A DNA stretch of 64,000 nt from Deltaproteobacteria bacterium (GCA_019307065.1 JAFDKH010000052.1:5097-69096); one strand, 5' to 3'. Shown: positions 1-64,000, numbered from the stretch's first letter. A program made the numbers and translations. Notes: generated by a model not told the origin, from the sequence alone.

Positions 1-3000
1 AACGATCCCGAGAACAAGCTACTCGTTTTGACTCTGGCCGGTGAAGGTGTCTCGCCCGATATTCAGGTCTGCCTGATCGACCCGGACACCCAGGCCGAAA
101 CCTGCAACGATTCGGTCGCCCCGGCCAATCTGGGAGCTGATTTCGGGATGAATGATCTGGGCGAGAGTACCTCGCGCCAGGTGGTTGTCCGTAATTTGGG
201 CGTATTCAATCTGACGGTAGCTGCCGGGGCCGGGCAAGCCGGAGTAGATTTCTCCAGCGGCACCAACTCCTATGGCGAGTTTTCACTAGACCCAGAGCCC
301 TGGACGGGCGGCCTGGCTCCGGGTGAAGAGAAAATCTTCACGATTACTTATGCGCCCTTCGACGGCGGGGCCGACGAGAGCGGCCTGGAGGTTACTTCGG
401 ATGATCCCGACGAGGCGCTGGTGATAGTCGACCTGCTGGGCAACGGCCTGGCTCCCAAGATTTGCCCGATTCCACCGTTCATTGTCGACTTTGGATCCAT
501 TTCGGTAGGCTCTACCTCGACCAAATCATATCAGTTTACCTCGTGTGGCAACCAGATACTGACCATCACCAATCTGGATCTCGATTCGGGCTTACACGGG
601 TTCTTCTCTTTTACTTCGTCGATTGCTACTCCGTTTGATCTTTCTCCCGGAGAGGCCTTCGATGTCGAGATGACCTACGCCCCCACGGACCTTGGCGCGC
701 ATTCGGGCAAATTGACTATCTCCTCCAACGATCCGAATGCCGGCGAGGGCTGGGTCGATCTGCTGGGCCAGTCTACTCCGATTCCGACTTGCGATGTGAA
801 TGTCGTTCCGATGACGGTCAACTTCGGTTCGGTTTCGACCAGCGGGTTCTCCAATCAAGCGGTAACCATTCATAACACCGGCGATGCCATTTGTGAAATT
901 GACGAAATCAGCGGTCCGGACGGCAGCCCCGAGTTTTCATTTCCATCGGCCCCCGGCATCACCACCATCCCGGTCGGCGAGATGCGCCAGTTCTCGGTTC
1001 AGTATCGCCCGACCGATGAAGGTGCCGATACGGGGACAGTTACGATTGTCTCTAACGATCCCGACGAAGGCAGTGTCGTGGTAGACCTGCAAGGCATGGG
1101 CATCGATCCGCCGCCTTGTGACTTTCAGGCCGACCCGGCCCTGCTCAGCTTCGGGACCGTTCCGATGGGTGAGGCTACTATATTGAGTACACGCATCTGG
1201 AACTTCGGCAGCGAGGAATGCACTCTCTGGGGTTGGGAATTGGTCCAGGGTTCGGACATGTCTTTTTCTCCGGCGGCGCCGCCCTTCCCGCGCCCGGATG
1301 TCGCTCCGGGTACATACTATGAAATCCAGGTGACCTTCAATCCGCTCAGTGCCGGTGTCTTGAACGGCCAGATGGAAGTCAGGGGCGGTGAGAACCCGAT
1401 CTTGACTCAAAAAGTATATGTGGCCCTGACCGGCGGCGGCGAACCGGCCAGGATGTGTATTTTTCCGACAACTCTTTCTTTCGTTAATGTAGCGGTCGGC
1501 GACTTCAGAGACGAGTCCTTCGATATTACCGCTTGCGGATCGGGAAACCTGCAGCTGCGTCAGATCGTCTTCGGCGGAGCCAATCCTGACTTTACTTTTG
1601 TGGGAGTCCCGGGAGCGCCCTTGACGATTCGAGCCGGCGACACGAAAACCGTCAGTGTCCGTTACAGCCCATCCGCGCCCGGCGCGGATTTCGGCCGGGT
1701 GATCATCAGCTCGAACGACGATCAGCTTCCGACCGGTGTAGTCGAACTGGTTGGTAATTACACAGGTAACTGCCCCTCGGTTTTCGATTGCCAGCCGGCG
1801 GCTCTGACCTTCCCGTCGACCGAGATGGGTCAGAGTTCTCATCAGGCGTTTATTTGCACCAATCACGGTACTGAGCCGTTGACCGTCACGGATGTGTCTT
1901 TAGGGGCCGGCTCGTCTTCCGAGTTTCTGGTATCGGCCCCCGGAATTCCCTTGCTGGTTCAGCCGAACGGTGAGTTGCATGTCGAAGTCGGTTATATTCC
2001 GATTGACGTCGGGGCCGACACCGGCAATGTAGTCATTATAAGTGAGTTCACCTCGGAATTTTGCGACAACTTCACGCTGATTACGGTTCCACTAGAGGCC
2101 GAAGGGCTCACTCCGGATTTACCCGAATGTATCGAACCCAAGCAGTTTTCACCGGTCACCGAGTTTGAATGGCCCAACGGAAACATCACCAACCCGACCT
2201 GGAAACATGTTTTCATGACACCGATTGTAATCAACCTTACCGACGACAACGGCGACGGGTTCATCAACGAAGAGGACATACCCGAAATCATCTTCAACGG
2301 ATTCGAAGGCAGTTTGTTTGGAATATCCGATCCGGCCATGGTGCGGGCCATCTCCGGGGATGACGGACACGAAGTCTGGACCGTCGACGATCCGCGCTTT
2401 CGGACTAATTTTGAAACCCAGCTGGCCGCGGCCGATATCGACGGAGACAACTTGCCCGAGATTCTGGCGTCCAAATTGGTCGTGACCGACAGCGGCTCGA
2501 TGGAAGGCAAATTCGTGACTGGCAATATCTTGTGCTTCGAGCATGACGGAACATTCAAGTGGGAGAGCGAGCCCTGGCACGCTCCCGAAAATGACATCGA
2601 GGACGGTTCGGCGATTGGCATCGCCGACCTCGATCACGACGGCCACCCGGAGATTTTCAGGGGTGCCTCGGTATTCGATCATCGCGGCAACCTCTTGTGG
2701 GAAGGTCAGGCCGGGCGCGGCTCGATCGGCCATGGTTGTTTCTCGACGGCGGCCGACCTGGATGTAGATCAGAACAACGGCATGGAGCTAATCGCCGGCA
2801 ACACCGCCTACCATGCCGACGGGACGATAATGTGGCAGGCCAGCAAACCTGACGGATTGATGGGTATCGCCGATTTCAATGTCGACGGCCACCCGGAGGT
2901 ACTCTTGTTTGCCAGCGGTTTCGGCGGCGGCACCTTCATCCTTAACGGTCAAACCGGGGCGGTACTCAGTCAGCTGGGCGGCAGCGATGGAGTCAATGCC

Positions 3001-3570
3001 ATCTTAGTTCCTGTGATAGCCGATATCGACGGTTCGGGCGGGCCGGAAATCGGGGTCATTGGGACTTGCTCGGAGGGAGGCGAAGACACCGAGTGTTTCT
3101 GGGGAATCGACGTGAACGAATCAACCTTTGCAATGAACGTCATCTGGAGAGAAATCTTGAACGATTCGACCCTGGGCGGCGGCAACACCGCCTTTGATTT
3201 CGAGGGCGACGGGCCCTTCGAGGTTCTGCAGAATGATGAAACTTATGTCAATATCTATGCCGGTCTGGCCCACACCCAAATCTACCAGGCCGAGCGTTGG
3301 TCGGTCACCGGCTGGGAATTGCCGATCGTGGTCGATGTCGATAACGACGATCACGCCGAGATTATCGTAATCCAGAATGGTCTCGGCATGGACAAAGGTA
3401 TCAAGGTCCTGGGCAATGCCGACAATGACTGGGTGGCTACTCGCCGTATTTGGCACCAGTTCGACTATCACATCACTAATATTCGCGAGAACGGAACAGT
3501 ACCGCGCTTCGAGGTGCCCAACTGGACGGTCTACAATAACTTCTTGGCCAATGAGCCGTTTTGCCAGTAG
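1..3570 (+). CDS. Giant secreted adhesin-like protein (5' end outside window): at least 6 Cys-bracketed Ig-like repeats (ASH / choice-of-anchor-D type) followed by a C-terminal FG-GAP/VCBS beta-propeller
   Basis: Frame 1 is open from nt 1 (NDPENKLLVLTLAGEGV precedes the tracked Met at 28). Repeats of about 105 aa share FG.V..G, N.G...L.I, Y.P...G...G.L.I.SNDP and L.G.G motifs. The last ~480 aa carry 8 FG-GAP-like loops (DIDGDNLPEIL, DLDHDGHPEIF, DFNVDGHPEVL, DIDGSGGPEIG, DFEGDGPFEVL, DVDNDDHAEII and others). Confidence 0.85.
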   Translation, partial: NDPENKLLVLTLAGEGVSPDIQVCLIDPDTQAETCNDSVAPANLGADFGMNDLGESTSRQVVVRNLGVFNLTVAAGAGQAGVDFSSGTNSYGEFSLDPEPWTGGLAPGEEKIFTITYAPFDGGADESGLEVTSDDPDEALVIVDLLGNGLAPKICPIPPFIVDFGSISVGSTSTKSYQFTSCGNQILTITNLDLDSGLHGFFSFTSSIATPFDLSPGEAFDVEMTYAPTDLGAHSGKLTISSNDPNAGEGWVDLLGQSTPIPTCDVNVVPMTVNFGSVSTSGFSNQAVTIHNTGDAICEIDEISGPDGSPEFSFPSAPGITTIPVGEMRQFSVQYRPTDEGADTGTVTIVSNDPDEGSVVVDLQGMGIDPPPCDFQADPALLSFGTVPMGEATILSTRIWNFGSEECTLWGWELVQGSDMSFSPAAPPFPRPDVAPGTYYEIQVTFNPLSAGVLNGQMEVRGGENPILTQKVYVALTGGGEPARMCIFPTTLSFVNVAVGDFRDESFDITACGSGNLQLRQIVFGGANPDFTFVGVPGAPLTIRAGDTKTVSVRYSPSAPGADFGRVIISSNDDQLPTGVVELVGNYTGNCPSVFDCQPAALTFPSTEMGQSSHQAFICTNHGTEPLTVTDVSLGAGSSSEFLVSAPGIPLLVQPNGELHVEVGYIPIDVGADTGNVVIISEFTSEFCDNFTLITVPLEAEGLTPDLPECIEPKQFSPVTEFEWPNGNITNPTWKHVFMTPIVINLTDDNGDGFINEEDIPEIIFNGFEGSLFGISDPAMVRAISGDDGHEVWTVDDPRFRTNFETQLAAADIDGDNLPEILASKLVVTDSGSMEGKFVTGNILCFEHDGTFKWESEPWHAPENDIEDGSAIGIADLDHDGHPEIFRGASVFDHRGNLLWEGQAGRGSIGHGCFSTAADLDVDQNNGMELIAGNTAYHADGTIMWQASKPDGLMGIADFNVDGHPEVLLFASGFGGGTFILNGQTGAVLSQLGGSDGVNAILVPVIADIDGSGGPEIGVIGTCSEGGEDTECFWGIDVNESTFAMNVIWREILNDSTLGGGNTAFDFEGDGPFEVLQNDETYVNIYAGLAHTQIYQAERWSVTGWELPIVVDVDNDDHAEIIVIQNGLGMDKGIKVLGNADNDWVATRRIWHQFDYHITNIRENGTVPRFEVPNWTVYNNFLANEPFCQ

Positions 3571-3652
3571 ACTGAAGTTGCGCTCGACCAGCCAAAGGTT
3601 ATTACATCCTCGAATGCCGGAATAATATTGAGTAGCTCCTGAAGGAGGGACC

Positions 3653-6600
3653 ATGAAGCTGAATACGAAATACCTGCCCATGCTACTGACGGTCATGTTG
3701 GCTGGAATCGTGCCGGGCTGCGATGACGATCGCGGCATTCAGGAGTCCGCCCCGCGAGTCGGCAGTTTCCACGTGGGCGATAGTGAAATCCCGCCGGATA
3801 TCGGCGAGTTCACTTCGACGCCCGATTCGTCCCAGCTGGATATCGACTTTGGACTGGTTGATGTCGGCACGGTTGCAAAACGCTACTTGTTTCTGAACAA
3901 CACCGGCCAGTCGGTCTTGAAATTGACCAAGGTCGAGATGCTCGACGGGTCAAGCACCGACTTCATCGTTGCCTGTCAGTCGGGCGGCCTGTTTATTTCG
4001 GATTGTCCGGCCTCTGCTGATTCTCCAGTAGAAGTTGCCGCCGGTAGCGACCTGATAATCGAGGTGTCTTATGCCCCGCAGGACGTTGGCAGCGACACGG
4101 GCGGTTTCGACCTGACCACCAACGCAGCCGATCACCGGGTCGTTACCGTCAACCTGAACGGAGAGGGAGTTACCCCTGAAATCCAGGTCTGTGCGACCGA
4201 CTGTATCGGCGACCAGACCGCTGCGGATTGCTCGGCGGCCGGTGATCATTGCGACGATCAAGTCGCGCCCGATAACCTGGCAGTCGACTTCGGGGATGCC
4301 GAGTTGAGTACGACAACCCGGCGCAAAGTCGTCATTAAGAATCAGGGCAATCGCGATTTGCAGATATCGAACCTGACCATAACCGGCGGGTCCTATAACC
4401 AGTTTTCAATTGATCTTAACGGTAACGATCTGCCGGGTATCTTGGTTGCAGCTGGCGAGGCGATTATCTATGTAGAATATCAGCCGACGATGGGCGGCCA
4501 ACACGAAAGCGTCTTGGCGATCGGTTCGAATGATGTCAACGAAGGCGTCATCCAGGTTGAGCTGAACGGGCGCGGAATGGCTCCGCGTCTGTGCCCCGAG
4601 CCGTTGACCCTCGATTTCGGCAATGTGCCTACCAGCGAAACCTTAGTGAAGACTTTTTCGATTACGAATTGCGGCCTTCTAGATCTCGAGTTGAAGAACG
4701 TAGCTATGAACCCTGAGCCGGCCGATCCAGAATTTTCGCTGCGCAACCTGCCGGGTTTTCCGCTCAGCCTTATTCCGGGCCAGGCGATTGAGATCGAAGT
4801 GGAATACCACCCTACGGATCGTGGGACCGATCACGGCGGGGTGGACTTATTTTCGAATGATCCGGCATCCAATCCGGGCGATGATCTTACCGGCACAGTC
4901 ATTCTGTTTGGCGAAAGCACGCCAAGGGAGTGTGATCTGCAGGCGACACCCTTTGTGGTCAATTTCGGCGGCGTCGTACAGGATCTTGCCGAGACTATCG
5001 AGCTAATCGTTTCGAACCAGGGGACCGATACCTGTATCCTGGAAAACGCTGAAATTACGACCAACTCGGCCAATAATGAATTTACAATTCTTCAAAAGCC
5101 GCCGGCCGACGAGGTCTTGGATCCCGGAGATAGCCGCGTTATCGAGATCGAGTATCACCCGATCGATCTGGGTGTCGACAACGGTGTCCTGACCTTGTAC
5201 GGCAACGATAAGGACGGCAACGAGATTCCAGTCGAACTCAACGCCGAGGGGGTCGAAACCGCCGAGTGCGACGTTACTATTCAACCGGCCCCTTTTCTGA
5301 ACTTCGGCCTGGTAAAAGTCTTCAACACAAAATCGATGGTGGTCGAAATCACAAACAACGGTCTGGCGCCTTGCAATCTTACTGGAGTGGAGCTTGAGTT
5401 GATTCCCATCTTCGGCCAGGACTTCTCGTTGACTTCCCAGCCCAATCTGCCCAAGGTGCTTAACCGCCGCGGGCAGCAAGGCTCATCGGCCGAGGTTGAG
5501 ATCACTTTTGCGCCCGACCGCGAATGGGGGCAATTCGCCACCTTGCGTCTGATCGTCGACGATCCCGATCTTGGCGATATTGCCTGTACCGACGGCAATG
5601 GTCTTCCAATTCCGGGCGAGGCCTGCCTTACGGTATCGGGTTATGCCAAGGAGTCGGAGATCGAGATTGTGCCGGCCGAACTGGATTTCGGAGTGGTTAC
5701 CCTGGGATGCAATTCACCAACCCAGTGCTTAACTGTCTACAATCTCGGCACGGTGGCAGTCTCGATTGACGGGATTGCCATTGATCCGGCCAATGATCCT
5801 AACTTCGAGATCGTTCAGGCACCGATGACACCCTACAGTCTGGTCGGGGGAGCCGACTTCCAGATCTGCCTGCGCTACCATCCCCAGGATCTAAATGTCC
5901 ACCGGGCGATCTTGCTGATTCAGGCCGACGGGGATGAAGAACACACCGTGCCGATTTTTGGGCGCGGAACGAACATTTCCGATCAGTCCGATGTGTTCTA
6001 TCAACCCGAACAAGTCCGCTCGGATGTGCTGTTCACAATAGACTGCTCGGGTTCGATGAGCGACGACCAGCAGAACCTGGCCGACAACTTCGATGCTTTC
6101 ATTGACTATGCTTTAACCCTGGATGTTGATTTTCATATTGGAGTCGTATCGACCGATATCGAAAATATGGACTCCTGGAGCGGAACACCGTCGCGTCAGA
6201 TCACCTCGGGTATCCTGGTCGAGACTTCGAATACTCCCAAGATAATCACCTCGCAGACACCCAACCTGAAAGCGGCTTTTACCGACAACGTGCGTCTGGG
6301 TGATGATTGCTCGGCCCACGAAGCCGGCCTGGAAGGCGCCTGGATGGCCTTGAGCGAACCCTTGATCAGCGATCCGGCGGCTAACCTCGGATTTCTGCGC
6401 GATGATGCCAAACTATACATTATTATCCTGTCTGACGAGGAAGATCAGTCTAAAGGCTCTCCCGATTTTTACATCGACTTCTTCAAGTCGTTAAAGGGTT
6501 ATCGCAATACCGAAATGATGGCGATTAGTGTGATTTGCGCCGATAACCCGCCCAATGGACGCTACTATTATGTGTCTCAGGAGACGGGTGGCATATTCGA

Positions 6601-6871
6601 ATCCATTTACACAGCTGATTGGAACCAGGCCCTGGCCTCCCTGGGATTCGACGCCTTTGCGGCTATCCGCGAGTTCCCGCTCTCGCGTCAGGCCGATCCG
6701 GGCAGCATCATTGTGACGGTTAATGGCACCGATATTCCCATGGCCAGTTCCGAAGGCGCCGCAGATGGCTGGTGGTATTACCCAGATACCAACACGATCT
6801 ACTTTGGTGACGACTATGTCCCTGAAAAGGGAGACCGGATTGAAGTGAATTACACTGCGACTTGTCTGTAA
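3653..6871 (+). CDS. Lipoprotein with about 8 Ig-like (ASH / choice-of-anchor-D type) repeats and a C-terminal von Willebrand factor A domain
   Basis: AAGGAGG lies just upstream of ATG 3653. Signal peptide with lipobox LAGIVPGC. The repeats are paralogous to the upstream ORF (NGEGVTPEIQVC vs AGEGVSPDIQVC). vWA MIDAS DCSGSMSDD sits near aa 795, followed by VVSTD and IIILSDEED. Confidence 0.85.
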   Translation: MKLNTKYLPMLLTVMLAGIVPGCDDDRGIQESAPRVGSFHVGDSEIPPDIGEFTSTPDSSQLDIDFGLVDVGTVAKRYLFLNNTGQSVLKLTKVEMLDGSSTDFIVACQSGGLFISDCPASADSPVEVAAGSDLIIEVSYAPQDVGSDTGGFDLTTNAADHRVVTVNLNGEGVTPEIQVCATDCIGDQTAADCSAAGDHCDDQVAPDNLAVDFGDAELSTTTRRKVVIKNQGNRDLQISNLTITGGSYNQFSIDLNGNDLPGILVAAGEAIIYVEYQPTMGGQHESVLAIGSNDVNEGVIQVELNGRGMAPRLCPEPLTLDFGNVPTSETLVKTFSITNCGLLDLELKNVAMNPEPADPEFSLRNLPGFPLSLIPGQAIEIEVEYHPTDRGTDHGGVDLFSNDPASNPGDDLTGTVILFGESTPRECDLQATPFVVNFGGVVQDLAETIELIVSNQGTDTCILENAEITTNSANNEFTILQKPPADEVLDPGDSRVIEIEYHPIDLGVDNGVLTLYGNDKDGNEIPVELNAEGVETAECDVTIQPAPFLNFGLVKVFNTKSMVVEITNNGLAPCNLTGVELELIPIFGQDFSLTSQPNLPKVLNRRGQQGSSAEVEITFAPDREWGQFATLRLIVDDPDLGDIACTDGNGLPIPGEACLTVSGYAKESEIEIVPAELDFGVVTLGCNSPTQCLTVYNLGTVAVSIDGIAIDPANDPNFEIVQAPMTPYSLVGGADFQICLRYHPQDLNVHRAILLIQADGDEEHTVPIFGRGTNISDQSDVFYQPEQVRSDVLFTIDCSGSMSDDQQNLADNFDAFIDYALTLDVDFHIGVVSTDIENMDSWSGTPSRQITSGILVETSNTPKIITSQTPNLKAAFTDNVRLGDDCSAHEAGLEGAWMALSEPLISDPAANLGFLRDDAKLYIIILSDEEDQSKGSPDFYIDFFKSLKGYRNTEMMAISVICADNPPNGRYYYVSQETGGIFESIYTADWNQALASLGFDAFAAIREFPLSRQADPGSIIVTVNGTDIPMASSEGAADGWWYYPDTNTIYFGDDYVPEKGDRIEVNYTATCL

Positions 6872-6877
6872 TCTCGG

Positions 6878-7549
6878 TCAGCCCATCGAAAGAAGGGCTG
6901 ACAATTCAGTGATGGTTTCAACTGTATAGTCGGGTTCGACCCTGGTGATCTGCTCCATCGGAATCAGGCCGCACCAGCGGGTGGCGATTGTAAAAAGCGA
7001 AGCTGCTCGACCGGCTTTGACATCTGCCGGACCGTCACCGATTATCAAGCCGCCTTTGAACTCAACCTCGAGTTCTTTGGCAATCTTGAAAATGCCGTCC
7101 GGGGCCGGCTTACGAGCCGGTCCATCGTCCGCCGCGACGACGAGCTTGACCAGATCTTTCAGTCCATGTAACTCGAGGAGTAGATCGGTCGAGAGCCGGG
7201 CGCGGCCGGTCAGGATGGCGACCGGAACATCGTTGCGGCCGAGTTCCTCAACCAGTTCGATGACACCTGGAAATGGCTGCAGGTCATCTTGGTGATTACG
7301 GAAATGATCCAGGTACTCGGCCAGGCAGGCTTGGTAGTCGTCAACACCTGCCATTTCGCGCAGGATCTCAAGATCGGTATTGTTGATCAAATGCACCATA
7401 TCCTTGATCTGGACTTCTCGTCCGATTCTGGGAGAAATGACGGCTCGCAGGGCGTTGAAGGTGGCCGGCAAAGAATTCAAAATGGTTCCATCCAGATCAA
7501 AGACAATCAGGGGAAAACCGGCACCAATTTTGAATGACTCCAATAGCAT
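6878..7549 (-). CDS. HAD-superfamily phosphatase (phosphoglycolate phosphatase-like)
   Basis: 223 aa. HAD motif I is FDLDGTILNS, motif II is ILTGR, and the distal motif is K..(x)..IGDGPADVKAG. Confidence 0.75.
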   Translation of the reverse strand: MLLESFKIGAGFPLIVFDLDGTILNSLPATFNALRAVISPRIGREVQIKDMVHLINNTDLEILREMAGVDDYQACLAEYLDHFRNHQDDLQPFPGVIELVEELGRNDVPVAILTGRARLSTDLLLELHGLKDLVKLVVAADDGPARKPAPDGIFKIAKELEVEFKGGLIIGDGPADVKAGRAASLFTIATRWCGLIPMEQITRVEPDYTVETITELSALLSMG

Positions 7550-7638
7550 TATGTTAGTTGCTGTTATAGACCGTATCTGGGTTTATTACAGCAACTTATG
7601 CTGATAAAATCAGTAGTACCATAGCAGCGGAGAATTTC

Positions 7639-7914
7639 GTGAGCAAGACAGGCTGGCAAAAGCTCGAACAGGTCGTCTGTCGATCTGAATATCGGGAAGA
7701 TGAACGACCGCAAAAGTTTCGTCTCCAGGGATGTTGGGTGGCAGTCGAACAAGTTTTGAAAAGCTGGCTGCAAAAAGGGCCTGGAGAAAAAGACCCAACT
7801 TTTCGGGTGTTTGACGTAAGATCAGGGGAGGCTTTTTATCGCTTGCGGGTCCAAATCAATGGCTGGCTATGGGAATGCAAAAAGATACGTCTTGCAGATT
7901 GTGAGAAAAAGTAG
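7639..7914 (+). CDS. Hypothetical small protein
   Basis: 91-aa ORF with a GTG start preceded by GGAG 6 nt upstream. No motif recognised. Confidence 0.4.
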   Translation: MSKTGWQKLEQVVCRSEYREDERPQKFRLQGCWVAVEQVLKSWLQKGPGEKDPTFRVFDVRSGEAFYRLRVQINGWLWECKKIRLADCEKK

Positions 7915-7928
7915 TACAAGTAGGATAT

Positions 7929-8297
7929 GTGCATATGATTCCGTACTTCTACTTCTATTTGCTAGCAAGGAGCCCGGCAGATTTGGACAGCGAACACAAA
8001 CTCACCCGCTGGCCTGAAGATCGAATGCTCCCGTCCAGGCGGGACATGGAGGATGTCCTCTATAAAGAGGGATGGAAACCTTTCAGGATGGTTGATCCTC
8101 CCTGTACCTACTACCACACAAAATGTCACGACAAGTCCGAAGTGCGCTGGGTAATCCGTGGTCAGATTCTGGTGGGACTCGAAAAGTGCCAGATTATGCT
8201 GAGTATTGGTGACCGGTTGGAACTTCAAGCCGGTACACCTCATTGGGTGAGAATCCTCTCGGACGATGGTGCCGTTTATTTGCTGGCTTCTAGATAG
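7929..8297 (+). CDS. Cupin-fold protein (start may be ATG 7935)
   Basis: Cupin-like motif 1 (HTKCHDKSEVRWVIRG) and motif 2 (GDRLELQAGTPHWV). The 3' end overlaps convergent truD by 22 nt. Confidence 0.5.
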   Translation: MHMIPYFYFYLLARSPADLDSEHKLTRWPEDRMLPSRRDMEDVLYKEGWKPFRMVDPPCTYYHTKCHDKSEVRWVIRGQILVGLEKCQIMLSIGDRLELQAGTPHWVRILSDDGAVYLLASR

Positions 8298-9304
8298 TCG
8301 ACTAATTCGCGTAAGACACTAGTTGCGTAAGCACCGGCGGGTAGTGAAAATGTCAAGGCCAGGTTGTCTTGATTTTCTTCGGCTCTGAGATCGGCTGGTG
8401 TTACCCGCAGGGCCCTGCGGGTTCCCCGGGTGAGTTTGGCATATTTCGAAAAGACATTCCGATCAAGGCCGGCTGCCGCCAGTATTTCTTGTTCCATTTT
8501 TTCTATATCCCCCTGAGGCGTTCGCATTTTGGGGCCGAACATTGGACCGGTCGGATGGACCTCGTAGGCGTCCATTCGGGCTTGATCTATATCGGGCTCT
8601 TCACAGATGAACATTCCGCCAGTATCAGATTTCGTCAACAAATCTCCGGCGAACACTTTTTGAAACATAGCCCGCTTAATGCGCTCGGCCAGAACGTCAT
8701 TGAAAAGAGCGGATTGCAGGGCGCTAAGCATTAAACGCAGGGTTCGGCGATTATGTTCTTTTCGTTTTCCGCAAATCAACTCGCGGCCGGTCTGCTCGTT
8801 AGCGCCGTCTCTGCCGAAACGCTGCGGGCCAAAATAGTTGGGTATCCCGGTTTTTGCGATCAGCTGGCTGCGCTGAACTAGCGCCTGGGTGGCTTGAGGA
8901 TCGAGACCCCGCACACGAATGTTGAATCGATTACCCTTCAAGTGACCGGTTTTGAGTTTGTTGCCGTGCAAGCCTGATTGAATAATTTTAACACCCTCGA
9001 GTTTGAAATCGGCCAGGCGGTCCTTTGCGGATGCCGGCAGGGACAGCCACTGCCGGGTGATGGCTCGACGATCTTTCAATCCGGCGTGCCCGATCTGTCC
9101 ACGACCTGTCTTGGTTTGACTAACTAACTCCTTGATTACGTTTTCGGTAGTCCGGTCGCATTTTTCGACAAGGATCATCAAATGTTCACCGCTTCCGGAA
9201 GGCAGGTAAGCCGGTATTTCTTCAACCTGAAAATCTTGAGGCTCGGTCCGGATGACTCCTTGCCAAGTCGGGCATTCATTTATTGTCGGCCAGCGTTCTG
9301 CCAT
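8276..9304 (-). CDS. truD: tRNA pseudouridine(13) synthase TruD
   Basis: 342 aa with TruD family motifs FQVEEIP, GEHLMILVEK, HAGLKDRRAITRQW and NYFGPQRFG. Confidence 0.85.
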   Translation of the reverse strand: MAERWPTINECPTWQGVIRTEPQDFQVEEIPAYLPSGSGEHLMILVEKCDRTTENVIKELVSQTKTGRGQIGHAGLKDRRAITRQWLSLPASAKDRLADFKLEGVKIIQSGLHGNKLKTGHLKGNRFNIRVRGLDPQATQALVQRSQLIAKTGIPNYFGPQRFGRDGANEQTGRELICGKRKEHNRRTLRLMLSALQSALFNDVLAERIKRAMFQKVFAGDLLTKSDTGGMFICEEPDIDQARMDAYEVHPTGPMFGPKMRTPQGDIEKMEQEILAAAGLDRNVFSKYAKLTRGTRRALRVTPADLRAEENQDNLALTFSLPAGAYATSVLRELVDYLEASK

Positions 9305-9726
9305 CAGTCGGTCCCCAGTAGTTGAATGACGACTTTACGCCGACGCGAACCGTTGTCGTGATCGAGCAAGACTATTTGTTGCCAAGTTCCCAAAACCAGT
9401 AACCCGCCGGACACCGGAACCGTCAACGACGGCCCGCCTAAAGCGGCCCGGACATGTGAGAACCCATTACCGTCACCCCAGCGCGCGTCGTGTTTGTAGG
9501 GTATTTCCTCGGGTGCCGCCCTGCGAATGGCTGCTTTGAGGTCGGCTACGGCCCCGGATTCAAACTCGATCGTCGTGACCGACGCAGTTGCTCCGGGACA
9601 GAACACGGTCGCAATTCCCTCGACCAGCCCTGCGTCGCTCACTATATGTTGTACCTGGTCGGTTAGATCGTGCAGATCTGTATAGCCCGCCGAATCCACT
9701 TTGAATTCTCGGCACATGGATATCAT
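9304..9726 (-). CDS. yjbQ: YjbQ/UPF0047 family protein (secondary thiamine-phosphate synthase enzyme)
   Basis: Conserved core: TDQVQHIV..GIATVFCPGATASVTTIEFESG...HDARWGDGNGFSHVRAALGGPSLTVPV..G.L.LGTWQQIVLLDHD. I chose internal Met (MISMCREFKV) at 9726, 1 nt after the upstream stop. The 56-aa N-terminal extension in the ORF track overlaps the upstream gene. Confidence 0.8.
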   Translation of the reverse strand: MISMCREFKVDSAGYTDLHDLTDQVQHIVSDAGLVEGIATVFCPGATASVTTIEFESGAVADLKAAIRRAAPEEIPYKHDARWGDGNGFSHVRAALGGPSLTVPVSGGLLVLGTWQQIVLLDHDNGSRRRKVVIQLLGTD

Positions 9727-9727
9727 C

Positions 9728-12469
9728 TTATCTCCCCTTGTCCTGGGTAACATAAGCGGTAAAGCAAAAATGGCGGCGGCCGGTGAAACGCGCATCCGAT
9801 TGAATCGTGACTCGCCCGGTTTTACCCCGCAGCCCAGGTGTGGCCGCATCCCACGCATGCCAGCCACGGCGCGCCGGACAGGTGAAACGGCCAAGCTCGG
9901 TACTGTCGAAGGAAACAGTCAGATTGACGTCATGCCGGTTGGGCGGTTCAACGACCGAATCATCCAAACCAAAATACCCCTGAATGTGATCGTCGAGGGT
10001 GACGTTGTCAAAATGCAGGGTAAACTTGGCCCGTTCGATCGGGTGCAACCAAATGCATTGGCGCAGCATATGATCCGAGACGATTATCTTTTCTCCGGCA
10101 AAGTTCCAGGCCGGGCCCGGGCACTGAATTTTTGAGCCTTTGTATTTGTCGCATGGTCTGGTCCCCGAGGCACTAATCACTTCGGCTTGTGCCTCGGGCA
10201 GCCGGTCCGCCAGATCGCTCATGATTCGGCGGCCGGGAAAGTCAGGGCTGGCCGGAAGTACAAGACGCAACACCAAGGCCAGCGAACCCATCAATAATAC
10301 AGCCAAGGTCGCCAGGCTGACGATATCACAAACCGCAGTTGCGATCGGTCTCAGGCGCTTATTCAAATAAGCTCTCAATTTGCTGAAAAACCCGACAGAG
10401 ATTAGCAGGGAGAATACCAGAACCGACAACCAGGAAAGAATGGCGCCAATCCACTCGAGGCCGCCGGCCTTGTAACGTAGATGCAGGTTGCCATTGTCGA
10501 CAGGCACCTGCATGAATACCTCGGGACTATCGCCGATCGAAGCACCTGAAATGGGCAGTTGCTCACCGTTTTGCTCAGCTTGCCAGAGTGCATATCTGGC
10601 TTTATTGATGATGAGTCGGCTGTCCGGCCCAGCTGCGCTTATCTGAATATCCAAAGCTTCGGGTTCATCCAGGGTTACAGTCGCCGAGCCCGGGCCCGTC
10701 AGGCTGATTCGTTTGGAGCTATAGTCATTGAATCGATATAACCGCAGACGGCCGAAACGGTCCAGCTCTGTCAGATCTGTCCGATGCAAGGCGTGAGCCG
10801 AAAGAACGTGGCTAATGTTGACCGCTTTCCAGACTGAGGCATCGCGTGACTCGAATTTGAAGCGGTAGTTGTTTTCAGGTGTGAAACCTATTTTAAAAAT
10901 CGGCAGGCCGGTATAAACCGGCAGGGCGACCAGCAAATGATCATGAGTTTGTGACAAGATTGCGATACGCCCGGTTGTTTTTCTATCGAGCGAGTTGAGG
11001 TGGTCGGCTGCCTGACGCAAATCATGGTAACTATTTGATTGCGATGCCCAGGTCAGGGGCTTGTCGGGAGCCAGGAAGGGATAAGGACCCGACCGGGTCG
11101 AGTAGAAGATAAATGGAGCGATCATGGCAGCCAGCAAAAATCTGCGGCCATGACGCTTCAAGGCTGATTCGTAGGGGCGGTGATTTGCCGGGTTAGTTGC
11201 CGGCTTACGGATAATATACTCTAACAGAAAGCCGCAGCCCAGTAACATGGCAGTCCTGATGATGTAGGCGAAGCGTTCGAGCTGAAGATGAGCGATCGCG
11301 GGGAACTTTTGGAGTATGTCGAAAGACAGCAAAAAGGTCGTTGACGAGAAAAACAGCAGTAGTCCGGAGACTACCAGTAAAAACATCGGAAACGGTTCTC
11401 GGCGACGGGTTCCCAGTACCAGCCCCAGGATTCCTCCGATTAGAAAAACCGGGCCGAACTGTGCCAGCGCGTTGCCTTCGGTGATGCCGCGCACAATTGT
11501 TTCAAAGGGCAGCCAGAAGTAGGCTAACGGTTCGAACCAATCTTGACGTCCGATAAAAGGGATCAACCAGAAAGCGCTCAGGCCGAACCCCAACAGACCG
11601 GCTGCTACGACTCGGGGCAGCCAGAGACCCGGAGCCGGAAGCCTGGCGGCCAGGACCATTATCAGAATATAAACCGGTAACATGACTCCCAGGAAGGCAA
11701 CTGCCATCGGATGACACAGAATAGCGCCGCAAATAAACAGACTTGTGGCTAGCAGGTTCTTCGAACCGGCTTTGAGGAGCAGACGGTCGAGGCTCCACAG
11801 GCTCCACAAACAAAGCGAGAAACTGAGTCCCATGGACCAGACACCCCATTCGAGATTGAAATCCCAACCTGATTGAAACCAGGCCCCGCGATCCACCAGC
11901 CCGAGCAAAGCGGCCAGCAGGCCGGCCCAGGGACCAGCGAAGCGCCGACCAAGGGCGTATAGCGCGGCTGGATAGGAAAGGACGAAAAGAAACAGAGCCC
12001 AGCAATAAGCGGTCTCCCAAGACAGTATGCCCAGGCTAAAAACCCGCAGGGCGACTACTAAAAGATCTGTGCCGAGCGGATACAAGCTATTGGCCGGATA
12101 GCCGGCGAACATCATATTAGAGAAGCCGGTCAGCGATCCCTCTGATAGTAACTGCGTCCCGGTATTCCAGGCCCGGTATAAAAACACAGGGTGATCATGG
12201 TTAATCGGCAGGTCTCCGATTAGCAGTCGTCCGTAAAGAATTACAGCCACAACCAGAATCACCAAGGGGCCTGCGGCTTCACCGATCCAGCCGGGCGTTC
12301 GCTTCCAGATGTCTTTGGGTAGCCGGTCGTAAAAATTCAGGATCACAATTACGAGTGCTGGAATTGCACACACTTGGAGTGCCTCATTGCCAAGCAATAG
12401 GAACAAAATGGCTAGCAGGCCAGCGCAGGACCATGATACAATTTTGAGCATGGAGGCGAAGATTATCAC
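9728..12469 (-). CDS. Large polytopic membrane protein, possibly a GT-C-type glycosyltransferase; function uncertain
   Basis: 913 aa. The N-terminal ~480 aa form at least 12 hydrophobic spans, followed by a soluble domain and two more spans near aa 690-750. No catalytic motif could be verified by eye. Confidence 0.7.
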   Translation of the reverse strand: MIIFASMLKIVSWSCAGLLAILFLLLGNEALQVCAIPALVIVILNFYDRLPKDIWKRTPGWIGEAAGPLVILVVAVILYGRLLIGDLPINHDHPVFLYRAWNTGTQLLSEGSLTGFSNMMFAGYPANSLYPLGTDLLVVALRVFSLGILSWETAYCWALFLFVLSYPAALYALGRRFAGPWAGLLAALLGLVDRGAWFQSGWDFNLEWGVWSMGLSFSLCLWSLWSLDRLLLKAGSKNLLATSLFICGAILCHPMAVAFLGVMLPVYILIMVLAARLPAPGLWLPRVVAAGLLGFGLSAFWLIPFIGRQDWFEPLAYFWLPFETIVRGITEGNALAQFGPVFLIGGILGLVLGTRRREPFPMFLLVVSGLLLFFSSTTFLLSFDILQKFPAIAHLQLERFAYIIRTAMLLGCGFLLEYIIRKPATNPANHRPYESALKRHGRRFLLAAMIAPFIFYSTRSGPYPFLAPDKPLTWASQSNSYHDLRQAADHLNSLDRKTTGRIAILSQTHDHLLVALPVYTGLPIFKIGFTPENNYRFKFESRDASVWKAVNISHVLSAHALHRTDLTELDRFGRLRLYRFNDYSSKRISLTGPGSATVTLDEPEALDIQISAAGPDSRLIINKARYALWQAEQNGEQLPISGASIGDSPEVFMQVPVDNGNLHLRYKAGGLEWIGAILSWLSVLVFSLLISVGFFSKLRAYLNKRLRPIATAVCDIVSLATLAVLLMGSLALVLRLVLPASPDFPGRRIMSDLADRLPEAQAEVISASGTRPCDKYKGSKIQCPGPAWNFAGEKIIVSDHMLRQCIWLHPIERAKFTLHFDNVTLDDHIQGYFGLDDSVVEPPNRHDVNLTVSFDSTELGRFTCPARRGWHAWDAATPGLRGKTGRVTIQSDARFTGRRHFCFTAYVTQDKGR

Positions 12470-12493
12470 ACATGCTCGAGATCTTGAACAGCC

Positions 12494-12522
12494 TTGATCG
12501 ATTGCAGGTCTTATTATACAAT
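12494..12522 (+). promoter_or_regulatory. Candidate sigma-70 promoter for the PilZ gene
   Basis: TTGATC (12494-12499), 17-nt spacer, TACAAT (12517-12522), about 40 nt upstream of ATG 12564. Confidence 0.3.
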
Positions 12523-12563
12523 TTGGCTAGTAGCACGAGAACCAGGGCGGGGAGACGGCAGGT

Positions 12564-13229
12564 ATGAGCAAATCAAGTAAAGAACATAAGTTCCATCTGG
12601 TATTTGAATCCGCTGAAGAGTTCGACAGTACTTTTACGCGCCGGGGCGCTGAAACGGGGTTGTTTTTCAAATCGAATCGTGAGCTGGTAGTCGGCGATGG
12701 GGTTACTATTCAGGTTTCTATCAAGGGCATTCGCGATCCGGTATTTTTACAAGGTCGAGTAGTTTGGCGGCGTCATCGCTCCGGCGGCCCCAAAATGCCG
12801 GCTGGGGTTTTTGTTGGTTTGGTAGATCGAGATCGTGCCCGTTTGGATGCCATCGTAAAGTTTCTCAAATCACCCCAAAAGGCCAACCGGCGCCAGCATC
12901 TGCGCTTTCCGGTCCAACTCAAGGCGACCTATGATACTTCCAAAGGTAGCTTTCCGTCAGAGATTCGCAATCTCTCCAAGGGTGGTGCCTTTCTGCGCTG
13001 TATGGGGCCTCTTCTGACGGTAGGAGCCAGGTTCCCATTGGATCTTTCCCTGGATGACCGTGGAGGGAAACGCGTTCCTCTTGACGTAAAGGTTGCCTGG
13101 ATTGACTACTTTGAAGACACGCAGGGCATGGGAGTTGTGTTTGTCAAAGGCCAGATTCAGCTAAAAAAAGTCATACGTCTAATCGGCAACCTGGAAAAAA
13201 ATTTAAAAAAGAACAAATCCCTTTCTTAA
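12564..13229 (+). CDS. PilZ-domain protein (degenerate N-terminal half, intact C-terminal PilZ)
   Basis: The C-terminal half carries RRQHLR (RRxxxR) and NLSKGG ((D/N)xSxxG), the c-di-GMP binding motifs. The N-terminal half lacks them. Confidence 0.8.
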   Translation: MSKSSKEHKFHLVFESAEEFDSTFTRRGAETGLFFKSNRELVVGDGVTIQVSIKGIRDPVFLQGRVVWRRHRSGGPKMPAGVFVGLVDRDRARLDAIVKFLKSPQKANRRQHLRFPVQLKATYDTSKGSFPSEIRNLSKGGAFLRCMGPLLTVGARFPLDLSLDDRGGKRVPLDVKVAWIDYFEDTQGMGVVFVKGQIQLKKVIRLIGNLEKNLKKNKSLS

Positions 13230-13404
13230 TCAATTCTGGGCTGAATTCCGCTATTATCAGTTGTTGAAATTAAGCTCGCCGACCATATCTGTTGAGCCAA
13301 AAGTCGTCAAACAACCCGGAACTTCACGATTTTTGTATGGTCAGTTCTTGCACCGTTCCCGGGGCTTTGATAGGATGCCAAAATCACAGGGGGTCAGGTA
13401 TTTT

Positions 13405-14145
13405 ATGAGCGCTGCACAGGGCAATAGAACAATAATGTTGGGCGAACTCCTGCTCAAGGCTGGAGTGATTACCGAACAGCAGCTTAGAGCGGCCCTGACC
13501 GAGCAGAAAAAATGGGGCGGAAAACTGGGTAGTCTTCTGGTCGACATGAATTTCTTGGACGAGGACACGTTGGTCAAAGCACTTAGCAAGCAATTGAACC
13601 TCCCGCGAGTCGATTTTGAAGGATTAGTAATTTCAGCCGAAGCGGTTCAGAATTTAGAAGCGGATTTTGCCGAGCAGCATCAGGTCTTGCCGATTTCCTT
13701 TGTGGCCGCCAAGAAACAATTAGTTGTTGCCATGGCAGATCCGCGTAACCTCGGAATAGTAGATGAAATCGGATTCAAGACGGGTTGTAAAGTGCAAGTG
13801 GCTATCGCCGGAGAGAAGGCATTAGCCGTCAAAATCCGTGAAAAGTATTTTGGTGAAAACCTGCCGGTCAGGGCCACATCTGTGAATCAGTCGACAGAGC
13901 AAGCAATGGAGTTTACTACGCCGCTCGGCGATAAAATGGTCAGCGCAGATGAAGACAGGTTTATGGTAGACGAAAAACCAACCCCGGCGGCCAAACCCGG
14001 AGGTACTGCGAGTTTCAGTGAGAAGCTCAAACGACTAGAGTTATTGCAAAAGAAGCAGGTACAAGTACTGAAAGTCGTTGTTGAGTTGCTAATGGAAAAA
14101 GGCTATTTCACGCGTGATGAGTACCGCGAAAGGGTCGATCAGTAA
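13405..14145 (+). CDS. Stand-alone MshEN / T2SSE_N domain protein (no ATPase domain)
   Basis: Two tandem 24-residue MshEN-type motifs separated by a 5-residue spacer: MLGELLLKAGVITEQQLRAALTEQ-KKWGG-KLGSLLVDMNFLDEDTLVKALSKQ. The rest of the GspE N-terminal fold follows (VLPISFVAAKKQLVVAMADPRNL). Start taken at Met49 of the tracked ORF; it is uncertain. Confidence 0.7.
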   Translation: MSAAQGNRTIMLGELLLKAGVITEQQLRAALTEQKKWGGKLGSLLVDMNFLDEDTLVKALSKQLNLPRVDFEGLVISAEAVQNLEADFAEQHQVLPISFVAAKKQLVVAMADPRNLGIVDEIGFKTGCKVQVAIAGEKALAVKIREKYFGENLPVRATSVNQSTEQAMEFTTPLGDKMVSADEDRFMVDEKPTPAAKPGGTASFSEKLKRLELLQKKQVQVLKVVVELLMEKGYFTRDEYRERVDQ

Positions 14146-14156
14146 GGAGGATCCCG

Positions 14157-15746
14157 ATGGCGGGTAAAAAACAACTGGGCCAGATACTGCTTGAGGCTGG
14201 AGTTATCGATGAATTTCAGCTTAAGTCCGCACTTGGCTATCAGAAACAATGGGGTGGTCAACTGGGAAAAGTCCTGGTCGAGAACCGCTTTATTACCCAA
14301 GAAACCCTGGTGGATGCTATTCACAGCCAGACAGATATCCCGATCGTCAAGCTTCAAAATTCTACTATTCCAGATTACCTGAAGAAGATGGTTCCCGAAG
14401 ACCTGGCAACCAAGTTTTGTTTGGTCCCGGTTAAAATCGAGGGAGAGCCTGGCAAGTCCAGTGAAGCCCTGGTGGTCGCCATGGCGGAACCTACCAATTT
14501 GACCGCCCTTGACGAGATTCGTTTTCGTACAGGAAAAAAAGTCAAAGCGCTGCTAGCTACTGAGAGTTCGATCGACAGATCCATCCGGGTGAATTATAAA
14601 GGAGAGCAAGTAGACGATGAACCGGAGGTAATCGGTCAAGATCCCGAAGATATTCAATTTGCCGGTCCCGAATTCGCTGGTGAAGATATGCAGATCGTAC
14701 AGGGTAGACTCGAATCGGGAGAACAAAAAGTAAGTCCTGATTCTGAACCTGAACTCGACGATCCCTTTGCCCAGTTGGAGTCATTGGCCCGCGGTCCTGA
14801 CCCAGCAGAAAGCGTTTTGGCTTCACAATCAAAGGCGGCCCAGAAGGCTCCGTCTCAAGCAGTCGCGCCTCTCGTGCCCGAAGCTGCTTCTGAAGCAGGT
14901 CCGGTCCCGATTGAAGCCATTGCGGATGCTATGGACGTCGATATCGATCTGGATTCCGGATTTGATCAAGATTCACAAGCGGCTCAGGTCAGCGAAGATG
15001 AACTGCCTGAAGTCGAGATTTTCGAAGAACTTCCTATGGCTGAGGCGTCTGAAGTACAGACACTAGCTAGCGAACAACCAGCGCCGGTTGCTGAGCCTGA
15101 AAAAGCTGCGACTCCTTCGCCAACTCCGATTGCACCAAAACCCGCAGCCCAACAGCCTGCCAGCCCGCAGACTGCTGACGAGACGGCGCCTGACAATCAA
15201 ACAAACAAGGCCTTCGGTATGTCGGGTGATTTATTAGGCTCAACAAAATCAGATTCAGACAGCCTTCAAGATTCTGATGCTTCACCGAAGCCGGCAATCT
15301 CGGGCCCACTTATTCAAATGCCTGATGAACCTGTTGAGACAGTATCTAAGAGTGATACTGCTGGGTCAGCGGGAGAAAGCAGTAATATCGCCAGGAAGTC
15401 AGCTATGGAGGCCTTGCTGTCCCGAGTAGGGGTCGGTGCTAAACAAGAGGCAGTTAAGTCAGCAGCCGAGCCGGTCCAGAAACCGGCCGCACAAGAACAA
15501 GTCAAGCCAGCTGAACCTGATCCGGTCGGACCTGCAGATGAAGCCCAGAACAAGAAGGAGCTATTTGCCGCAGGATTGGGCGATGAGGTGTCGAATCTTC
15601 TCGAACGACTGGAATCAGCTCAGACAGATGAAGAACTGCCCCAAGTAGTGAATTCCAGCCACATGATTGCGGCAATTGTCCGGTTGCTTCTCAAGAAGGA
15701 AATCTTCTCGGAGACCGAGTTTCTCGAGGAATTGAAAGGTCGCTGA
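14157..15746 (+). CDS. Stand-alone MshEN / T2SSE_N domain protein with a ~350-aa acidic Pro/Ala/Glu-rich tail
   Basis: QLGQILLEAGVIDEFQLKSALGYQ-KQWGG-QLGKVLVENRFITQETLVDAIHSQ, then LVPVKIEGE...LVVAMAEPTNL. A long low-complexity region follows. The C-terminal helix (AAIVRLLLKKEIFSETEFLEEL) resembles the C-terminus of the preceding paralog. Confidence 0.75.
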   Translation: MAGKKQLGQILLEAGVIDEFQLKSALGYQKQWGGQLGKVLVENRFITQETLVDAIHSQTDIPIVKLQNSTIPDYLKKMVPEDLATKFCLVPVKIEGEPGKSSEALVVAMAEPTNLTALDEIRFRTGKKVKALLATESSIDRSIRVNYKGEQVDDEPEVIGQDPEDIQFAGPEFAGEDMQIVQGRLESGEQKVSPDSEPELDDPFAQLESLARGPDPAESVLASQSKAAQKAPSQAVAPLVPEAASEAGPVPIEAIADAMDVDIDLDSGFDQDSQAAQVSEDELPEVEIFEELPMAEASEVQTLASEQPAPVAEPEKAATPSPTPIAPKPAAQQPASPQTADETAPDNQTNKAFGMSGDLLGSTKSDSDSLQDSDASPKPAISGPLIQMPDEPVETVSKSDTAGSAGESSNIARKSAMEALLSRVGVGAKQEAVKSAAEPVQKPAAQEQVKPAEPDPVGPADEAQNKKELFAAGLGDEVSNLLERLESAQTDEELPQVVNSSHMIAAIVRLLLKKEIFSETEFLEELKGR

Positions 15747-15757
15747 GGTCTGGAAAT

Positions 15758-16246
15758 ATGCGCAGTGAAGCTGCCAGAGCTCGAGCACTTCGACGAGGTC
15801 CTGGGGTTGCCGGATTCTTGCTGGCGCATCACTGGCCGGGCCAATTGGATCGCTGCTACCAATTGTGGGTTGGTCAACACCCGCTTTGGTTGTGTGCTCG
15901 TTGTAGTGGTATCTACCCGGCCCTGTTTGCAACACTTGTCATACAGCTTATCTGGGCAGGTTCGTATTCTTCCTGGGATTGGCTCTGGTTGTTCGGGCTG
16001 CCGTTAGTGGCTGTCGCCGACTGGGCCTTCGACCGTCTTAGCCTGAGAGTCAGCAACAACTTTTGGCGAACTGCCAGCGGTTTTTTTCTTGGCGTTTCGC
16101 TGGGGCGGACTGTTTATCTGAACATGATTTACCCTTTCAACAAGATGGTGGTTGTGCAATTGTTATGTTTAGTTGGTATTGTGATTTCGGTCGAGATCGT
16201 GGCCCGTTTGATAAAAACCGGCAGCCGGTCGAAACATATGAATTGA
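15758..16246 (+). CDS. DUF2085-like small membrane protein
   Basis: 162 aa with about 4 hydrophobic spans and the CARCSGIYPA motif typical of DUF2085 as I remember it. Confidence 0.5.
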   Translation: MRSEAARARALRRGPGVAGFLLAHHWPGQLDRCYQLWVGQHPLWLCARCSGIYPALFATLVIQLIWAGSYSSWDWLWLFGLPLVAVADWAFDRLSLRVSNNFWRTASGFFLGVSLGRTVYLNMIYPFNKMVVVQLLCLVGIVISVEIVARLIKTGSRSKHMN

Positions 16247-16461
16247 AGGTAGAAAGCGTAAGAAGAGAGCCTTCGGCCGATGGATTCAAGAAGATTGAGT
16301 ATCTCAGATTCATTGGTGCCAACAATTGTCCGGCCTGTGGCGAGGAAGTTGCCGCCGAGGCCTATGTATGTGTTCGCGACGATGAAGGCCAGATAGTCGA
16401 AAAATACCGTTGTTCGATTTGCGGTGTCGATTATGCTTTCCCTACCGACGTAGTTCATTAA
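16243..16461 (+). CDS. Small zinc-ribbon protein (two CxxC pairs)
   Basis: An in-frame TTG at 16243 overlaps the upstream stop as TTGA. The protein contains CPACGEE...CSICG. The tracked longer ORF from 16063 would overlap the DUF2085 gene by 184 nt, so I shortened it. Confidence 0.4.
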   Translation: MKVESVRREPSADGFKKIEYLRFIGANNCPACGEEVAAEAYVCVRDDEGQIVEKYRCSICGVDYAFPTDVVH

Positions 16462-16481
16462 AACCCCAAAATAAAAAGCTT

Positions 16482-16509
16482 TTGACATCCGGGTCTGCGT
16501 TGGGATAAC
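16482..16509 (+). promoter_or_regulatory. Weak candidate sigma-70 promoter upstream of cpaB
   Basis: TTGACA (16482-16487), 16-nt spacer, GATAAC (16504-16509), inside the 164-nt gap before cpaB. Confidence 0.2.
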
Positions 16510-16625
16510 CTCGGAAAAGCACGAAATTGCTGACTATTCCACGGATTAGACAGCATCTGGGTATCTCACGGAAGGGCCCAGAGCGTAGCAGCCTCGGGAA
16601 TCGAAAGAGGAAAGGAGAAGTCCAT

Positions 16626-17429
16626 ATGTTGAAAGGAAAAGCACCCCTAATCATTGCCTTGGGACTCGGATTGATGGCGGCTTTGCTTGCTTACAAGACC
16701 ATGCAGCGTGCCGAGGAGAAGGTTAAAGAAGGCTGGACATTGATGCCCGTAGTAGTTTCCAACCGAGATATAGTCGAAGGTACTGTTCTGGATTACGACA
16801 TGGTTGCCAAACATCAAATGCCCGAGCAATTCATGACACCTAGTATTGTCAGTCCCAAGCAGTTCGAGAAAGTGATTGGCCAGAAGCTGATGGTGCCGCT
16901 CCAACGCGGCGATCTCATTCTCTGGAGCCATTTTCGCTCAGAGGGTACTTTTGAACGTCTGAGCAACATTGTTCGTAAAGCCGGTCGGGCAATCAGCATT
17001 GGCATTTCCGGTGCCGAGGCGGTTGCCGGCTGGGTCAGGCCCAATGATCACATTGACATTCTTGGGACTTTCGAAGATCCCAAAACCGAAAGCCTGGTAA
17101 CAGTTACGCTCATGCAAAATGTTATTGTTTTAGCGACCGGTTCGATTACTGGCAGCACGAACATGACCATAATGAAGGACAACCAGAAGAAATACAATAA
17201 CATCACTGTCATGCTATTGCCGGAAGAGGCTGAGATCATTATTCTGGCTTCCCAACTTGGTAGCCTGTATTTATCTTTACGCAACCCCGAGGATATCGGT
17301 GGAGAAGAAGAGCGGGCTCGCGCAACGATTCAAACCCTGCTGACCGGCGAGCGAGTCAAGGCACTGAAGATAAAACGCGAAAGAACATTCCAGGTCATCC
17401 GGCTACCGACTGGCGGCGGGGGTCACTAG
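16626..17429 (+). CDS. cpaB: Flp/Tad pilus assembly protein CpaB/RcpC
   Basis: AAAGGAG RBS before ATG 16626. N-terminal TM helix (LIIALGLGLMAALLAY), a SAF-like segment (VVVSNRDIVEGTVLDYDMV) and an RcpC-like C-terminal part (VTVMLLPEEAEIIILASQLGSLYLSLR). Confidence 0.8.
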   Translation: MLKGKAPLIIALGLGLMAALLAYKTMQRAEEKVKEGWTLMPVVVSNRDIVEGTVLDYDMVAKHQMPEQFMTPSIVSPKQFEKVIGQKLMVPLQRGDLILWSHFRSEGTFERLSNIVRKAGRAISIGISGAEAVAGWVRPNDHIDILGTFEDPKTESLVTVTLMQNVIVLATGSITGSTNMTIMKDNQKKYNNITVMLLPEEAEIIILASQLGSLYLSLRNPEDIGGEEERARATIQTLLTGERVKALKIKRERTFQVIRLPTGGGGH

Positions 17430-17444
17430 TCGAAAGGACTGAGC

Positions 17445-18302
17445 ATGGATATCCTGTTCAATAAAGGCCTCACTATGTTGGTGATACTGGGGGCTGTGTT
17501 CATGTTTGCCCTCATGGTTATGAGTATCCTCAACAGGGCTTTTGCTCGGTACCAGGAAAAGTACGTTACCCAGTCGATGAGAGACTTGTCGGACATGTTT
17601 CTCTTTATCGACGGCCGGCAACTGTTAATTCTGAATATAAGTATTACAGCCCTGTTTGTTCTTGTCGGGCTTTTATTTTTCGGTACTTTTTTTACAATCA
17701 TACTTGCCGCATGTGGTTTTTTTGTTCCAACCCTGATGGTTAGAATTTTCAAGGCCATGCGTCTGAAGAAATTCAACAAGCAGCTGGTGGATTCCCTGAG
17801 CCAGATGTCAAACGCATTCAAAGCCGGCCTGACATTTCCTCAGGCCATGGAGCATATAGCCCAGGAATCCGAATCGCCGCTGGCGCAGGAATTCATGTTG
17901 TTTGTACGCGAAATCAAACTGGGCAAACCCATGGACGAGGCGCTCACCAGCATTGCAGACCGGGTTGGAAGTGAAGATCTCGATCTGGTTGTTACTGCAA
18001 CCATTATTTCCAGGCAGCTCGGTGGAAACATGGCCGAGATGTTCGATACGATTGCGGCAACTATCCGGGAGCGGTTCAGACTGGAAGGCAAGATCAAGGC
18101 CTTGACATCCCAGGGAAAGCTGCAAGGCTGGATTGTGGCGGCTTTGCCCTTGGTACTTGGACTGGTCATGAACTATATGCGGCCGGACTTGATGCAGCCA
18201 ATGTTTGATGGATGGTTCGGATATATCCTGGTATTAATAATCCTCCTGATGGAATTGGCCGGCATCTGGATGATTCGTAAAATCGTGAATATAAACGTGT
18301 AG
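17445..18302 (+). CDS. tadB: Tad platform protein TadB (T2SSF family)
   Basis: 285 aa. N-terminal TM helices, a T2SSF domain (SNAFKAGLTFPQAMEHIA...EIKLGKPMDEAL...ISRQLGGNMAEMFD) and C-terminal TM helices. Confidence 0.8.
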   Translation: MDILFNKGLTMLVILGAVFMFALMVMSILNRAFARYQEKYVTQSMRDLSDMFLFIDGRQLLILNISITALFVLVGLLFFGTFFTIILAACGFFVPTLMVRIFKAMRLKKFNKQLVDSLSQMSNAFKAGLTFPQAMEHIAQESESPLAQEFMLFVREIKLGKPMDEALTSIADRVGSEDLDLVVTATIISRQLGGNMAEMFDTIAATIRERFRLEGKIKALTSQGKLQGWIVAALPLVLGLVMNYMRPDLMQPMFDGWFGYILVLIILLMELAGIWMIRKIVNINV

Positions 18303-18318
18303 TGAAGGAGTAATTCTT

Positions 18319-19227
18319 ATGGGCGGAGATCTAGTTGGCGGAATCATGACTTTCCTGTCCTTCGTGCTGGTTCTCGGGTTTGGTTTCTTCTTGGTATATG
18401 GTGTCTGGGAAGTAGCCTTGAAGAAGTCGCTCTCTGAAGCCAAGGAATTAGAAGAACGTTCCACGATGAAAGCTATGCGCAAGGTGTTCTTGCGAAAGCT
18501 TGGTAGCTATAACCGAAGATTCATGTGGCCCAAATATGAGGCTAAAGTCAACAAGAGGATTGTCAGTGCCGGAGGTCTGGATGGGCTGAAGGCAGAAGAA
18601 GTTTTGACCTTGCAGGAGCTGGCCCTGGTATTTTTTACGATCCTGGGTATAGTGGTCACAAATTTTTTGAGAAGCGATCTGGATATTCAGGTGGGTTATT
18701 GGCTGGTGGGGCTCTTTGCGCTGCTGGGTTTTTATTACCCAAAGATTTGGGTGCGTGACCAGGTCAAGAAAAGGCAGTTCAAAATTATTCGCGAACTACC
18801 TTACAACCTCGACCTTCTGACGTTATCCGTGGAAGCCGGGCTCGATTTTCAGGCTGCGGTGGGCACCGTTGTTAAAAAGGGCAAACAGGGTCCCTTGGTG
18901 GAAGAGATGGACTTGATGCTCAAAGAGCTCAGAATAGGCAAGACTCGTCAGGTAGCTCTACGCGAAATGGCGGACAGAGTTGCCTTGCCGGCCCTGAGCC
19001 AGTTTGTGGCCGCTCTGATCCAGGCCGACCGGATGGGTACCAGCTTGGGAAAAATACTGAGAATTCAGTCGACTCAGATGCGGATCGAAAGAACCCAGCG
19101 AGCTGAAAAACTTGCCAACGAAGCTCCGGTCAAAATGCTGTTCCCGTTAATCGCTTGTATTTTCCCGACTGTGTTCATGATTCTGTTTGGGCCGATTGTC
19201 TACCAATTCATGTCAGGAGATTTCTAG
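18319..19227 (+). CDS. tadC: Tad platform protein TadC (T2SSF family)
   Basis: AAGGAG RBS. 302 aa. T2SSF domain (LPYNLDLLTLSVEAGLDFQAAV...ELRIGKTRQVALREMADRV...IQADRMGTSLGKIL). Confidence 0.8.
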   Translation: MGGDLVGGIMTFLSFVLVLGFGFFLVYGVWEVALKKSLSEAKELEERSTMKAMRKVFLRKLGSYNRRFMWPKYEAKVNKRIVSAGGLDGLKAEEVLTLQELALVFFTILGIVVTNFLRSDLDIQVGYWLVGLFALLGFYYPKIWVRDQVKKRQFKIIRELPYNLDLLTLSVEAGLDFQAAVGTVVKKGKQGPLVEEMDLMLKELRIGKTRQVALREMADRVALPALSQFVAALIQADRMGTSLGKILRIQSTQMRIERTQRAEKLANEAPVKMLFPLIACIFPTVFMILFGPIVYQFMSGDF

Positions 19228-19323
19228 TCGATCCAATGATCACCATGTTTAAATCACAAATCTTCCGGCAGTTGCCGAACGTCGAATCTAGAAGGAAAGT
19301 GGTTGTTCGTTCGGGCCTGAGAT

Positions 19324-20877
19324 TTGGCTAAGAGGGTAAGGGCTTTGGGCTTTTCGCTTAAAATCCTCGAGGGTCCGGATAGTGGCAAAGTCTATTCGTT
19401 TGATCGAGTTGAGATAACGATCGGTCGCACAATGGATAATGACGTGGTTATCCCGGATCCGGGTATTTCTCGGCAACACATGAGCATCCGCGACAAGGGC
19501 GGCGCATATATCGTCAAGGATTTGGGTAGCTCCAACGGGACCAAGTTGAATGGCAAGAAGGTAGGCGAAGAAGTGCTTCGGCCGGGCGACGTGATCATGA
19601 TGGGAACCGTGCAGGTCAGGTTCGAAGGGCCGAACGAGAGTTCTAAAAAGAAAAAGCCCGCCAAACGGCCTGCCCGGCGACAGCCGAGCAAAAGGGCTGC
19701 AACGAGCGGTCAGCGCAGGCAACCGTCTGCTCAGCAAGCTGGCGGGAGCAGGCCAGGTCGAAAACCGGTTGCCGGCGGCAGGCGACAGCCGCAGGCGGCT
19801 ACACCAAAAGGCCGGCCCCAAAAACCGATGATCCGTTCTTCGGGAGTGCGCCAGCCATCCAAAGAACCTGAGAATGTAGAAGAACCCGCCGTACAGCCCG
19901 AGCCCAGCAGGACCGGACGGCGAGGCGGAGCCCGTGGCAAACGCAGAAGGGGAGCCAAAGAGAAGTTTTCGATCAAGGGTTTGATTAGAAAAGCGGTGTC
20001 CTGGTTCAAGGCTCTGGATAAAAAATTCCAGATTGCCTTGATTGCTGGAGCTAGCGTGCTTCTGATTTTAATGGTGGTCAAGGCCATTCAAAGCGGGAAA
20101 GAAATCGTCCAGGTGGCTTCCGATCACTCTGATCAGCTTTTTACTGCCGGGCAGCGCGATGCGAAAGGTCGCTCAATGAGTTATGGCTATGGCCCGGTGA
20201 AAATTCGTTGTCGCAATTCGGCAAATTTCAAATTCAAATATGCCAATGGTCGCACGATTGTAAAATATTCCGTGGCGGCAATAGACAATCGTCAAGAAGT
20301 AGCTATTCAGCTGAATGGTATGCAAATTGGCTATGTTCCAATTACCATGGACAAATGGTCTGAAAAAATACATCTCATTCTTCCACGCAAACATCTCTTA
20401 GGAGATGAAGAAAACCGGCTGTCTTTTGTCAATACAATCAATTACAGCAATCCAGAGGCAAACCAGCACTGGGCGGTAAGGGTTACAGCAATTGATGAAA
20501 CCCCCTTACCCCAGCCCGACAGTCGAGCAGCCGAGGAGGCTTTCGGTATTGCCAAGGAGCGATACAAAACAAGAGGAGTCTCACCACCGAATGCCTACCA
20601 GGCGATGCAGAACTTTATGCGAGCCAGGGACCTGCTGGAATTACTACCGGAGGGCTCACGGCCGGAGATTTATGATGAAGCCAATGAAATGATAGAAAAA
20701 ATCAACGACGAACTCAACCGCAAGTTCAAAGATCTCATGTTTACTGCCGAGAAAGAGCAACAATTCGGCCATCATGAAAATGCCAAGGAGCTTTTCAGGC
20801 AGGTCATGATAACATTTCCAAATACGGAAGACCCGCGGCATATTCGGGCGCGTAAGAGTTATGAGCGTTACAAGTAA
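19324..20877 (+). CDS. FHA-domain membrane protein: N-terminal FHA, strongly basic linker, one TM helix, C-terminal periplasmic domain
   Basis: FHA signature ITIGRTMDNDVVIPDPGISRQHMSI...VKDLGSSNGTKLNGKKV. Arg/Lys/Pro-rich linker (KKKKPAKRPARRQPSKR...GKRRRGAKEK). TM helix FQIALIAGASVLLILMVVKAI. Confidence 0.8.
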   Translation: MAKRVRALGFSLKILEGPDSGKVYSFDRVEITIGRTMDNDVVIPDPGISRQHMSIRDKGGAYIVKDLGSSNGTKLNGKKVGEEVLRPGDVIMMGTVQVRFEGPNESSKKKKPAKRPARRQPSKRAATSGQRRQPSAQQAGGSRPGRKPVAGGRRQPQAATPKGRPQKPMIRSSGVRQPSKEPENVEEPAVQPEPSRTGRRGGARGKRRRGAKEKFSIKGLIRKAVSWFKALDKKFQIALIAGASVLLILMVVKAIQSGKEIVQVASDHSDQLFTAGQRDAKGRSMSYGYGPVKIRCRNSANFKFKYANGRTIVKYSVAAIDNRQEVAIQLNGMQIGYVPITMDKWSEKIHLILPRKHLLGDEENRLSFVNTINYSNPEANQHWAVRVTAIDETPLPQPDSRAAEEAFGIAKERYKTRGVSPPNAYQAMQNFMRARDLLELLPEGSRPEIYDEANEMIEKINDELNRKFKDLMFTAEKEQQFGHHENAKELFRQVMITFPNTEDPRHIRARKSYERYK

Positions 20878-20898
20878 TCGCTAGAATGGAAATATCTA

Positions 20899-23475
20899 AT
20901 GGGTCAGGACGAAGGGTCCAAGAGACGTAGCGAAGAGGTAACCGGAGAGAATGAAGTTCTCGACGAGCCGGAGTTAGTTTCAGATGATGACATTCTGCTG
21001 GCCGAGGATGGCGAAACAGAACATCTGGATGATGACGTCGAAGCGGAAGAAACCACCGGTAAATTCAATGTGCCGCCTGAGCACTTCAGCCAGGCACAAG
21101 TGGCGACCGCCCCGGGTGAAGCCCAGCCTGAGCTCGACGAAGAAGCGTTTGAAGAAGACACCTCTGACGTCGATCCCGCTTCAATACTAGACGAGAGTAC
21201 CCCGGTTTCAGCCGCAGAGCACGCCGGTGATGACATTGATGCGGCTGACAGTCAGCCGCATGAGGATTCCAAGGCACCCTGGGACGAGCCAACTGATGAA
21301 GGCGATGACCGGCCAGCTGAAGTCGAGGCCGATGATGTCTTTGAGGAAGATGCCGGCGATATCATGCCGGAAGAAGAAGATGATTACCAAGAGGACACTG
21401 GTCGTGACCTGGTTGATGCCGGCGATAAAGTATCCGACACACTGGATGAGCCAGCCTCCAGCATTCGCAAGTCACGCCGCAGGCGCAGACAACCTGTTGA
21501 TGATTTGGCTGACGAGCCGGACGAATATCAATCTGGTGAATATTCGGCGGATGAAGCCCAGTCTGAAGATGAGGCCGGCTGGGGCGCAGAGGAAGCGGCT
21601 GAAGGTGACGATTCAGAGCAAGGCCAGTCTTTCCCCGACCGAACTCCTCCCGATGGGGTCAAGTCTCCCTGGTTGCAGGACGAGGCTGAAGACGAAGTCG
21701 TAGCGGATGCGGCTGGCACGGTGCCTGCGGTAGATCCTGCCTTTGCTCAAAGCGATGATCCCGCTCGGGAAAAAACGCTGATATTCGGAGATGACGGGGA
21801 AGACGAGGTCTCTGAATTTCCATTCCTGGTTGTAATTGAGGGAGAAGAAGAAGGTCGCGAAATTGAGCTAATCCCGGATGAGATGTCGATTGGACGCGGG
21901 GCAGACAACGACCTGGTATTTCCCGATATTGCCTGCTCGCGTCGACATGCCTTGCTGGAACGAGACGGAGATTCTTTTTGTATTATTGATCTCGGGTCGG
22001 GCAACGGTACTAAAGTAAATGACCAGCGTATTCAAAGGGAACTCCTCTACGATGGCGACGAGATCAAGGTCGGCAGTACCGTCTTGCAGTTCAATTTACC
22101 TGGAGCAGAACCGGCAGATGGCGGTCAGCGTGCTACCGGGACGGTCACTAACGCTTTGCCGGTAGACGACCGAACCAGGAGCGGGTTCGTTGCGGATCTA
22201 ATGGCCGATCCGCAAAAGCGAAAACTCGTCTTGTTCGGAGGTGGCGGGCTGCTAGGTTTTCTTCTGATTATACTGATAGTCAAAATTGTTTCTGGGCCTT
22301 CACAACCTGGGGCTCCAACACCGGATGAGCAAAGACGTCAACAGGAAGCCAAGCTGAATGCTGAATTCAAGAATTACATGCAGGAGGCCACCAGCCAGGT
22401 CAAGGATAAGAAATGGAAACAAGCCGGGCTCAATGTGCAATTGGCACTAAAGCTCAGGCCAGCCGATAAAATCGCCCTGGATTATAAAGAACACATCGAA
22501 AGGGAAAAAGCAGCCTCACGGGCCCTGTTGGATGCTAGTGATTTTCTCGAGCACAAACAATACAACGAGGCAATGATCCAGGTTAATCAGATTTCATCCG
22601 CAAGCCAATATTTTTCAGAAGCTGCCCGGCTAAAGACCGAAATTTCCACGAAGATATCGGTTGATTTGCTTGAACAGGGCAAGAAGTTTATGGATGAGAA
22701 ACAATTCGCGCAGGCAGTGCTCAAGTTTGATGAAATCCTCAAAAGGGACATTGATAATCAAGTGGCGGCGGAGTTGAAGCAACAAGCCGAAGAGCAACTC
22801 GGGATTCAGAAGAAAAGGATTTCATACCTCGAGACACAGAAGAAGAGGAAGAAGCGCAAGCGAAGAAAGACCTCAAAACCGAAAAGGGAAAAAACAGGAA
22901 TAACTGGACAGATGCTTACTTTTTATCGGAATGGTGAGATTGACAAAGCCATTCAAAAAGCCGAAGACGCGGGCGCTTCCAATAGTCTGGTAAAGTTGAA
23001 GAAGTTCAGGGGTGTTTATAAAAAAGGAATGGAGCTGTCGAAAAACATTGGAAAAGCAGCAAAGTCTCTCGAGTTTCTTACCAGGGCGGCCAAACTCGAC
23101 AAGGAAATTTCCAGGGGATCGGGCAAGTATTACAGTCTTATTCGAAAGCAGCTGGCCAAGATTTTCTTTCTCAAGGGAGTTGATGCGATGATGGGTCGTC
23201 GCTATCCTGAGGCTTACCATGCCTTTACCCGGGCCAAGAAATATGGAAACGATAGATCCCAGCAGCGTCTGCATGATCTCGAGAAAACGGCCAAGAAACT
23301 ATATGAAGAAGCCTATGTGATCAAATCGACTAATGCCGACCAGGCTATTAAGAAACTCAATACCGTACTTAAGATTATTCCCCCCAATCACATATACTAC
23401 TCCAAGGCCAAGCGGTTGAGGACAAACATCCAGGGACCGCTTGGCTCAGAATCGCCGGATGACTCCGGGTTTTGA
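20899..23475 (+). CDS. FHA-domain membrane protein: ~300-aa acidic N-terminus, central FHA, one TM helix, C-terminal TPR-like helical domain
   Basis: Asp/Glu-rich N-terminus. FHA signature MSIGRGADNDLVFPDIACSRRHALL...IIDLGSGNGTKVNDQRI. TM helix LVLFGGGGLLGFLLIILIVKIV. Helical repeats and a KKRKKRKRRK patch follow. Confidence 0.8.
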   Translation: MGQDEGSKRRSEEVTGENEVLDEPELVSDDDILLAEDGETEHLDDDVEAEETTGKFNVPPEHFSQAQVATAPGEAQPELDEEAFEEDTSDVDPASILDESTPVSAAEHAGDDIDAADSQPHEDSKAPWDEPTDEGDDRPAEVEADDVFEEDAGDIMPEEEDDYQEDTGRDLVDAGDKVSDTLDEPASSIRKSRRRRRQPVDDLADEPDEYQSGEYSADEAQSEDEAGWGAEEAAEGDDSEQGQSFPDRTPPDGVKSPWLQDEAEDEVVADAAGTVPAVDPAFAQSDDPAREKTLIFGDDGEDEVSEFPFLVVIEGEEEGREIELIPDEMSIGRGADNDLVFPDIACSRRHALLERDGDSFCIIDLGSGNGTKVNDQRIQRELLYDGDEIKVGSTVLQFNLPGAEPADGGQRATGTVTNALPVDDRTRSGFVADLMADPQKRKLVLFGGGGLLGFLLIILIVKIVSGPSQPGAPTPDEQRRQQEAKLNAEFKNYMQEATSQVKDKKWKQAGLNVQLALKLRPADKIALDYKEHIEREKAASRALLDASDFLEHKQYNEAMIQVNQISSASQYFSEAARLKTEISTKISVDLLEQGKKFMDEKQFAQAVLKFDEILKRDIDNQVAAELKQQAEEQLGIQKKRISYLETQKKRKKRKRRKTSKPKREKTGITGQMLTFYRNGEIDKAIQKAEDAGASNSLVKLKKFRGVYKKGMELSKNIGKAAKSLEFLTRAAKLDKEISRGSGKYYSLIRKQLAKIFFLKGVDAMMGRRYPEAYHAFTRAKKYGNDRSQQRLHDLEKTAKKLYEEAYVIKSTNADQAIKKLNTVLKIIPPNHIYYSKAKRLRTNIQGPLGSESPDDSGF

Positions 23476-23618
23476 TCGACTATGTGTAATTCCTGACACA
23501 AAGAATTCCCCGAAATCGCTCCTATACTAGTCCGGTATTTCAGGCGTCTAGTTGCAAGTACGTTGAATAACTGCGGTTTTCTACTGAGTCCGGTCGCGAA
23601 CTTGCGGGCAGAGCCGGC

Positions 23619-23634
23619 TGGCACAAAACTCGCA
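23619..23634 (+). promoter_or_regulatory. Candidate sigma-54 (-24/-12) promoter upstream of the TPR lipoprotein gene
   Basis: TGGCACaaaacTCGCA has the exact GG-N10-GC spacing. It differs from the TGGCAC-N5-TTGCA consensus at one position of the -12 box. It lies about 80 nt upstream of ATG 23714. Confidence 0.4.
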
Positions 23635-23713
23635 GACTGGTTGAACAGAACTGGCCAGGTTCGACAGAAGAAAACATTTCAGGTGCCGCCAGGGACCGGG
23701 AAGGAGATTGGTC

Positions 23714-24691
23714 ATGAATATCAGTATTATAAAGAATGGAAAGATCGGGCTCAGTATTGCGCTGTCTGCAGCACTCATTTTTGTTGGCTGTGAATGGTCG
23801 GGAGGTTCACCTGACGGTGGCCGAGATGTAATCGAATTTCACTCGAGCGCGATCAAAAATGACGCCAAGCTGAATACGTCTGTTGAGCCGCTGATCGTAG
23901 AGCCAGATGTCGAAGTGGAAAATGAACTGGTGTCAATCAAGGCCGAAAGCAGATCCGAACAGCTTCTGGATATTGCCCTGAGTCATATGGATGATGATTT
24001 GGTTGATCACGTCAAGATCGCCTATGAACTGAGCGCGGCGGGAGACCCCGCGGCTGCAATGATAGAACTTGGCAAAGCGCTCTTCGATGACGCAAACAAC
24101 TATCAAGCAGCCATGCAATTGGGCCAGATAGCTAAAAAGAATTCCAAGCCGAACTTGGCCGAGAAGGCATTCATGGTGGCCAGCCAAATTGATCCGGAAT
24201 CCGTGGAAGCCTGGCTGCAGCTGACGCGCTTGTCGCTGGCAAACAAAGACTTCGATTTGGCCGAAGAACGAATTCAGCGCGCTCTGAGCGAAGATCCCAA
24301 AGTAGCGTCAGCCCACAATTTACTCGGACGGATTTGGTTATCACGCTCTCATTGGGAAAAGTCTATTCGCTCGTTCAAAAAAGCCACTATTTTGGCTCCT
24401 GAAAACCGATTCTATAGAAACAACCTGGGCTTTGCCTATCTACTCAAAAAGAACTTTAACCAGGCAGTCATCCAGCTTGAACTGGCTGTTGCTGGCGAAA
24501 ATACACCAGCCTACATGATAAACAATCTTGGCCTGGCATACGAAGGAGCTGGCAGACTGCAAGACGCGATTGCAACATTCGGGCAAGTAACTGAGCAGCA
24601 TCCACGCTACCTGAAGGCTCAGATAAACCTCGAGCGACTGATTGTCCTGGCCCAAAACAGCCAAGATGAGGAAAACCCGGACTCACTTTAA
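23714..24691 (+). CDS. TPR-repeat lipoprotein (TadD-like)
   Basis: AAGGAG lies 7 nt before ATG 23714. Lipobox ALIFVGC. Several TPR units (AEKAFMVASQIDPESVEAWLQL, AHNLLGRIWL..., MINNLGLAYEGAGRLQDAI). Confidence 0.7.
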   Translation: MNISIIKNGKIGLSIALSAALIFVGCEWSGGSPDGGRDVIEFHSSAIKNDAKLNTSVEPLIVEPDVEVENELVSIKAESRSEQLLDIALSHMDDDLVDHVKIAYELSAAGDPAAAMIELGKALFDDANNYQAAMQLGQIAKKNSKPNLAEKAFMVASQIDPESVEAWLQLTRLSLANKDFDLAEERIQRALSEDPKVASAHNLLGRIWLSRSHWEKSIRSFKKATILAPENRFYRNNLGFAYLLKKNFNQAVIQLELAVAGENTPAYMINNLGLAYEGAGRLQDAIATFGQVTEQHPRYLKAQINLERLIVLAQNSQDEENPDSL

Positions 24692-24710
24692 TGACGATTT
24701 TCCCGGCTAT

Positions 24711-24742
24711 ACGGCGGCCCTTCTTTGAAGCGGGGCCGTCGT
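24711..24742 (+). terminator. Hairpin after the TPR gene (possible terminator, weak U tract)
   Basis: ACGGCGGCCC (24711-24720) pairs with GGGCCGTCGT (24733-24742) with one G-U pair. It is followed by ATTCTGTG. Confidence 0.3.
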
Positions 24743-24848
24743 ATTCTGTGAACATATCCAACTCGAGAGTTTTCTGGCCGAAGATATGGATTGAAATGGC
24801 TACTTGAACCAGAACAGGGTTTTTTCTATTATCCGTAATGGAGCTCCC

Positions 24849-27383
24849 ATGACCCAATCTGAAGAGAAGGCAACCCAAACTGAAGAAAACGCCGAGCCCA
24901 GCAAAAAGTCTCGTTTGCGGCGTTGGCTGTTTCGAATTCTGATAATCGGCGGATGTCTGTTTATTCTGGGGATTGCTACTATTGCTGGAATCCTATGGTA
25001 CCACAGCTCCTCTTTGCCTTCTTTCGACTCCCTGGCGGATTACAACCCTCCCCAGGTAACCCGAATGTACGATCGGAATGGGCGGGTCATAGCCGAGTTG
25101 TACGAAGAGAAACGGACAGTCGTGACATTCGATCGAATACCGTTACATGTCCGCAAAGCTTTTCTGGCAGCCGAGGATGCTGATTTCTATAGCCATCCCG
25201 GCCTGGATTTCATGGGTATGTTGCGGGCCATGTGGCACAACATCAAGGCCGGACGAGTGGTCCAGGGTGGCAGTACAATTACACAACAAGTAATCAAGAC
25301 ATTTCTATTAGGGCCAGAGCGAAGCTATACCCGTAAGATCAAAGAGCTTCTATTGGCCCTACGGCTCGAATCCAATCTCTCGAAAGACGAGATTTTGTCG
25401 CTCTACCTCAACCAGATTTACTTTGGTCATCGCTGCTACGGAATTCAAGAGGCTGCCCGTTACTACTTTGACTGTGACGTATCAGGGCTGTCAATCGAGC
25501 AGAGCGCCTTGCTGGCCTCGTTGCCAAAATCCCCTGCAGGTTACTCCCCGATAAATCACCCCGAGCGGGCTAAACAACGCCGCGACTGGGTACTGGATCA
25601 GATGCTAAAGAACGAAATGGCCTCTGTTCAGGAAGTAAAAATCGCAAAATCAAAAGAGCTTGATGTGGTCGGTAGCTACGTCGATTTCTTCGAATCCGCG
25701 CCATATTATGCGGAGTACTGCCGACGTGTTCTGGAGGAGAAGCTAGGAAAAGACAGGCTTCTTCAGGGAGGATTGCGAGTCGAACTGGCCGTGGACCTCG
25801 ATCTACAGCAGGTTGCCCAACAAATAGTTGCAGCGGAATTACGGCGGATTGATCGCCGGCATGGCTACCGGGGCCGACTGGGTAAGATTACAGCTGAACA
25901 AATCAAACAGTTGCATGACAAGCACGATTCCCAAGGTGCAAAGAACAAGATCTGGACTCTTGTTTTATCCTCCGAGTCGCAAGAACCCGAGACCGCCTCG
26001 AAAACGGTGCCAACTGCCGTCAAGTGGCTGGAACTGAAAAAAGAGGCTCGCGTAATCGTTCCGGTTACCGAGATTAGTATAGTTGATAAGACTGAAGTGG
26101 CTCGCCTGGATCTGGGTATTTCTTCGGCAACGCTCGATTTAAAAGGAATCAAGTGGGCTCGCAAATTCTCGCCCGTTGGCCGAACCCCGGCTCCCAAGAA
26201 GATTTCAGATATCCTGGAGGTTGGCGACTTGATAGAGGTCCGCATCGAAGATCCCACTCCCGAGAGTCTGACGGCTGGGCTTAGCCAACCACCTCTGGTA
26301 CAAGGTGCCCTGATAAGTATGGACCCGCATAGCAAGCATGTTCTGGCTTTGGTTGGCGGAAGCAATTTTAGGGATACTCCTTTAATTAGGGCGGTTCAGT
26401 CCAGACGCCAACCGGGCTCGTCTTTCAAGCCGATTGTCTATACAGCAGCTATTCATACGGGCGCATACACGCCTGCTTCTATTCTTATGGACACTCCCGA
26501 AGTCTATCGGAGTCTGCAGGGCAAAGCCTGGAAACCACAGAACTTTGAACGGGTGTTTACCGGGGCGGTGACTCTGCGCTATGCCCTGGCGCATTCGATA
26601 AATACTGTTGCAGTCAAAGTCTGTTCGGATATCGGGCCTCCGGCAGTCAGTAATATGGCCCGCGACTTGGGAATAAAATCGAAACTTGCCCGCAATCTGT
26701 CTATGGCTCTGGGGTCCTCCGAAGTTACTCTGCTTGAGTTAACCAATGCCTATTCTGTTTTTCCGGGCCAAGGCAAACAGGCCGAACCAGTGTTTATAAC
26801 AGCTGTAAAAACACCTGATGGAAAATTTATCGAAGGATTCGAACAGACAGAACCACGCCAGGCGATTAGTCAAGCTGAAGCTTTTATCATGACATCTTTG
26901 TTGCGGAGTGTTATTGAGAATGGCACCGGAAAACGCGCCCTGAAACTTGGTCGACCTTTGGGAGGAAAAACCGGAACAACGAATCAGCAAAAAGATGGCT
27001 GGTTTGTGGGTTTTTCCGCAGATCTTGTTTCCGGGGTCTGGGTCGGGTTTGACGATAACTCGAGCATGGGAACTGGCTGGGCGCAAGGAGCAGGTACAGC
27101 CCTGCCGATTTGGGTGCAATTCATGGAAGCTGCTCTGCGAGACAGGCCAAAACTGGATTTCAAAGCTTCTGAAGGAACAGTTTTTGTGCGGATAGATCCC
27201 GAAAACGGTTTGTTGGCATCACCCCAGTTGGCCGATGCAGAATTTGAGGTATTTGTGGAGGGCACTGAACCACGAGCAGTATCAGATCGTTTGTCTGGTG
27301 GCGACAGGCAAGTGACATCGAGTGGTAGTAAACAAATCAATTCTACGACAGGAAAACGTCTGCCAGAAGGAATGTATCGTTGA
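24849..27383 (+). CDS. mrcA: Bifunctional class A penicillin-binding protein 1A
   Basis: GT51 motifs EDADFYSHPG, GGSTITQQ and RKIKE. Transpeptidase motifs SSFKP (SxxK), SIN and KTGTT. Start placed at ATG 24849 (MTQSEEK) before the TM helix. Confidence 0.9.
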   Translation: MTQSEEKATQTEENAEPSKKSRLRRWLFRILIIGGCLFILGIATIAGILWYHSSSLPSFDSLADYNPPQVTRMYDRNGRVIAELYEEKRTVVTFDRIPLHVRKAFLAAEDADFYSHPGLDFMGMLRAMWHNIKAGRVVQGGSTITQQVIKTFLLGPERSYTRKIKELLLALRLESNLSKDEILSLYLNQIYFGHRCYGIQEAARYYFDCDVSGLSIEQSALLASLPKSPAGYSPINHPERAKQRRDWVLDQMLKNEMASVQEVKIAKSKELDVVGSYVDFFESAPYYAEYCRRVLEEKLGKDRLLQGGLRVELAVDLDLQQVAQQIVAAELRRIDRRHGYRGRLGKITAEQIKQLHDKHDSQGAKNKIWTLVLSSESQEPETASKTVPTAVKWLELKKEARVIVPVTEISIVDKTEVARLDLGISSATLDLKGIKWARKFSPVGRTPAPKKISDILEVGDLIEVRIEDPTPESLTAGLSQPPLVQGALISMDPHSKHVLALVGGSNFRDTPLIRAVQSRRQPGSSFKPIVYTAAIHTGAYTPASILMDTPEVYRSLQGKAWKPQNFERVFTGAVTLRYALAHSINTVAVKVCSDIGPPAVSNMARDLGIKSKLARNLSMALGSSEVTLLELTNAYSVFPGQGKQAEPVFITAVKTPDGKFIEGFEQTEPRQAISQAEAFIMTSLLRSVIENGTGKRALKLGRPLGGKTGTTNQQKDGWFVGFSADLVSGVWVGFDDNSSMGTGWAQGAGTALPIWVQFMEAALRDRPKLDFKASEGTVFVRIDPENGLLASPQLADAEFEVFVEGTEPRAVSDRLSGGDRQVTSSGSKQINSTTGKRLPEGMYR

Positions 27384-28789
27384 GCCGGATAAGAAACATA
27401 CTTGTTATAGCTATTGTGTTCCTGTCGATATCTCAACCTCTGGCACGATCATCAGTGCCCGCCCTGCAAGAACTGGCCAACAAACTGGACAAGAAGCTTC
27501 AGATCATTTTGCAGCGAGAGAAATTGGAGGATCAGATCATTGCCCTGGTGGTTGAGGGTGATGCGTCGATTCTGGGGCGAGAGGACAGGCTGACACAGGA
27601 ACTCGAGAGCCTATTGTTGTATCGAATGAATGCTTCGTTGGTAGTCGCTAAGGTTGTCCCGTTGGGTTCTCAAGGAGGCAAGCAGGCCGCCGACCTGGCA
27701 CGCAAATCCGGGGCCTTTTTACTCATGCGCTGTGTGCTCGGCATCGATGATCAGACTATTCATCTAACTGCGGATTTGACTCCTTTGCGTATGCCGTTCT
27801 GGGACAGATTGGCTAACCCGATTCCTCGGGGAGCCAAAGAGCATTTTTTTGTTTCGACCAAGATCGACGATGAAATCCATATTTTATTGGGGAAATCCAG
27901 GGCTCCGCCACCTCTGGGAAGATGGCAACTCGCCGAGCTGTTTTATCTGCCCCGGCGTGTGTTGGATCTTGGTATGGGTAATCTCGATGGTGTCGAGGGT
28001 GCCGAGCTGGTTTTACTGTTTGAAGACGCTATCGAGGTTTACTCATTGCGGGGTGGAAATCCGCGACGGCTGGTGACCCATAGCCTAAGTTATCTGCCCG
28101 AAACCAATGTCCGGGTTCGCGACCCATCCGGTAGTCTTTTGGTTGTTGACTTCAATCTAGACGGACAAGCGGAGATCTTTTACAAGCTTCACGATCGGGG
28201 GGTCGGTGAGATACTCTCCTGGACGGGAAACTCTCTGCGATCAATTCGCAAGCTAAAACAGGTTCCGTTGTGTGTTTTTCGGCACCGCAAGCGAGTTCAG
28301 ATCGTATATGGCACGCCAGAGCCCGGAACAAATCATTATCTAGCACAGATCGAAGTTGCCGATATCAACCAGTCTTCAGGGGAGCTGTTCACCCTGCAAG
28401 ATCAATTCTATACTTTACGCTGTTTTCAGTCATCCGACGACCAGTCTGTTTGGATTGTGAATGTCGACTTGCAGGGCAAGTTATCGCGACTGGATTCTGA
28501 GTTCAAGGGTGAGCAAGTTCAAGAGAAGGTCGGGGCGGGGGCGGGTGTTGTAGATCTGGATCGAGACAACCTGCCCGAGTTGATAATTTCCGATCCGGTC
28601 TGGCTGGGTGAACAAGACAGTGTCAGGGTTGTTTCCAAGGGTGTGGTTGTCTGGCAGTCGAGAGATATTATCGGCGGGATCGTGGCAATTGCCGGTGGCG
28701 ATCTGGATGGCAAAGGAAAAGTGCAAGCGGTTTTGGCCGCGGTTGACTCGAACGAAACTGCGAGTCGAATTTACTTGCTAGGCAGATGA
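27380..28789 (+). CDS. Secreted FG-GAP/VCBS-like repeat protein of unknown function
   Basis: The TTG start overlaps the PBP1A stop (TTGA). Signal peptide ILVIAIVFLSISQPLARS. FG-GAP-like loops VDFNLDGQAEIF, VDLDRDNLPELIISD and GDLDGKGKVQAV. Confidence 0.6.
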   Translation: MSRIRNILVIAIVFLSISQPLARSSVPALQELANKLDKKLQIILQREKLEDQIIALVVEGDASILGREDRLTQELESLLLYRMNASLVVAKVVPLGSQGGKQAADLARKSGAFLLMRCVLGIDDQTIHLTADLTPLRMPFWDRLANPIPRGAKEHFFVSTKIDDEIHILLGKSRAPPPLGRWQLAELFYLPRRVLDLGMGNLDGVEGAELVLLFEDAIEVYSLRGGNPRRLVTHSLSYLPETNVRVRDPSGSLLVVDFNLDGQAEIFYKLHDRGVGEILSWTGNSLRSIRKLKQVPLCVFRHRKRVQIVYGTPEPGTNHYLAQIEVADINQSSGELFTLQDQFYTLRCFQSSDDQSVWIVNVDLQGKLSRLDSEFKGEQVQEKVGAGAGVVDLDRDNLPELIISDPVWLGEQDSVRVVSKGVVVWQSRDIIGGIVAIAGGDLDGKGKVQAVLAAVDSNETASRIYLLGR

Positions 28790-30345
28790 GGAGTCGATTC
28801 ATGCGGCGTGTCTTTAGTCCTGCAGCTATTGTCAGCTTGTTTGTGTGGTATGGAATAGTTTTATCTGGCAATGCTCAAGCTGCGGCCAGACGTCCCTACG
28901 GTGGGGATTTCAAGATTGCCTCGACTGGTAAAATCATCACCACTGATCCTGCATTGGTTTCGACAACTACGGAGTTGGAATTAGCTAGACAAATTCACGA
29001 AACTCTCTACCGGATTGCTCCAGATGGAACCATAGTTCCAGCCCTGGCCCAGCAGTTGCCCAAGGTGTCCCAGAACAGAACTGAGCTCGTAATTCGCCTG
29101 CGGCCGGGGTTGAAATTTCATGATGGCTCTTCGATTTCAAGTAGCGAGGTACTGGCATCGTGGAGGCGTGTATTGAGTGCATCTTGTGCCTCTGAGCATT
29201 GGTGGCTCTTGGCACCAATTAAAGGAGCGCTTGAATATAGGCAAGGCAAGAGTACCAGAGTTACCGGGCTGGAACGGATTAACAAGCTCAGCTTTCGGAT
29301 CCGCTTGAGCAGTCCGATGCCTAATTTTATTGAAGCCCTGGCCGCCGTGCCGACGGCTCCTTTGCCGGCGCGTTTTCTTTCGAGCAAAGAACCCAAAGAT
29401 GCTCATCCGCCCGGTAGCGGCCCATTTAAGTGGAGTGTTTCCCGGTCAACTGGCGAATCGATAGTCTTGGACGCCTTTCTCGGCCACTGTAAGGGACGGC
29501 CCTACCTGGATAGACTTAGTCTGGTTCCTTATTCATCAACCAGGGCCGCTAGTCTGGCATTTGAACTCGAGGAAGTACATATTAGTTACCTGCGTCCCTC
29601 TCATAGAGTCGGCAGTCATCAGGTAGATAACGGTCCCCAGGCCTGGATGACATTTTTGGCACTCAATCCTAAGCGTCTCGATCAACTTCCCCAGGGTTTT
29701 CATAAGGCGGTTGCGAACGCAGTTGACCGCGAATCTTTAGTGAACTATCTGGTCGGTGACCGCGGCTCGCCGACTGACGAGGTTATCGGTCTGCCTGAGA
29801 ATAAGAATACCAACCGGGAATTGAGGGCTAATCCTAAGGCGGCCAAAGAGTATTTTAAAAAACTGGCTCTGGAAAATATGGGAATCCCGCCCGTTTTGGT
29901 GTTTCTAGTTCAAAAAGGCCAGATATTGGATAGGCCGGTAGCCGAACGTATCCAGGTAAATCTTGTTGATATTGGCGTGGTTGTTTCCGTGATTGAGTTA
30001 GAGCGTGAAGCATTCACCAAGCGCATCAAGGCAGGGGAGTATGACTTTTTTCTGGCTCAGCCGCTTTCGTTGGTCAGAGATCATGAGTTGCAGCTACTAT
30101 CGATAGTAGCGAAAACATCTGAGAATGCAGAAATCGAGGATTTGCTGCAATCACTCAACAATCTTCCCGGTGATTCCAACAGGTCTGCAATTGTGCGTGA
30201 AATGGCACGTCGCTATCAAATACGGCTTCCCTGGATTCCGTTGTTCCAGCATGGCCGCCGCGTTTATCTGAATAAATCTGTTCGGGGGTATAAGCGTAGC
30301 GCGACCGGGTTGGCAGACCTGGCCGAAGCCTGGTCGGTCGAGTGA
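28786..30345 (+). CDS. Family-5 (peptide/nickel type) ABC substrate-binding protein, orphan
   Basis: 519 aa. ATGA overlap with the upstream gene. Signal peptide. SBP_bac_5-like segments (IRLRPGLKFHDGSSISSSEVLASWRRVL). No permease or ATPase genes are adjacent. Confidence 0.7.
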   Translation: MRSRFMRRVFSPAAIVSLFVWYGIVLSGNAQAAARRPYGGDFKIASTGKIITTDPALVSTTTELELARQIHETLYRIAPDGTIVPALAQQLPKVSQNRTELVIRLRPGLKFHDGSSISSSEVLASWRRVLSASCASEHWWLLAPIKGALEYRQGKSTRVTGLERINKLSFRIRLSSPMPNFIEALAAVPTAPLPARFLSSKEPKDAHPPGSGPFKWSVSRSTGESIVLDAFLGHCKGRPYLDRLSLVPYSSTRAASLAFELEEVHISYLRPSHRVGSHQVDNGPQAWMTFLALNPKRLDQLPQGFHKAVANAVDRESLVNYLVGDRGSPTDEVIGLPENKNTNRELRANPKAAKEYFKKLALENMGIPPVLVFLVQKGQILDRPVAERIQVNLVDIGVVVSVIELEREAFTKRIKAGEYDFFLAQPLSLVRDHELQLLSIVAKTSENAEIEDLLQSLNNLPGDSNRSAIVREMARRYQIRLPWIPLFQHGRRVYLNKSVRGYKRSATGLADLAEAWSVE

Positions 30346-30358
30346 AAGGATGTGATCC

Positions 30359-32068
30359 ATGCGCCTGGGCACTCGACTGATTCTGGCATTTTTGGCTGTT
30401 GCGTTCATTCCGGCCGGCGCGATTCTGACTTTTACATGGTTTACTGTAGAAGAGCGGTTTCAGGAAGAGTTTCAAAATCGTCTCGATGGAGTCAGTGAGG
30501 GCATCCGCGCCAATCTCGACCAGATTGGCACTAGAATCAAGCATAAGGTTGCTGCTCTGGTTGACGGTGAACAAGTCGAGCGAATTCTGGTCGAACTGGT
30601 TCGTGGAAGTCTTGACCGCAGCACGATGATACCTCAGGCCGGTAAATGGATGAAGGCCTGGGATCTTGATCTTCTCACCATACTTGACGAAACCGGAACA
30701 GTCCTTTCAAGCGGTCACTTGCCGGCTAGATACGGTTCAAAGGATAACGAGACTCTGCAAATCGTTACCCAAAAACCGATGGCGCCCGTGATTCGGAATG
30801 TGCAAGTGTTGCGAGCTGGAAAGATCGAAGACATTCTAGCAGTCGTAGTGGCGGGCAAGCGAAGATTCGGAGAGGCTGAAGTCGTCGTTCTGGGTGGACT
30901 GCTGCTTGATGAGAAGTTTGTGGATGATTTACAAAACCTTTCAGGCGCCCAGATCCAGATTGTCGACGTTGAAGATCGTGTGATGGTCGGCCCGGGTAAA
31001 GATGACGATTCGGAGGCAGAGGCACTTTGGGTGGCTGATCCGCAGTCTACCTATCGTCGAATCGGCCTGCTTCAGGGCAGCGGAGAAGAGTCTTCGGTTT
31101 TTGTCGTTGCCGGCGTTTCAGAACAGGAACTCAAAGACGCTCAGAAGCGCATTTTGATCGCCTCAGCGGCGGCAGCTTTTGCCGGTGTTTTAATTTCCTG
31201 GCTATTGGGGCTTCTGATTTCACGCCGAATCATTGGGCCGGTCAATGCTTTGGTTAGCGGTGCCCGCATGATCGCCAAGGGTGAACTCGAGCATCGAGTG
31301 CCAGAAAGTTCAGGCGGCGAGATTGGAGAGTTGGTCCAGACATTTAATACGATGGTTGATGATCTGGAGATCTATCGACGAAAACTAGTTCGAGCGGAAC
31401 GAGTAGCTGCCTGGCAGGAAATTGCCCGTCGAATTGCTCATGAGATTAAGAACCCACTTTCGCCCATACAAATGTCGATTGAAACATTACGCAAAGCCTA
31501 TGCAGCAGGCCATCCGGATTTTAAAGAGATTTTTGAAGAATCAACCCGCGCAATACTCGAGGAAGTCGCCACTCTCAAGAGGATCGTTTCGGAATTTTCT
31601 GATTTCGCGCGCTTACCAAAACCAACTATGGCCGAGCAAGATATAAACACCGTAGTTGAGGGTACAGTGAATTTATACAGCAAACAAAAGGGGGGCGAGC
31701 GGCTCAAACTCTTTCTGGGTAAGGATTTGCCGCTGGTGGCTCTTGACCGTGAGCAAATCAGCCGAGTGACCGGAAATCTCCTCTCGAATGCCTTTTGGGC
31801 GACTGCAGCGGGTGGCAGCATAGAGGTGATCACCCAGAGGAAGAACGATCGAGTTGTAATAAAAGTAGTCGATTGCGGACAAGGTATGCCGACTGATGTT
31901 CTTGAAAAAGTTTTTACTCCCTATTTTACAACACGACGTGATGGAACCGGGTTGGGCTTGGCGATTGTTCAAAGAATAATTGAAGACCACGGTGCCGGCA
32001 TCGAGATCGATTCCACCGAGGGGACCGGCACGACCATCACGATTTCTTTCCCGGGTGTTCATAAGTAA
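30359..32068 (+). CDS. Sensor histidine kinase (TM, periplasmic domain, TM, HAMP, HisKA, HATPase_c), NtrY-like catalytic core
   Basis: H box IAHEIKNPLSPIQ, N box LLSNAFWAT, G boxes VVDCGQGMP and GTGLGLAIV. Confidence 0.85.
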   Translation: MRLGTRLILAFLAVAFIPAGAILTFTWFTVEERFQEEFQNRLDGVSEGIRANLDQIGTRIKHKVAALVDGEQVERILVELVRGSLDRSTMIPQAGKWMKAWDLDLLTILDETGTVLSSGHLPARYGSKDNETLQIVTQKPMAPVIRNVQVLRAGKIEDILAVVVAGKRRFGEAEVVVLGGLLLDEKFVDDLQNLSGAQIQIVDVEDRVMVGPGKDDDSEAEALWVADPQSTYRRIGLLQGSGEESSVFVVAGVSEQELKDAQKRILIASAAAAFAGVLISWLLGLLISRRIIGPVNALVSGARMIAKGELEHRVPESSGGEIGELVQTFNTMVDDLEIYRRKLVRAERVAAWQEIARRIAHEIKNPLSPIQMSIETLRKAYAAGHPDFKEIFEESTRAILEEVATLKRIVSEFSDFARLPKPTMAEQDINTVVEGTVNLYSKQKGGERLKLFLGKDLPLVALDREQISRVTGNLLSNAFWATAAGGSIEVITQRKNDRVVIKVVDCGQGMPTDVLEKVFTPYFTTRRDGTGLGLAIVQRIIEDHGAGIEIDSTEGTGTTITISFPGVHK

Positions 32069-32112
32069 GATTTTCTGACTAAACATTTCTGAATAATAAT
32101 TGATCATTTTTT

Positions 32113-32141
32113 TTGTTGTCTGCCGTCGTTGGTGGTATCAT
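32113..32141 (+). promoter_or_regulatory. Weak candidate sigma-70 promoter of the histone-like gene
   Basis: TTGTTG, 17-nt spacer, TATCAT (32136-32141). A GAGGAGG RBS follows before ATG 32191. Confidence 0.25.
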
Positions 32142-32190
32142 GTTTCAAGTCACGAAGACAGAGGGCAGTTAAAAAACGAGGAGGTCAATC

Positions 32191-32475
32191 ATGTCATGTG
32201 GAAAGAAACACAAAAAGGCGGCTAAAAAGAAACCCGCCAAGAAGAAGGTAGCCAAGCGTAAGGTTGCAAAAAAGAAAGTAGCCAAGAAGAAAAAAGTAGC
32301 CAAGAAGAAAAAACCAGCCAAGAAGAAAAAAGTAGCCAAGAAGAAAAAACCGGCCAAGAAGAAAAAACCGGCCAAGAAGAAAAAACCGGCCAAGAAGAAA
32401 AAACCGGCCAAGAAGAAAAAAGTAGCCAAGAAGAAAAAACCGGCCAAGAAGAAAAAAGCAGCCAAAAAAAAGTAA
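32191..32475 (+). CDS. Histone H1-like lysine-rich repeat protein (nucleoid-associated, AlgP/Hc1-like composition)
   Basis: 94 aa made almost entirely of AKKKK(P/V) hexapeptides. Strong RBS GAGGAGG 6 nt upstream. The gene has its own terminator downstream. Confidence 0.75.
   Translation: MSCGKKHKKAAKKKPAKKKVAKRKVAKKKVAKKKKVAKKKKPAKKKKVAKKKKPAKKKKPAKKKKPAKKKKPAKKKKVAKKKKPAKKKKAAKKK
32281..32460 (+). repeat. Tandem repeat: 10 copies of the 18-bp unit GCCAAGAAGAAAAAANNN
   Basis: Units start at 32281, 32299, 32317 and every 18 nt up to 32443. They differ only in the last codon (GTA/CCA/CCG/GCA). A partial 11th unit follows. Confidence 0.95.
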
Positions 32476-32589
32476 AACTGGTACAATTAACACGATTTTG
32501 GGCCACGGAGATTTGAGCCACGAAGACAGGCAGAATTTGAAGGTCATGCGATCGTAACCAGGTCGCATTCGAAAATCCGTTGGCCTACG

Positions 32590-32626
32590 CTTCAGTCGAC
32601 CCCCCAAAGGGTCGGCTGAAGTTTTT
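32590..32626 (+). terminator. Rho-independent terminator
   Basis: 13-bp stem CTTCAGTCGACCC / GGGTCGGCTGAAG with one G-U pair, 6-nt loop, then TTTTT (32622-32626). Confidence 0.6.
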
Positions 32627-32741
32627 AATTGCATTAGACTGCATCCCCTGAAATTTCATTTCTGACCTTGAACCTTCGAATATTCTTGAAGTTCTGGACC
32701 AATCCGTAGTATGGAGCAAACAACTTTTGAGGAATTAGGTA

Positions 32742-33614
32742 ATGAGATCTCTCATTCTTGCGGTGTGTATGCTTTTGTCAGTTAGTTCAAGGTCTATTGC
32801 TGAGCAGCCAGCCTGCAAGACAATCCCCTGGGAACGAATCGAAGGAATCAATGCCTCGGATTTCAAGAGCGATTTTCTGGCCAGGGTTGCCGCAATTCTA
32901 GAGAAAGTTCCTTCATATGGTCGTTGTACGGAATCGGTAGCGGCTTGTTTACGAAAAAAGCAACATTACGCGACGGCTGGCCGGCTTGCCCGGGATATCC
33001 TTATGCTAGTGATCAGTCAAGCAGAAGAAGAGAAGATCGTGAAGTGGGTTGATGCCCGTAGGCGCATGGCCCATCCAGAAAAGTTACATTCAATTAATAT
33101 TGAGGGCTTGACTCCATTGGGCAATAAGGCCGCCAAAGTTACGATTGTCGAGTTTTCTGATTTTCAATGTCCCTATTGTGCCAAGATATGGCCGATGCTT
33201 GAAGAGATTGCCCGCGAGAGGAAGGACAAAGTGCGATTGTTCTTCAAGCAATTTCCAATCAAGGGACATCCACGAGCGCTGGCCGCCTCAAAGGCTTGCG
33301 TGGCTGCCGACAAATTCGGTAAGTTTTGGGATTATTGCGGCAAGTTGTTCGAGAGCCAGCGGGATCTCTCCGACAAGAAATTCATTGAACTAGCCGAACA
33401 ATGCGGGATCGATAAAACTAAGTTTACCGAGGAAATGAATCAAACGGCGGTACTGAATCGAATTGCGGATGAAAAGATGGAGGGATTACGAATCCGCATT
33501 CAGGGTACGCCGACAATTTTCATCAACGGCAAAGAGGTTATTCTGGAGCCGACGGTGTCTATGATAAAGGATCGCATTCAAGAGGAGTTGGACATCCTTG
33601 CAGGCAAGGACTGA
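32742..33614 (+). CDS. DsbA-family thiol:disulfide oxidoreductase (secreted)
   Basis: Signal peptide. Thioredoxin-fold active site FQCPYCAKIW. The cis-Pro region GTPTIFINGK lies near the C-terminus. Confidence 0.8.
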   Translation: MRSLILAVCMLLSVSSRSIAEQPACKTIPWERIEGINASDFKSDFLARVAAILEKVPSYGRCTESVAACLRKKQHYATAGRLARDILMLVISQAEEEKIVKWVDARRRMAHPEKLHSINIEGLTPLGNKAAKVTIVEFSDFQCPYCAKIWPMLEEIARERKDKVRLFFKQFPIKGHPRALAASKACVAADKFGKFWDYCGKLFESQRDLSDKKFIELAEQCGIDKTKFTEEMNQTAVLNRIADEKMEGLRIRIQGTPTIFINGKEVILEPTVSMIKDRIQEELDILAGKD

Positions 33615-33626
33615 AATCACGCAGGC

Positions 33627-35648
33627 TTACTTAATCGGCGTCGCCCGTAGAGCAGCTTTTCCGTTTTTGACATAGACCTGAAACCTGACCGACCTGCATT
33701 TATAGCGGGTTTTCAGATCGCCGGTGTTTTTCCGAAGCTTTTCTGAAAAGCGCTCGAAGGACAGTCCGGCAATAGCTTCGCCACACTGTTTTTTGGTTTT
33801 CAAAAACTGGTCGAAAACCTCCTTGAAGTGGGCATCATCTTCGGACAGGCTAGCTGATTTGGCCGGCTGTTGTTTTACCGGGGGGGTTGATAATGGTGGT
33901 CCGGGAATCGATGGAGGCGGTGGTGGAATGGCAGCCGCTGGAATCGACTCTTCCGGGCCTGAATCGGATGCAGCTTGAAGAAGTTCGCTGGGAACCTGAG
34001 CAATGACAGTTGCGTCGGGTTGATAGTCGGATGAAGTAATCTGATCATCTCCCGTGTCTAGATCCGGTACGTTATCAAAATCCATAACCGGCGCCGGTGG
34101 CGTGCTCGGTGCGACGAACTCCGGTTTTTCTTCAACGGCCGGGGGAGGCGGAGGTTGGCTAGGTTCACGCCGGGCTTGTTCCGGAACTATCGGCGCTACT
34201 TCCCGGGTTTCCTCCTGTTCATCGAAAATTCCAACCAGATCGCCGGGCACATCAACGCGAGGCCCGCCGGACGGCGCAGGCGGTTCGGATGGCACGACCG
34301 CATCGAGAGGATCAGGAGACGATATCGGGTCTGGATTCGAAGCCGCGGGAGGTGGAACCGGTTGAACCGTCGGGGGAGGTTCGGGCGCAGATGGTGGCGG
34401 CGGCGCCGATGAAGCGGCATCTCCCCCAAGCAAGCTCTCGAAATCCAGCCTGCCGGCAGCAGAAGGGGCGTCAGGCGCAGCCGGTTCGATTGGTGCCGGC
34501 GCAAAGCTGTCCACCTCACCAAGGGCTTCGGATACCGAAGCTGGTCCGGCCATTACAGGACGCTGACCGTTCGACATGATGTGGGCAATATCTCGAGCCA
34601 ACTCCTGATAGGCACCAGAATAACCTTCCGTGTTAAACGAGGTCGAACCACCCTCGGACAACAGATTCACCGAATCACGTAATTTATAGAGCTGTTTGTT
34701 GCCGGAACTTGCCGAGAGTAGCAACCCGACTAGTATTCCGAAAATGAGTAAAGCACCGATTCCCATAAACAGCATTTTATGAGCTTCCTGCAAAGGCGTT
34801 ACCAGAGGAGCCAGCGGCAATATCAAGGCCACATGCAATGGGTCCGTTCCGCTGGGAATACTGGCGATCCTGGCTGCCAGAGCACCAGCTGGCAAACTGA
34901 AAAGCATCGGAGCCGATTTCAATTCCCCAAAATGAACGATTTCTTTCGACTCTAGCTTTTCAGCCAGCGGAGCCAGCGAGGCGGGCTCAAGGCTTGAGAG
35001 CTTGACTTTCTTGCGCAGGAACAAAGCTACATCCAGGCCGGCAGGTTGTGAAAGGGCCTTTAATTTGGCTATATCGAGTTCGCTTGTCGACATGAGGCAG
35101 CCAACAATTCTGCCCGAACCACTACGCACAGGCACGACAGCTACTTGAGATAACTTATCACCCAATTCGTAGAGTCCGTCGCGGTAGACTCCACTCTGAC
35201 ATTCCTTGACTGCCGGAAGACCCTTGAGGTTGTCACCGAACTTCTCTTTCTCGGGGCTCCTGGCTACCACTCTGCCGTCGGAAGATATGACCAACAAGTT
35301 ATCGAGCTTGAGTCTCTTGTGGATAGCCTCAGTCTCGGGAAGAATAGTCGTGTTAATAGACTTGAGTGTTTGGGCAACGGTTTCTGAAGTTGCATCGGCC
35401 CCGATCGGGGAAAGCCTGCCAAGCGGGCCGGCCAGTTTTTCATTATTTATTTCTGCAGTCAGTTTTTGAATGGAGTTGAAGGCTTTGACCCGCAAATGTT
35501 CGACAAAATCCTTTTCGGCGTTGGCCAACAGCATTTCTGACTGGCTCTGAATCTGTTTTTGATAGAACTTGTTCAAGCCGATAAGTGCCCCGGCCCCTGC
35601 TCCGCCAACCAGAAGTACAACGACTATGATTGTCTTGATTTTAGACAT
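33627..35648 (-). CDS. Membrane sensor-like protein: TM, periplasmic Cache-like domain, TM, ~230-aa Pro-rich linker, MXAN_5187-type C-terminal domain
   Basis: TM helices IIVVVLLVGGAGAGALIGL and MLFMGIGALLIFGILVGLLL. Pro-rich region (PPPPSAPEPPPTVQPVPPPA and similar). The C-terminus FKEVFDQFLKTKKQCGEAIAGLSFERFSEKLRKN...YKCRSVRFQVYVKNGKAALRATPIK matches my memory of the Myxococcota MXAN_5187 C-terminal domain. Confidence 0.7.
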   Translation of the reverse strand: MSKIKTIIVVVLLVGGAGAGALIGLNKFYQKQIQSQSEMLLANAEKDFVEHLRVKAFNSIQKLTAEINNEKLAGPLGRLSPIGADATSETVAQTLKSINTTILPETEAIHKRLKLDNLLVISSDGRVVARSPEKEKFGDNLKGLPAVKECQSGVYRDGLYELGDKLSQVAVVPVRSGSGRIVGCLMSTSELDIAKLKALSQPAGLDVALFLRKKVKLSSLEPASLAPLAEKLESKEIVHFGELKSAPMLFSLPAGALAARIASIPSGTDPLHVALILPLAPLVTPLQEAHKMLFMGIGALLIFGILVGLLLSASSGNKQLYKLRDSVNLLSEGGSTSFNTEGYSGAYQELARDIAHIMSNGQRPVMAGPASVSEALGEVDSFAPAPIEPAAPDAPSAAGRLDFESLLGGDAASSAPPPPSAPEPPPTVQPVPPPAASNPDPISSPDPLDAVVPSEPPAPSGGPRVDVPGDLVGIFDEQEETREVAPIVPEQARREPSQPPPPPAVEEKPEFVAPSTPPAPVMDFDNVPDLDTGDDQITSSDYQPDATVIAQVPSELLQAASDSGPEESIPAAAIPPPPPSIPGPPLSTPPVKQQPAKSASLSEDDAHFKEVFDQFLKTKKQCGEAIAGLSFERFSEKLRKNTGDLKTRYKCRSVRFQVYVKNGKAALRATPIK

Positions 35649-35690
35649 TGGATGTTCCTCTTTCGATTAACAGGCTGAAGAACGACTCTG

Positions 35691-36737
35691 CTAATCCTCC
35701 TCGATTTCGATCTCCGGCTCAACATCCTCGAAAGTCGGCGTGACTGCTTCATCCGTTGGTTTGGTGGGTGTCTTGTCTGGAGGCGGCTTTTTCTCGACGG
35801 GTGGTTTCTTTTCAACCGGAGGTTTCTTCTCAACCGGAGGCTTCTTCTCAACCGGAGGCTTCTTAACAACCGGAGGCTTCTTCACAACCGGAGGTTTCTT
35901 TTCAGCCGGAGGCTTCTTCTCAGTCGGGGGTTTCTTGATCGGGGGTTTTTTCTCGACCGGTGGTTTCTTTTCGTCGGGTTCTTTAACTGGGGGTTTTTTC
36001 TCGATTTTGGGCGTGTCGCCGTCCTTGCCCTCGGCCGGATCCGGCTTTTCATCGGGAACGAGCGGAGCAGTCTTCTTGACTTTCGATCCTAAGGCAACTT
36101 GAACCGTGCCGGTCGCCGGGACCTTGATATCTTGGGCCCAGCGCCAATTTCCCTCGTTGAATGCTTTTATCCGATAGTTGCCTGCCGGAACCTGGTTGAT
36201 AGTAAATCTACCGGATTGATCAGGGCTGGCGACCAGGGGAGAGTCAACTACCAAAACTGTAGTCTGCATGAACGGGTAGCGGTGGCACTTTACTTTCGCT
36301 ACTCCCGATGACAGGAAGCGGTGTTCGTTTTGGCCGCCCGGTTTGAGGTCGCTGAACTGAAAGGCATTCGCGCCGCTAGCACTACAAGAGTATGAATGCT
36401 TGTCGTCGTTCTTGAAAATAACCGCCCTTTCGGCCAGGACGGTCACAATTGGCTTAGAAAATTCATAGCCATCCAGATGAATGATAGTCGCCTTGGACTC
36501 TTCGGCCTTGATCTCGATGGTCTGATCGGTTTCTAAAACAACTATTGTTGGTCCAAGCGGTTGTTTAGCTGCCGAAATTTCGACTGGTCGCAGGCCCAGG
36601 CGCCAGAAACACTTGTCCATGAACATTTTCTGGCCAGGCGTCACTTGCCGGTCAGATTCGACAGTACCTGAAACCGTGCCAGCCTGTAAGGCAGTACAAA
36701 ACATCAAGATTATTACGACTATTGCAATCCGACGCAT
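35691..36737 (-). CDS. Secreted protein: cupredoxin-like domain, CarboxypepD_reg-like domain, (E)KKPPV repeat spacer, acidic tail
   Basis: Signal peptide IVVIILMFCTALQA. Possible type-1-Cu-like ligand set (KH...KCHRYPFM). SGRFTINQVPAGNYRIKAF. About 12 KKPPV/KKPPVE units. C-terminus EDVEPEIEIEED. Confidence 0.65.
   Translation of the reverse strand: MRRIAIVVIILMFCTALQAGTVSGTVESDRQVTPGQKMFMDKCFWRLGLRPVEISAAKQPLGPTIVVLETDQTIEIKAEESKATIIHLDGYEFSKPIVTVLAERAVIFKNDDKHSYSCSASGANAFQFSDLKPGGQNEHRFLSSGVAKVKCHRYPFMQTTVLVVDSPLVASPDQSGRFTINQVPAGNYRIKAFNEGNWRWAQDIKVPATGTVQVALGSKVKKTAPLVPDEKPDPAEGKDGDTPKIEKKPPVKEPDEKKPPVEKKPPIKKPPTEKKPPAEKKPPVVKKPPVVKKPPVEKKPPVEKKPPVEKKPPVEKKPPPDKTPTKPTDEAVTPTFEDVEPEIEIEED
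35773..36000 (-). repeat. Imperfect 15/18-bp tandem repeats encoding (E)KKPPV units (approximate bounds)
   Basis: On the + strand the unit GGAGGCTTCTTCTCAACC and variants recur head to tail, for example at 35821-35880. Confidence 0.8.
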
Positions 36738-36759
36738 AGCTGAACTCCAAATAAAAATG

Positions 36760-36788
36760 AAGATATGTCAAACCCCGACTAATGTCAA
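36760..36788 (-). promoter_or_regulatory. Candidate sigma-70 promoter for the 36737-33627 operon
   Basis: On the minus strand: TTGACA (36788-36783), 17-nt spacer, TATCTT (36765-36760), about 25 nt upstream of ATG 36737. Confidence 0.3.
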
Positions 36789-36878
36789 GTGTTGATAAAC
36801 ACGGTCATTTTTCGTCACAGCTCGATTTGGGAAGCAATTCAAATTTGACAGACTCCTGGCTTTTGAGTACAGGGCCTA

Positions 36879-37754
36879 GTGATGTTTATTGCCTGGCTGA
36901 AATTGATGCGTCCGGCCCACTGGACGAAAAACTTATTTGTGTTGGCGCCCCTGCTGTTTGCCCGTCAGCTGTTTGATTTTGACCTGTTGCTTGATTCGGT
37001 GGTGGCATTTGGTTTGTTTTGTCTCTTGAGTTCCAGCGTTTATCTTTTCAATGATGTCATGGATGCGGACAATGATCGGGCCCATCCAATCAAGTTTCGC
37101 CGACCGATAGCAGCCGGTACAATCAAGCCAGTCCCGGCGCTTGTTGTCAGTACCCTATTTGCCACGTGTTCAATTCTAGTAGCTTTTTTGATCGATGCCC
37201 GTTTCGGTATGTTGGGCGCCGGATACTTGACGCTAAATCTGTTTTATTCACGCTGGTTGAAGAAGTTGGCTTTTGTCGATGTAATGGTCATTGCGGCCGG
37301 TTTCGTCCTGCGAGTAGTTGCCGGAGCGGTTGCAATCGATGTGAAGTTCTCGGTTTGGCTGGTGTTGTGCACTTTCTGTCTGGCTTTTCTGCTGGCGCTT
37401 GGCAAGCGACGCCATGAATTGGAGATTTTTCGAGACTCGGGTGTTGAAGCTCGTCCGGCCCTGGCTGGCTATACACTAAAATCGTTGCGCATCGCCGAAT
37501 GGACGTTAGCCGGAATTACTTTAGCTTCGTACATTCTATACACTGTGGCGCCCGGAACTGTAGCCAAATTCGGGACTTACAATCTGGTTTTCACTTTGCC
37601 CTTTCCTGTCTTCGGGATTCTTAGATATATGCAGCTAGTTGTCGCCAAGCGATCCAAAGTGCCGACCGAGGCCCTGGTGACCGACATTCCGTCGCTGTTC
37701 AATTTAGTCGGTTGGGTTGCTACGGTTGTGATTGTCTTGTACGACGTGTTTTAG
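36879..37754 (+). CDS. UbiA-family prenyltransferase, decaprenyl-phosphate phosphoribosyltransferase-like
   Basis: 291 aa with about 8 TM helices. N-terminal WTKNLFVLAPLLFA. Asp-rich motif FNDVMDADNDRAHP (NDxxDxxxD). Confidence 0.7.
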   Translation: MMFIAWLKLMRPAHWTKNLFVLAPLLFARQLFDFDLLLDSVVAFGLFCLLSSSVYLFNDVMDADNDRAHPIKFRRPIAAGTIKPVPALVVSTLFATCSILVAFLIDARFGMLGAGYLTLNLFYSRWLKKLAFVDVMVIAAGFVLRVVAGAVAIDVKFSVWLVLCTFCLAFLLALGKRRHELEIFRDSGVEARPALAGYTLKSLRIAEWTLAGITLASYILYTVAPGTVAKFGTYNLVFTLPFPVFGILRYMQLVVAKRSKVPTEALVTDIPSLFNLVGWVATVVIVLYDVF

Positions 37755-38498
37755 TTGAACCGGGCCGGGTGGCAAGATTTCACCATCAGGAAAGCGGCAC
37801 AAGCACAGAGTATCCCCGTTCAGAGACAAGTAGCTGCCTCCTGCTAAAGCTGCTCCGGTGTTGGCAATAACCAGCTGTCTGGTCTTTTCAAGCAGCGGTT
37901 GGTGGGTGTGGGCATAAACTACAACATCGGCTCCGGAGACCATGCCTTCTTCCAGCGCCGCCTGCCGGGCGGAGTTGGCTTCGTTGACACGTCCCGGCCA
38001 GGTGTTGTGCCGACTGAAAGTCGCAAAAGCGAGCGCGAACCGAAAGATAAGTTTATCCGGAAGCAGGTAGTCACGTGCAAAACGTATTGGCAGACTTTGT
38101 AGGCCTCTGCGTAACAGGCGAGTGCCGAAATCGGTCGGGCTGGTCCGGTCGCCATGAAGAAGCCTGAAGACAAACCCGTTCAGCGTCAGAGTGACTGGAG
38201 CCGGCTGAATGATTGCACCGGCCAGGCCGGGAATATCGGACGAAAGATCGAAATCATGGTTGCCTTCGATGTAATGGTAGGGTGCGAATCGCTGCATAGC
38301 TTCAAGGACGGGGGCGTATGCCTCGGCCGCGGCCTGGTTCTTGCCCGCCAGGAAATCGAACAGATCACCGACGACAATCAGGCCACCTGCAACGGGTTCT
38401 ATCTGGTTCAGAAAACGAACCAAGCTGCCTTGATTATTATCTTGCCGGCCGCGCAAGTGGGCATCGGCGATAAACAGGATTTGCTTAGAAGCGGTCAA
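37704..38498 (-). CDS. LpxH-like metallophosphoesterase (UDP-2,3-diacylglucosamine hydrolase family)
   Basis: Calcineurin-type motifs FIADAHL, VVGDLFD, GNHD, LLHGD and AHTHQP. Start set at the in-frame TTG 38498, which forms TTGA with the trmB stop. The 3' end overlaps convergent ubiA-like gene by 51 nt. Confidence 0.6.
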   Translation of the reverse strand: MTASKQILFIADAHLRGRQDNNQGSLVRFLNQIEPVAGGLIVVGDLFDFLAGKNQAAAEAYAPVLEAMQRFAPYHYIEGNHDFDLSSDIPGLAGAIIQPAPVTLTLNGFVFRLLHGDRTSPTDFGTRLLRRGLQSLPIRFARDYLLPDKLIFRFALAFATFSRHNTWPGRVNEANSARQAALEEGMVSGADVVVYAHTHQPLLEKTRQLVIANTGAALAGGSYLSLNGDTLCLCRFPDGEILPPGPVQLKHVVQDNHNRSNPTD

Positions 38499-39121
38499 GA
38501 TCCACCTGGCTTCTGGTCGCTGCGGCAAAAGGCCAGCCGGCTTACTGGAATTCCGAGCTGGAGGCACTTTTTTTCACGATGTGAGCTCAGGCCTCCCAGC
38601 TTCTCACTCCGAATTCGATCGACATCCGCTTCAACGAAACCAGGGTTACTTTCGAAGATTTGGCGGATCTCCGCTGCCAGATCGGGAACATCGGTCTGAA
38701 TGAAGACCCATCCACGCGGGACCAGAAGAGAGGCGAACTGCCCGACCAGTGCAGGCTGGATCAAGCGTCGCTTGCGGTGGCGTTTTTTCCACCAAGGATC
38801 GGGGTGGTGGATAGTAAATCCGGCTATGCTGCCTTTCGCGAAAAGTACCGGCAAATCCTGAGTCACATCACAGCGGAGCGCTTGCAGATTAGTGATCTTT
38901 TCTGCCAGGCAACGGGTCTGCAGCAATTCTATCCACTTTATGCGGGCATCCAGGGCGATCTGGTTGATCTCGGGAAATTCGACTGCACGCAGCTTAGCAA
39001 AGTATCCGCGTCCGCAGCCTAGATCGACTTCAAGCGGAGCTCGGCGGCCAAATAAATTTTCCCAGTCAGGTTGTGAAAGCGTTATTCCCTGAGCGGCTGC
39101 GATTCTTAATAGAGATTTCAT
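38495..39121 (-). CDS. trmB: tRNA (guanine46-N7)-methyltransferase TrmB
   Basis: 208 aa. SAM motif LEVDLGCGRGYF. TrmB hallmark HHPDPWWKKRHRKRRL. Confidence 0.85.
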   Translation of the reverse strand: MKSLLRIAAAQGITLSQPDWENLFGRRAPLEVDLGCGRGYFAKLRAVEFPEINQIALDARIKWIELLQTRCLAEKITNLQALRCDVTQDLPVLFAKGSIAGFTIHHPDPWWKKRHRKRRLIQPALVGQFASLLVPRGWVFIQTDVPDLAAEIRQIFESNPGFVEADVDRIRSEKLGGLSSHREKKCLQLGIPVSRLAFCRSDQKPGGS

Positions 39122-39256
39122 TATATTTATTCAGACACGCTAGTTTGCTTGAGAGTTGATTCTTGCCCAGGCTTCACCTACCATCAGGAGACTCCACTTT
39201 GCAGTTTGTACCGGCTGGGCTTGTGTTCTGTCAAGACTGACTTGAAGGAGGTGTGT

Positions 39257-40585
39257 ATGAGTGCCACGCTTTGGGACCTTTGGCAAGAGGTGGTTCGGGC
39301 TTTCGAGCAAGGTCAGTGGGACCAGGCGCTGAAGCGTTGTATCGTCATTTTGCAAGGAGCTCCGGCTTGTTTCGAGGCCCGCATGAAAATCGGCGACATT
39401 TTGCTAAAGCAGGGCCGGGTTACCGAAGCTCAGGAAGTTTACAAGATAATTGCCTGGCATTTTACCAAGGCCGGTTTTCCGCTACTGGCAATCACCGCGA
39501 TCAAGATGATGACTTCACTTGACGACCGTAACATAGATGTCATGGACATTCTGGCCAGTCTTTATTCGTCCGAATCCGATCGGGTAAGTGCCGAAGCGCC
39601 GCATCCACAGCTACCAAAACTGTCTGTGGTGGAAATCAGTCAAGCCGGTCAGAACGTAGACATTGTCATCAACTTGGCTGGACAAGAATTGTGCGATCTG
39701 GCGGCTAAATTGGCGAGCGACGAAAAGGGCTTGCAAGACTACCCCGAGAAACTGCCCGCCATCCCCTTGTTTTCTGATTTACCCGAAGAGGCTTTTCATA
39801 AGCTCTTAGGAGATTTGAAACTGAAGCGCTTGGGTCGGGGTGGAATGATTTTACGTGAGGGGGAAAAGGGCGAATCGTTTTTCATTCAGGCCCGCGGTGA
39901 AGTCGAAATAAGCAAGCTGGTCGGGGGTGAGCAGTTGATCCTGGCGAAACTGGGTGACAATGCAGTCTTCGGGGAAATGGCCTTGGTTTCCAATGAGCCA
40001 CGCTCGGCCAGTGTAAGAGCAGTCAGCCAGGTTGATTTGCTCGAACTGACCCGCTTAGATCTCGAGCGCGAAGCCGAGCAATACGTTTCTATCTCAAAAG
40101 CACTCAAGAAATTCACTCGCTCGCGCTTGCTCAGCAACCTAATGGCTTTGTCGAGTGTTTTTCGGGTACTGCCGCATGACGAGCGGCACGCCGCTCTGGA
40201 CAGATTTATTTCGATGGAAGTCAAAAATGGACAAGTCATCATCGAAGAGGGCAGAAAAGGCATTGGCCTGTTCGTTATTTTGAGAGGCGAAGCCGAAGTC
40301 AAGAAACGAGATGGCGACACGTTGGTGCCCCTGGCGCTGCTGAGAGAAGGGGATGTATTCGGTGAAATCGCCCTGATCAAGGATTTGCCGACTAGCGCCA
40401 CTGTCATTGCCGGTTCGGACGGAGAATTTCTATTTCTGTCGCGCAAGGAGTTTGAAGACTGCATCCGAGCTAGCCCTGACTTGTGGCGGACTCTCGGAGA
40501 GATCTCGGATGATCGCTTGAAAGAAACCGCCCGTCTGATGACCGAGACAGATTTCTTAGGTGATGACGAATTCGTGCTGATTTGA
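39257..40585 (+). CDS. Cyclic-nucleotide-binding protein (N-terminal TPR-like region plus two CAP_ED domains, no output domain)
   Basis: GAAGGAGG RBS before ATG 39257. Two cNMP-binding cores (FGEMALVSNEPRSASVRA and FGEIALIKDLPTSATVIA). Confidence 0.8.
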   Translation: MSATLWDLWQEVVRAFEQGQWDQALKRCIVILQGAPACFEARMKIGDILLKQGRVTEAQEVYKIIAWHFTKAGFPLLAITAIKMMTSLDDRNIDVMDILASLYSSESDRVSAEAPHPQLPKLSVVEISQAGQNVDIVINLAGQELCDLAAKLASDEKGLQDYPEKLPAIPLFSDLPEEAFHKLLGDLKLKRLGRGGMILREGEKGESFFIQARGEVEISKLVGGEQLILAKLGDNAVFGEMALVSNEPRSASVRAVSQVDLLELTRLDLEREAEQYVSISKALKKFTRSRLLSNLMALSSVFRVLPHDERHAALDRFISMEVKNGQVIIEEGRKGIGLFVILRGEAEVKKRDGDTLVPLALLREGDVFGEIALIKDLPTSATVIAGSDGEFLFLSRKEFEDCIRASPDLWRTLGEISDDRLKETARLMTETDFLGDDEFVLI

Positions 40586-40589
40586 CTTT
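40559..40589 (+). repeat. Direct repeat copy A (last 8 codons, stop, and 4 nt of the cNMP-binding gene)
   Basis: GGTGATGACGAATTCGTGCTGATTTGACTTT is 29/31 identical to 46560-46590. Confidence 0.95.
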
Positions 40590-40620
40590 TCGTAAGGTAT
40601 GATCAATCCAGAGTGTAAAC

Positions 40621-41760
40621 TTGAAGACTAGAACCAAAATCGCCACGTTGTTGTTTGTGTTCCTGTTCGCCAACTGCAGTTCAAATAGCCAGAATGAGCC
40701 GCCCGACGGGGCCGTTGACGCACAAGACGCAGACGGCGGAGCGGTTACCGATCTGGACTCACCAGGTGATCGTGACGACAAAGCGGATGCTGACCAGGAC
40801 ACCCTGGATGGTGACGGGTCCCCAAGTGATTTTGGCATAGACGGTGAACAGGACGGCGACGGGCAGGATGCTGACGGGTCGAGCGGTGATTCCGGCAGCG
40901 ATGGAGGACAAGACGGCGATGACAGCCAACCCGGGTGCGCAGGTTACAGCGCGGGTGTTCAGGCAGGCACCATCGACAATTTCCTTCTGTATGAACTATC
41001 CGGCATTACGGCCAGTCAGCGAAACAGCGACGTGCTGTGGACTCACAACGACGGCGGCAATCCAAAACTGTTCGCGGTCGGGACCGACTCGGAGTTTTTA
41101 GGGACCTACTCGCTGCTGGATGTAGTTACCCACGACTGGGAGGACATCGCGGTCGGACCGGGCCCGCAGCCCGGCACGACCTATGTCTACGTTGGCGACC
41201 ACGGAAACAACGGCCGCGACCGGCAGCGGGTCTGGGTCCACCGGGTGCCCGAACCGGACCTGGGCGCCGCCGAGCCCCCCTTCGATCTGGATCTTTCCGG
41301 TGGTGAAACGTTCCTGCTGGACTATCCGGATGATCGGCACGACGTGGAAACCCTGCTGGTTGATCCGGTCACTGGGGACGTCTACCTGGTGACCAAGGCC
41401 TACGAGGGCCCGACCATCCTGTTTAGGGCAGCTGCTCCATTAGAAGACGGCCAGGTGGTGACCCTTGAGCAAATGAACACGATCGACCTGGGTTCGAACC
41501 CCAATCTCAATCTGGCTACGGGTGGTGACGTCAGCCTGTCCGGCGACCGGATCGTCATCCGGACCAAGCTGACCGCCTTCATCTGGATCCGGCCATCGGG
41601 TACGCCGTTCTGGGAGGCTTTCGACAGCGAACCCTGCACGGTTCCGCTGCAACTCGAGTTGACCGGCGAAGCCGCGGGATTCGCCGCCGACGGGGTGAGC
41701 TTCTACACCACTTCCGAGTGGCTCAATCCACCGCTTTATTACTACGAATACAGCCGCTGA
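40621..41760 (+). CDS. Lipoprotein with an Asp/Gly-rich acidic linker and a C-terminal beta-rich domain of unknown function
   Basis: TTG start. Lipobox FLFANCSS. About 90 aa of D/G/S-rich sequence, then a globular region (VLWTHNDGGNPKLFAV...HDWEDIAVGPG). Confidence 0.65.
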   Translation: MKTRTKIATLLFVFLFANCSSNSQNEPPDGAVDAQDADGGAVTDLDSPGDRDDKADADQDTLDGDGSPSDFGIDGEQDGDGQDADGSSGDSGSDGGQDGDDSQPGCAGYSAGVQAGTIDNFLLYELSGITASQRNSDVLWTHNDGGNPKLFAVGTDSEFLGTYSLLDVVTHDWEDIAVGPGPQPGTTYVYVGDHGNNGRDRQRVWVHRVPEPDLGAAEPPFDLDLSGGETFLLDYPDDRHDVETLLVDPVTGDVYLVTKAYEGPTILFRAAAPLEDGQVVTLEQMNTIDLGSNPNLNLATGGDVSLSGDRIVIRTKLTAFIWIRPSGTPFWEAFDSEPCTVPLQLELTGEAAGFAADGVSFYTTSEWLNPPLYYYEYSR

Positions 41761-41801
41761 AAAAACCTGTCAGGCTACATTTCTAAGCACCTATTTTCTG
41801 C

Positions 41802-41842
41802 TTGACAGTAAAATTTGAAATTGGTATATTGGTAGTACCAAT
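41802..41842 (+). promoter_or_regulatory. Near-consensus sigma-70 promoter plus a perfect GntR-type palindromic operator
   Basis: TTGACA (41802-41807), 17-nt spacer, TATATT (41825-41830). Palindrome ATTGGTAgTACCAAT (41828-41842) overlaps the -10 box and the ATG at 41841. Confidence 0.55.
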
Positions 41843-42602
41843 GAGCCAATTAAAGAAAAAATCGACTGTCGAATTATTCGAACCGGTAGAAATTTCAAGT
41901 ACTTCTGAGCTGGTCGCTGAAGCCATCCGCAAGACGATCTTGGCGGGAGATGTCTCCCCTGGAGACACCTTGCCTCCCGAGCGGACCTTGGCCGAGCGGT
42001 TTAGGGTGACCCGCAACACGGTCCGCGAGGCACTCAAACGGCTGGAATACTCCCGGCTGGTTTCCATTCGACAGGGAAGCGGCGTGAAGGTGCTCGACTA
42101 CTTGGCCCATGCGGGACTGGAGTTCGTCACCACCCTGTTTGGCTCCAAAGCAGCCAGTCAGAATGAGATGGTCACCGACCTGGTGCAGGCCCGGGCAGTG
42201 GTCGGAGAAGCTATCTACCACCATGCCATCGATCACTTCAATCCCAAGGCCCTCGACAGCCTGCGCGAGTCAGTCGATGATCTTGCAGCAGAGGCGGACA
42301 AGGCCAGGCCCGATGTGCGCAAGCTTCAGGAACTCGACTTCGAGGTTCAACACCGACTGCTACGCGGAGGAAAGAACCGCACAATCATCCTGCTGCATAA
42401 TTCCATTCGCTACATTTACGGCGGTATCGCCCATCTGTTCGAACCGCTGGTGGAAAAACCTCAGAGGCTGGTTCAAGAATATCGCCGGCTGCTTACCGAC
42501 CTGGAGACCGGAAATCGGCGGGGTGCCAAGCAGATCATCACGGTCATCTTCGCCATGCAGCAGTTGGCAATGGCTCGCAAGCTACCGAGAGGTGGCCCGT
42601 GA
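41841..42602 (+). CDS. GntR-family transcriptional regulator, FadR subfamily (wHTH plus FCD domain)
   Basis: GntR wHTH (LPPERTLAERFRVTRNTVREALKRLEYSRLVSIRQGSGVKV) followed by an all-helical C-terminal domain. Start moved to ATG 41841 because the tracked TTG 41802 is the -35 box. Confidence 0.8.
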   Translation: MSQLKKKSTVELFEPVEISSTSELVAEAIRKTILAGDVSPGDTLPPERTLAERFRVTRNTVREALKRLEYSRLVSIRQGSGVKVLDYLAHAGLEFVTTLFGSKAASQNEMVTDLVQARAVVGEAIYHHAIDHFNPKALDSLRESVDDLAAEADKARPDVRKLQELDFEVQHRLLRGGKNRTIILLHNSIRYIYGGIAHLFEPLVEKPQRLVQEYRRLLTDLETGNRRGAKQIITVIFAMQQLAMARKLPRGGP

Positions 42603-45142
42603 CGGCACTCGATCCACGGGTTGCCCGACTCAAGGAGCGTCTTCTCTCGGCGCCCTACGAGGTTTGCATGGCGCGCGCTCTGCATTTCACTCGATCATAT
42701 CGGGAGACCGAAGGGCAAGATCCTTGCCTGCGCAACGCGATGGCGCTTCGGCGTACACTAAAAAAACAGAAGATCTTCCTCTACCCGGACGAGTGGCTGG
42801 CGGGTTCCAAAACCGAGCGATATCTGGCGGGGCCCTTGTCGGTGGAACGGGGAGACTTGTTACGTGCGCTGCAGATGGAAATGGAAATCCTGCCATTGAA
42901 GCAACGACCCTTCTTCATCTCCGCCGAAGACAAGCGGCTGTTCTACGAAGAGGTTCTGCCTTACTGGGATGGCCGCACTGTCCGGGACCGCAAGGCATCC
43001 GAGTGGCAGCGCCGGGGGCTGATCGATACCCGAAGCGGTCCGATCAAGAGCGCTCGGCGGATCGCCAACCTGGTCCGGTCCTTGCGGGGCACAGGCAAGG
43101 GTCAGTACCGCAAGCTCTTCGGGGCCAATCTTGAAGGACGTCTCAGCCTGGACCGGCTGCGGACTCTCTACCGGATGCGTTTCGAACTCGCCCGCAACAA
43201 TCCGACCCCCGCGGTTTTCTGTTTCGACGTCCAGGGCCACCTGTGTCTGGGTGTGGACAAAGTCGTTGAGCTGGGCCTGGAGACCATTATCGAAGATGCC
43301 CGGGGACGCATGGCGCGTCTCGAAACGGAAGAGCCCGGGAATAAGAAGAAACACAATTTTCTAAAGGCCGTGATCATGAGCCTGAAAGCGGCCTGTGAAT
43401 ATGCCGAACGATTCGCCAAACTGGCACAAGAACGGGCGGCCTTGGTCGACGACCCGGACGAGAAACAACGGTTGCTCACAATCGCTAACAATTGCCGGGT
43501 GGTGCCGAGACACCGGCCGGAGACTTTCCACCAGGCACTTCAGGCGGCCTGGTTCGCACTGATGATCGGTGAGATCCAGTACGGGACCCACGAGATTTTC
43601 GCCGTGGGGAGAATCGATCAATACTTAGCTTCGGCCTACCGCAGGGACAAACAAAAAGGAAACCTAGCCGAATCGCAGGCAATCGCCCTCCTCCAGGAGT
43701 TTTTTCTCAAGCAGACAGCCAACGTGGACCCGATTCCCGAATTGGGCATGGAGGCAAATGGGGTCCTGGGCAACAGCCAGCATGTGGCCGTGATCGGCGG
43801 ACTTACTCCGGAAGGAAAGGACGCCACCACCGATCTGACCTACCTGATTTTGGACGCCTTCGAACAGATGAACGGTTCTTTAAATCAGCTCTCGGTCCGT
43901 ATCGCCAAACAGTCGCCTGCGGCACTCTTGCAGCGCACCGTTGAGGTGTTCCGCCGCACGAATGGAATCGCCATCTACAACGACGAAGTCATTATCCGCG
44001 CGTTGCGTTCGGATGGCCTGACCATCTCCGATGCCCGCGACTACTGCATCGTCGGCTGCATCGAGACTTCCGGCCAATCGGATACCCATGGATGTCCCGG
44101 CGGGCACGAACTGGTTCTACCGGCCGTCTTGTGGTTTTGCCTTACACGGGGCAAGCGTCCCGTTCCGGCTCCAGGGCAAAAAGGTGGCATAGATTGCGGT
44201 GATCCGGAAGGGTTCGACACGTTTGCAGCGTTCACCCAGGCCTTTAGGAAGCAGCTTTCCCATCAGGTTGAAGTCCTGGCTCGGGCCGCCGAGGCCAAAG
44301 ACAGGGCGCACCGCGAGTTCCTGCCGGCACCCTATGTTTCGGCCTTGATGGATGACTGCATCGAGCGCTGTCGGGATATCACCGACGGCGGGGCCCGCTA
44401 CGACTTCACCTCCTTGGACGTACGCGGCTTGGCCACCCTGGTGGACTCCATGCTGGCCATCCGCTACTTCGTTTACGAGCGGCGAGAGCTTTCCCTCAAA
44501 GAGTTTGTCCGCATTCTTCAAAACGACTACCGTGACCACGAGACTCTTCGTCAACGCATCATACGCGAGGCTCCCAAGTACGGGGTCGGAGACACGCCTG
44601 CCGACGATCTTGCCGTACAGGTCATCGGTTGGATTCATGCCAACGTCCGGAATCGGCGCAACCTGCGTGGGGGACAATACCGAGTTTGCTTCTATTCGTA
44701 CGGCAACCACGTCATCGATGGGCTCCTGCTCGGTGCCACGCCGGACGGTCGCAAGACCGGCCAGCCGACCTCCAACGGCGTTTCCCCCAGCAACATGTTC
44801 GTGTCGCGAAGTGGGCCCCAGGGCCCGATGAAATCCGCCGCCCGCATTCCGCCCGAGCATGCCTCGTCCGGCGTCTCGTTGAACATGCGTTTCCATCCCG
44901 GCATTCTTAAGTCGGACGAGGGAGTCCGAACCTTCGCCCGAACCATTCAGACCTACTTCGATCTGGGCGGCATGCACATCCAGCCCAACGTGGTCTCCAC
45001 GGAAACGTTGCGAAAGGCCCAGAAGAACCCGGACGAATACAAGGATCTGGTGGTGAAGGTCTCCGGCTACTCGGCCTATTTCTGCGACCTGGGCAAATCC
45101 ATCCAGGAAGACATCATCGCCCGCACTGAGTTCGGCTCATGA
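42599..45142 (+). CDS. Glycyl radical enzyme, PFL2 / eliminase-type (substrate unknown)
   Basis: 847 aa. GTGA overlap with the gntR stop. Cys loop IVGCIETSG (Cys487, Glu489 by my count). Glycyl loop LVVKVSGYSAYFCDL (Gly823). N-terminus RLKERLLSAPYEVCMARALHFTRSYRETEG is typical of the PFL2 family. Confidence 0.85.
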   Translation: MTALDPRVARLKERLLSAPYEVCMARALHFTRSYRETEGQDPCLRNAMALRRTLKKQKIFLYPDEWLAGSKTERYLAGPLSVERGDLLRALQMEMEILPLKQRPFFISAEDKRLFYEEVLPYWDGRTVRDRKASEWQRRGLIDTRSGPIKSARRIANLVRSLRGTGKGQYRKLFGANLEGRLSLDRLRTLYRMRFELARNNPTPAVFCFDVQGHLCLGVDKVVELGLETIIEDARGRMARLETEEPGNKKKHNFLKAVIMSLKAACEYAERFAKLAQERAALVDDPDEKQRLLTIANNCRVVPRHRPETFHQALQAAWFALMIGEIQYGTHEIFAVGRIDQYLASAYRRDKQKGNLAESQAIALLQEFFLKQTANVDPIPELGMEANGVLGNSQHVAVIGGLTPEGKDATTDLTYLILDAFEQMNGSLNQLSVRIAKQSPAALLQRTVEVFRRTNGIAIYNDEVIIRALRSDGLTISDARDYCIVGCIETSGQSDTHGCPGGHELVLPAVLWFCLTRGKRPVPAPGQKGGIDCGDPEGFDTFAAFTQAFRKQLSHQVEVLARAAEAKDRAHREFLPAPYVSALMDDCIERCRDITDGGARYDFTSLDVRGLATLVDSMLAIRYFVYERRELSLKEFVRILQNDYRDHETLRQRIIREAPKYGVGDTPADDLAVQVIGWIHANVRNRRNLRGGQYRVCFYSYGNHVIDGLLLGATPDGRKTGQPTSNGVSPSNMFVSRSGPQGPMKSAARIPPEHASSGVSLNMRFHPGILKSDEGVRTFARTIQTYFDLGGMHIQPNVVSTETLRKAQKNPDEYKDLVVKVSGYSAYFCDLGKSIQEDIIARTEFGS

Positions 45143-45999
45143 CCGGTCGGGTCTTCGATATCTCGCGGGGGTGTGTCGATGACGGCCCCGGTCTGCGGAC
45201 CACCGTCTTCCTCAAGGGATGCCATTTGACCTGCCCCTGGTGCCATAACTTCGAGGGAAAATCCTTCCGGCCCGAAATCGCCTTCGATGAAAGTATTTGC
45301 ATCGGTTGCAAAACCTGCCAACAGGCTTGTTCGCGCACTTGGTCCCCTGATGGCTGGCGCATAGAGTGCACGGCCTGTGGCGCTTGTGCGCAGGCCTGTC
45401 CCTCCGGGGCTCGCAGACTCGTCGGGCGGGAGATAACCCCTGATGAGTTGGTTTCCGAAATAGCCGTTGATCAGGATTTCTTCGAGGGGACCGGAGGCGG
45501 AGTTACTTTCTCGGGCGGCGAGCCTCTTTCGCAGCCCGGTTTTCTCTTTGCCTGCGCAAGCAAGATCAAAAAACGCGGTATCCACCTGGCTGTCGAGACC
45601 TCAGGTTACTGGCCGGCCCGCTACGTAGCAAAACTCGAACGATGGTTTGACCTGGTCCTATTCGATCTCAAGCACGTGGATTTGGAAAAGTGTCGAAGCG
45701 AACTCGGAACCGGCAGCCGCGACGCCCTTTACAACCTGGAATCGATTTTGTTCTCTAAGCTCGCGGTTGAAGTTCGCATCACTTTGGTTCCCGGGTTCAA
45801 CGACTCGGACGACGACTTGCGTCAGCTGGCGGAATTCTTGAGATCCGCTCCCCGCCGGCCCCCGGTTCGCCTGCAACCCTTCCACCGCTTGGCGGCTTCC
45901 AAGCAGGATCTGTTCGACCAGGTCTATCCATTCGCCGGGCTCTGCCCGACCGGGGAGGAACGAATCATGGAAGCTAAGGAACTCTTCGCCGATCGGTAG
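45139..45999 (+). CDS. Glycyl-radical enzyme activating protein (radical SAM)
   Basis: ATGA overlap with the GRE stop. CxxxCxxC triad in GCHLTCPWCHN. Two ferredoxin-like motifs, CIGCKTCQQAC and CTACGACAQACP. GGEPL motif. Confidence 0.85.
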   Translation: MTGRVFDISRGCVDDGPGLRTTVFLKGCHLTCPWCHNFEGKSFRPEIAFDESICIGCKTCQQACSRTWSPDGWRIECTACGACAQACPSGARRLVGREITPDELVSEIAVDQDFFEGTGGGVTFSGGEPLSQPGFLFACASKIKKRGIHLAVETSGYWPARYVAKLERWFDLVLFDLKHVDLEKCRSELGTGSRDALYNLESILFSKLAVEVRITLVPGFNDSDDDLRQLAEFLRSAPRRPPVRLQPFHRLAASKQDLFDQVYPFAGLCPTGEERIMEAKELFADR

Positions 46000-46014
46000 G
46001 ACTTTCGTGCCGAG

Positions 46015-46512
46015 CTACATCACCCGCAGGCTTTCGTACCACTTCATGTAGGCAGCTTTGTCCCGGTTGAAGCTCTTCAAGGAAGTCTTGAGCACCAGGA
46101 GGTAGCTGCCTTTGGGGCCCACCCCGTAGGCACCCAGCACCACTAGTTTTCCGCGGACGGCCTTCCAGGTCTTGAACCACTCCCAGCCGTTCTTATCCCG
46201 GCCTTCGTCGATCTTCTTCCAGTGCTTGGGCCCGATTCCGGTTACCAGGACACCGAAGGTCTCGATTTCCTTGGCGGTGTGTTTCTTACCCAGATGGGCG
46301 ATTCCGAACAGTCGCACACCCAGGAAATTGGCGTGCAGGCCGCCCCAGCCGCCCTTCCATTCCTTGGCCTTGAGGATGGTTCCCTTGGGAACGCTCATCG
46401 AGAATCCGTATTTCTCGGACTTGGCCTCTTTCCATTCTCCGGCCAGCCCGGGGCTTGCAAAGGCCAGGCTGACAGTCAAGGCGATTGCGTATCGAATAAA
46501 CCTGGATTTCAT
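46015..46512 (-). CDS. Secreted hypothetical protein
   Basis: 165 aa. Signal peptide YAIALTVSLAFASPGLA. Trp/Lys-rich. No motif recognised. Confidence 0.6.
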   Translation of the reverse strand: MKSRFIRYAIALTVSLAFASPGLAGEWKEAKSEKYGFSMSVPKGTILKAKEWKGGWGGLHANFLGVRLFGIAHLGKKHTAKEIETFGVLVTGIGPKHWKKIDEGRDKNGWEWFKTWKAVRGKLVVLGAYGVGPKGSYLLVLKTSLKSFNRDKAAYMKWYESLRVM

Positions 46513-46559
46513 TGGAATTCTCCCGTTTTTTTGGCTGTGGTTGTAATCAACGCACCTCT

Positions 46560-46590
46560 GGTGACGACGAATTCGCGCTGATTTGACTTT
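46560..46590 (+). repeat. Direct repeat copy B (orphan gene-3'-end fragment, would read GDDEFALI-stop)
   Basis: GGTGACGACGAATTCGCGCTGATTTGACTTT, same orientation as copy A, 6001 nt downstream. It is intergenic, and its TGA lies 13 nt before the stop of the convergent HEAT gene. Confidence 0.95.
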
Positions 46591-46599
46591 CGAAGAGGG

Positions 46600-48141
46600 T
46601 TACTTGCCTGTGCGCGAAAGCCGGGCAGACAGCAGTTGGTAGTTGAAGTTAATGACCTTGAAGCGTGTGCTGCCCTTTTCTTTCTTCATCAACGCTTCGA
46701 TAGCCGCAACCGGTTTTTTCGAGCCAATCTTGTCGAAGGCAAACATGACCGCAAAACGGACGTTTTCAGAATTGTCGTTCATGATCTTGATCAAAGGCTC
46801 GATAGCCTGATCGCCGCCGATTCGTCCAAGTTCATAGGCGGCTTTTTCTCTGACTTCCGGCTGCTTGTCTGCCAGCTTGCCGATCCAACAGTTGACGTCT
46901 TGTTTGCATTGGCTATAGGCCTCAATGCGTTTAATGCTAGCCTTGACCGCTTTTTGCACAGTTACGTCTTTTTGGCTGTCGAGCAATTTCTTGAGGGCCG
47001 GCAAGACTTTGTCGGTTCCCAGGTTGCCGATCGCCTCGATCAGCGGTGCCCGAGTTTTGGGATGGTCGCCAGTCGACGCGAATTTTAGCAATTCGGGGAC
47101 AACCGAACGATCGCTGATATTGTTTATAGTGTTGGCGCAGATGGTTCGCACGTCCCATAGTTCTTCTTTGAGGTACTCCAGAGCAATCTTCAGGCCGCGC
47201 TTGTCTCCAATTGTTCCCAGGGCGTTGATCAGTCGGGTCATGACCAGCAAACGGTTGGTTTCGGCTTCCCACTTGCCGACTTTTTCGACCATTGCGAGCA
47301 GAGGTTCGACGGCTTTTTCACTGCCGATGTCGCCGAGTATCTTGGCCGCATTGCTCTCTAAGGCCCCTGCCAAAATCTCCATGTTTTCTTCGGTCAGGCG
47401 TTTAGCTTCGGAGTTCTTGCCATTCATCGTTTTAACCAACGGTTCAATGGCCGGCTCTCCAATTCTGACCAGGCCTAATCCGGCCTGGAAAAAGAAAAAA
47501 GCCTTATCCCGATACAGAGAGAGGATCAGGGAATCGACAGTCTTGGGATCTCCAATTTCACCGAGAGCAAAGATGGCGTTCATCCGGATAATCTTGTGGG
47601 TAGAAGTATCTTCCGAAAGCCTGAGCAATTCGTCGACTGCCTCGTTGGCTTTGAGTTTGCCCAGGGCACGGATGGCCGACCGGCGGACATTGGCCTCTTT
47701 GGTTGCTTTCATCAGCCGCATAAGCGGCGCGGCGGCTGATTTGTCGCCCAGACTGCCGAGGGCCGAGGCGATTTTCTGGTTAGCCCGGTTTGTCCGCTTG
47801 GCTTTGCGTCCATCCTTGTCGGGACCGACGGTCCAATCGATACCAGACAACATCGGCTTGACCGCCGATTTGGTACCCCACTTTTTAAAGATTTCAGCGA
47901 TTTTTTCCCGGTACTTGGGTTTCTTGGTGCTTTCGTTGAAAACTTCGATAAGAGCCGGTTCGGCTTTCTTATCACCAATCTGTTTCAAGTTGTCGATTGC
48001 CTTCTCTGCGAGCTCCGGATCTTTCAATGCATCCAACCAGCAGTCTACATCTTCGCCTTGTTTGCACTTTTTTTGGCAAGCGGGCAGGAGTAACAGAGAC
48101 ACGAACAGTATAGCTACGATACTTCGCCAATTCATTGGCAA
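46600..48141 (-). CDS. HEAT-repeat (PBS-lyase-like) lipoprotein
   Basis: Lipobox LLLPACQ. More than 10 HEAT-like units (VRRSAIRALGKL, IRMNAIFALGEIGDP, VREKAAYELGRIGG, VRFAVMFAFDKIG). Confidence 0.75.
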   Translation of the reverse strand: MPMNWRSIVAILFVSLLLLPACQKKCKQGEDVDCWLDALKDPELAEKAIDNLKQIGDKKAEPALIEVFNESTKKPKYREKIAEIFKKWGTKSAVKPMLSGIDWTVGPDKDGRKAKRTNRANQKIASALGSLGDKSAAAPLMRLMKATKEANVRRSAIRALGKLKANEAVDELLRLSEDTSTHKIIRMNAIFALGEIGDPKTVDSLILSLYRDKAFFFFQAGLGLVRIGEPAIEPLVKTMNGKNSEAKRLTEENMEILAGALESNAAKILGDIGSEKAVEPLLAMVEKVGKWEAETNRLLVMTRLINALGTIGDKRGLKIALEYLKEELWDVRTICANTINNISDRSVVPELLKFASTGDHPKTRAPLIEAIGNLGTDKVLPALKKLLDSQKDVTVQKAVKASIKRIEAYSQCKQDVNCWIGKLADKQPEVREKAAYELGRIGGDQAIEPLIKIMNDNSENVRFAVMFAFDKIGSKKPVAAIEALMKKEKGSTRFKVINFNYQLLSARLSRTGK

Positions 48142-48318
48142 CCACCTTTCGCAGGGTTTTCAGGCCAACTGCTTTATATTCTCAATATATGCAGTCAATA
48201 CAAAGTTCGCACTTTGTGTCAATAGGAAAAATCTAAGACAGTCTGGGACGTCTACAAAAATATCTTGAGACAATGTGGGGTTTATGGTACTTGGTGAAAA
48301 TAGGTAATTATTCGGATC

Positions 48319-49362
48319 ATGATGAGAAATTTGAATCTAAAGACATCGGGGCTATTGCTAATAGCGGCCATGCTGTTAGTTGGACCGCCCAGCAGAGCGG
48401 CCGATGACAAAGTTGCATTTTTATCCCAAAAGCTGAAGGAAGTCAGCAGCTTCAAGGTGCGTTTGAAAGCTGCGGTTCTGCTAGGGCGTATGGCTGACTT
48501 CCGGGCTGTCGAACCTCTGTCCGAGGCGCTTGACGATGAAAACTATGTTGTCAGAGGAGCGGCTGCGCGAGCCTTGGGCAACCTGGGCCATCCAATGGCG
48601 GTCAGCGCCGTAGAACCCTTGTTGGATTTAGTCAGCGATGAAGAACAATTCGTCCGCAAAGAAGCCAAACGAGCCCTGGGACGGCTGGCCGGATCCAAAT
48701 CAATCGACTACTTCATTGCCGCTTTGAGCAACGATGATGCTGGAGTACGCTTGGCTTCGGTGCACGTCTTGGCGACGATGAATGTCGCTGAAGCTCGGGT
48801 AGCCATAATCCCTGCCCTGGGCGACAATGACGAAGAAGTTCGCGCCGAAGCGATTGTGGCAATCAAGGGGTTGGGTGCCGACGAACTCGAAAAAGTGCTC
48901 GAATTGGCTCTTTCCAGGCAGGACAACTATCAGGTTCAGGCGACTGCCGCCCAGTTGGCCGGAGAGATGAAGGTTACTGCGGTCATGGACAAGCTGGCCG
49001 ATTTATTGGTCAAGGACGATGTAGTTCCGGAAGTAAAGCGAGAAGCATCTGAATCACTTGCCAACATGAAAGACCAGTTGGACATCAGCAAGCAAGTTGC
49101 CTTACTTGAGTCTGAAGATCAATCAAAGCGCGACCAGGCCATCAAGCTGCTTGGTATTCACGGAGGGCACGAAGCCGTAGATGCATTAATGGCCCTGTTG
49201 CGCAATGACGACCAATTCGTGCGTCGGCGGGCAGTGATTGCGCTGGGCGATGCCGGCGATCCCCGCTCCATTCCGGCTCTTGAGTTTCTGCTGAAAAAGG
49301 AAGAAGACCAGCGCCTCAAGCAACAGATCGAGCGTACCCTGCGGAAAATCAAACCCAGGTAG
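48319..49362 (+). CDS. Secreted HEAT-repeat (PBS-lyase-like) protein
   Basis: Signal peptide. HEAT-like units (VRGAAARALGNLGHP, VRKEAKRALGRL, VRLASVHVLA, VRAEAIVAIKGLG, VRRRAVIALGDAGDP). Confidence 0.75.
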   Translation: MMRNLNLKTSGLLLIAAMLLVGPPSRAADDKVAFLSQKLKEVSSFKVRLKAAVLLGRMADFRAVEPLSEALDDENYVVRGAAARALGNLGHPMAVSAVEPLLDLVSDEEQFVRKEAKRALGRLAGSKSIDYFIAALSNDDAGVRLASVHVLATMNVAEARVAIIPALGDNDEEVRAEAIVAIKGLGADELEKVLELALSRQDNYQVQATAAQLAGEMKVTAVMDKLADLLVKDDVVPEVKREASESLANMKDQLDISKQVALLESEDQSKRDQAIKLLGIHGGHEAVDALMALLRNDDQFVRRRAVIALGDAGDPRSIPALEFLLKKEEDQRLKQQIERTLRKIKPR

Positions 49363-49380
49363 ATGTCGGGTCTTAACTTC

Positions 49381-49725
49381 TTATTTTCTCTTTAGAATTC
49401 TTTTTCTACGAGCAACGTCAAGCAACTGACCGGTTGTAAACGAGTCGAGCCGTTTACGGTAATCTTTGTCCTCTGATTTCTTCTTGCCCGAGCTTGACGT
49501 GATAATCGTGTCGATTAGCTTGTCACGGCTGCCGAAATGCTCCTTGAGGGTCTGCTCTCGATTGAGCAAAATCAGGAGTTTCTTGTTGCTTTGGGCGCGA
49601 AGTTTGAGCTTGAGTTGATCTTTGGTCAAGTTGGCAGGACGTTTTAGTAGACTGGTAATTGCTTCAACCAGCTTGTCTTTGCTGCCATGTTGGTCTTTGG
49701 TCTGCATCAACGGTATTTTCTTCAT
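49381..49725 (-). CDS. Small basic hypothetical protein with an internal duplication
   Basis: 114 aa. Repeated segment HGSKDKLVEAITSLL / FGSRDKLIDTIITSS. Lys/Arg-rich C-terminus. Confidence 0.5.
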   Translation of the reverse strand: MKKIPLMQTKDQHGSKDKLVEAITSLLKRPANLTKDQLKLKLRAQSNKKLLILLNREQTLKEHFGSRDKLIDTIITSSSGKKKSEDKDYRKRLDSFTTGQLLDVARRKRILKRK

Positions 49726-49820
49726 GACATCACCTCTGGAAAAAAAGCATCAATGCGGGTACCATGTCCATCCTGGATAGGCAAGGAAAATTGTAGTATA
49801 TACGATATGAGGGTCTAATC

Positions 49821-50882
49821 TTGGCGCACCGAGCGGCCAGGGAGGAAGAAATAGAATATAAGGCGAAAAGTCTGATTATCTGTTTGCTGGTCGGAGCTGT
49901 CATATTCGGCAGGCTGAATGTCAATGCTGGGGAAACCGGCAAAACACATGCTTTAGATACCGATTTTGTGGTCAACGGCGATGGTTTGGTTGTTGAGATG
50001 CGGGCAGGTTCTCCGCACCGAATGTCGGGTCCGGCCATCCCGGGCGAGGTCAGATTTAGCGGAGGTTTCCTGCCCGGGTTTATGTCTTCTTGGCAGCAAC
50101 GCGAGCTGCGCGGCTTGTTTCCCGGCAGCAGCCCAAACACGGAGGCGACTGCGGTCGAACGCCTGCGAACCGATAACCTGATAGTTGTAATCGACGCCGG
50201 GCATGGCGGTAAGCAAATTGGCGCGATTGGCACGACTGGGCTGAAAGAGAAAGATCTGGTCTTGGATGTGTCGCATGTGGTCAAGGAGATCTTGAGCAAG
50301 GTGGACGGTCTGGAGGTCATCATGATACGCCAGACCGATCGGGACATTCCCTTGTGGGACCGGGTTGCGATAGCCAATCAAGTCGGCGCTGATCTTTTTA
50401 TCAGTATTCATGCGAATGCTTTTCCGAGTTCATCATTGGCGGGTGTTGAAACCTTCTTTCACTCGATTGAGGCATCCGGCGAAGAGGCCAAACGAGTGGC
50501 CAAGGCTGAGAATGCTTCCGGTGGAGTCGAGACCAAGGTGGCTCCGGACACGCTCAGTTTTATTCTGCAAGATATGCAACTGGCCGAAAGACTGCGAGAC
50601 TCGAGTCGCTTGGCTCACCTGGTACAAGAGCAGCTGGCAAAGGAATTGCCATTGGAGAACCGCGGAGTCATGCAGGCGGATTTTATCGTGCTGCGAAGTA
50701 CTCGCATGGCATCGGTGCTGATTGAGCTGGGCTTTCTGACCAACCCACGAGACGAGAAGATCCTCAAGGAAAAAAATAATCACAAAAAAATTGGGTTAGC
50801 GATTAAGCGCGGGGTACTAGCCTATTGGGATCTGATCAAAATCAAGCAAGGTCGTCAAAGAGGCGGGATCGGGGCCAAGTGA
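49821..50882 (+). CDS. N-acetylmuramoyl-L-alanine amidase (Amidase_3 family)
   Basis: VVIDAGHGGKQIGAIG, EKDLVLDV, FISIHANA and GVETFF motifs. N-terminal signal or anchor. Confidence 0.85.
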   Translation: MAHRAAREEEIEYKAKSLIICLLVGAVIFGRLNVNAGETGKTHALDTDFVVNGDGLVVEMRAGSPHRMSGPAIPGEVRFSGGFLPGFMSSWQQRELRGLFPGSSPNTEATAVERLRTDNLIVVIDAGHGGKQIGAIGTTGLKEKDLVLDVSHVVKEILSKVDGLEVIMIRQTDRDIPLWDRVAIANQVGADLFISIHANAFPSSSLAGVETFFHSIEASGEEAKRVAKAENASGGVETKVAPDTLSFILQDMQLAERLRDSSRLAHLVQEQLAKELPLENRGVMQADFIVLRSTRMASVLIELGFLTNPRDEKILKEKNNHKKIGLAIKRGVLAYWDLIKIKQGRQRGGIGAK

Positions 50883-51387
50883 GAATTGTCGTAGGCAGTC
50901 TCAATCAAGGAAAAATCGCCGAGTATCGGCGCATGTTCGATGAACTCCAGATAGAAGTCGAATCGATGCAACAGGCGGGAGTGGCGCCGGATGTTGATCT
51001 GCCCGAGGATGGAGATACTTTTTACGACAATGCCCTGTCTATGCCGGCTATGCCGGTCGCGGAAAAGAGCGTGATCGGGCTAATTTGGACAAGCTGCTTA
51101 CGGCTATGGAAGGTGTCGCCGATGAAAATCGAACGGCACACTTTGAATGCGCGATCGTTTTGCTCGGGCCGGTCGGGCAAATCGTCTCAGCTCATGGGAC
51201 TTGTCAGGGACGCATTATCCGCGCTGGGCGGGGGACCTCTGGATTCGGATATGATCCAGTATTTCTCCCGGATGGCTTTGAGCAAACCATGGCGGAACTT
51301 TCCATGGACGCCAAGAACCTGATTTCTCATCGCGGGCTGGCTTTGGCTGCCCTGATTGAAAAGGTTCGCAGGTCAAAAATCATTTAA
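50879..51387 (+). pseudogene. rdgB: dITP/XTP pyrophosphatase rdgB (Ham1 family) disrupted by an internal deletion and frameshift
   Basis: The N-terminal part VRIVVGSLNQGKIAEY...GDTFYDNAL is in frame 2 (GTG 50879, GTGA overlap with the amidase stop). The C-terminal part YAGRGKERDRANLDKLL...FECAIVL...GFGYDPVFLP...KNLISHRG is in frame 1. About 30 aa that should include the DDSGL motif are missing around 51040-51055, next to a TATGCCGG-C-TATGCCGG duplication. Confidence 0.65.
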
Positions 51388-52165
51388 TCAGACGCCGGCG
51401 TAATAGCAAATAAGCCGGGTAGATTGGCACCAAGGTTGCCCCAAGCAGCCAGCCGGCATTAACGAGCAGGTCCGGATTCAGCTGTCCCAAAAAAAGAGCC
51501 CGCGAGAGGTTGGCGGCATGAGTCAGCGGGCTGAACCAGGCAATGGTTTGGGCCCATTCCGGCAGCTGGCCCAGGGGGAAAAAGATTCCGGAGAATAAAA
51601 ACAGCGGTGTGACCACCAGGGTGAAATAGTAATTAAAAAAATCATAACTGGGACTCGCGCCAGCTACCAAGACAGCCAGGCCGCCGAACAAGATGCCGGT
51701 TATCAGCGACAAGAAGGGAATCAGCAGAACGATTGGCGAGTGAGCCAGGCCGAAAATCGATACGACTGCCAGAACTGCACAGCCGGCAGTCAGGGCTTTG
51801 ATTGAAGAGTATAAGATCTCTGCCAGGACGATCTCGGCCACGCCTACCGGCGTGGCCAGGATACCCTCGAAGGTGTGCTGCGGGACCAGGCGCGTAAATG
51901 TTCCATAGGTGCCTTCGAAAGTTGCCGCGTACATGCTGGCAGAAACCACCAAGCCCGGGGCGATGAATTGGACGTAACTCATACCTTCGACTTCAGTGAT
52001 CAGGGCACCCAGCCCATAACCTAAAGCGAGCAAATACAAAAACGGTTCGGTAAGACTGCCTAGCATGCTTGAAATCATATACTTACGCCAGACGCGTATG
52101 TTACGTCGTAGAACAGACGCAACCGCCCTGATCCGGCTCGGCGGAGCTGATCTGGCTTTGTTCAT
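51380..52165 (-). CDS. ABC-2 type exporter permease
   Basis: 261 aa with 6 hydrophobic spans. ATGA overlap with the upstream ATPase gene. Confidence 0.75.
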   Translation of the reverse strand: MNKARSAPPSRIRAVASVLRRNIRVWRKYMISSMLGSLTEPFLYLLALGYGLGALITEVEGMSYVQFIAPGLVVSASMYAATFEGTYGTFTRLVPQHTFEGILATPVGVAEIVLAEILYSSIKALTAGCAVLAVVSIFGLAHSPIVLLIPFLSLITGILFGGLAVLVAGASPSYDFFNYYFTLVVTPLFLFSGIFFPLGQLPEWAQTIAWFSPLTHAANLSRALFLGQLNPDLLVNAGWLLGATLVPIYPAYLLLRRRLIK

Positions 52166-53097
52166 TCGCGCAGCTCCCGTCCGGTAAGGTTGAGAAAAAC
52201 GTCTTCCAGGCTGGCCTTGCGAATGGTCAAAGGGATACCTTCGCGATGCAGCTTGTCGAGAAAGGCGGGCGGGAAGCTCGTCCCGGGCGGGCTGAAGTAG
52301 AACAGGCCGTCTTGGTGGTGCTCCCGACGAGCGCCGTCCGGTATGTTCATCTTTAAAAGGCGTTCGAGTACTTCTGGGTTGGTTTCTTTTAGTTCGAAGA
52401 GCTCGATCACTTCATGGCCGGCGTATCGCTCGATCAGTTCTCGCGGTGAGCCACTGGTAATGATTCGGCCGTGGTCGATGATGCTCAATCGATCGCACAG
52501 ATTCTGGGCTTCATCCATGTAATGCGTGCACAACAGCATTGTGATGCCCTGAGTTTTCAAGGCCCGCAGACGCTGCCAGATATGATGGCGAGCCTGAGGG
52601 TCGAGGCCGGTTGTCGGCTCGTCCAGAATTAGCAATTCGGGGTTATTGATTAGCGCGCGGGCAATAAGCAAGCGGCTGCGCATCCCGCCCGAGAGTTCGT
52701 TGATTTTGACCGAGGCCTTTTTTTCAAGGGTCACGAATTTGAGCAAATCAGTTGCCCGTTGTTGGGCCTGGGTTTTGGCAATACCGAAGTACGAAGCATA
52801 GACGATCAGGTTGTCGCGAACGCTGAGATCGGGATCAAGGTTGTCTTCCTGAGGGACGACTCCCAGTCTGTGTCGAATTGTTCTGCCGAACCGGGCGGCG
52901 TCCATTCCAAAAACTTTGAGTTGTCCGGCGCTGGGTGGCGATATGCAGCGTATCATCGATAAAGTCGTGGTCTTGCCGGCCCCATTGGGCCCTAGCAGCC
53001 CGTAGCATTCGCCCTGACCGACTTCAAGAGAGATACCAGCAACTGCCTGAAGCGAGGCGAAGTTTTTCTTGAGATTATTTGCGATAATTATCGACAT
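52162..53097 (-). CDS. ABC transporter ATP-binding protein (DrrA/NodI-like)
   Basis: Walker A GPNGAGKTT, signature LSGGMRSRL, Walker B LLILDEPTTGLD, H loop CTHYMDEA. Confidence 0.85.
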   Translation of the reverse strand: MSIIIANNLKKNFASLQAVAGISLEVGQGECYGLLGPNGAGKTTTLSMIRCISPPSAGQLKVFGMDAARFGRTIRHRLGVVPQEDNLDPDLSVRDNLIVYASYFGIAKTQAQQRATDLLKFVTLEKKASVKINELSGGMRSRLLIARALINNPELLILDEPTTGLDPQARHHIWQRLRALKTQGITMLLCTHYMDEAQNLCDRLSIIDHGRIITSGSPRELIERYAGHEVIELFELKETNPEVLERLLKMNIPDGARREHHQDGLFYFSPPGTSFPPAFLDKLHREGIPLTIRKASLEDVFLNLTGRELRE

Positions 53098-53112
53098 GTT
53101 CCCAACATAGTA

Positions 53113-53140
53113 AACCCGACGACTGTTGGGCCGTCGGGTT
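53113..53140 (-). terminator. Hairpin downstream of tRNA-Lys (possible terminator)
   Basis: 9-bp perfect stem AACCCGACG / CGTCGGGTT with a 10-nt loop. On the minus strand it is followed by TTTACTATGTT. Confidence 0.4.
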
Positions 53141-53146
53141 GCAAGA

Positions 53147-53219
53147 TGGGTCGTAAAGGATTCGAACCTTTGGCCCGCGGATTAAGAGTCCGCTGCTCTA
53201 CCAACTGAGCTAACGACCC
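53147..53219 (-). tRNA. tRNA-Lys (anticodon CTT)
   Basis: The reverse complement GGGTCGTTAGCTCAGTTGGTAGAGCAGCGGACTCTTAATCCGCGGGCCAAAGGTTCGAATCCTTTACGACCCA folds into a 73-nt cloverleaf with 7/4/5/5-bp stems, anticodon loop CTCTTAA and T loop TTCGAAT. CCA is not encoded. Confidence 0.95.
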
Positions 53220-53276
53220 AGTTTCTTGATGGTTTATTTGTGTGCCACTGAATTTGCGCTGTGTCAAGCGCCGTGT

Positions 53277-54161
53277 CTATTCGATTCTTAATTCCATGCC
53301 CTCGCGAGCGCCAAAGACTATCAGATCTGACTGTAATTCGATGGCGCGGTTGCGACAGGCCTTGATCTTCTTGCTCACACTTTCGTCGGACTGCAAGGGA
53401 TCGTGATGTGAGACTGCCAGACGTTTGACGCCGGCCTGAACAGCAAGGTCCACCAGGGTAGTTGCCCGCGAGTGCCCCCAGCCGATTTTAGATGTGTATT
53501 CTTCATCAGTGTACTGACCGTCGCCAATCAGCAGATCGGCGTTACGCGCGAAGTCAACAAACCGCTTGGGGATGATTCTGGCTACCTCGGAATTGGACAA
53601 GCAAACACCCTTATTTTCGAGAATTGTGTCCAACTCATTGTCACAGGCATAGACGACTTTAAAGCCTTCGGATTCGAATGAGTAGGCGATCGCCCCGCCG
53701 GGATGATTCATTTCCATGCTGTGGATTTCGATTCCGTTGATATCTGCGGAGTTGTCTTGGAGATAGCGTGGCAGGATGTGGGCGCTCAGTTCGGAGAAAT
53801 TGACCGGGAAGTAGTCAGATTGCATTTGACCGGAGAGTAGTTCAAAAGAACGCGTATCGCCGGCGGATGATCCATATACGTAAAAAGTGTTTTCAACGAT
53901 ATAAGCCGGCACGAAGAAGGGGAAGCCCTGGATGTGATCCCAGTGAGTGTGGCTGAAGAACATGTGGCCGACGATCTTTTCTAGCCCGCGGGTCATTAGA
54001 TCTAGTCCGAGTTCGCGCAAACCGGAACCGCCGTCACAGATGATCAAAATGTCGCCAATTCGGATTTCTACACAGGAGGTATTTCCGCCGTAAACCTGCG
54101 TTCGATATCCAGGAGTGGGAATAGAACCGCGAGTTCCCCAGAATTTCACGAAGAAATCCAT
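53277..54161 (-). CDS. MBL-fold metallo-hydrolase
   Basis: HTHWDHIQG (HxHxDH) motif, plus downstream His/Asp ligands (NHPGG, DNELD, SHHD). Start set at ATG 54161, which shares one nt with the FHA gene stop (TGATG). Confidence 0.8.
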   Translation of the reverse strand: MDFFVKFWGTRGSIPTPGYRTQVYGGNTSCVEIRIGDILIICDGGSGLRELGLDLMTRGLEKIVGHMFFSHTHWDHIQGFPFFVPAYIVENTFYVYGSSAGDTRSFELLSGQMQSDYFPVNFSELSAHILPRYLQDNSADINGIEIHSMEMNHPGGAIAYSFESEGFKVVYACDNELDTILENKGVCLSNSEVARIIPKRFVDFARNADLLIGDGQYTDEEYTSKIGWGHSRATTLVDLAVQAGVKRLAVSHHDPLQSDESVSKKIKACRNRAIELQSDLIVFGAREGMELRIE

Positions 54162-54541
54162 CAAGCGCCCTCGCAATATTTCAAGATAACATTGCCGGCC
54201 TGGATCGTGTCACCATCTTTCAAAATGGCAGAGTGGATTTTTACTCCGTTCAGATAGACGCCGTTATGGCTGTTCAAATCAAGGCACGAATACTCGGGAC
54301 CTATCTTTCTAAAAAGGAGATGACGTCGGGATACCTCGTTGGAGTCGATTCGAATATCTGCTTCTTTTGCGCGACCCATGACCATGGATTCTTCACCGAG
54401 GACGAACCCTTGCGGGGCACCCGGCCCTTCGGTCTGTTTCAGGACACAGGGTCGTTTTCTTTTGGTCTGGGTTATCTGCTTGACGTCGGTCAAGCCGGAC
54501 ATTGTCGTTTCGTCCCATTCGAATTCTTCTTCTTTGCCCAT
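54161..54541 (-). CDS. Small FHA-domain protein
   Basis: 126 aa. FHA signature MVMGRAKEADIRIDSNEVSRRHLLF...CLDLNSHNGVYLNGVKI. Confidence 0.8.
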   Translation of the reverse strand: MGKEEEFEWDETTMSGLTDVKQITQTKRKRPCVLKQTEGPGAPQGFVLGEESMVMGRAKEADIRIDSNEVSRRHLLFRKIGPEYSCLDLNSHNGVYLNGVKIHSAILKDGDTIQAGNVILKYCEGA

Positions 54542-54660
54542 GACCCGCCTTCATGTGAAATCGCGTTATTCTTCTTTACATTTTATAACTGGTGTCAAGT
54601 CAAGGCAAAAGTATGAGAACGGGGTAACTTTCTTGGGGACCTGAAAGTTATATCTTGCAC

Positions 54661-54706
54661 TTGACAACAACGTATGCTTACTATATATCAAGATATTGAG
54701 ATATAT
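54661..54706 (+). promoter_or_regulatory. Candidate sigma-70 promoter and AT-rich imperfect palindrome (possible ArsR-type operator)
   Basis: TTGACA (54661-54666) with a TATATA-like -10 about 15-17 nt downstream. 24-nt palindrome ATATATCaagATATtgaGATATAT (54683-54706), 14 nt upstream of ATG 54721. Confidence 0.3.
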
Positions 54707-54720
54707 GTATCGAGGGATAT

Positions 54721-55650
54721 ATGGAATCAGCTCTGGTTCAAATGTTCAAGGCCTTGGGAAGTGAGAGTCGGCTTCGGATTCTCAAGGTACTCTTGACTGG
54801 GCGCTATTCTGTCAACGAACTGGTTTCAATTTTGGACATGGGTCAGTCACGGGTGTCCAGACATCTCAAGCTACTGATGAATGCCAACCTGGTGAGCGTC
54901 AGGCGAGAGGGCACCTGGGCTTACTATGAGGCGGCCAGGCCGGCTGATAAAGAAGAAACTACCCCCTGGTTCGATTCGCTATCGAGCACTCGCCTGGACC
55001 TACCAGGGGCACAAGAAGACGATTCTCGCAGGCAGATCTGTCTCGAGCTTCGCCGCCAGAAATCACAGAAATTCCACGATCAAGTTGCCCCACAGTGGTC
55101 GATGATTCGTAAAGAGCTGTTCGGAAACGAAGCTGTGATCGAGCATGTTCTGAAACCGTTTAAAAATGAGAAGATTATTGCCGATCTGGGTTGTGGGGCC
55201 GGCGAGCTGCTGCCCAAGCTAGTTCAATCCGCCGAGCTGGTGATCGGTGTCGACTCGTCGCCGGCCATGCTTGATCAGGCTAGACTGGTTATCGAGAGCC
55301 AGAACTTTGTCGATCGAGTAGAGTTGCGGCTGGGAACCCTCGAACACTTACCCCTAGCCGACAGTGAAGCAGGGGCTGCCCTGCTGAACATGGTTTTGCA
55401 TCATCTAGCTGAGCCGGTTCAGGTTTTGAAAGAAGTCCGTCGGGCGCTTTGTGCCTCGGGCAGGCTGGTTGTCTGTGATTTAGTCAGGCACGACGAGGAA
55501 TGGATGCGAGACAAATACGGTGACTTATGGCTTGGGTTTACTGACAAAGAAATCGGCCGTTTCTTTCAACAGGCCGGATTTGAAATACTTTCCATCAACC
55601 ATTATGACGCGCCGCGGGCAGGTATCCTGGTGGCTGTGGCGCAAGCTTGA
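54721..55650 (+). CDS. ArsR/SmtB-family regulator fused to a class I SAM-dependent methyltransferase
   Basis: ArsR wHTH ([16 protein letters not shown]...[23 protein letters not shown]). Methyltransferase motif [12 protein letters not shown]. Confidence 0.8.
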
Positions 55651-55664
55651 GTTGGGAGGACAAA

Positions 55665-57110
55665 ATGACCGTGAGCGCAATCGAAAAAGAGAATCTTGAC
55701 AGGCCGGCCTACAAGGTAAAAGACATCGAACTTGGCGAGTGGGGTAGAAAAGAGATCGAAATCGCTGAAATAGAGATGCCGGGTCTGATGGCCATCAGAA
55801 AGAAATACGGGCCGAAAAAACCGCTGACCGGTCAGAGAGTGATGGGCTCTTTGCACATGACTATTCAGACGGCCGTGCTGATCGAAACCCTGGTAGAATT
55901 GGGTGCTGAAGTTCGCTGGGCCAGCTGCAATATCTATTCGACTCAGGATCATGCCGCGGCGGCGATTGCCAAGACTGGTATTGCCCTATTCGCCTGGAAG
56001 GGAGAATCCCTCGAGGAATACTGGTGGTGTACCTTGCAGGCCTTGCGTTTCGAAGGCGGCCAAGGACCAACCCTAATTGTCGACGATGGCGGTGATGCAA
56101 CTATCATGGTGCATCTGGGTCACGAACTCGAAGACTACTTTGCTAAAAACAAGAAACTACCCGAGATCACAGCGACCAATGAAGACGAACGCAGACTTCA
56201 CGAATTGCTGCATCGCCAGATCAAGACCGACGATCAGCTTTGGCATCGCCTGGCTCCCGAGATCCGCGGAGTAAGCGAGGAGACGACTACCGGTGTACAC
56301 CGTCTCTACCAGCGTCTCGAAGCCGGGACGCTGTTGTTCCCGGCTTTCAATGTCAACGATTCGGTAACCAAATCAAAATTCGACAATTTGTACGGTTGCC
56401 GTGAATCTCTGGCCGACGGGATTAAACGCGCCACCGACGTGATGGTAGCTGGCAAGAAAGTACTGGTATGTGGCTACGGTGATGTCGGCAAGGGTTGCGC
56501 CCAGTCCATGCGTGGTTTCGGGGCAACGGTCCGGATCACCGAGATCGATCCAATTTGCGCCCTCCAGGCCGCCATGGAGGGCTACGAAGTGATAACGGTC
56601 GAAGACGCCCTGGCCTCCACCGATATCTATATCACCGCCACCGGTAACTTAGGCGTAATCAAGGCCGAACACATTGCCCGCATGAAAAATCAAGCCATCG
56701 TCTGCAACATCGGCCACTTTGATTCCGAAATTGACGTGGCCGGCCTGATCGGCTGGCCTGGGGTTGTTGAAACCAACATCAAACCCCAGGTCGATAAATA
56801 CACTTTTGAAGACGGCCATTCAATCTTCCTGCTGGCCGGCGGTCGGCTGGTCAATCTGGGTTGTGCCACCGGACATCCCTCGTTTGTGATGTCCAACTCT
56901 TTCACCAATCAGTGTCTGGCTCAAATAGCCCTGGCCGAGAAGAAGCACGAGCTGGGCGTCTATATGTTGCCAAAAGATCTTGACGAAGAAGTGGCCCGCC
57001 TGCACCTCGATCACCTGGGCGTCAAACTTACCAAGTTGACAGAAGAACAAGCCGAATATATCGGCGTTAAAGTCAAGGGCCCCTATAAACCTGAGCACTA
57101 CAGATATTGA
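55665..57110 (+). CDS. ahcY: Adenosylhomocysteinase
   Basis: Hallmarks [65 protein letters not shown] and [10 protein letters not shown]. Start at ATG 55665 after GGGAGGA. Confidence 0.95.
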
Positions 57111-57150
57111 GTGAAAAAACTGCTGCACTTGAGTAAAATTCGTAGCCAAG

Positions 57151-58395
57151 ATGAACGTCGACTCAAATGAGACCCAAGCGCCGCCGGCCGTCGACTGCGA
57201 CGGCTGGTGCTTCAATCGGCAGGAGGTTGCCGGTTCGCTGGGAGATTTGGGTGTCCTGCTGCCGATTGCGCTAGGATTGATTCTGATAAATGGTCTGGAT
57301 GCCACAGCAGTTTTCGTCGGCGTCGGCCTGTACTATGTCCTCGGTGGTCTCTATTTTAGAATTACGATCCCGGTTCAGCCGATGAAAGTTATCGGGGCCT
57401 ATGCAATCGCCAACCTGCTCAGTCCGCTGCAGATCACTTCGGCCGGCATGATCGTCGGGGTTTTATTGTTGGTGTTGGCGTTGACCGGCACGATATCATT
57501 GGCTGGGCGCCTGGTTCCCAAGTCGACGGTTCGGGGAGTTCAATTGACCACCGGAGTGCTGCTTTTTGTCCAGGGCGTCCGTTTCATTCTCGGTGAATCC
57601 AGCCTGCAGGTGGCGCGCGGAACGGCCGAGCCGTTTTTATCTATGGCGGCCATCGGGCATGTGCCGATTGGCATCATTTTAGGTGTCAGTACCATCGTTT
57701 TAATTTTGCTTTTGTTGAACAACAAAAAGTTTCCGGCCGCACTGATTGTTGTAGCCGGAGGGCTACTGGCCGGCCTGGTTCTAGGCGGCTGGCGCGGCCT
57801 GGCCGGTTTCAGGATCGGCTTTAGCTTGCCTGAATTTCTACCCTACGGTTGGCCGGAAACAGCCGACCTGATTGTGGCCTTGACAGTTTTGGCCTTGCCG
57901 CAAGTACCGATGACAGTTGGCAATGCGGTTATCGCCCAAGCCGACCTGACCCGGGAATATTTCGGCGAGCAGGCTGCCCGACGGAGCACGTTCAGGGCCC
58001 TGGCGATTTCAATGGGTTTGGCCAACGTGATTTGTGCTTTTTTCGGCGCCATGCCGATGTGTCATGGAGCCGGAGGCCTGGCGGCGCATTACCGCTTTGG
58101 AGCGCGAACGGTCGGCTCGAATCTGATAATCGGCGGAACCTTTTTATTGGTTGGGCTGCTTCTGGGCAAACAGGCGATACTACTTTTCAGCCTGTTGCCG
58201 TTTTCTGTCTTGGGAGCTTTACTTGTTTTTTCGGGAGCGCAGCTGGCTTTGATGATTCTTGATGTCAAGGATCGCAAAGACATGTTTGTAGTAGTTTCCA
58301 TGCTGGGAGTCGCGTTGGTATCCAACTTGGCGATTGGTTTCGGGGTAGGGGTTGTCCTGGCCTACCTGTTCAAGTTCAAGCGACTGAGTGTATAA
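57151..58395 (+). CDS. Putative sulfate/molybdate transporter (MOT1-like family)
   Basis: 414 aa, polytopic. N-terminal EVAGSLGDLGVLLPIALGL and PVQPMKVIGAYAI motifs, as I remember for the MOT1 family. Confidence 0.6.
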   Translation: MNVDSNETQAPPAVDCDGWCFNRQEVAGSLGDLGVLLPIALGLILINGLDATAVFVGVGLYYVLGGLYFRITIPVQPMKVIGAYAIANLLSPLQITSAGMIVGVLLLVLALTGTISLAGRLVPKSTVRGVQLTTGVLLFVQGVRFILGESSLQVARGTAEPFLSMAAIGHVPIGIILGVSTIVLILLLLNNKKFPAALIVVAGGLLAGLVLGGWRGLAGFRIGFSLPEFLPYGWPETADLIVALTVLALPQVPMTVGNAVIAQADLTREYFGEQAARRSTFRALAISMGLANVICAFFGAMPMCHGAGGLAAHYRFGARTVGSNLIIGGTFLLVGLLLGKQAILLFSLLPFSVLGALLVFSGAQLALMILDVKDRKDMFVVVSMLGVALVSNLAIGFGVGVVLAYLFKFKRLSV

Positions 58396-58404
58396 TATCT
58401 TAGG

Positions 58405-59655
58405 TTGCCGATGTTTAGACGAGCGAAAATATTGGTTGCGACGATTTTCTGCCTGGCCGGCTGTCAGTCTGATGCCGACAGGTTGTTGGCCCCAAGCGAC
58501 GATCCGGCTGACTATCAGGTCGACACGTCTGTTGAATATGAAGCGGTTGCCTCTGAGCCGCGCTGGGTGGTTCCCTCAGCAGGCCTGCCGGCGGAAGTTG
58601 AGCCGATGGCCTCCAACGCCAATGTGGACATTGTTTTTTTTGAAGACAGGTTGTTCATGGCCTGGCGCTCGGCCCCTTATCATTTCGCCTCGACAGAAAC
58701 GAAGATGTACATCGTGTCGTCTGTTGACTCGGGCCAGAGCTGGGATTTCGAGGATCTAATCGATTTGCAAAGCGACATGCGGGAACCGCGCTTTTTGTCA
58801 ATTAACGACTCGCTGCATTTGATTTTCTTTCAAGCCGGCACCAATCCGCTGGCTTTCGAACCACAGAGAATCTGGCGAACCAAACGGCGCGCTTTTGGCG
58901 ACTGGACCAAGACGGCAATTATGCTCGACGAACCGGAAGTCCCCTGGGATTTGAAAGTCCGAAACGGGATCGCCTACCTGACCTCCTACAAAGGCGATCA
59001 CTATAGTAATGAAGAAGACGCTTACGTAGATGTCTTTTTCAAATACTCGCTCGACGGACAGGAGTTTCAGCTGCTGGACGGCAAAGAGTACGTTTATCGA
59101 GGCGGTGTTTCTGAAGTCGCCTTCGAGTTTGACCAGGACGGCAGCCTATGGACCGTTACGCGCAACGAAGACGGCGACGCGACCGGTTTCGGGTCGCATG
59201 TTTGCGTGGCCCAGCCGGATGCCCTGGCCGAGTGGGATTGTCCGCAGCAAAGTGATCCCGAGCGTTATGATTCACCGGATATGTTTCGGCATGGTGACGA
59301 TATCTACTTAGTCGCCCGCCGCGACGTTGGCGGGCCCTACGACCAGGGAGACGATTCGCTGACTTTCCTCGAGCAGCGCTCGAAGTACCTCAAAGACTAT
59401 TCAATGCGTCCCAAACGAACGGCCCTGTACAAGATCGATAAAGAGCGGCGCGCCGTGGTGCATTTGTTTGATTTGCCCGGCAACGGCGACACTGCCTTTC
59501 CGGCGGTGCGCCGTACCGGAAGAGATACCTTCTTGCTGGCCAACTACAGCTCGCCGCTCGACGATCCGGATATCTCCTGGATCGACGGACAAACCAGTCA
59601 GGCCGGAACCCAGCTCTACTTGCTTACTCTCAGTATGGTCCCCAAAGATCCTTGA
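58405..59655 (+). CDS. Lipoprotein with a BNR/Asp-box, sialidase-like beta-propeller (start may be ATG 58411)
   Basis: Lipobox FCLAGCQS. One clear Asp-box, SSVDSGQSW. Beta-rich composition. Confidence 0.5.
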   Translation: MPMFRRAKILVATIFCLAGCQSDADRLLAPSDDPADYQVDTSVEYEAVASEPRWVVPSAGLPAEVEPMASNANVDIVFFEDRLFMAWRSAPYHFASTETKMYIVSSVDSGQSWDFEDLIDLQSDMREPRFLSINDSLHLIFFQAGTNPLAFEPQRIWRTKRRAFGDWTKTAIMLDEPEVPWDLKVRNGIAYLTSYKGDHYSNEEDAYVDVFFKYSLDGQEFQLLDGKEYVYRGGVSEVAFEFDQDGSLWTVTRNEDGDATGFGSHVCVAQPDALAEWDCPQQSDPERYDSPDMFRHGDDIYLVARRDVGGPYDQGDDSLTFLEQRSKYLKDYSMRPKRTALYKIDKERRAVVHLFDLPGNGDTAFPAVRRTGRDTFLLANYSSPLDDPDISWIDGQTSQAGTQLYLLTLSMVPKDP

Positions 59656-59660
59656 GGCAA

Positions 59661-60914
59661 TTAGTCCATTGGTGATTCGGCGCCGGCCAGGGTCTGGTCG
59701 ACTATCGAGATCGGCACGTCGATCATCATACAAATCTTGGCCAGTTCGCCCATTTCCATATTGTCTACCGAGCCGTCGGCGGCTGCGATGATTGTCAGGT
59801 GCTGGATCAGGCGCAGCCTCTGAGCCAGAGTGACTTCTCGCTTGGATTCTTCGGCTTGTTCGGAGAACTCCTTGCGAACCTTGTCCATGTCGTCCTGGGT
59901 TGAATCATCGGTCACCCGATCGCCCAGCAAAGCCCGCAGAGATTCGATCTCGCTGTCTTCGATTACGCCGTTGGCGGCCGCGACCATTAAGCCTGCATTG
60001 TAGAGCATCTTGCGCATCAATTCAGACAAGGTGTTTTTCTCTTCGAGATAGCTGGGCTCCATCAGAGACAGATCGCGCTGAATTATCTCTTCGAGGTCTG
60101 CATCCGACATCCCGGTTGGTTCTTGGCCGATGTAGTTCTGGTACATTTGAGATTTCGAAAAAGCCAGCAACGCCCGAACCCGGACCGGGCTATAGGGGTG
60201 AGTGCAAAAAGAATCCAGCGAGTCGTCTTCATCGTGTGGTTCCGAACGGGCCTCGGGGGCCGAGGCCAGTGAATCAACCTGCGAGGCGAAAGCCTCAAGA
60301 TCGGCCTTGATGCGCTGAGAAGAAAGCCCGCTGGCTAGTTTGAAAAACGAATTGGCGGCCGCCTCGGGGTCTTTTGAGCAGACCAGGCCGACCCGGTCGG
60401 CGCTCAGTTCAGCGGTCCGGCACCACAGGAAGAGTTCTAAAGCGATTGGACGCGAAACCATGCGCCCGGCCAGATCGCGAATGGCGGCCGTATTGGGCAT
60501 CGGAATGCCGAAATGATCGAAGGCGGCATGGCCCAACTCGTGCCCGATCACGAATTGCAGTTCAGGCGGCGAAAACGACTCCAGCAGCCGGGATGAAAGC
60601 CCGATTACAACATGGTTGGAAGGGTCTTTCATGCAAAAGGCGTTGAACATGGCCTCGGGCCGCACGAAGATCTCGACCGGGTGTTTATAGCCGATACTCT
60701 CGCGGCAGGACTCCAGGGCATCAGCCACGTCAGGCGCCATGGAACGGGTCAAACGGAGGGCGCCGGATAAAAGTCTCCGGCGTGCTCCGAACCCGAATCC
60801 TGAAAATGTTTCTTTGAGTCTTGCGATTGCCCGGCTGACACCCTTGTCGCTGCTCAGCTTTTGCCTGAGTTGTCGATCTTGAATGGTTTGAATGGTTGTC
60901 ACGTCAGCGGGCAT
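59661..60914 (-). CDS. M48-family zinc metallopeptidase fused to TerB-like domain(s), cytoplasmic
   Basis: HExxH in VIGHELGHAAFDH and the third-ligand region AELSADRVG. The C-terminal half has TerB-like segments (AAANGVIEDSEIESLRALL, IIAAADGSVDNMEMGELAKI). No TM helix seen. Confidence 0.7.
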   Translation of the reverse strand: MPADVTTIQTIQDRQLRQKLSSDKGVSRAIARLKETFSGFGFGARRRLLSGALRLTRSMAPDVADALESCRESIGYKHPVEIFVRPEAMFNAFCMKDPSNHVVIGLSSRLLESFSPPELQFVIGHELGHAAFDHFGIPMPNTAAIRDLAGRMVSRPIALELFLWCRTAELSADRVGLVCSKDPEAAANSFFKLASGLSSQRIKADLEAFASQVDSLASAPEARSEPHDEDDSLDSFCTHPYSPVRVRALLAFSKSQMYQNYIGQEPTGMSDADLEEIIQRDLSLMEPSYLEEKNTLSELMRKMLYNAGLMVAAANGVIEDSEIESLRALLGDRVTDDSTQDDMDKVRKEFSEQAEESKREVTLAQRLRLIQHLTIIAAADGSVDNMEMGELAKICMMIDVPISIVDQTLAGAESPMD

Positions 60915-60935
60915 TCCATTCTCCCTTTGGCTGGC

Positions 60936-61373
60936 TTATAACGCGTACTTGATAGTCAGTACTTCGATAGTTTTGGTGGCCAGTGCGTCGTCGATGTTCA
61001 ACAGGCGCTGCATGGTTTCGAGCAGCTTGTCTTCGTTTTCGTCTACATCACCCGAAGACATGGCCAGGTCGGCGGCCAGGACGAATAGTTTCTTGCGAAC
61101 CGCCTCGGTTTCGATGTCGGAAAGGGCCTTGATCGACTCTTGCAGATCGCCGTAGCGGGATACGACTTTATTGGCCTCATTCAAAACGTCGTCGAAAATT
61201 TTGCCCTTGAACTCAGGCAAGGTGAACCAATAGGACTTGAGCACGTCCCATTCGGCATCTTCGATGACGCCGTCTGACCCGGCCATCAGCATCAAGCCGT
61301 GCAGCAACAATACGTCGTCAGTCGCTTTCTTTTGTGGGGTTACACCTTTTGTCATCTTAGATAGAAGTCCCAT
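60936..61373 (-). CDS. TerB-family (tellurite-resistance-like) protein
   Basis: 145 aa. LMLMAGSDGVIEDAEWDVL and LAADLAMSSGDVDENEDKLL segments. AAAGGAG RBS. Confidence 0.65.
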   Translation of the reverse strand: MGLLSKMTKGVTPQKKATDDVLLLHGLMLMAGSDGVIEDAEWDVLKSYWFTLPEFKGKIFDDVLNEANKVVSRYGDLQESIKALSDIETEAVRKKLFVLAADLAMSSGDVDENEDKLLETMQRLLNIDDALATKTIEVLTIKYAL

Positions 61374-61618
61374 TTGATTCTCCTTTCAGCTTAGGTTGTT
61401 GTTGAAGCTCCTTGATTTCGAGCACCGTATTTTTGTTGACTTGTTCGCCATCGAAAAGGTGATTCAAATCGATACTACAACTAGACGGTGGCGGCAAATG
61501 CTTTCTACTGCCATCCGAAAACGATTGTAATACCAACGAAATGACATGGCCTGGCCGTCTTGGGAACGGATCTCACGCTTGAGCATGGCTAAACAAGGGT
61601 TGCTGGAGGATGAAAAGA

Positions 61619-63691
61619 CTAATAGAGAAATCTTGCGCTAAACATGACTCGCGAACCGAGTAGTTCACCGCCGTAGTTCGATCCATCCGGAAGGGTGGTT
61701 CCTTGACCTTCTCTGAAATCGGCGCCGAAGGGATTGAAGAAGTTCAAACCCAGATCAACCCGCGAATCACCGAACTTCATCCGATAGATAAGGTTCGCCA
61801 TCAGGTAAGTCCGTGAAGCCAAATGCACCGCCAGGTTTTCGCCCAGCGAGCTTTTTGGGTTACGCAGCCAGATTGACCTGGACGATACGTGGGTCGCCGA
61901 AAGCTGGATAGTCAAGCCGAAGGCAAAGCGCCAGACTCCGCCGACGACCCCGATCAGGCGCGGCATCCAGTCGTGCCTTTCGCCGCTTTCAGTATACCAG
62001 AGATGTCTGAATTCGCCCCTTGCGTAAAGAGTCAGCTCGTCAATCGGGTCGACCTCGATCGAGACATTGATCCCGATGATGTTCGTGTTTTTACCGACGT
62101 TGTCGTATCCAATCGTGCTGTTTGCGAGATCGATTTGGCCCATACCGGTATAGTTGACGTTCGAAACGAACGATATTTTATTGTGGTTCATGCCGAAATA
62201 TACATCGGCGCCCAGGCGTAGGGCCTTGTCCATCAGTGACCCGCGATAGCCCAGTTCGATCGCGGTCAGGCTTTCGTTGCTGAGATCGGGATTGCTGATG
62301 CCTTCCTCGAACAGGGTGGCTATCTCGGGAAAGCCCGGCTCGGCCTCGACCCTGAATTTGATGCTGGTCTCCAAGGCAGACGGCCGCCTAAAGGCCGTCC
62401 CTCCGCTGAGCCTGAGAAAATGTTCTCCGGCCGGGTTGTAGACAATTGCGCCCCGTGGACTGAAAGCCGGATCGGTCGTGTAGTTCCAGTCGACCCGCAG
62501 GCTGGCGGTTAGTTGCAAACGTTCAAAGAACGTGTGTTCGTCGTGCAGGAATGCGCCGAATCGGTAGTCTTTTATATCTGTATCCAAAAAGCTGTCGCAG
62601 CGAAAACTGTTGAAACGAAAGTCGAGGCCGCCAATCAGCAGGTTGTTTTCAAAGAGTTCGAGATCATACTGGGCCTGGACATGAAAGGTGTCGGCCGCCA
62701 GATCGAAAGTCGGTAACTCACCCATGATTCCAGCTGAGGGATGCACCAGATCAGCTTCGATATCGATTGCGGTGCGCAACCCGTACCAGTAAGCCTGGGC
62801 CTTGAACTTCTTCCATTCTACAGATAGTTGGGTGTGGCCGATAGTGAAATTATTGAAGTTCAGATAACCCAGGACTCCGAACATGCGCCCGCTGCCCTTG
62901 ATCAAGCCGCCGTCGAGGGTCAGATTGCCGTCGGGTATGTCCAGGCGCAAGACGAGGTTGCTATGGAGTATGTCCTTGGCGGATGTGTCGCGGTGGATCC
63001 AGGAATCGGCTAAATCGAGGCCGATTGTGGCCTGAACAGATAAGGGATCGAGCCCGCCCTGTATCAATCCCTGCAGTTGGCTGGTGCCGTGCTGGCCTGC
63101 CACCAGGCTCAGGTTTGTTGAAAAACCCGGGGCGGGCTGGCGGGTGATGATGTTGACTACCGCAGCGACTGCATTGGCGCCGTAGAGGGCCGAATTGGGT
63201 CCCAGGACGATCTCGATTCGTTCGACGGCCTCGAGACCGAAAGGCACCAGTGAGAAAAAGGGTGATTCGAAAAGATCGAGATTGAGATCGCGGCCGTTAA
63301 CCATCAGCAGAATGACTTTTCTGCCGCGGATTTCGGCGTTGGGGTACAACGGATCGAAATCGTAGATATGCACGGCCGGATAGCGGCGCAGCAGATCGCT
63401 CAGGGTTATCGCCCCGGAGTCCTCGATGTCTTGCCGGGTTATGACGATAACCGCCGAGGGACTGAAACCGATTTTCTGTTTGTGCTTGGAGGCCGTCAGA
63501 ACGATGTCGTCTTCTTGCAAAAAGGCAAACTCGTCGGTCAGATCAAAGTCTTCGTCGAGGGCAGGATCGGACAGGCCGGCATCGTCGTCGCCAGCCTGGT
63601 CGTCATCTGCAAAAGATGCAAACGGCCAGGACAAAAGGCTACATACAAGTACAATCAATCCAGTGCGCCTGCAAAATCTCTGCACCTTCAT
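61619..63691 (-). CDS. TonB-dependent outer-membrane receptor
   Basis: Signal peptide. Plug region (DIVLTASK, ITRQDIEDSGAITLSDLLRRYPAV, RIEIVLGPNSALYGANA). Long beta-barrel with the aromatic C-terminus FSARFLY. Confidence 0.85.
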   Translation of the reverse strand: MKVQRFCRRTGLIVLVCSLLSWPFASFADDDQAGDDDAGLSDPALDEDFDLTDEFAFLQEDDIVLTASKHKQKIGFSPSAVIVITRQDIEDSGAITLSDLLRRYPAVHIYDFDPLYPNAEIRGRKVILLMVNGRDLNLDLFESPFFSLVPFGLEAVERIEIVLGPNSALYGANAVAAVVNIITRQPAPGFSTNLSLVAGQHGTSQLQGLIQGGLDPLSVQATIGLDLADSWIHRDTSAKDILHSNLVLRLDIPDGNLTLDGGLIKGSGRMFGVLGYLNFNNFTIGHTQLSVEWKKFKAQAYWYGLRTAIDIEADLVHPSAGIMGELPTFDLAADTFHVQAQYDLELFENNLLIGGLDFRFNSFRCDSFLDTDIKDYRFGAFLHDEHTFFERLQLTASLRVDWNYTTDPAFSPRGAIVYNPAGEHFLRLSGGTAFRRPSALETSIKFRVEAEPGFPEIATLFEEGISNPDLSNESLTAIELGYRGSLMDKALRLGADVYFGMNHNKISFVSNVNYTGMGQIDLANSTIGYDNVGKNTNIIGINVSIEVDPIDELTLYARGEFRHLWYTESGERHDWMPRLIGVVGGVWRFAFGLTIQLSATHVSSRSIWLRNPKSSLGENLAVHLASRTYLMANLIYRMKFGDSRVDLGLNFFNPFGADFREGQGTTLPDGSNYGGELLGSRVMFSARFLY

Positions 63692-63807
63692 TTTCCTCGG
63701 TTAGATGTCTTTTTCGAAAATCAAGTTGAGAATACAGAAACTGTGTCACTTTTTGCTTGTTTTGTCAGCTTTTTGCCGTGGAGATGCAGCTTTAGTGCAG
63801 CGCCATT

Positions 63808-64000
63808 TTATTTGGCTGCCTGGAGGCGCTGCATGATCTTGCCGGTTTCGTTGCCCTGGCGGCTTCCGTCCGGGCCAATCAGGATGTAATCGAACAAGTC
63901 TTTATCGGTGGCTTCGACCCGGGCTCCGGACTTGAGTTTGGGGATGTAGTGCGGATCGTTCATCAGGATGCCGTAGACTTTATCATCTTGCCACTTGACT
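63808..64000 (-). CDS. 3' end of a CDS continuing beyond the window (63 C-terminal aa; possibly DUF2314-like)
   Basis: Reverse-strand frame open from 63999 to TAA at 63810-63808: VKWQDDKVYGILMNDPHYIPKLKSGARVEATDKDLFDYILIGPDGSRQGNETGKIMQRLQAAK. Not in the ORF track because no start lies in the window. Confidence 0.4.
   Translation of the reverse strand, partial: VKWQDDKVYGILMNDPHYIPKLKSGARVEATDKDLFDYILIGPDGSRQGNETGKIMQRLQAAK

Follow-up and report, generated by a model that had tools for sequence, protein, structure and literature searches.

The window, by which we mean the whole 64-kb stretch of DNA analysed (64,000 nucleotides), carries a module of eleven genes at 12564-24691, all on one strand:

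12564..13229, + strand: PilZ-domain protein, 221 aa (PF07238, 75 bits), the first gene of the block
13405..14145 (ORF opens at 13261), + strand: MshEN-only protein 1 (MshEN1), 246 aa (PF05157, 59 bits), syntenic counterpart of MXAN_4667
14157..15746, + strand: MshEN-only protein 2 (MshEN2), 529 aa (PF05157, 60 bits), syntenic counterpart of MXAN_4666
15758..16246, + strand: DUF2085 membrane protein, 162 aa (PF09858, 51 bits)
about 16228..16461 (ORF 16063-16461), + strand: small CxxC...CxxC Zn-ribbon protein, ~72-77 aa (weak Pfam DZR_2/Zn_ribbon match)
16626..17429 (ORF opens at 16527), + strand: CpaB/RcpC protein, KilB ortholog (PF16976, PF08666, TIGR03177)
17445..18302, + strand: GspF/TadB-type inner-membrane platform protein, KilG ortholog (PF00482, 72 bits)
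18319..19227, + strand: GspF/TadC-type inner-membrane platform protein, KilH ortholog (PF00482, 61 bits)
19345..20877 (ORF opens at 19324), + strand: FHA-TM protein 1 (FHA1), MXAN_4649 ortholog (PF00498, PF16697)
20899..23475, + strand: FHA-TM protein 2 (FHA2), MXAN_4648 ortholog (PF00498, PF16697)
23708..24691, + strand: TPR lipoprotein with lipobox FVGC (multiple TPR Pfam matches)

Every ORF of the module is intact. The KilB-, KilG- and KilH-like genes (16626-19227) are 15-16 bp apart and 11-bp gaps are found at the two MshEN-only genes, which share one apparent operon. The starts of MshEN1 and FHA1 are probably at 13405 and 19345, respectively. For the Zn-ribbon gene, residues 66-132 of the ORF are 44-66% conserved, in the + frame, in loci of the same clade; the gene is annotated as 83 aa in locus L005, and its 5' end carries a 54-bp indel in a contig that is 99.8% identical. 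Pfam agrees with each domain call of the first-pass annotation at these coordinates, and together with NCBIfam it bears out the contiguity of CpaB, TadB and TadC. The PilZ, paired MshEN-only, DUF2085 and Zn-ribbon genes that had been placed upstream on the same strand were also recovered, the Zn-ribbon by a weak match. Downstream, the two FHA-TM proteins stand, but the label "TadD-like" for the TPR lipoprotein is doubtful: its matches to the pilotin models PilW (70.6 bits, cutoff 154) and Tgl (48.4 bits, cutoff 225) are both below cutoff. Whether this lipoprotein belongs to the module is uncertain: it follows FHA2 in the window's clade only, and in the Myxococcaceae xseA occupies that position.

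The genes that usually accompany a Tad platform were searched for throughout the window. Pfam scans of every non-shadow ORF of 150 aa or more detected no T2SSE ATPase, secretin, A24 peptidase, TadZ/CpaE or TadE, and no T2SSE-type Walker A was found in the 64 kb. Nor is there, in any frame of the window, an ORF with the prepilin motif G-XXXX-E-Y/F and a hydrophobic stretch; a Flp-type major pilin (KilP), adapter pilins and TadE/TadG-like tip clusters are all lacking from these 64 kb. By tblastn the window gave no match to KilK, to the Tip4 minor pilins or to an ECF sigma/anti-sigma pair. The absence of ATPase, secretin, TadZ/CpaE and prepilin peptidase reported earlier therefore holds across the whole window by Pfam and Walker A scans, as does that of a small Flp-like ORF by the motif scan. 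Canonical Tad/Flp loci, such as Aggregatibacter tad and Caulobacter cpa, share with the window a CpaB/RcpC protein and two GspF-family platform proteins (TadB/TadC, or CpaG/CpaH), with clear family-level homology. In these systems TadB/TadC assemble Flp-type pilins. However, canonical loci encode flp, tadV/cpaA, rcpA/cpaC, tadZ/cpaE and tadA/cpaF beside tadB/tadC, none of which occurs in the window, and canonical Tad loci include no FHA-TM proteins. With no partner Pfam family, T2SSE Walker A or Flp-motif ORF in 64 kb, the locus does not qualify as a canonical Tad/Flp one.

The five core proteins of the window match, in order, those of Kil cluster II of Myxococcus xanthus: KilB-KilG-KilH-MXAN_4649-MXAN_4648. 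The first three show 50-60% identity, and each FHA protein is matched over its full length. The KilB-like protein, which has an N-terminal TM helix followed by SAF and RcpC domains, is 50-52% identical to the KilB orthologs of M. stipitatus and Archangium and scores 160.8 bits against NCBIfam TIGR03177 (cutoff 71). The KilG-like protein has multiple TM segments and shares ~60% identity across 278 aa with the gene that occupies the KilG position in Myxococcaceae. For the KilH-like protein, identity is 56% with two Kil cluster II proteins, M. stipitatus P0104 and Archangium P0097; the named relatives of this TadC-like protein are Myxococcota, with 55-60% identity to Myxococcus, Archangium and Pyxidicoccus. 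Orthology to KilB, KilG and KilH of the M. xanthus group, in preference to Tad proteins in general, is assigned here from pairwise identity and gene order. Loci of the Myxococcus/Archangium/Pyxidicoccus type have CpaB-T2SSF-T2SSF-FHA-FHA after TadE/Tad/TadE and zf-HC2, which is the published layout of MXAN_4648-4661. Of 465 relatives, 80 genome-contig loci were kept; by database title these come from Myxococcota, Myxococcales or Deltaproteobacteria MAGs and from named myxobacterial genera, and those that were mapped share the core. An FHA gene follows TadC in 74/74 related loci, and the complete 11-gene unit was found again in 6 further species-level genomes. The locus is kept as a unit in relatives. 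These data establish the domain content, orthology, collinearity and conservation of the locus. Very likely it is one half, cluster II, of a Tad-like type IV filament machine of the Kil type whose genes are split between separate clusters, here in an uncultured member of the Myxococcota; the suggestion in the first-pass annotation of half of such a machine is supported by five core genes that are both orthologous to and collinear with Kil cluster II.

The Kil predation machine is known to be split between gene clusters, and this accounts for a Tad platform that lacks motor, pore, pilin and peptidase genes. In M. xanthus, KilA (peptidase), KilC (secretin) and KilF (ATPase) are encoded in a separate cluster I, MXAN_3105-3107 (PMC8460266). 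KilD is also counted in cluster I. KilF is a CpaF homolog with an FHA N-terminus (PMC8460266; PMC12075869), and the major pilin KilP and three other tip clusters also lie outside cluster II (PMC12075869). Cluster II of M. xanthus (MXAN_4648-4661) has the same five-gene core as the window, in the same order and strand, and like the window does not encode the ATPase, secretin and peptidase alongside. If the locus is Kil cluster II, then a KilF-type FHA-CpaF motor, a secretin, a prepilin peptidase and Flp-type pilins would be expected elsewhere in the genome. Counterparts of KilF, KilC and KilA are missing from the window and likewise from the 10-kb flanks of ~160 related loci. One clade member, L093, has a Flp-type prepilin gene 2 kb upstream of CpaB, which argues that the window's clade does use pilins. 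By analogy with M. xanthus, the KilG-like and KilH-like GspF proteins would form an inner-membrane platform driven by a trans-encoded KilF-type motor, and the KilB-like CpaB protein would span the periplasm towards a secretin.

The likeness to M. xanthus extends upstream of KilB, where both loci have an MshEN-only pair (MXAN_4667/4666 in M. xanthus) and a DUF2085 gene. The window differs in lacking the Tip4 minor pilins (KilL4/M4/N4), the KilK adapter pilin, the ECF sigma gene and the zf-HC2 anti-sigma gene, as well as the two ABC ATPase genes that separate the MshEN genes from DUF2085 in M. xanthus; it has in addition the PilZ gene, the small Zn-ribbon protein and the downstream TPR lipoprotein. 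The outer flanks are also different, TruD/PBP1A in the window and ExbBD/XseA in M. xanthus, and the host belongs to an uncultured, probably anaerobic Myxococcota lineage. The predator Bdellovibrio bacteriovorus has dispersed tad genes whose neighbours encode PilZ, FHA, TPR and histidine-kinase domains (bioRxiv 10.64898/2026.07.08.737194). It resembles the window in its dispersed Tad system with PilZ, FHA and TPR neighbours, a likeness by domain type, but belongs to another phylum and carries a TadZA fusion, and its polar localisation depends on RomR.

Both FHA proteins have a single TM helix after the FHA domain. FHA1 runs from the FHA domain through a disordered basic linker and the TM helix to a periplasmic part made of a beta-sandwich and a helical domain; its full-length match in Archangium, the gene following KilH, is 27% identical (E 1e-40). 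FHA2 has an acidic disordered N-terminus, the FHA domain, the TM helix (residues 443-461) and a long helical/TPR-like region, and is 26% identical over 575 aa (E 1e-29) to an M. stipitatus FHA+TPR gene. A weak terminator-like hairpin (23455-23468) lies at the FHA2 stop codon. In M. xanthus the cluster II FHA protein at the MXAN_4649 position is annotated as PrgH-like, and MXAN_4648 is an FHA+TPR protein (PMC8460266). The first-pass annotation had compared the FHA-TM proteins with inner-membrane ring or scaffold components of the YscD and TagH type. The analogy stands as far as architecture is concerned: PrgH/YscD/PscD of type III and TagH/Fha of type VI systems also place one TM helix between a cytoplasmic FHA fold and a periplasmic domain, and Pfam Yop-YscD_cpl scores 65 bits on a window FHA protein. 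The TagH model, at 58 bits, is below its cutoff of 120. The analogy does not extend to ring-building motifs. AF2 models of FHA1 (pLDDT 80 for the full length, 95 for the periplasmic domain) were compared with PDB by Foldseek; the periplasmic domain resembled CBM35/36/6 and BcsB-like beta-sandwiches and FKBP51-TPR-like helices, with no match to PrgH/YscD and no alpha-beta-beta-alpha-beta ring-building repeats, and T3SS matches to the full-length model were restricted to the FHA domain. Unlike those T3SS/T6SS proteins, both window FHA domains keep the canonical phosphothreonine-binding residues, and the GR..SRQH..NGT residues of FHA1 are intact. The two bitopic proteins would present pThr-binding FHA domains in the cytoplasm while holding a beta-sandwich/TPR-like module in the periplasm, and are probably scaffold or signal-input subunits.

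Several genes upstream of the core resemble c-di-GMP receptors. The PilZ protein (TIGR02266, 70.9 bits, NCBIfam cutoff 68.7) contains both c-di-GMP motifs, RxxxR (RRQHLR) and N-x-S-x-x-G (NLSKGG), which are kept in 7/7 orthologs checked (the window and 6 further); a PilZ gene upstream of the module is seen in the window's clade only. MshEN1 and MshEN2 match the c-di-GMP motif model NF053729 with 73 and 59 bits (cutoff 38). Residues 57-200 of MshEN1 are matched in PDB by PilB, PilF and MshE, in each case by the N-terminal domain, and an alignment of 259 aa with the M. xanthus counterpart gives 35% identity. MshEN2 is composed of an N-terminal MshEN domain, a long acidic/Pro-rich low-complexity linker and a conserved C-terminal helix; compared with the second M. 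xanthus MshEN gene, the N-terminus is 31% and the C-terminal 45 residues 42% identical. [quoted passage not shown] 2016, PMC5013675). The whole N+C fold region of these motor proteins aligns with the window proteins, which, however, stand alone with a conserved C-terminal helix and no attached ATPase domain, MshEN2 having a ~300-residue linker as well. Of the 53-residue tandem motif, the Leu, Gly and Gln positions and the spacer (KKWGG/KQWGG) are kept, but the motif-initial Arg is replaced in 3/4 half-sites: the initial residues are M/K in MshEN1 and Q/Q in MshEN2, as against R/K in the relatives' orthologs. The turn Gly of the second motif is replaced by N/R. With Met or Gln in place of three of the four initial Arg residues, c-di-GMP binding by the window MshEN proteins is not assured.

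Among species-level genome loci without a Tip (minor-pilin) insertion, MshEN and DUF2085 lie upstream of KilB in 23/32, and a DUF2085 gene is upstream of CpaB in 28/32, a neighbour kept across the Myxococcota; the corresponding figure for MshEN+DUF2085 in metagenome loci without Tip insertion is 12/18. Corallococcus has the block upstream of KilB. The L156 lineage has a compact MshEN-DUF2085-KilB arrangement in which DUF2085 directly abuts KilB, and in M. xanthus, with MXAN_4667/4666 upstream, the DUF2085 gene is flanked by the ABC ATPase genes on one side and the ECF sigma gene on the other. The MshEN-only pair and DUF2085 appear to be an ancestral block linked to KilB-G-H, joined by PilZ and the Zn-ribbon gene in the window's clade. 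The conserved c-di-GMP-receptor-like upstream genes are the sole new element of the locus, which is not a new kind of machine or secretion system. They may serve in c-di-GMP-dependent control of machine assembly or activity. A more far-reaching reading, less likely than not, is that the MshEN pair and DUF2085 are unrecognised ancestral Kil components, joined here by PilZ, in a compact ancestral operon PilZ-MshEN-MshEN-DUF2085-KilB-G-H-FHA-FHA, and that through them c-di-GMP would set the place and time at which a trans-encoded KilF engages the KilG/KilH platform.

It is possible instead, although we would not presume it, that the core is Kil cluster II while the other six genes (PilZ, both MshEN genes, DUF2085, Zn-ribbon and TPR lipoprotein) are unrelated to the machine, play no part in it and stay beside it through inherited gene order. 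In the Myxococcaceae, KilB is cut off from the MshEN and DUF2085 genes by DppD/DppF-like ABC ATPase genes and an ECF sigma/anti-sigma pair, and the block is missing from L012, L013, L051, L085, L093 and L095, close relatives among them; the linkage may therefore reflect history and not function. Both PilZ and the TPR lipoprotein accompany the module in the window's clade only, and no mention of MXAN_4662, 4663, 4666 or 4667 was found in the literature searched. Against this, MshEN...DUF2085...KilB-G-H-FHA is the only block kept between lineages whose outer flanks are wholly different, and its genes lie on the same strand and nearly abut one another in both the window and L156. Moreover, the genes inserted between the block and KilB in Myxococcus include Kil genes themselves (Tip4, KilK), suggesting one functional neighbourhood.

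The first-pass annotation had also raised a new variant that recruits its motor in trans by way of the detached MshEN domains. In its full form this would be a self-contained Tad-like machine with no dedicated CpaF-type motor, its stand-alone MshEN proteins bringing a PilB/GspE-type ATPase, or just the catalytic domain of one, to TadB/TadC. MshEN is otherwise the N-terminal module of the PilB, MshE and PilF motors, the pair of MshEN-only genes is closely linked within one apparent operon, and no T2SSE-type ATPase or Walker A was found within the 10-kb flanks of ~160 related loci. Yet the orthologous M. xanthus locus, which has the same MshEN pair, depends on KilF of cluster I; some clade members keep the five core genes without the MshEN block; and most of the 17-22 MshEN proteins of M. 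xanthus are unlinked to secretion ATPases. We consider such a variant improbable. Still less credible is a decaying Tad remnant, non-functional after loss of ATPase, secretin and pilin. The canonical partners are indeed absent from the 64-kb window, but the ORFs are intact, catalytic and ligand-binding motifs are kept, and TadB and TadC are 72-78% identical between different species-level MAGs and 55-60% identical to those of Myxococcaceae. The order of the five core genes is the same in 74/74 loci.

Taking the locus as Kil cluster II, its biological role would be contact-dependent killing or adhesion. Only for M. xanthus has Kil been shown to assemble where the cell touches its prey and to kill on contact (PMC8460266, PMC12075869), and the spatial determinants of that assembly are described as unknown. 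MXAN_4667/4666 and the DUF2085 gene are candidates, in this model organism, for the signal input to Kil assembly that is still missing; c-di-GMP gating, if true, would bear on how assembly is triggered at prey contact. Surveys of activated-sludge bins found Tad-like killing systems widely conserved only in Myxococcaceae. Orthologs of Kil cluster II with both FHA-TM proteins reach uncultured Myxococcota, from sediment, spring and digester-type samples by database titles, and contact-dependent killing may therefore be more widespread than the cultured predators imply. Relatives of the window's host come from anoxic sediment-type metagenomes, again by database titles, and a glycyl-radical enzyme is encoded in the 64-kb window.

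Eleven genes on the + strand span positions 12564-24691 of the window, and every domain that the first-pass annotation had assigned to them was borne out by Pfam (the divergent gene upstream is listed with them):

9728-12469, -: PTPS-related membrane protein, divergent, upstream of the 11-gene block
12564-13229, +: PilZ protein (Pfam; NCBIfam TIGR02266, a myxobacterial paralog family)
13261/13405-14145, +: MshEN1, with MshEN as the sole recognisable domain (Pfam)
14157-15746, +: MshEN2, with MshEN again the sole recognisable domain (Pfam)
15758-16246, +: DUF2085 protein (Pfam)
within 16063-16461, +: Zn-ribbon protein, weak match (Pfam)
16527/16626-17429, +: RcpC/CpaB protein with SAF domain (Pfam; NCBIfam CpaB equivalog, 160.8 bits against a cutoff of 71)
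17445-18302, +: T2SSF/GspF protein, TadB-like (Pfam)
18319-19227, +: T2SSF/GspF protein, TadC-like (Pfam)
19324-20877, +: FHA1, with one strong hydrophobic helix C-terminal to its FHA domain (Pfam)
20899-23475, +: FHA2, with one strong hydrophobic helix C-terminal to its FHA domain (Pfam)
23708-24691, +: TPR protein with a lipobox (Pfam)

Both MshEN proteins also pass NCBIfam NF053729 ("cyclic di-GMP-binding domain, MshE-related"); a DUF4388 match in MshEN1, below cutoff and within a doubtful N-terminal extension, was disregarded. Most junctions in the block are gaps of 11-16 bp, with wider ones before MshEN1, CpaB, FHA1 and the TPR gene. Promoter and terminator scans of the locus did no better than shuffled controls, so operon boundaries are claimed from gene spacing only. 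An exact match to the TadC-like protein lies on a 6.9-kb sister contig. The contig L001 (JGI sample 3300033155) matches the window at 99.7-99.9% identity but differs by an indel of some 54 bp where DUF2085 meets the Zn-ribbon gene (window 16254-16261, L001 3346-3393); there the gene caller favoured a minus-strand ORF in L001, so that the Zn-ribbon gene has a 5' end that either varies or is uncertain. The Zn-ribbon protein was rejected both as a divergent KilK pilin and as a remnant of a zf-HC2 anti-sigma factor, since it lacks a hydrophobic segment and resembles neither.

Relatives of the TadC-like protein number in the thousands; the nearest with names belong to Myxococcota MAGs (76% identity), and those of Myxococcus, Pyxidicoccus and Archangium are 55-60% identical to it. 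A PDB sequence search with the TadC-like protein gave no match. In M. stipitatus and A. violaceum the gene order is zf-HC2, TadE, Tad, TadE, several small unknowns, CpaB, T2SSF, T2SSF, FHA, FHA(+TPR), xseA. This layout agrees with cluster II (MXAN_4648-4661) of Kil, the Tad-like contact-killing machine of M. xanthus (Supplementary file 1, PMC8460266), in which KilB is MXAN_4652, KilG 4651, KilH 4650, a "PrgH-like" FHA protein 4649 and an FHA+TPR protein 4648 (PMC8460266). Five window proteins match the M. stipitatus and A. violaceum loci with order kept: CpaB at 50-52%, TadB at about 60% and TadC at 56% identity, FHA1 at 27% over its full length (E 1e-40) and FHA2 at 26% over 575 residues (E 1e-29). 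Since all five matches are collinear, the core of the locus is orthologous to Kil cluster II. Its genes, their order and their orthology thus all point to membership of that cluster, and the locus is very likely the "cluster II" half of a Kil-type, genetically split Tad-like machine. The first-pass annotation was right to suspect half of a Kil machine; its other proposal, a motor recruited through the detached MshEN domains, is unsupported. No evidence of a second Kil-like locus was seen in Myxococcaceae, and a candidate second M. stipitatus paralog (P0108) was dropped when no record was found for it.

The absence of ATPase, secretin, pilin and peptidase genes, noted at first reading, extends to the whole 64-kb window. 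A scan of all non-shadow ORFs of at least 150 aa in the 64 kb revealed no T2SSE ATPase, secretin, A24 peptidase, TadZ or TadE; no T2SSE-type Walker A motif occurs in the window, nor any ORF for a Flp-type prepilin (G-XXXX-E-Y/F) in any frame. Likewise, no T2SSE-type Walker A motif turned up in roughly 160 related loci retrieved together with flanks of 10 kb. By gene content the locus is not a canonical Tad locus. In M. xanthus, cluster I (MXAN_3102-3108) encodes the peptidase KilA, the secretin KilC, the FHA-fused CpaF-type ATPase KilF, and KilD, a split that its authors termed unique among Tad systems (PMC8460266); later work located KilP, the major pilin, and another three "Tip" clusters of minor pilins elsewhere again (PMC12075869). 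The split Kil architecture would explain the "missing" genes, and the comparative data agree. Myxococcus cluster II carries the Tip4 minor-pilin genes, KilK and an ECF sigma/anti-sigma pair upstream of KilB, whereas no similarity to any of these was found in the window, whose locus is a particularly bare cluster II.

Two proteins were considered for cluster I roles. The search with FHA1 surfaced P0188, a metagenomic protein of 617 aa (ENA contig) in which an N-terminal FHA domain is fused to a GspE/PilB-type ATPase with a tetracysteine Zn motif. Because this CxxC...CxxC motif is that of GspE/PilB-type motors, P0188 was rejected as a KilF/CpaF-type motor; it is a different kind of FHA-motor fusion from KilF (FHA-CpaF). 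P0166 (FHA+TPR), a candidate KilD, sits in an unrelated locus.

Among related loci with enough sequence, an FHA gene follows TadC in 74 of 74. In the window clade, the close Myxococcota relatives of this locus, the full order is PilZ-MshEN-MshEN-DUF2085-Zn-ribbon-CpaB-TadB-TadC-FHA-FHA-TPR-PBP1A, and PBP1A comes after the Kil module in all loci of the clade. The 11 genes, suggested earlier as a possible unit, do recur complete and with the same flanks in six more species-level genomes (L006, L007, L008, L010, L017 and L019); shorter contigs (L009, L011, L014, L015 and L018) fit this order and four metagenome contigs are consistent with it. The unit is not invariant, as four clade members (L012, L013, L093 and L095) keep the five core genes with other genes upstream. 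In L093, whose CpaB is 81% identical to that of the window, a Flp-type prepilin, RGQSMVEYAIIASC, is encoded at 1362-1631 (+), 2 kb upstream of CpaB, and is followed, directly upstream of CpaB, by three genes whose products are membrane or secreted proteins of no known family, none matching Pfam (1649-2380, 2385-3176 and 3195-3536); these genes stand in place of the PilZ/MshEN/DUF2085 block. The window clade thus does use pilins. L013, also without that block, encodes directly upstream of CpaB a 389-aa protein with RanBP-type and double zinc-ribbon motifs (6936-8105, +), so that a Zn-ribbon protein ahead of KilB may be a recurring feature.

Well beyond the window clade, too, KilB has MshEN and DUF2085 genes upstream of it. 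Only loci in which 4 kb or more could be seen upstream of CpaB were counted, and those with a Tip insertion, in which the upstream region is hidden, were set apart. Species-level genomes gave 61 loci, 29 with a Tip insertion; of the other 32, 23 have both MshEN and DUF2085 (6 also PilZ), 5 DUF2085 only and 4 neither. Metagenome contigs gave 28 loci, 10 with a Tip insertion and 18 without, the latter comprising 12 with both genes (4 also PilZ), 3 with DUF2085 only and 3 with neither. Corallococcus coralloides has DUF4292, MshEN, MshEN, two DppD/F-like ABC ATPases, DUF2085, ECF sigma, zf-HC2 anti-sigma, KilK and KilB; the L156 lineage has ExbB, DUF4292, MshEN, DUF2085 and KilB, with DUF2085 starting one base past the MshEN stop codon. 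The MshEN genes of M. xanthus include MXAN_4667 and MXAN_4666 (Table S1, PMC8844925), and in strain DK1622 the context is MshEN(251)-MshEN(338)-ABC-ABC-DUF2085-ECF sigma-zf-HC2-TadE-Tad-TadE. There the genes from MshEN to TadE share one strand, overlap or nearly abut, and immediately precede the boundary published for cluster II; the DUF2085 gene is probably MXAN_4663. Along its whole length MshEN1 can be aligned with MXAN_4667 (35% identity), MshEN2 matches MXAN_4666 at the N-terminal domain and a C-terminal helix, and the DUF2085 proteins are 32% identical. The outer flanks are TruD/YjbQ and TPR/PBP1A in the window versus ExbBD/DUF4292 and XseA/XseB in Myxococcaceae; as they are wholly different between lineages, MshEN...DUF2085...KilB-G-H-FHA is the only conserved block. 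In the literature searched we found no mention of MXAN_4662, 4663, 4666 or 4667, and only passing remarks on a link between Kil and c-di-GMP. The MshEN-DUF2085 block is the part that the literature leaves unexplained; the model organism also carries it, it seems not to have been studied, and its conservation is the sole lead of wider interest here.

The DppD/DppF-like ATPase pair between the MshEN pair and DUF2085 in Myxococcaceae (M. xanthus CP080534.1 10001-16323, locus L086; C. coralloides 1321-7682, locus L058) has no permease or binding-protein gene alongside; its stops and starts overlap, and the ECF sigma/zf-HC2 pair is next. In the window, by contrast, a lone gene for an SBP_bac_5 peptide-binding protein lies downstream (28786-30345). 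About 7 kb upstream of the M. xanthus MshEN pair is a response-regulator/HD-GYP gene of c-di-GMP phosphodiesterase type (L086 2275-3390, -), probably MXAN_4675, which is listed as HD-GYP (PMC8844925). The dispersed tad genes of Bdellovibrio have PilZ, FHA, TPR and histidine-kinase neighbours (2026 preprint, bioRxiv 10.64898/2026.07.08.737194).

The PilZ protein has RxxxR and NxSxxG motifs, kept in 7 of 7 orthologs. Both MshEN proteins of the window carry the pair of 24-residue motifs, with a 5-residue spacer, that Wang et al. described (PMC5013675). The motif-initial Arg is replaced by Met/Lys in MshEN1 and by Gln/Gln in MshEN2, while relatives mostly have Arg or Lys; given these changes, c-di-GMP binding by the window's copies is plausible but not assured. 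Both FHA domains retain the canonical GR...S-R-x-H...N-G-T phosphothreonine-binding residues, which points to Ser/Thr-kinase-dependent interactions rather than a degenerate T3SS-ring FHA fold.

An AlphaFold2 model of FHA1, built from 30 orthologs (pLDDT 80), comprises the FHA domain (1-98), a disordered basic linker (99-207), a long TM helix (226-258) and a confident periplasmic region. Foldseek matched the full-length model to FHA domains only, so the periplasmic region was modelled separately (pLDDT 95, pTM 0.79), giving a beta-sandwich followed by paired helices. Its PDB matches are CBM35/36/6, the BcsB carbohydrate-binding domain and TPR regions, with E from 9e-6 (large fusion constructs) to about 1e-3 (CBM and BcsB, 3e-4 to 1e-3). 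Since the likeness to CBMs is weak (TM-scores near 0.5 when normalised to the small targets), we claim only "beta-sandwich plus TPR-like, not ring-building motifs". Foldseek found no PrgH/YscD periplasmic match in the PDB, so the YscD-type likeness proposed in the first-pass annotation holds for topology and not for the periplasmic fold. The weak fold match hints that this module may attach to cell-wall glycan or to a partner protein.

Of a Kil-type machine, the locus encodes the KilG/KilH-like inner-membrane platform, the periplasm-spanning CpaB-like KilB and a pair of bitopic FHA proteins. By analogy with M. xanthus, a KilF-type ATPase, KilC-type secretin, prepilin peptidase and Flp/minor pilins encoded elsewhere would complete the pilus machine, which would extend and retract a short Flp filament; in this organism it could serve for killing, for adhesion or for another purpose. 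Conservation and motifs suggest that the FHA proteins could tie the platform to phosphorylation-dependent signals and that the PilZ/MshEN/DUF2085 block could provide c-di-GMP-dependent control.

Elsewhere in the window, 41802-45999 encodes a GntR/FadR-type regulator, a pyruvate-formate-lyase-like glycyl-radical enzyme (847 aa) and a radical-SAM activase. Record titles of relatives refer to sediment-type and digester-type samples and, together with the glycyl-radical enzyme and its activase, suggest that the host is probably an anaerobe. Downstream of the Kil module, a + strand run (24804-32068) encodes PBP1A (transglycosylase/transpeptidase), an FG-GAP-like protein, the SBP_bac_5 protein and a HAMP histidine kinase, with three stop/start junctions that overlap or nearly abut. 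Two very large tandem proteins of 1180 and 1072 aa (28-3570 and 3653-6871), with ASH, DUF1573, HYDIN-like Ig and FG-GAP repeats, are probably cell-surface proteins, and a divergent pair of HEAT/PBS-lyase-repeat proteins is encoded at 46600-48141 (-) and 48319-49362 (+).
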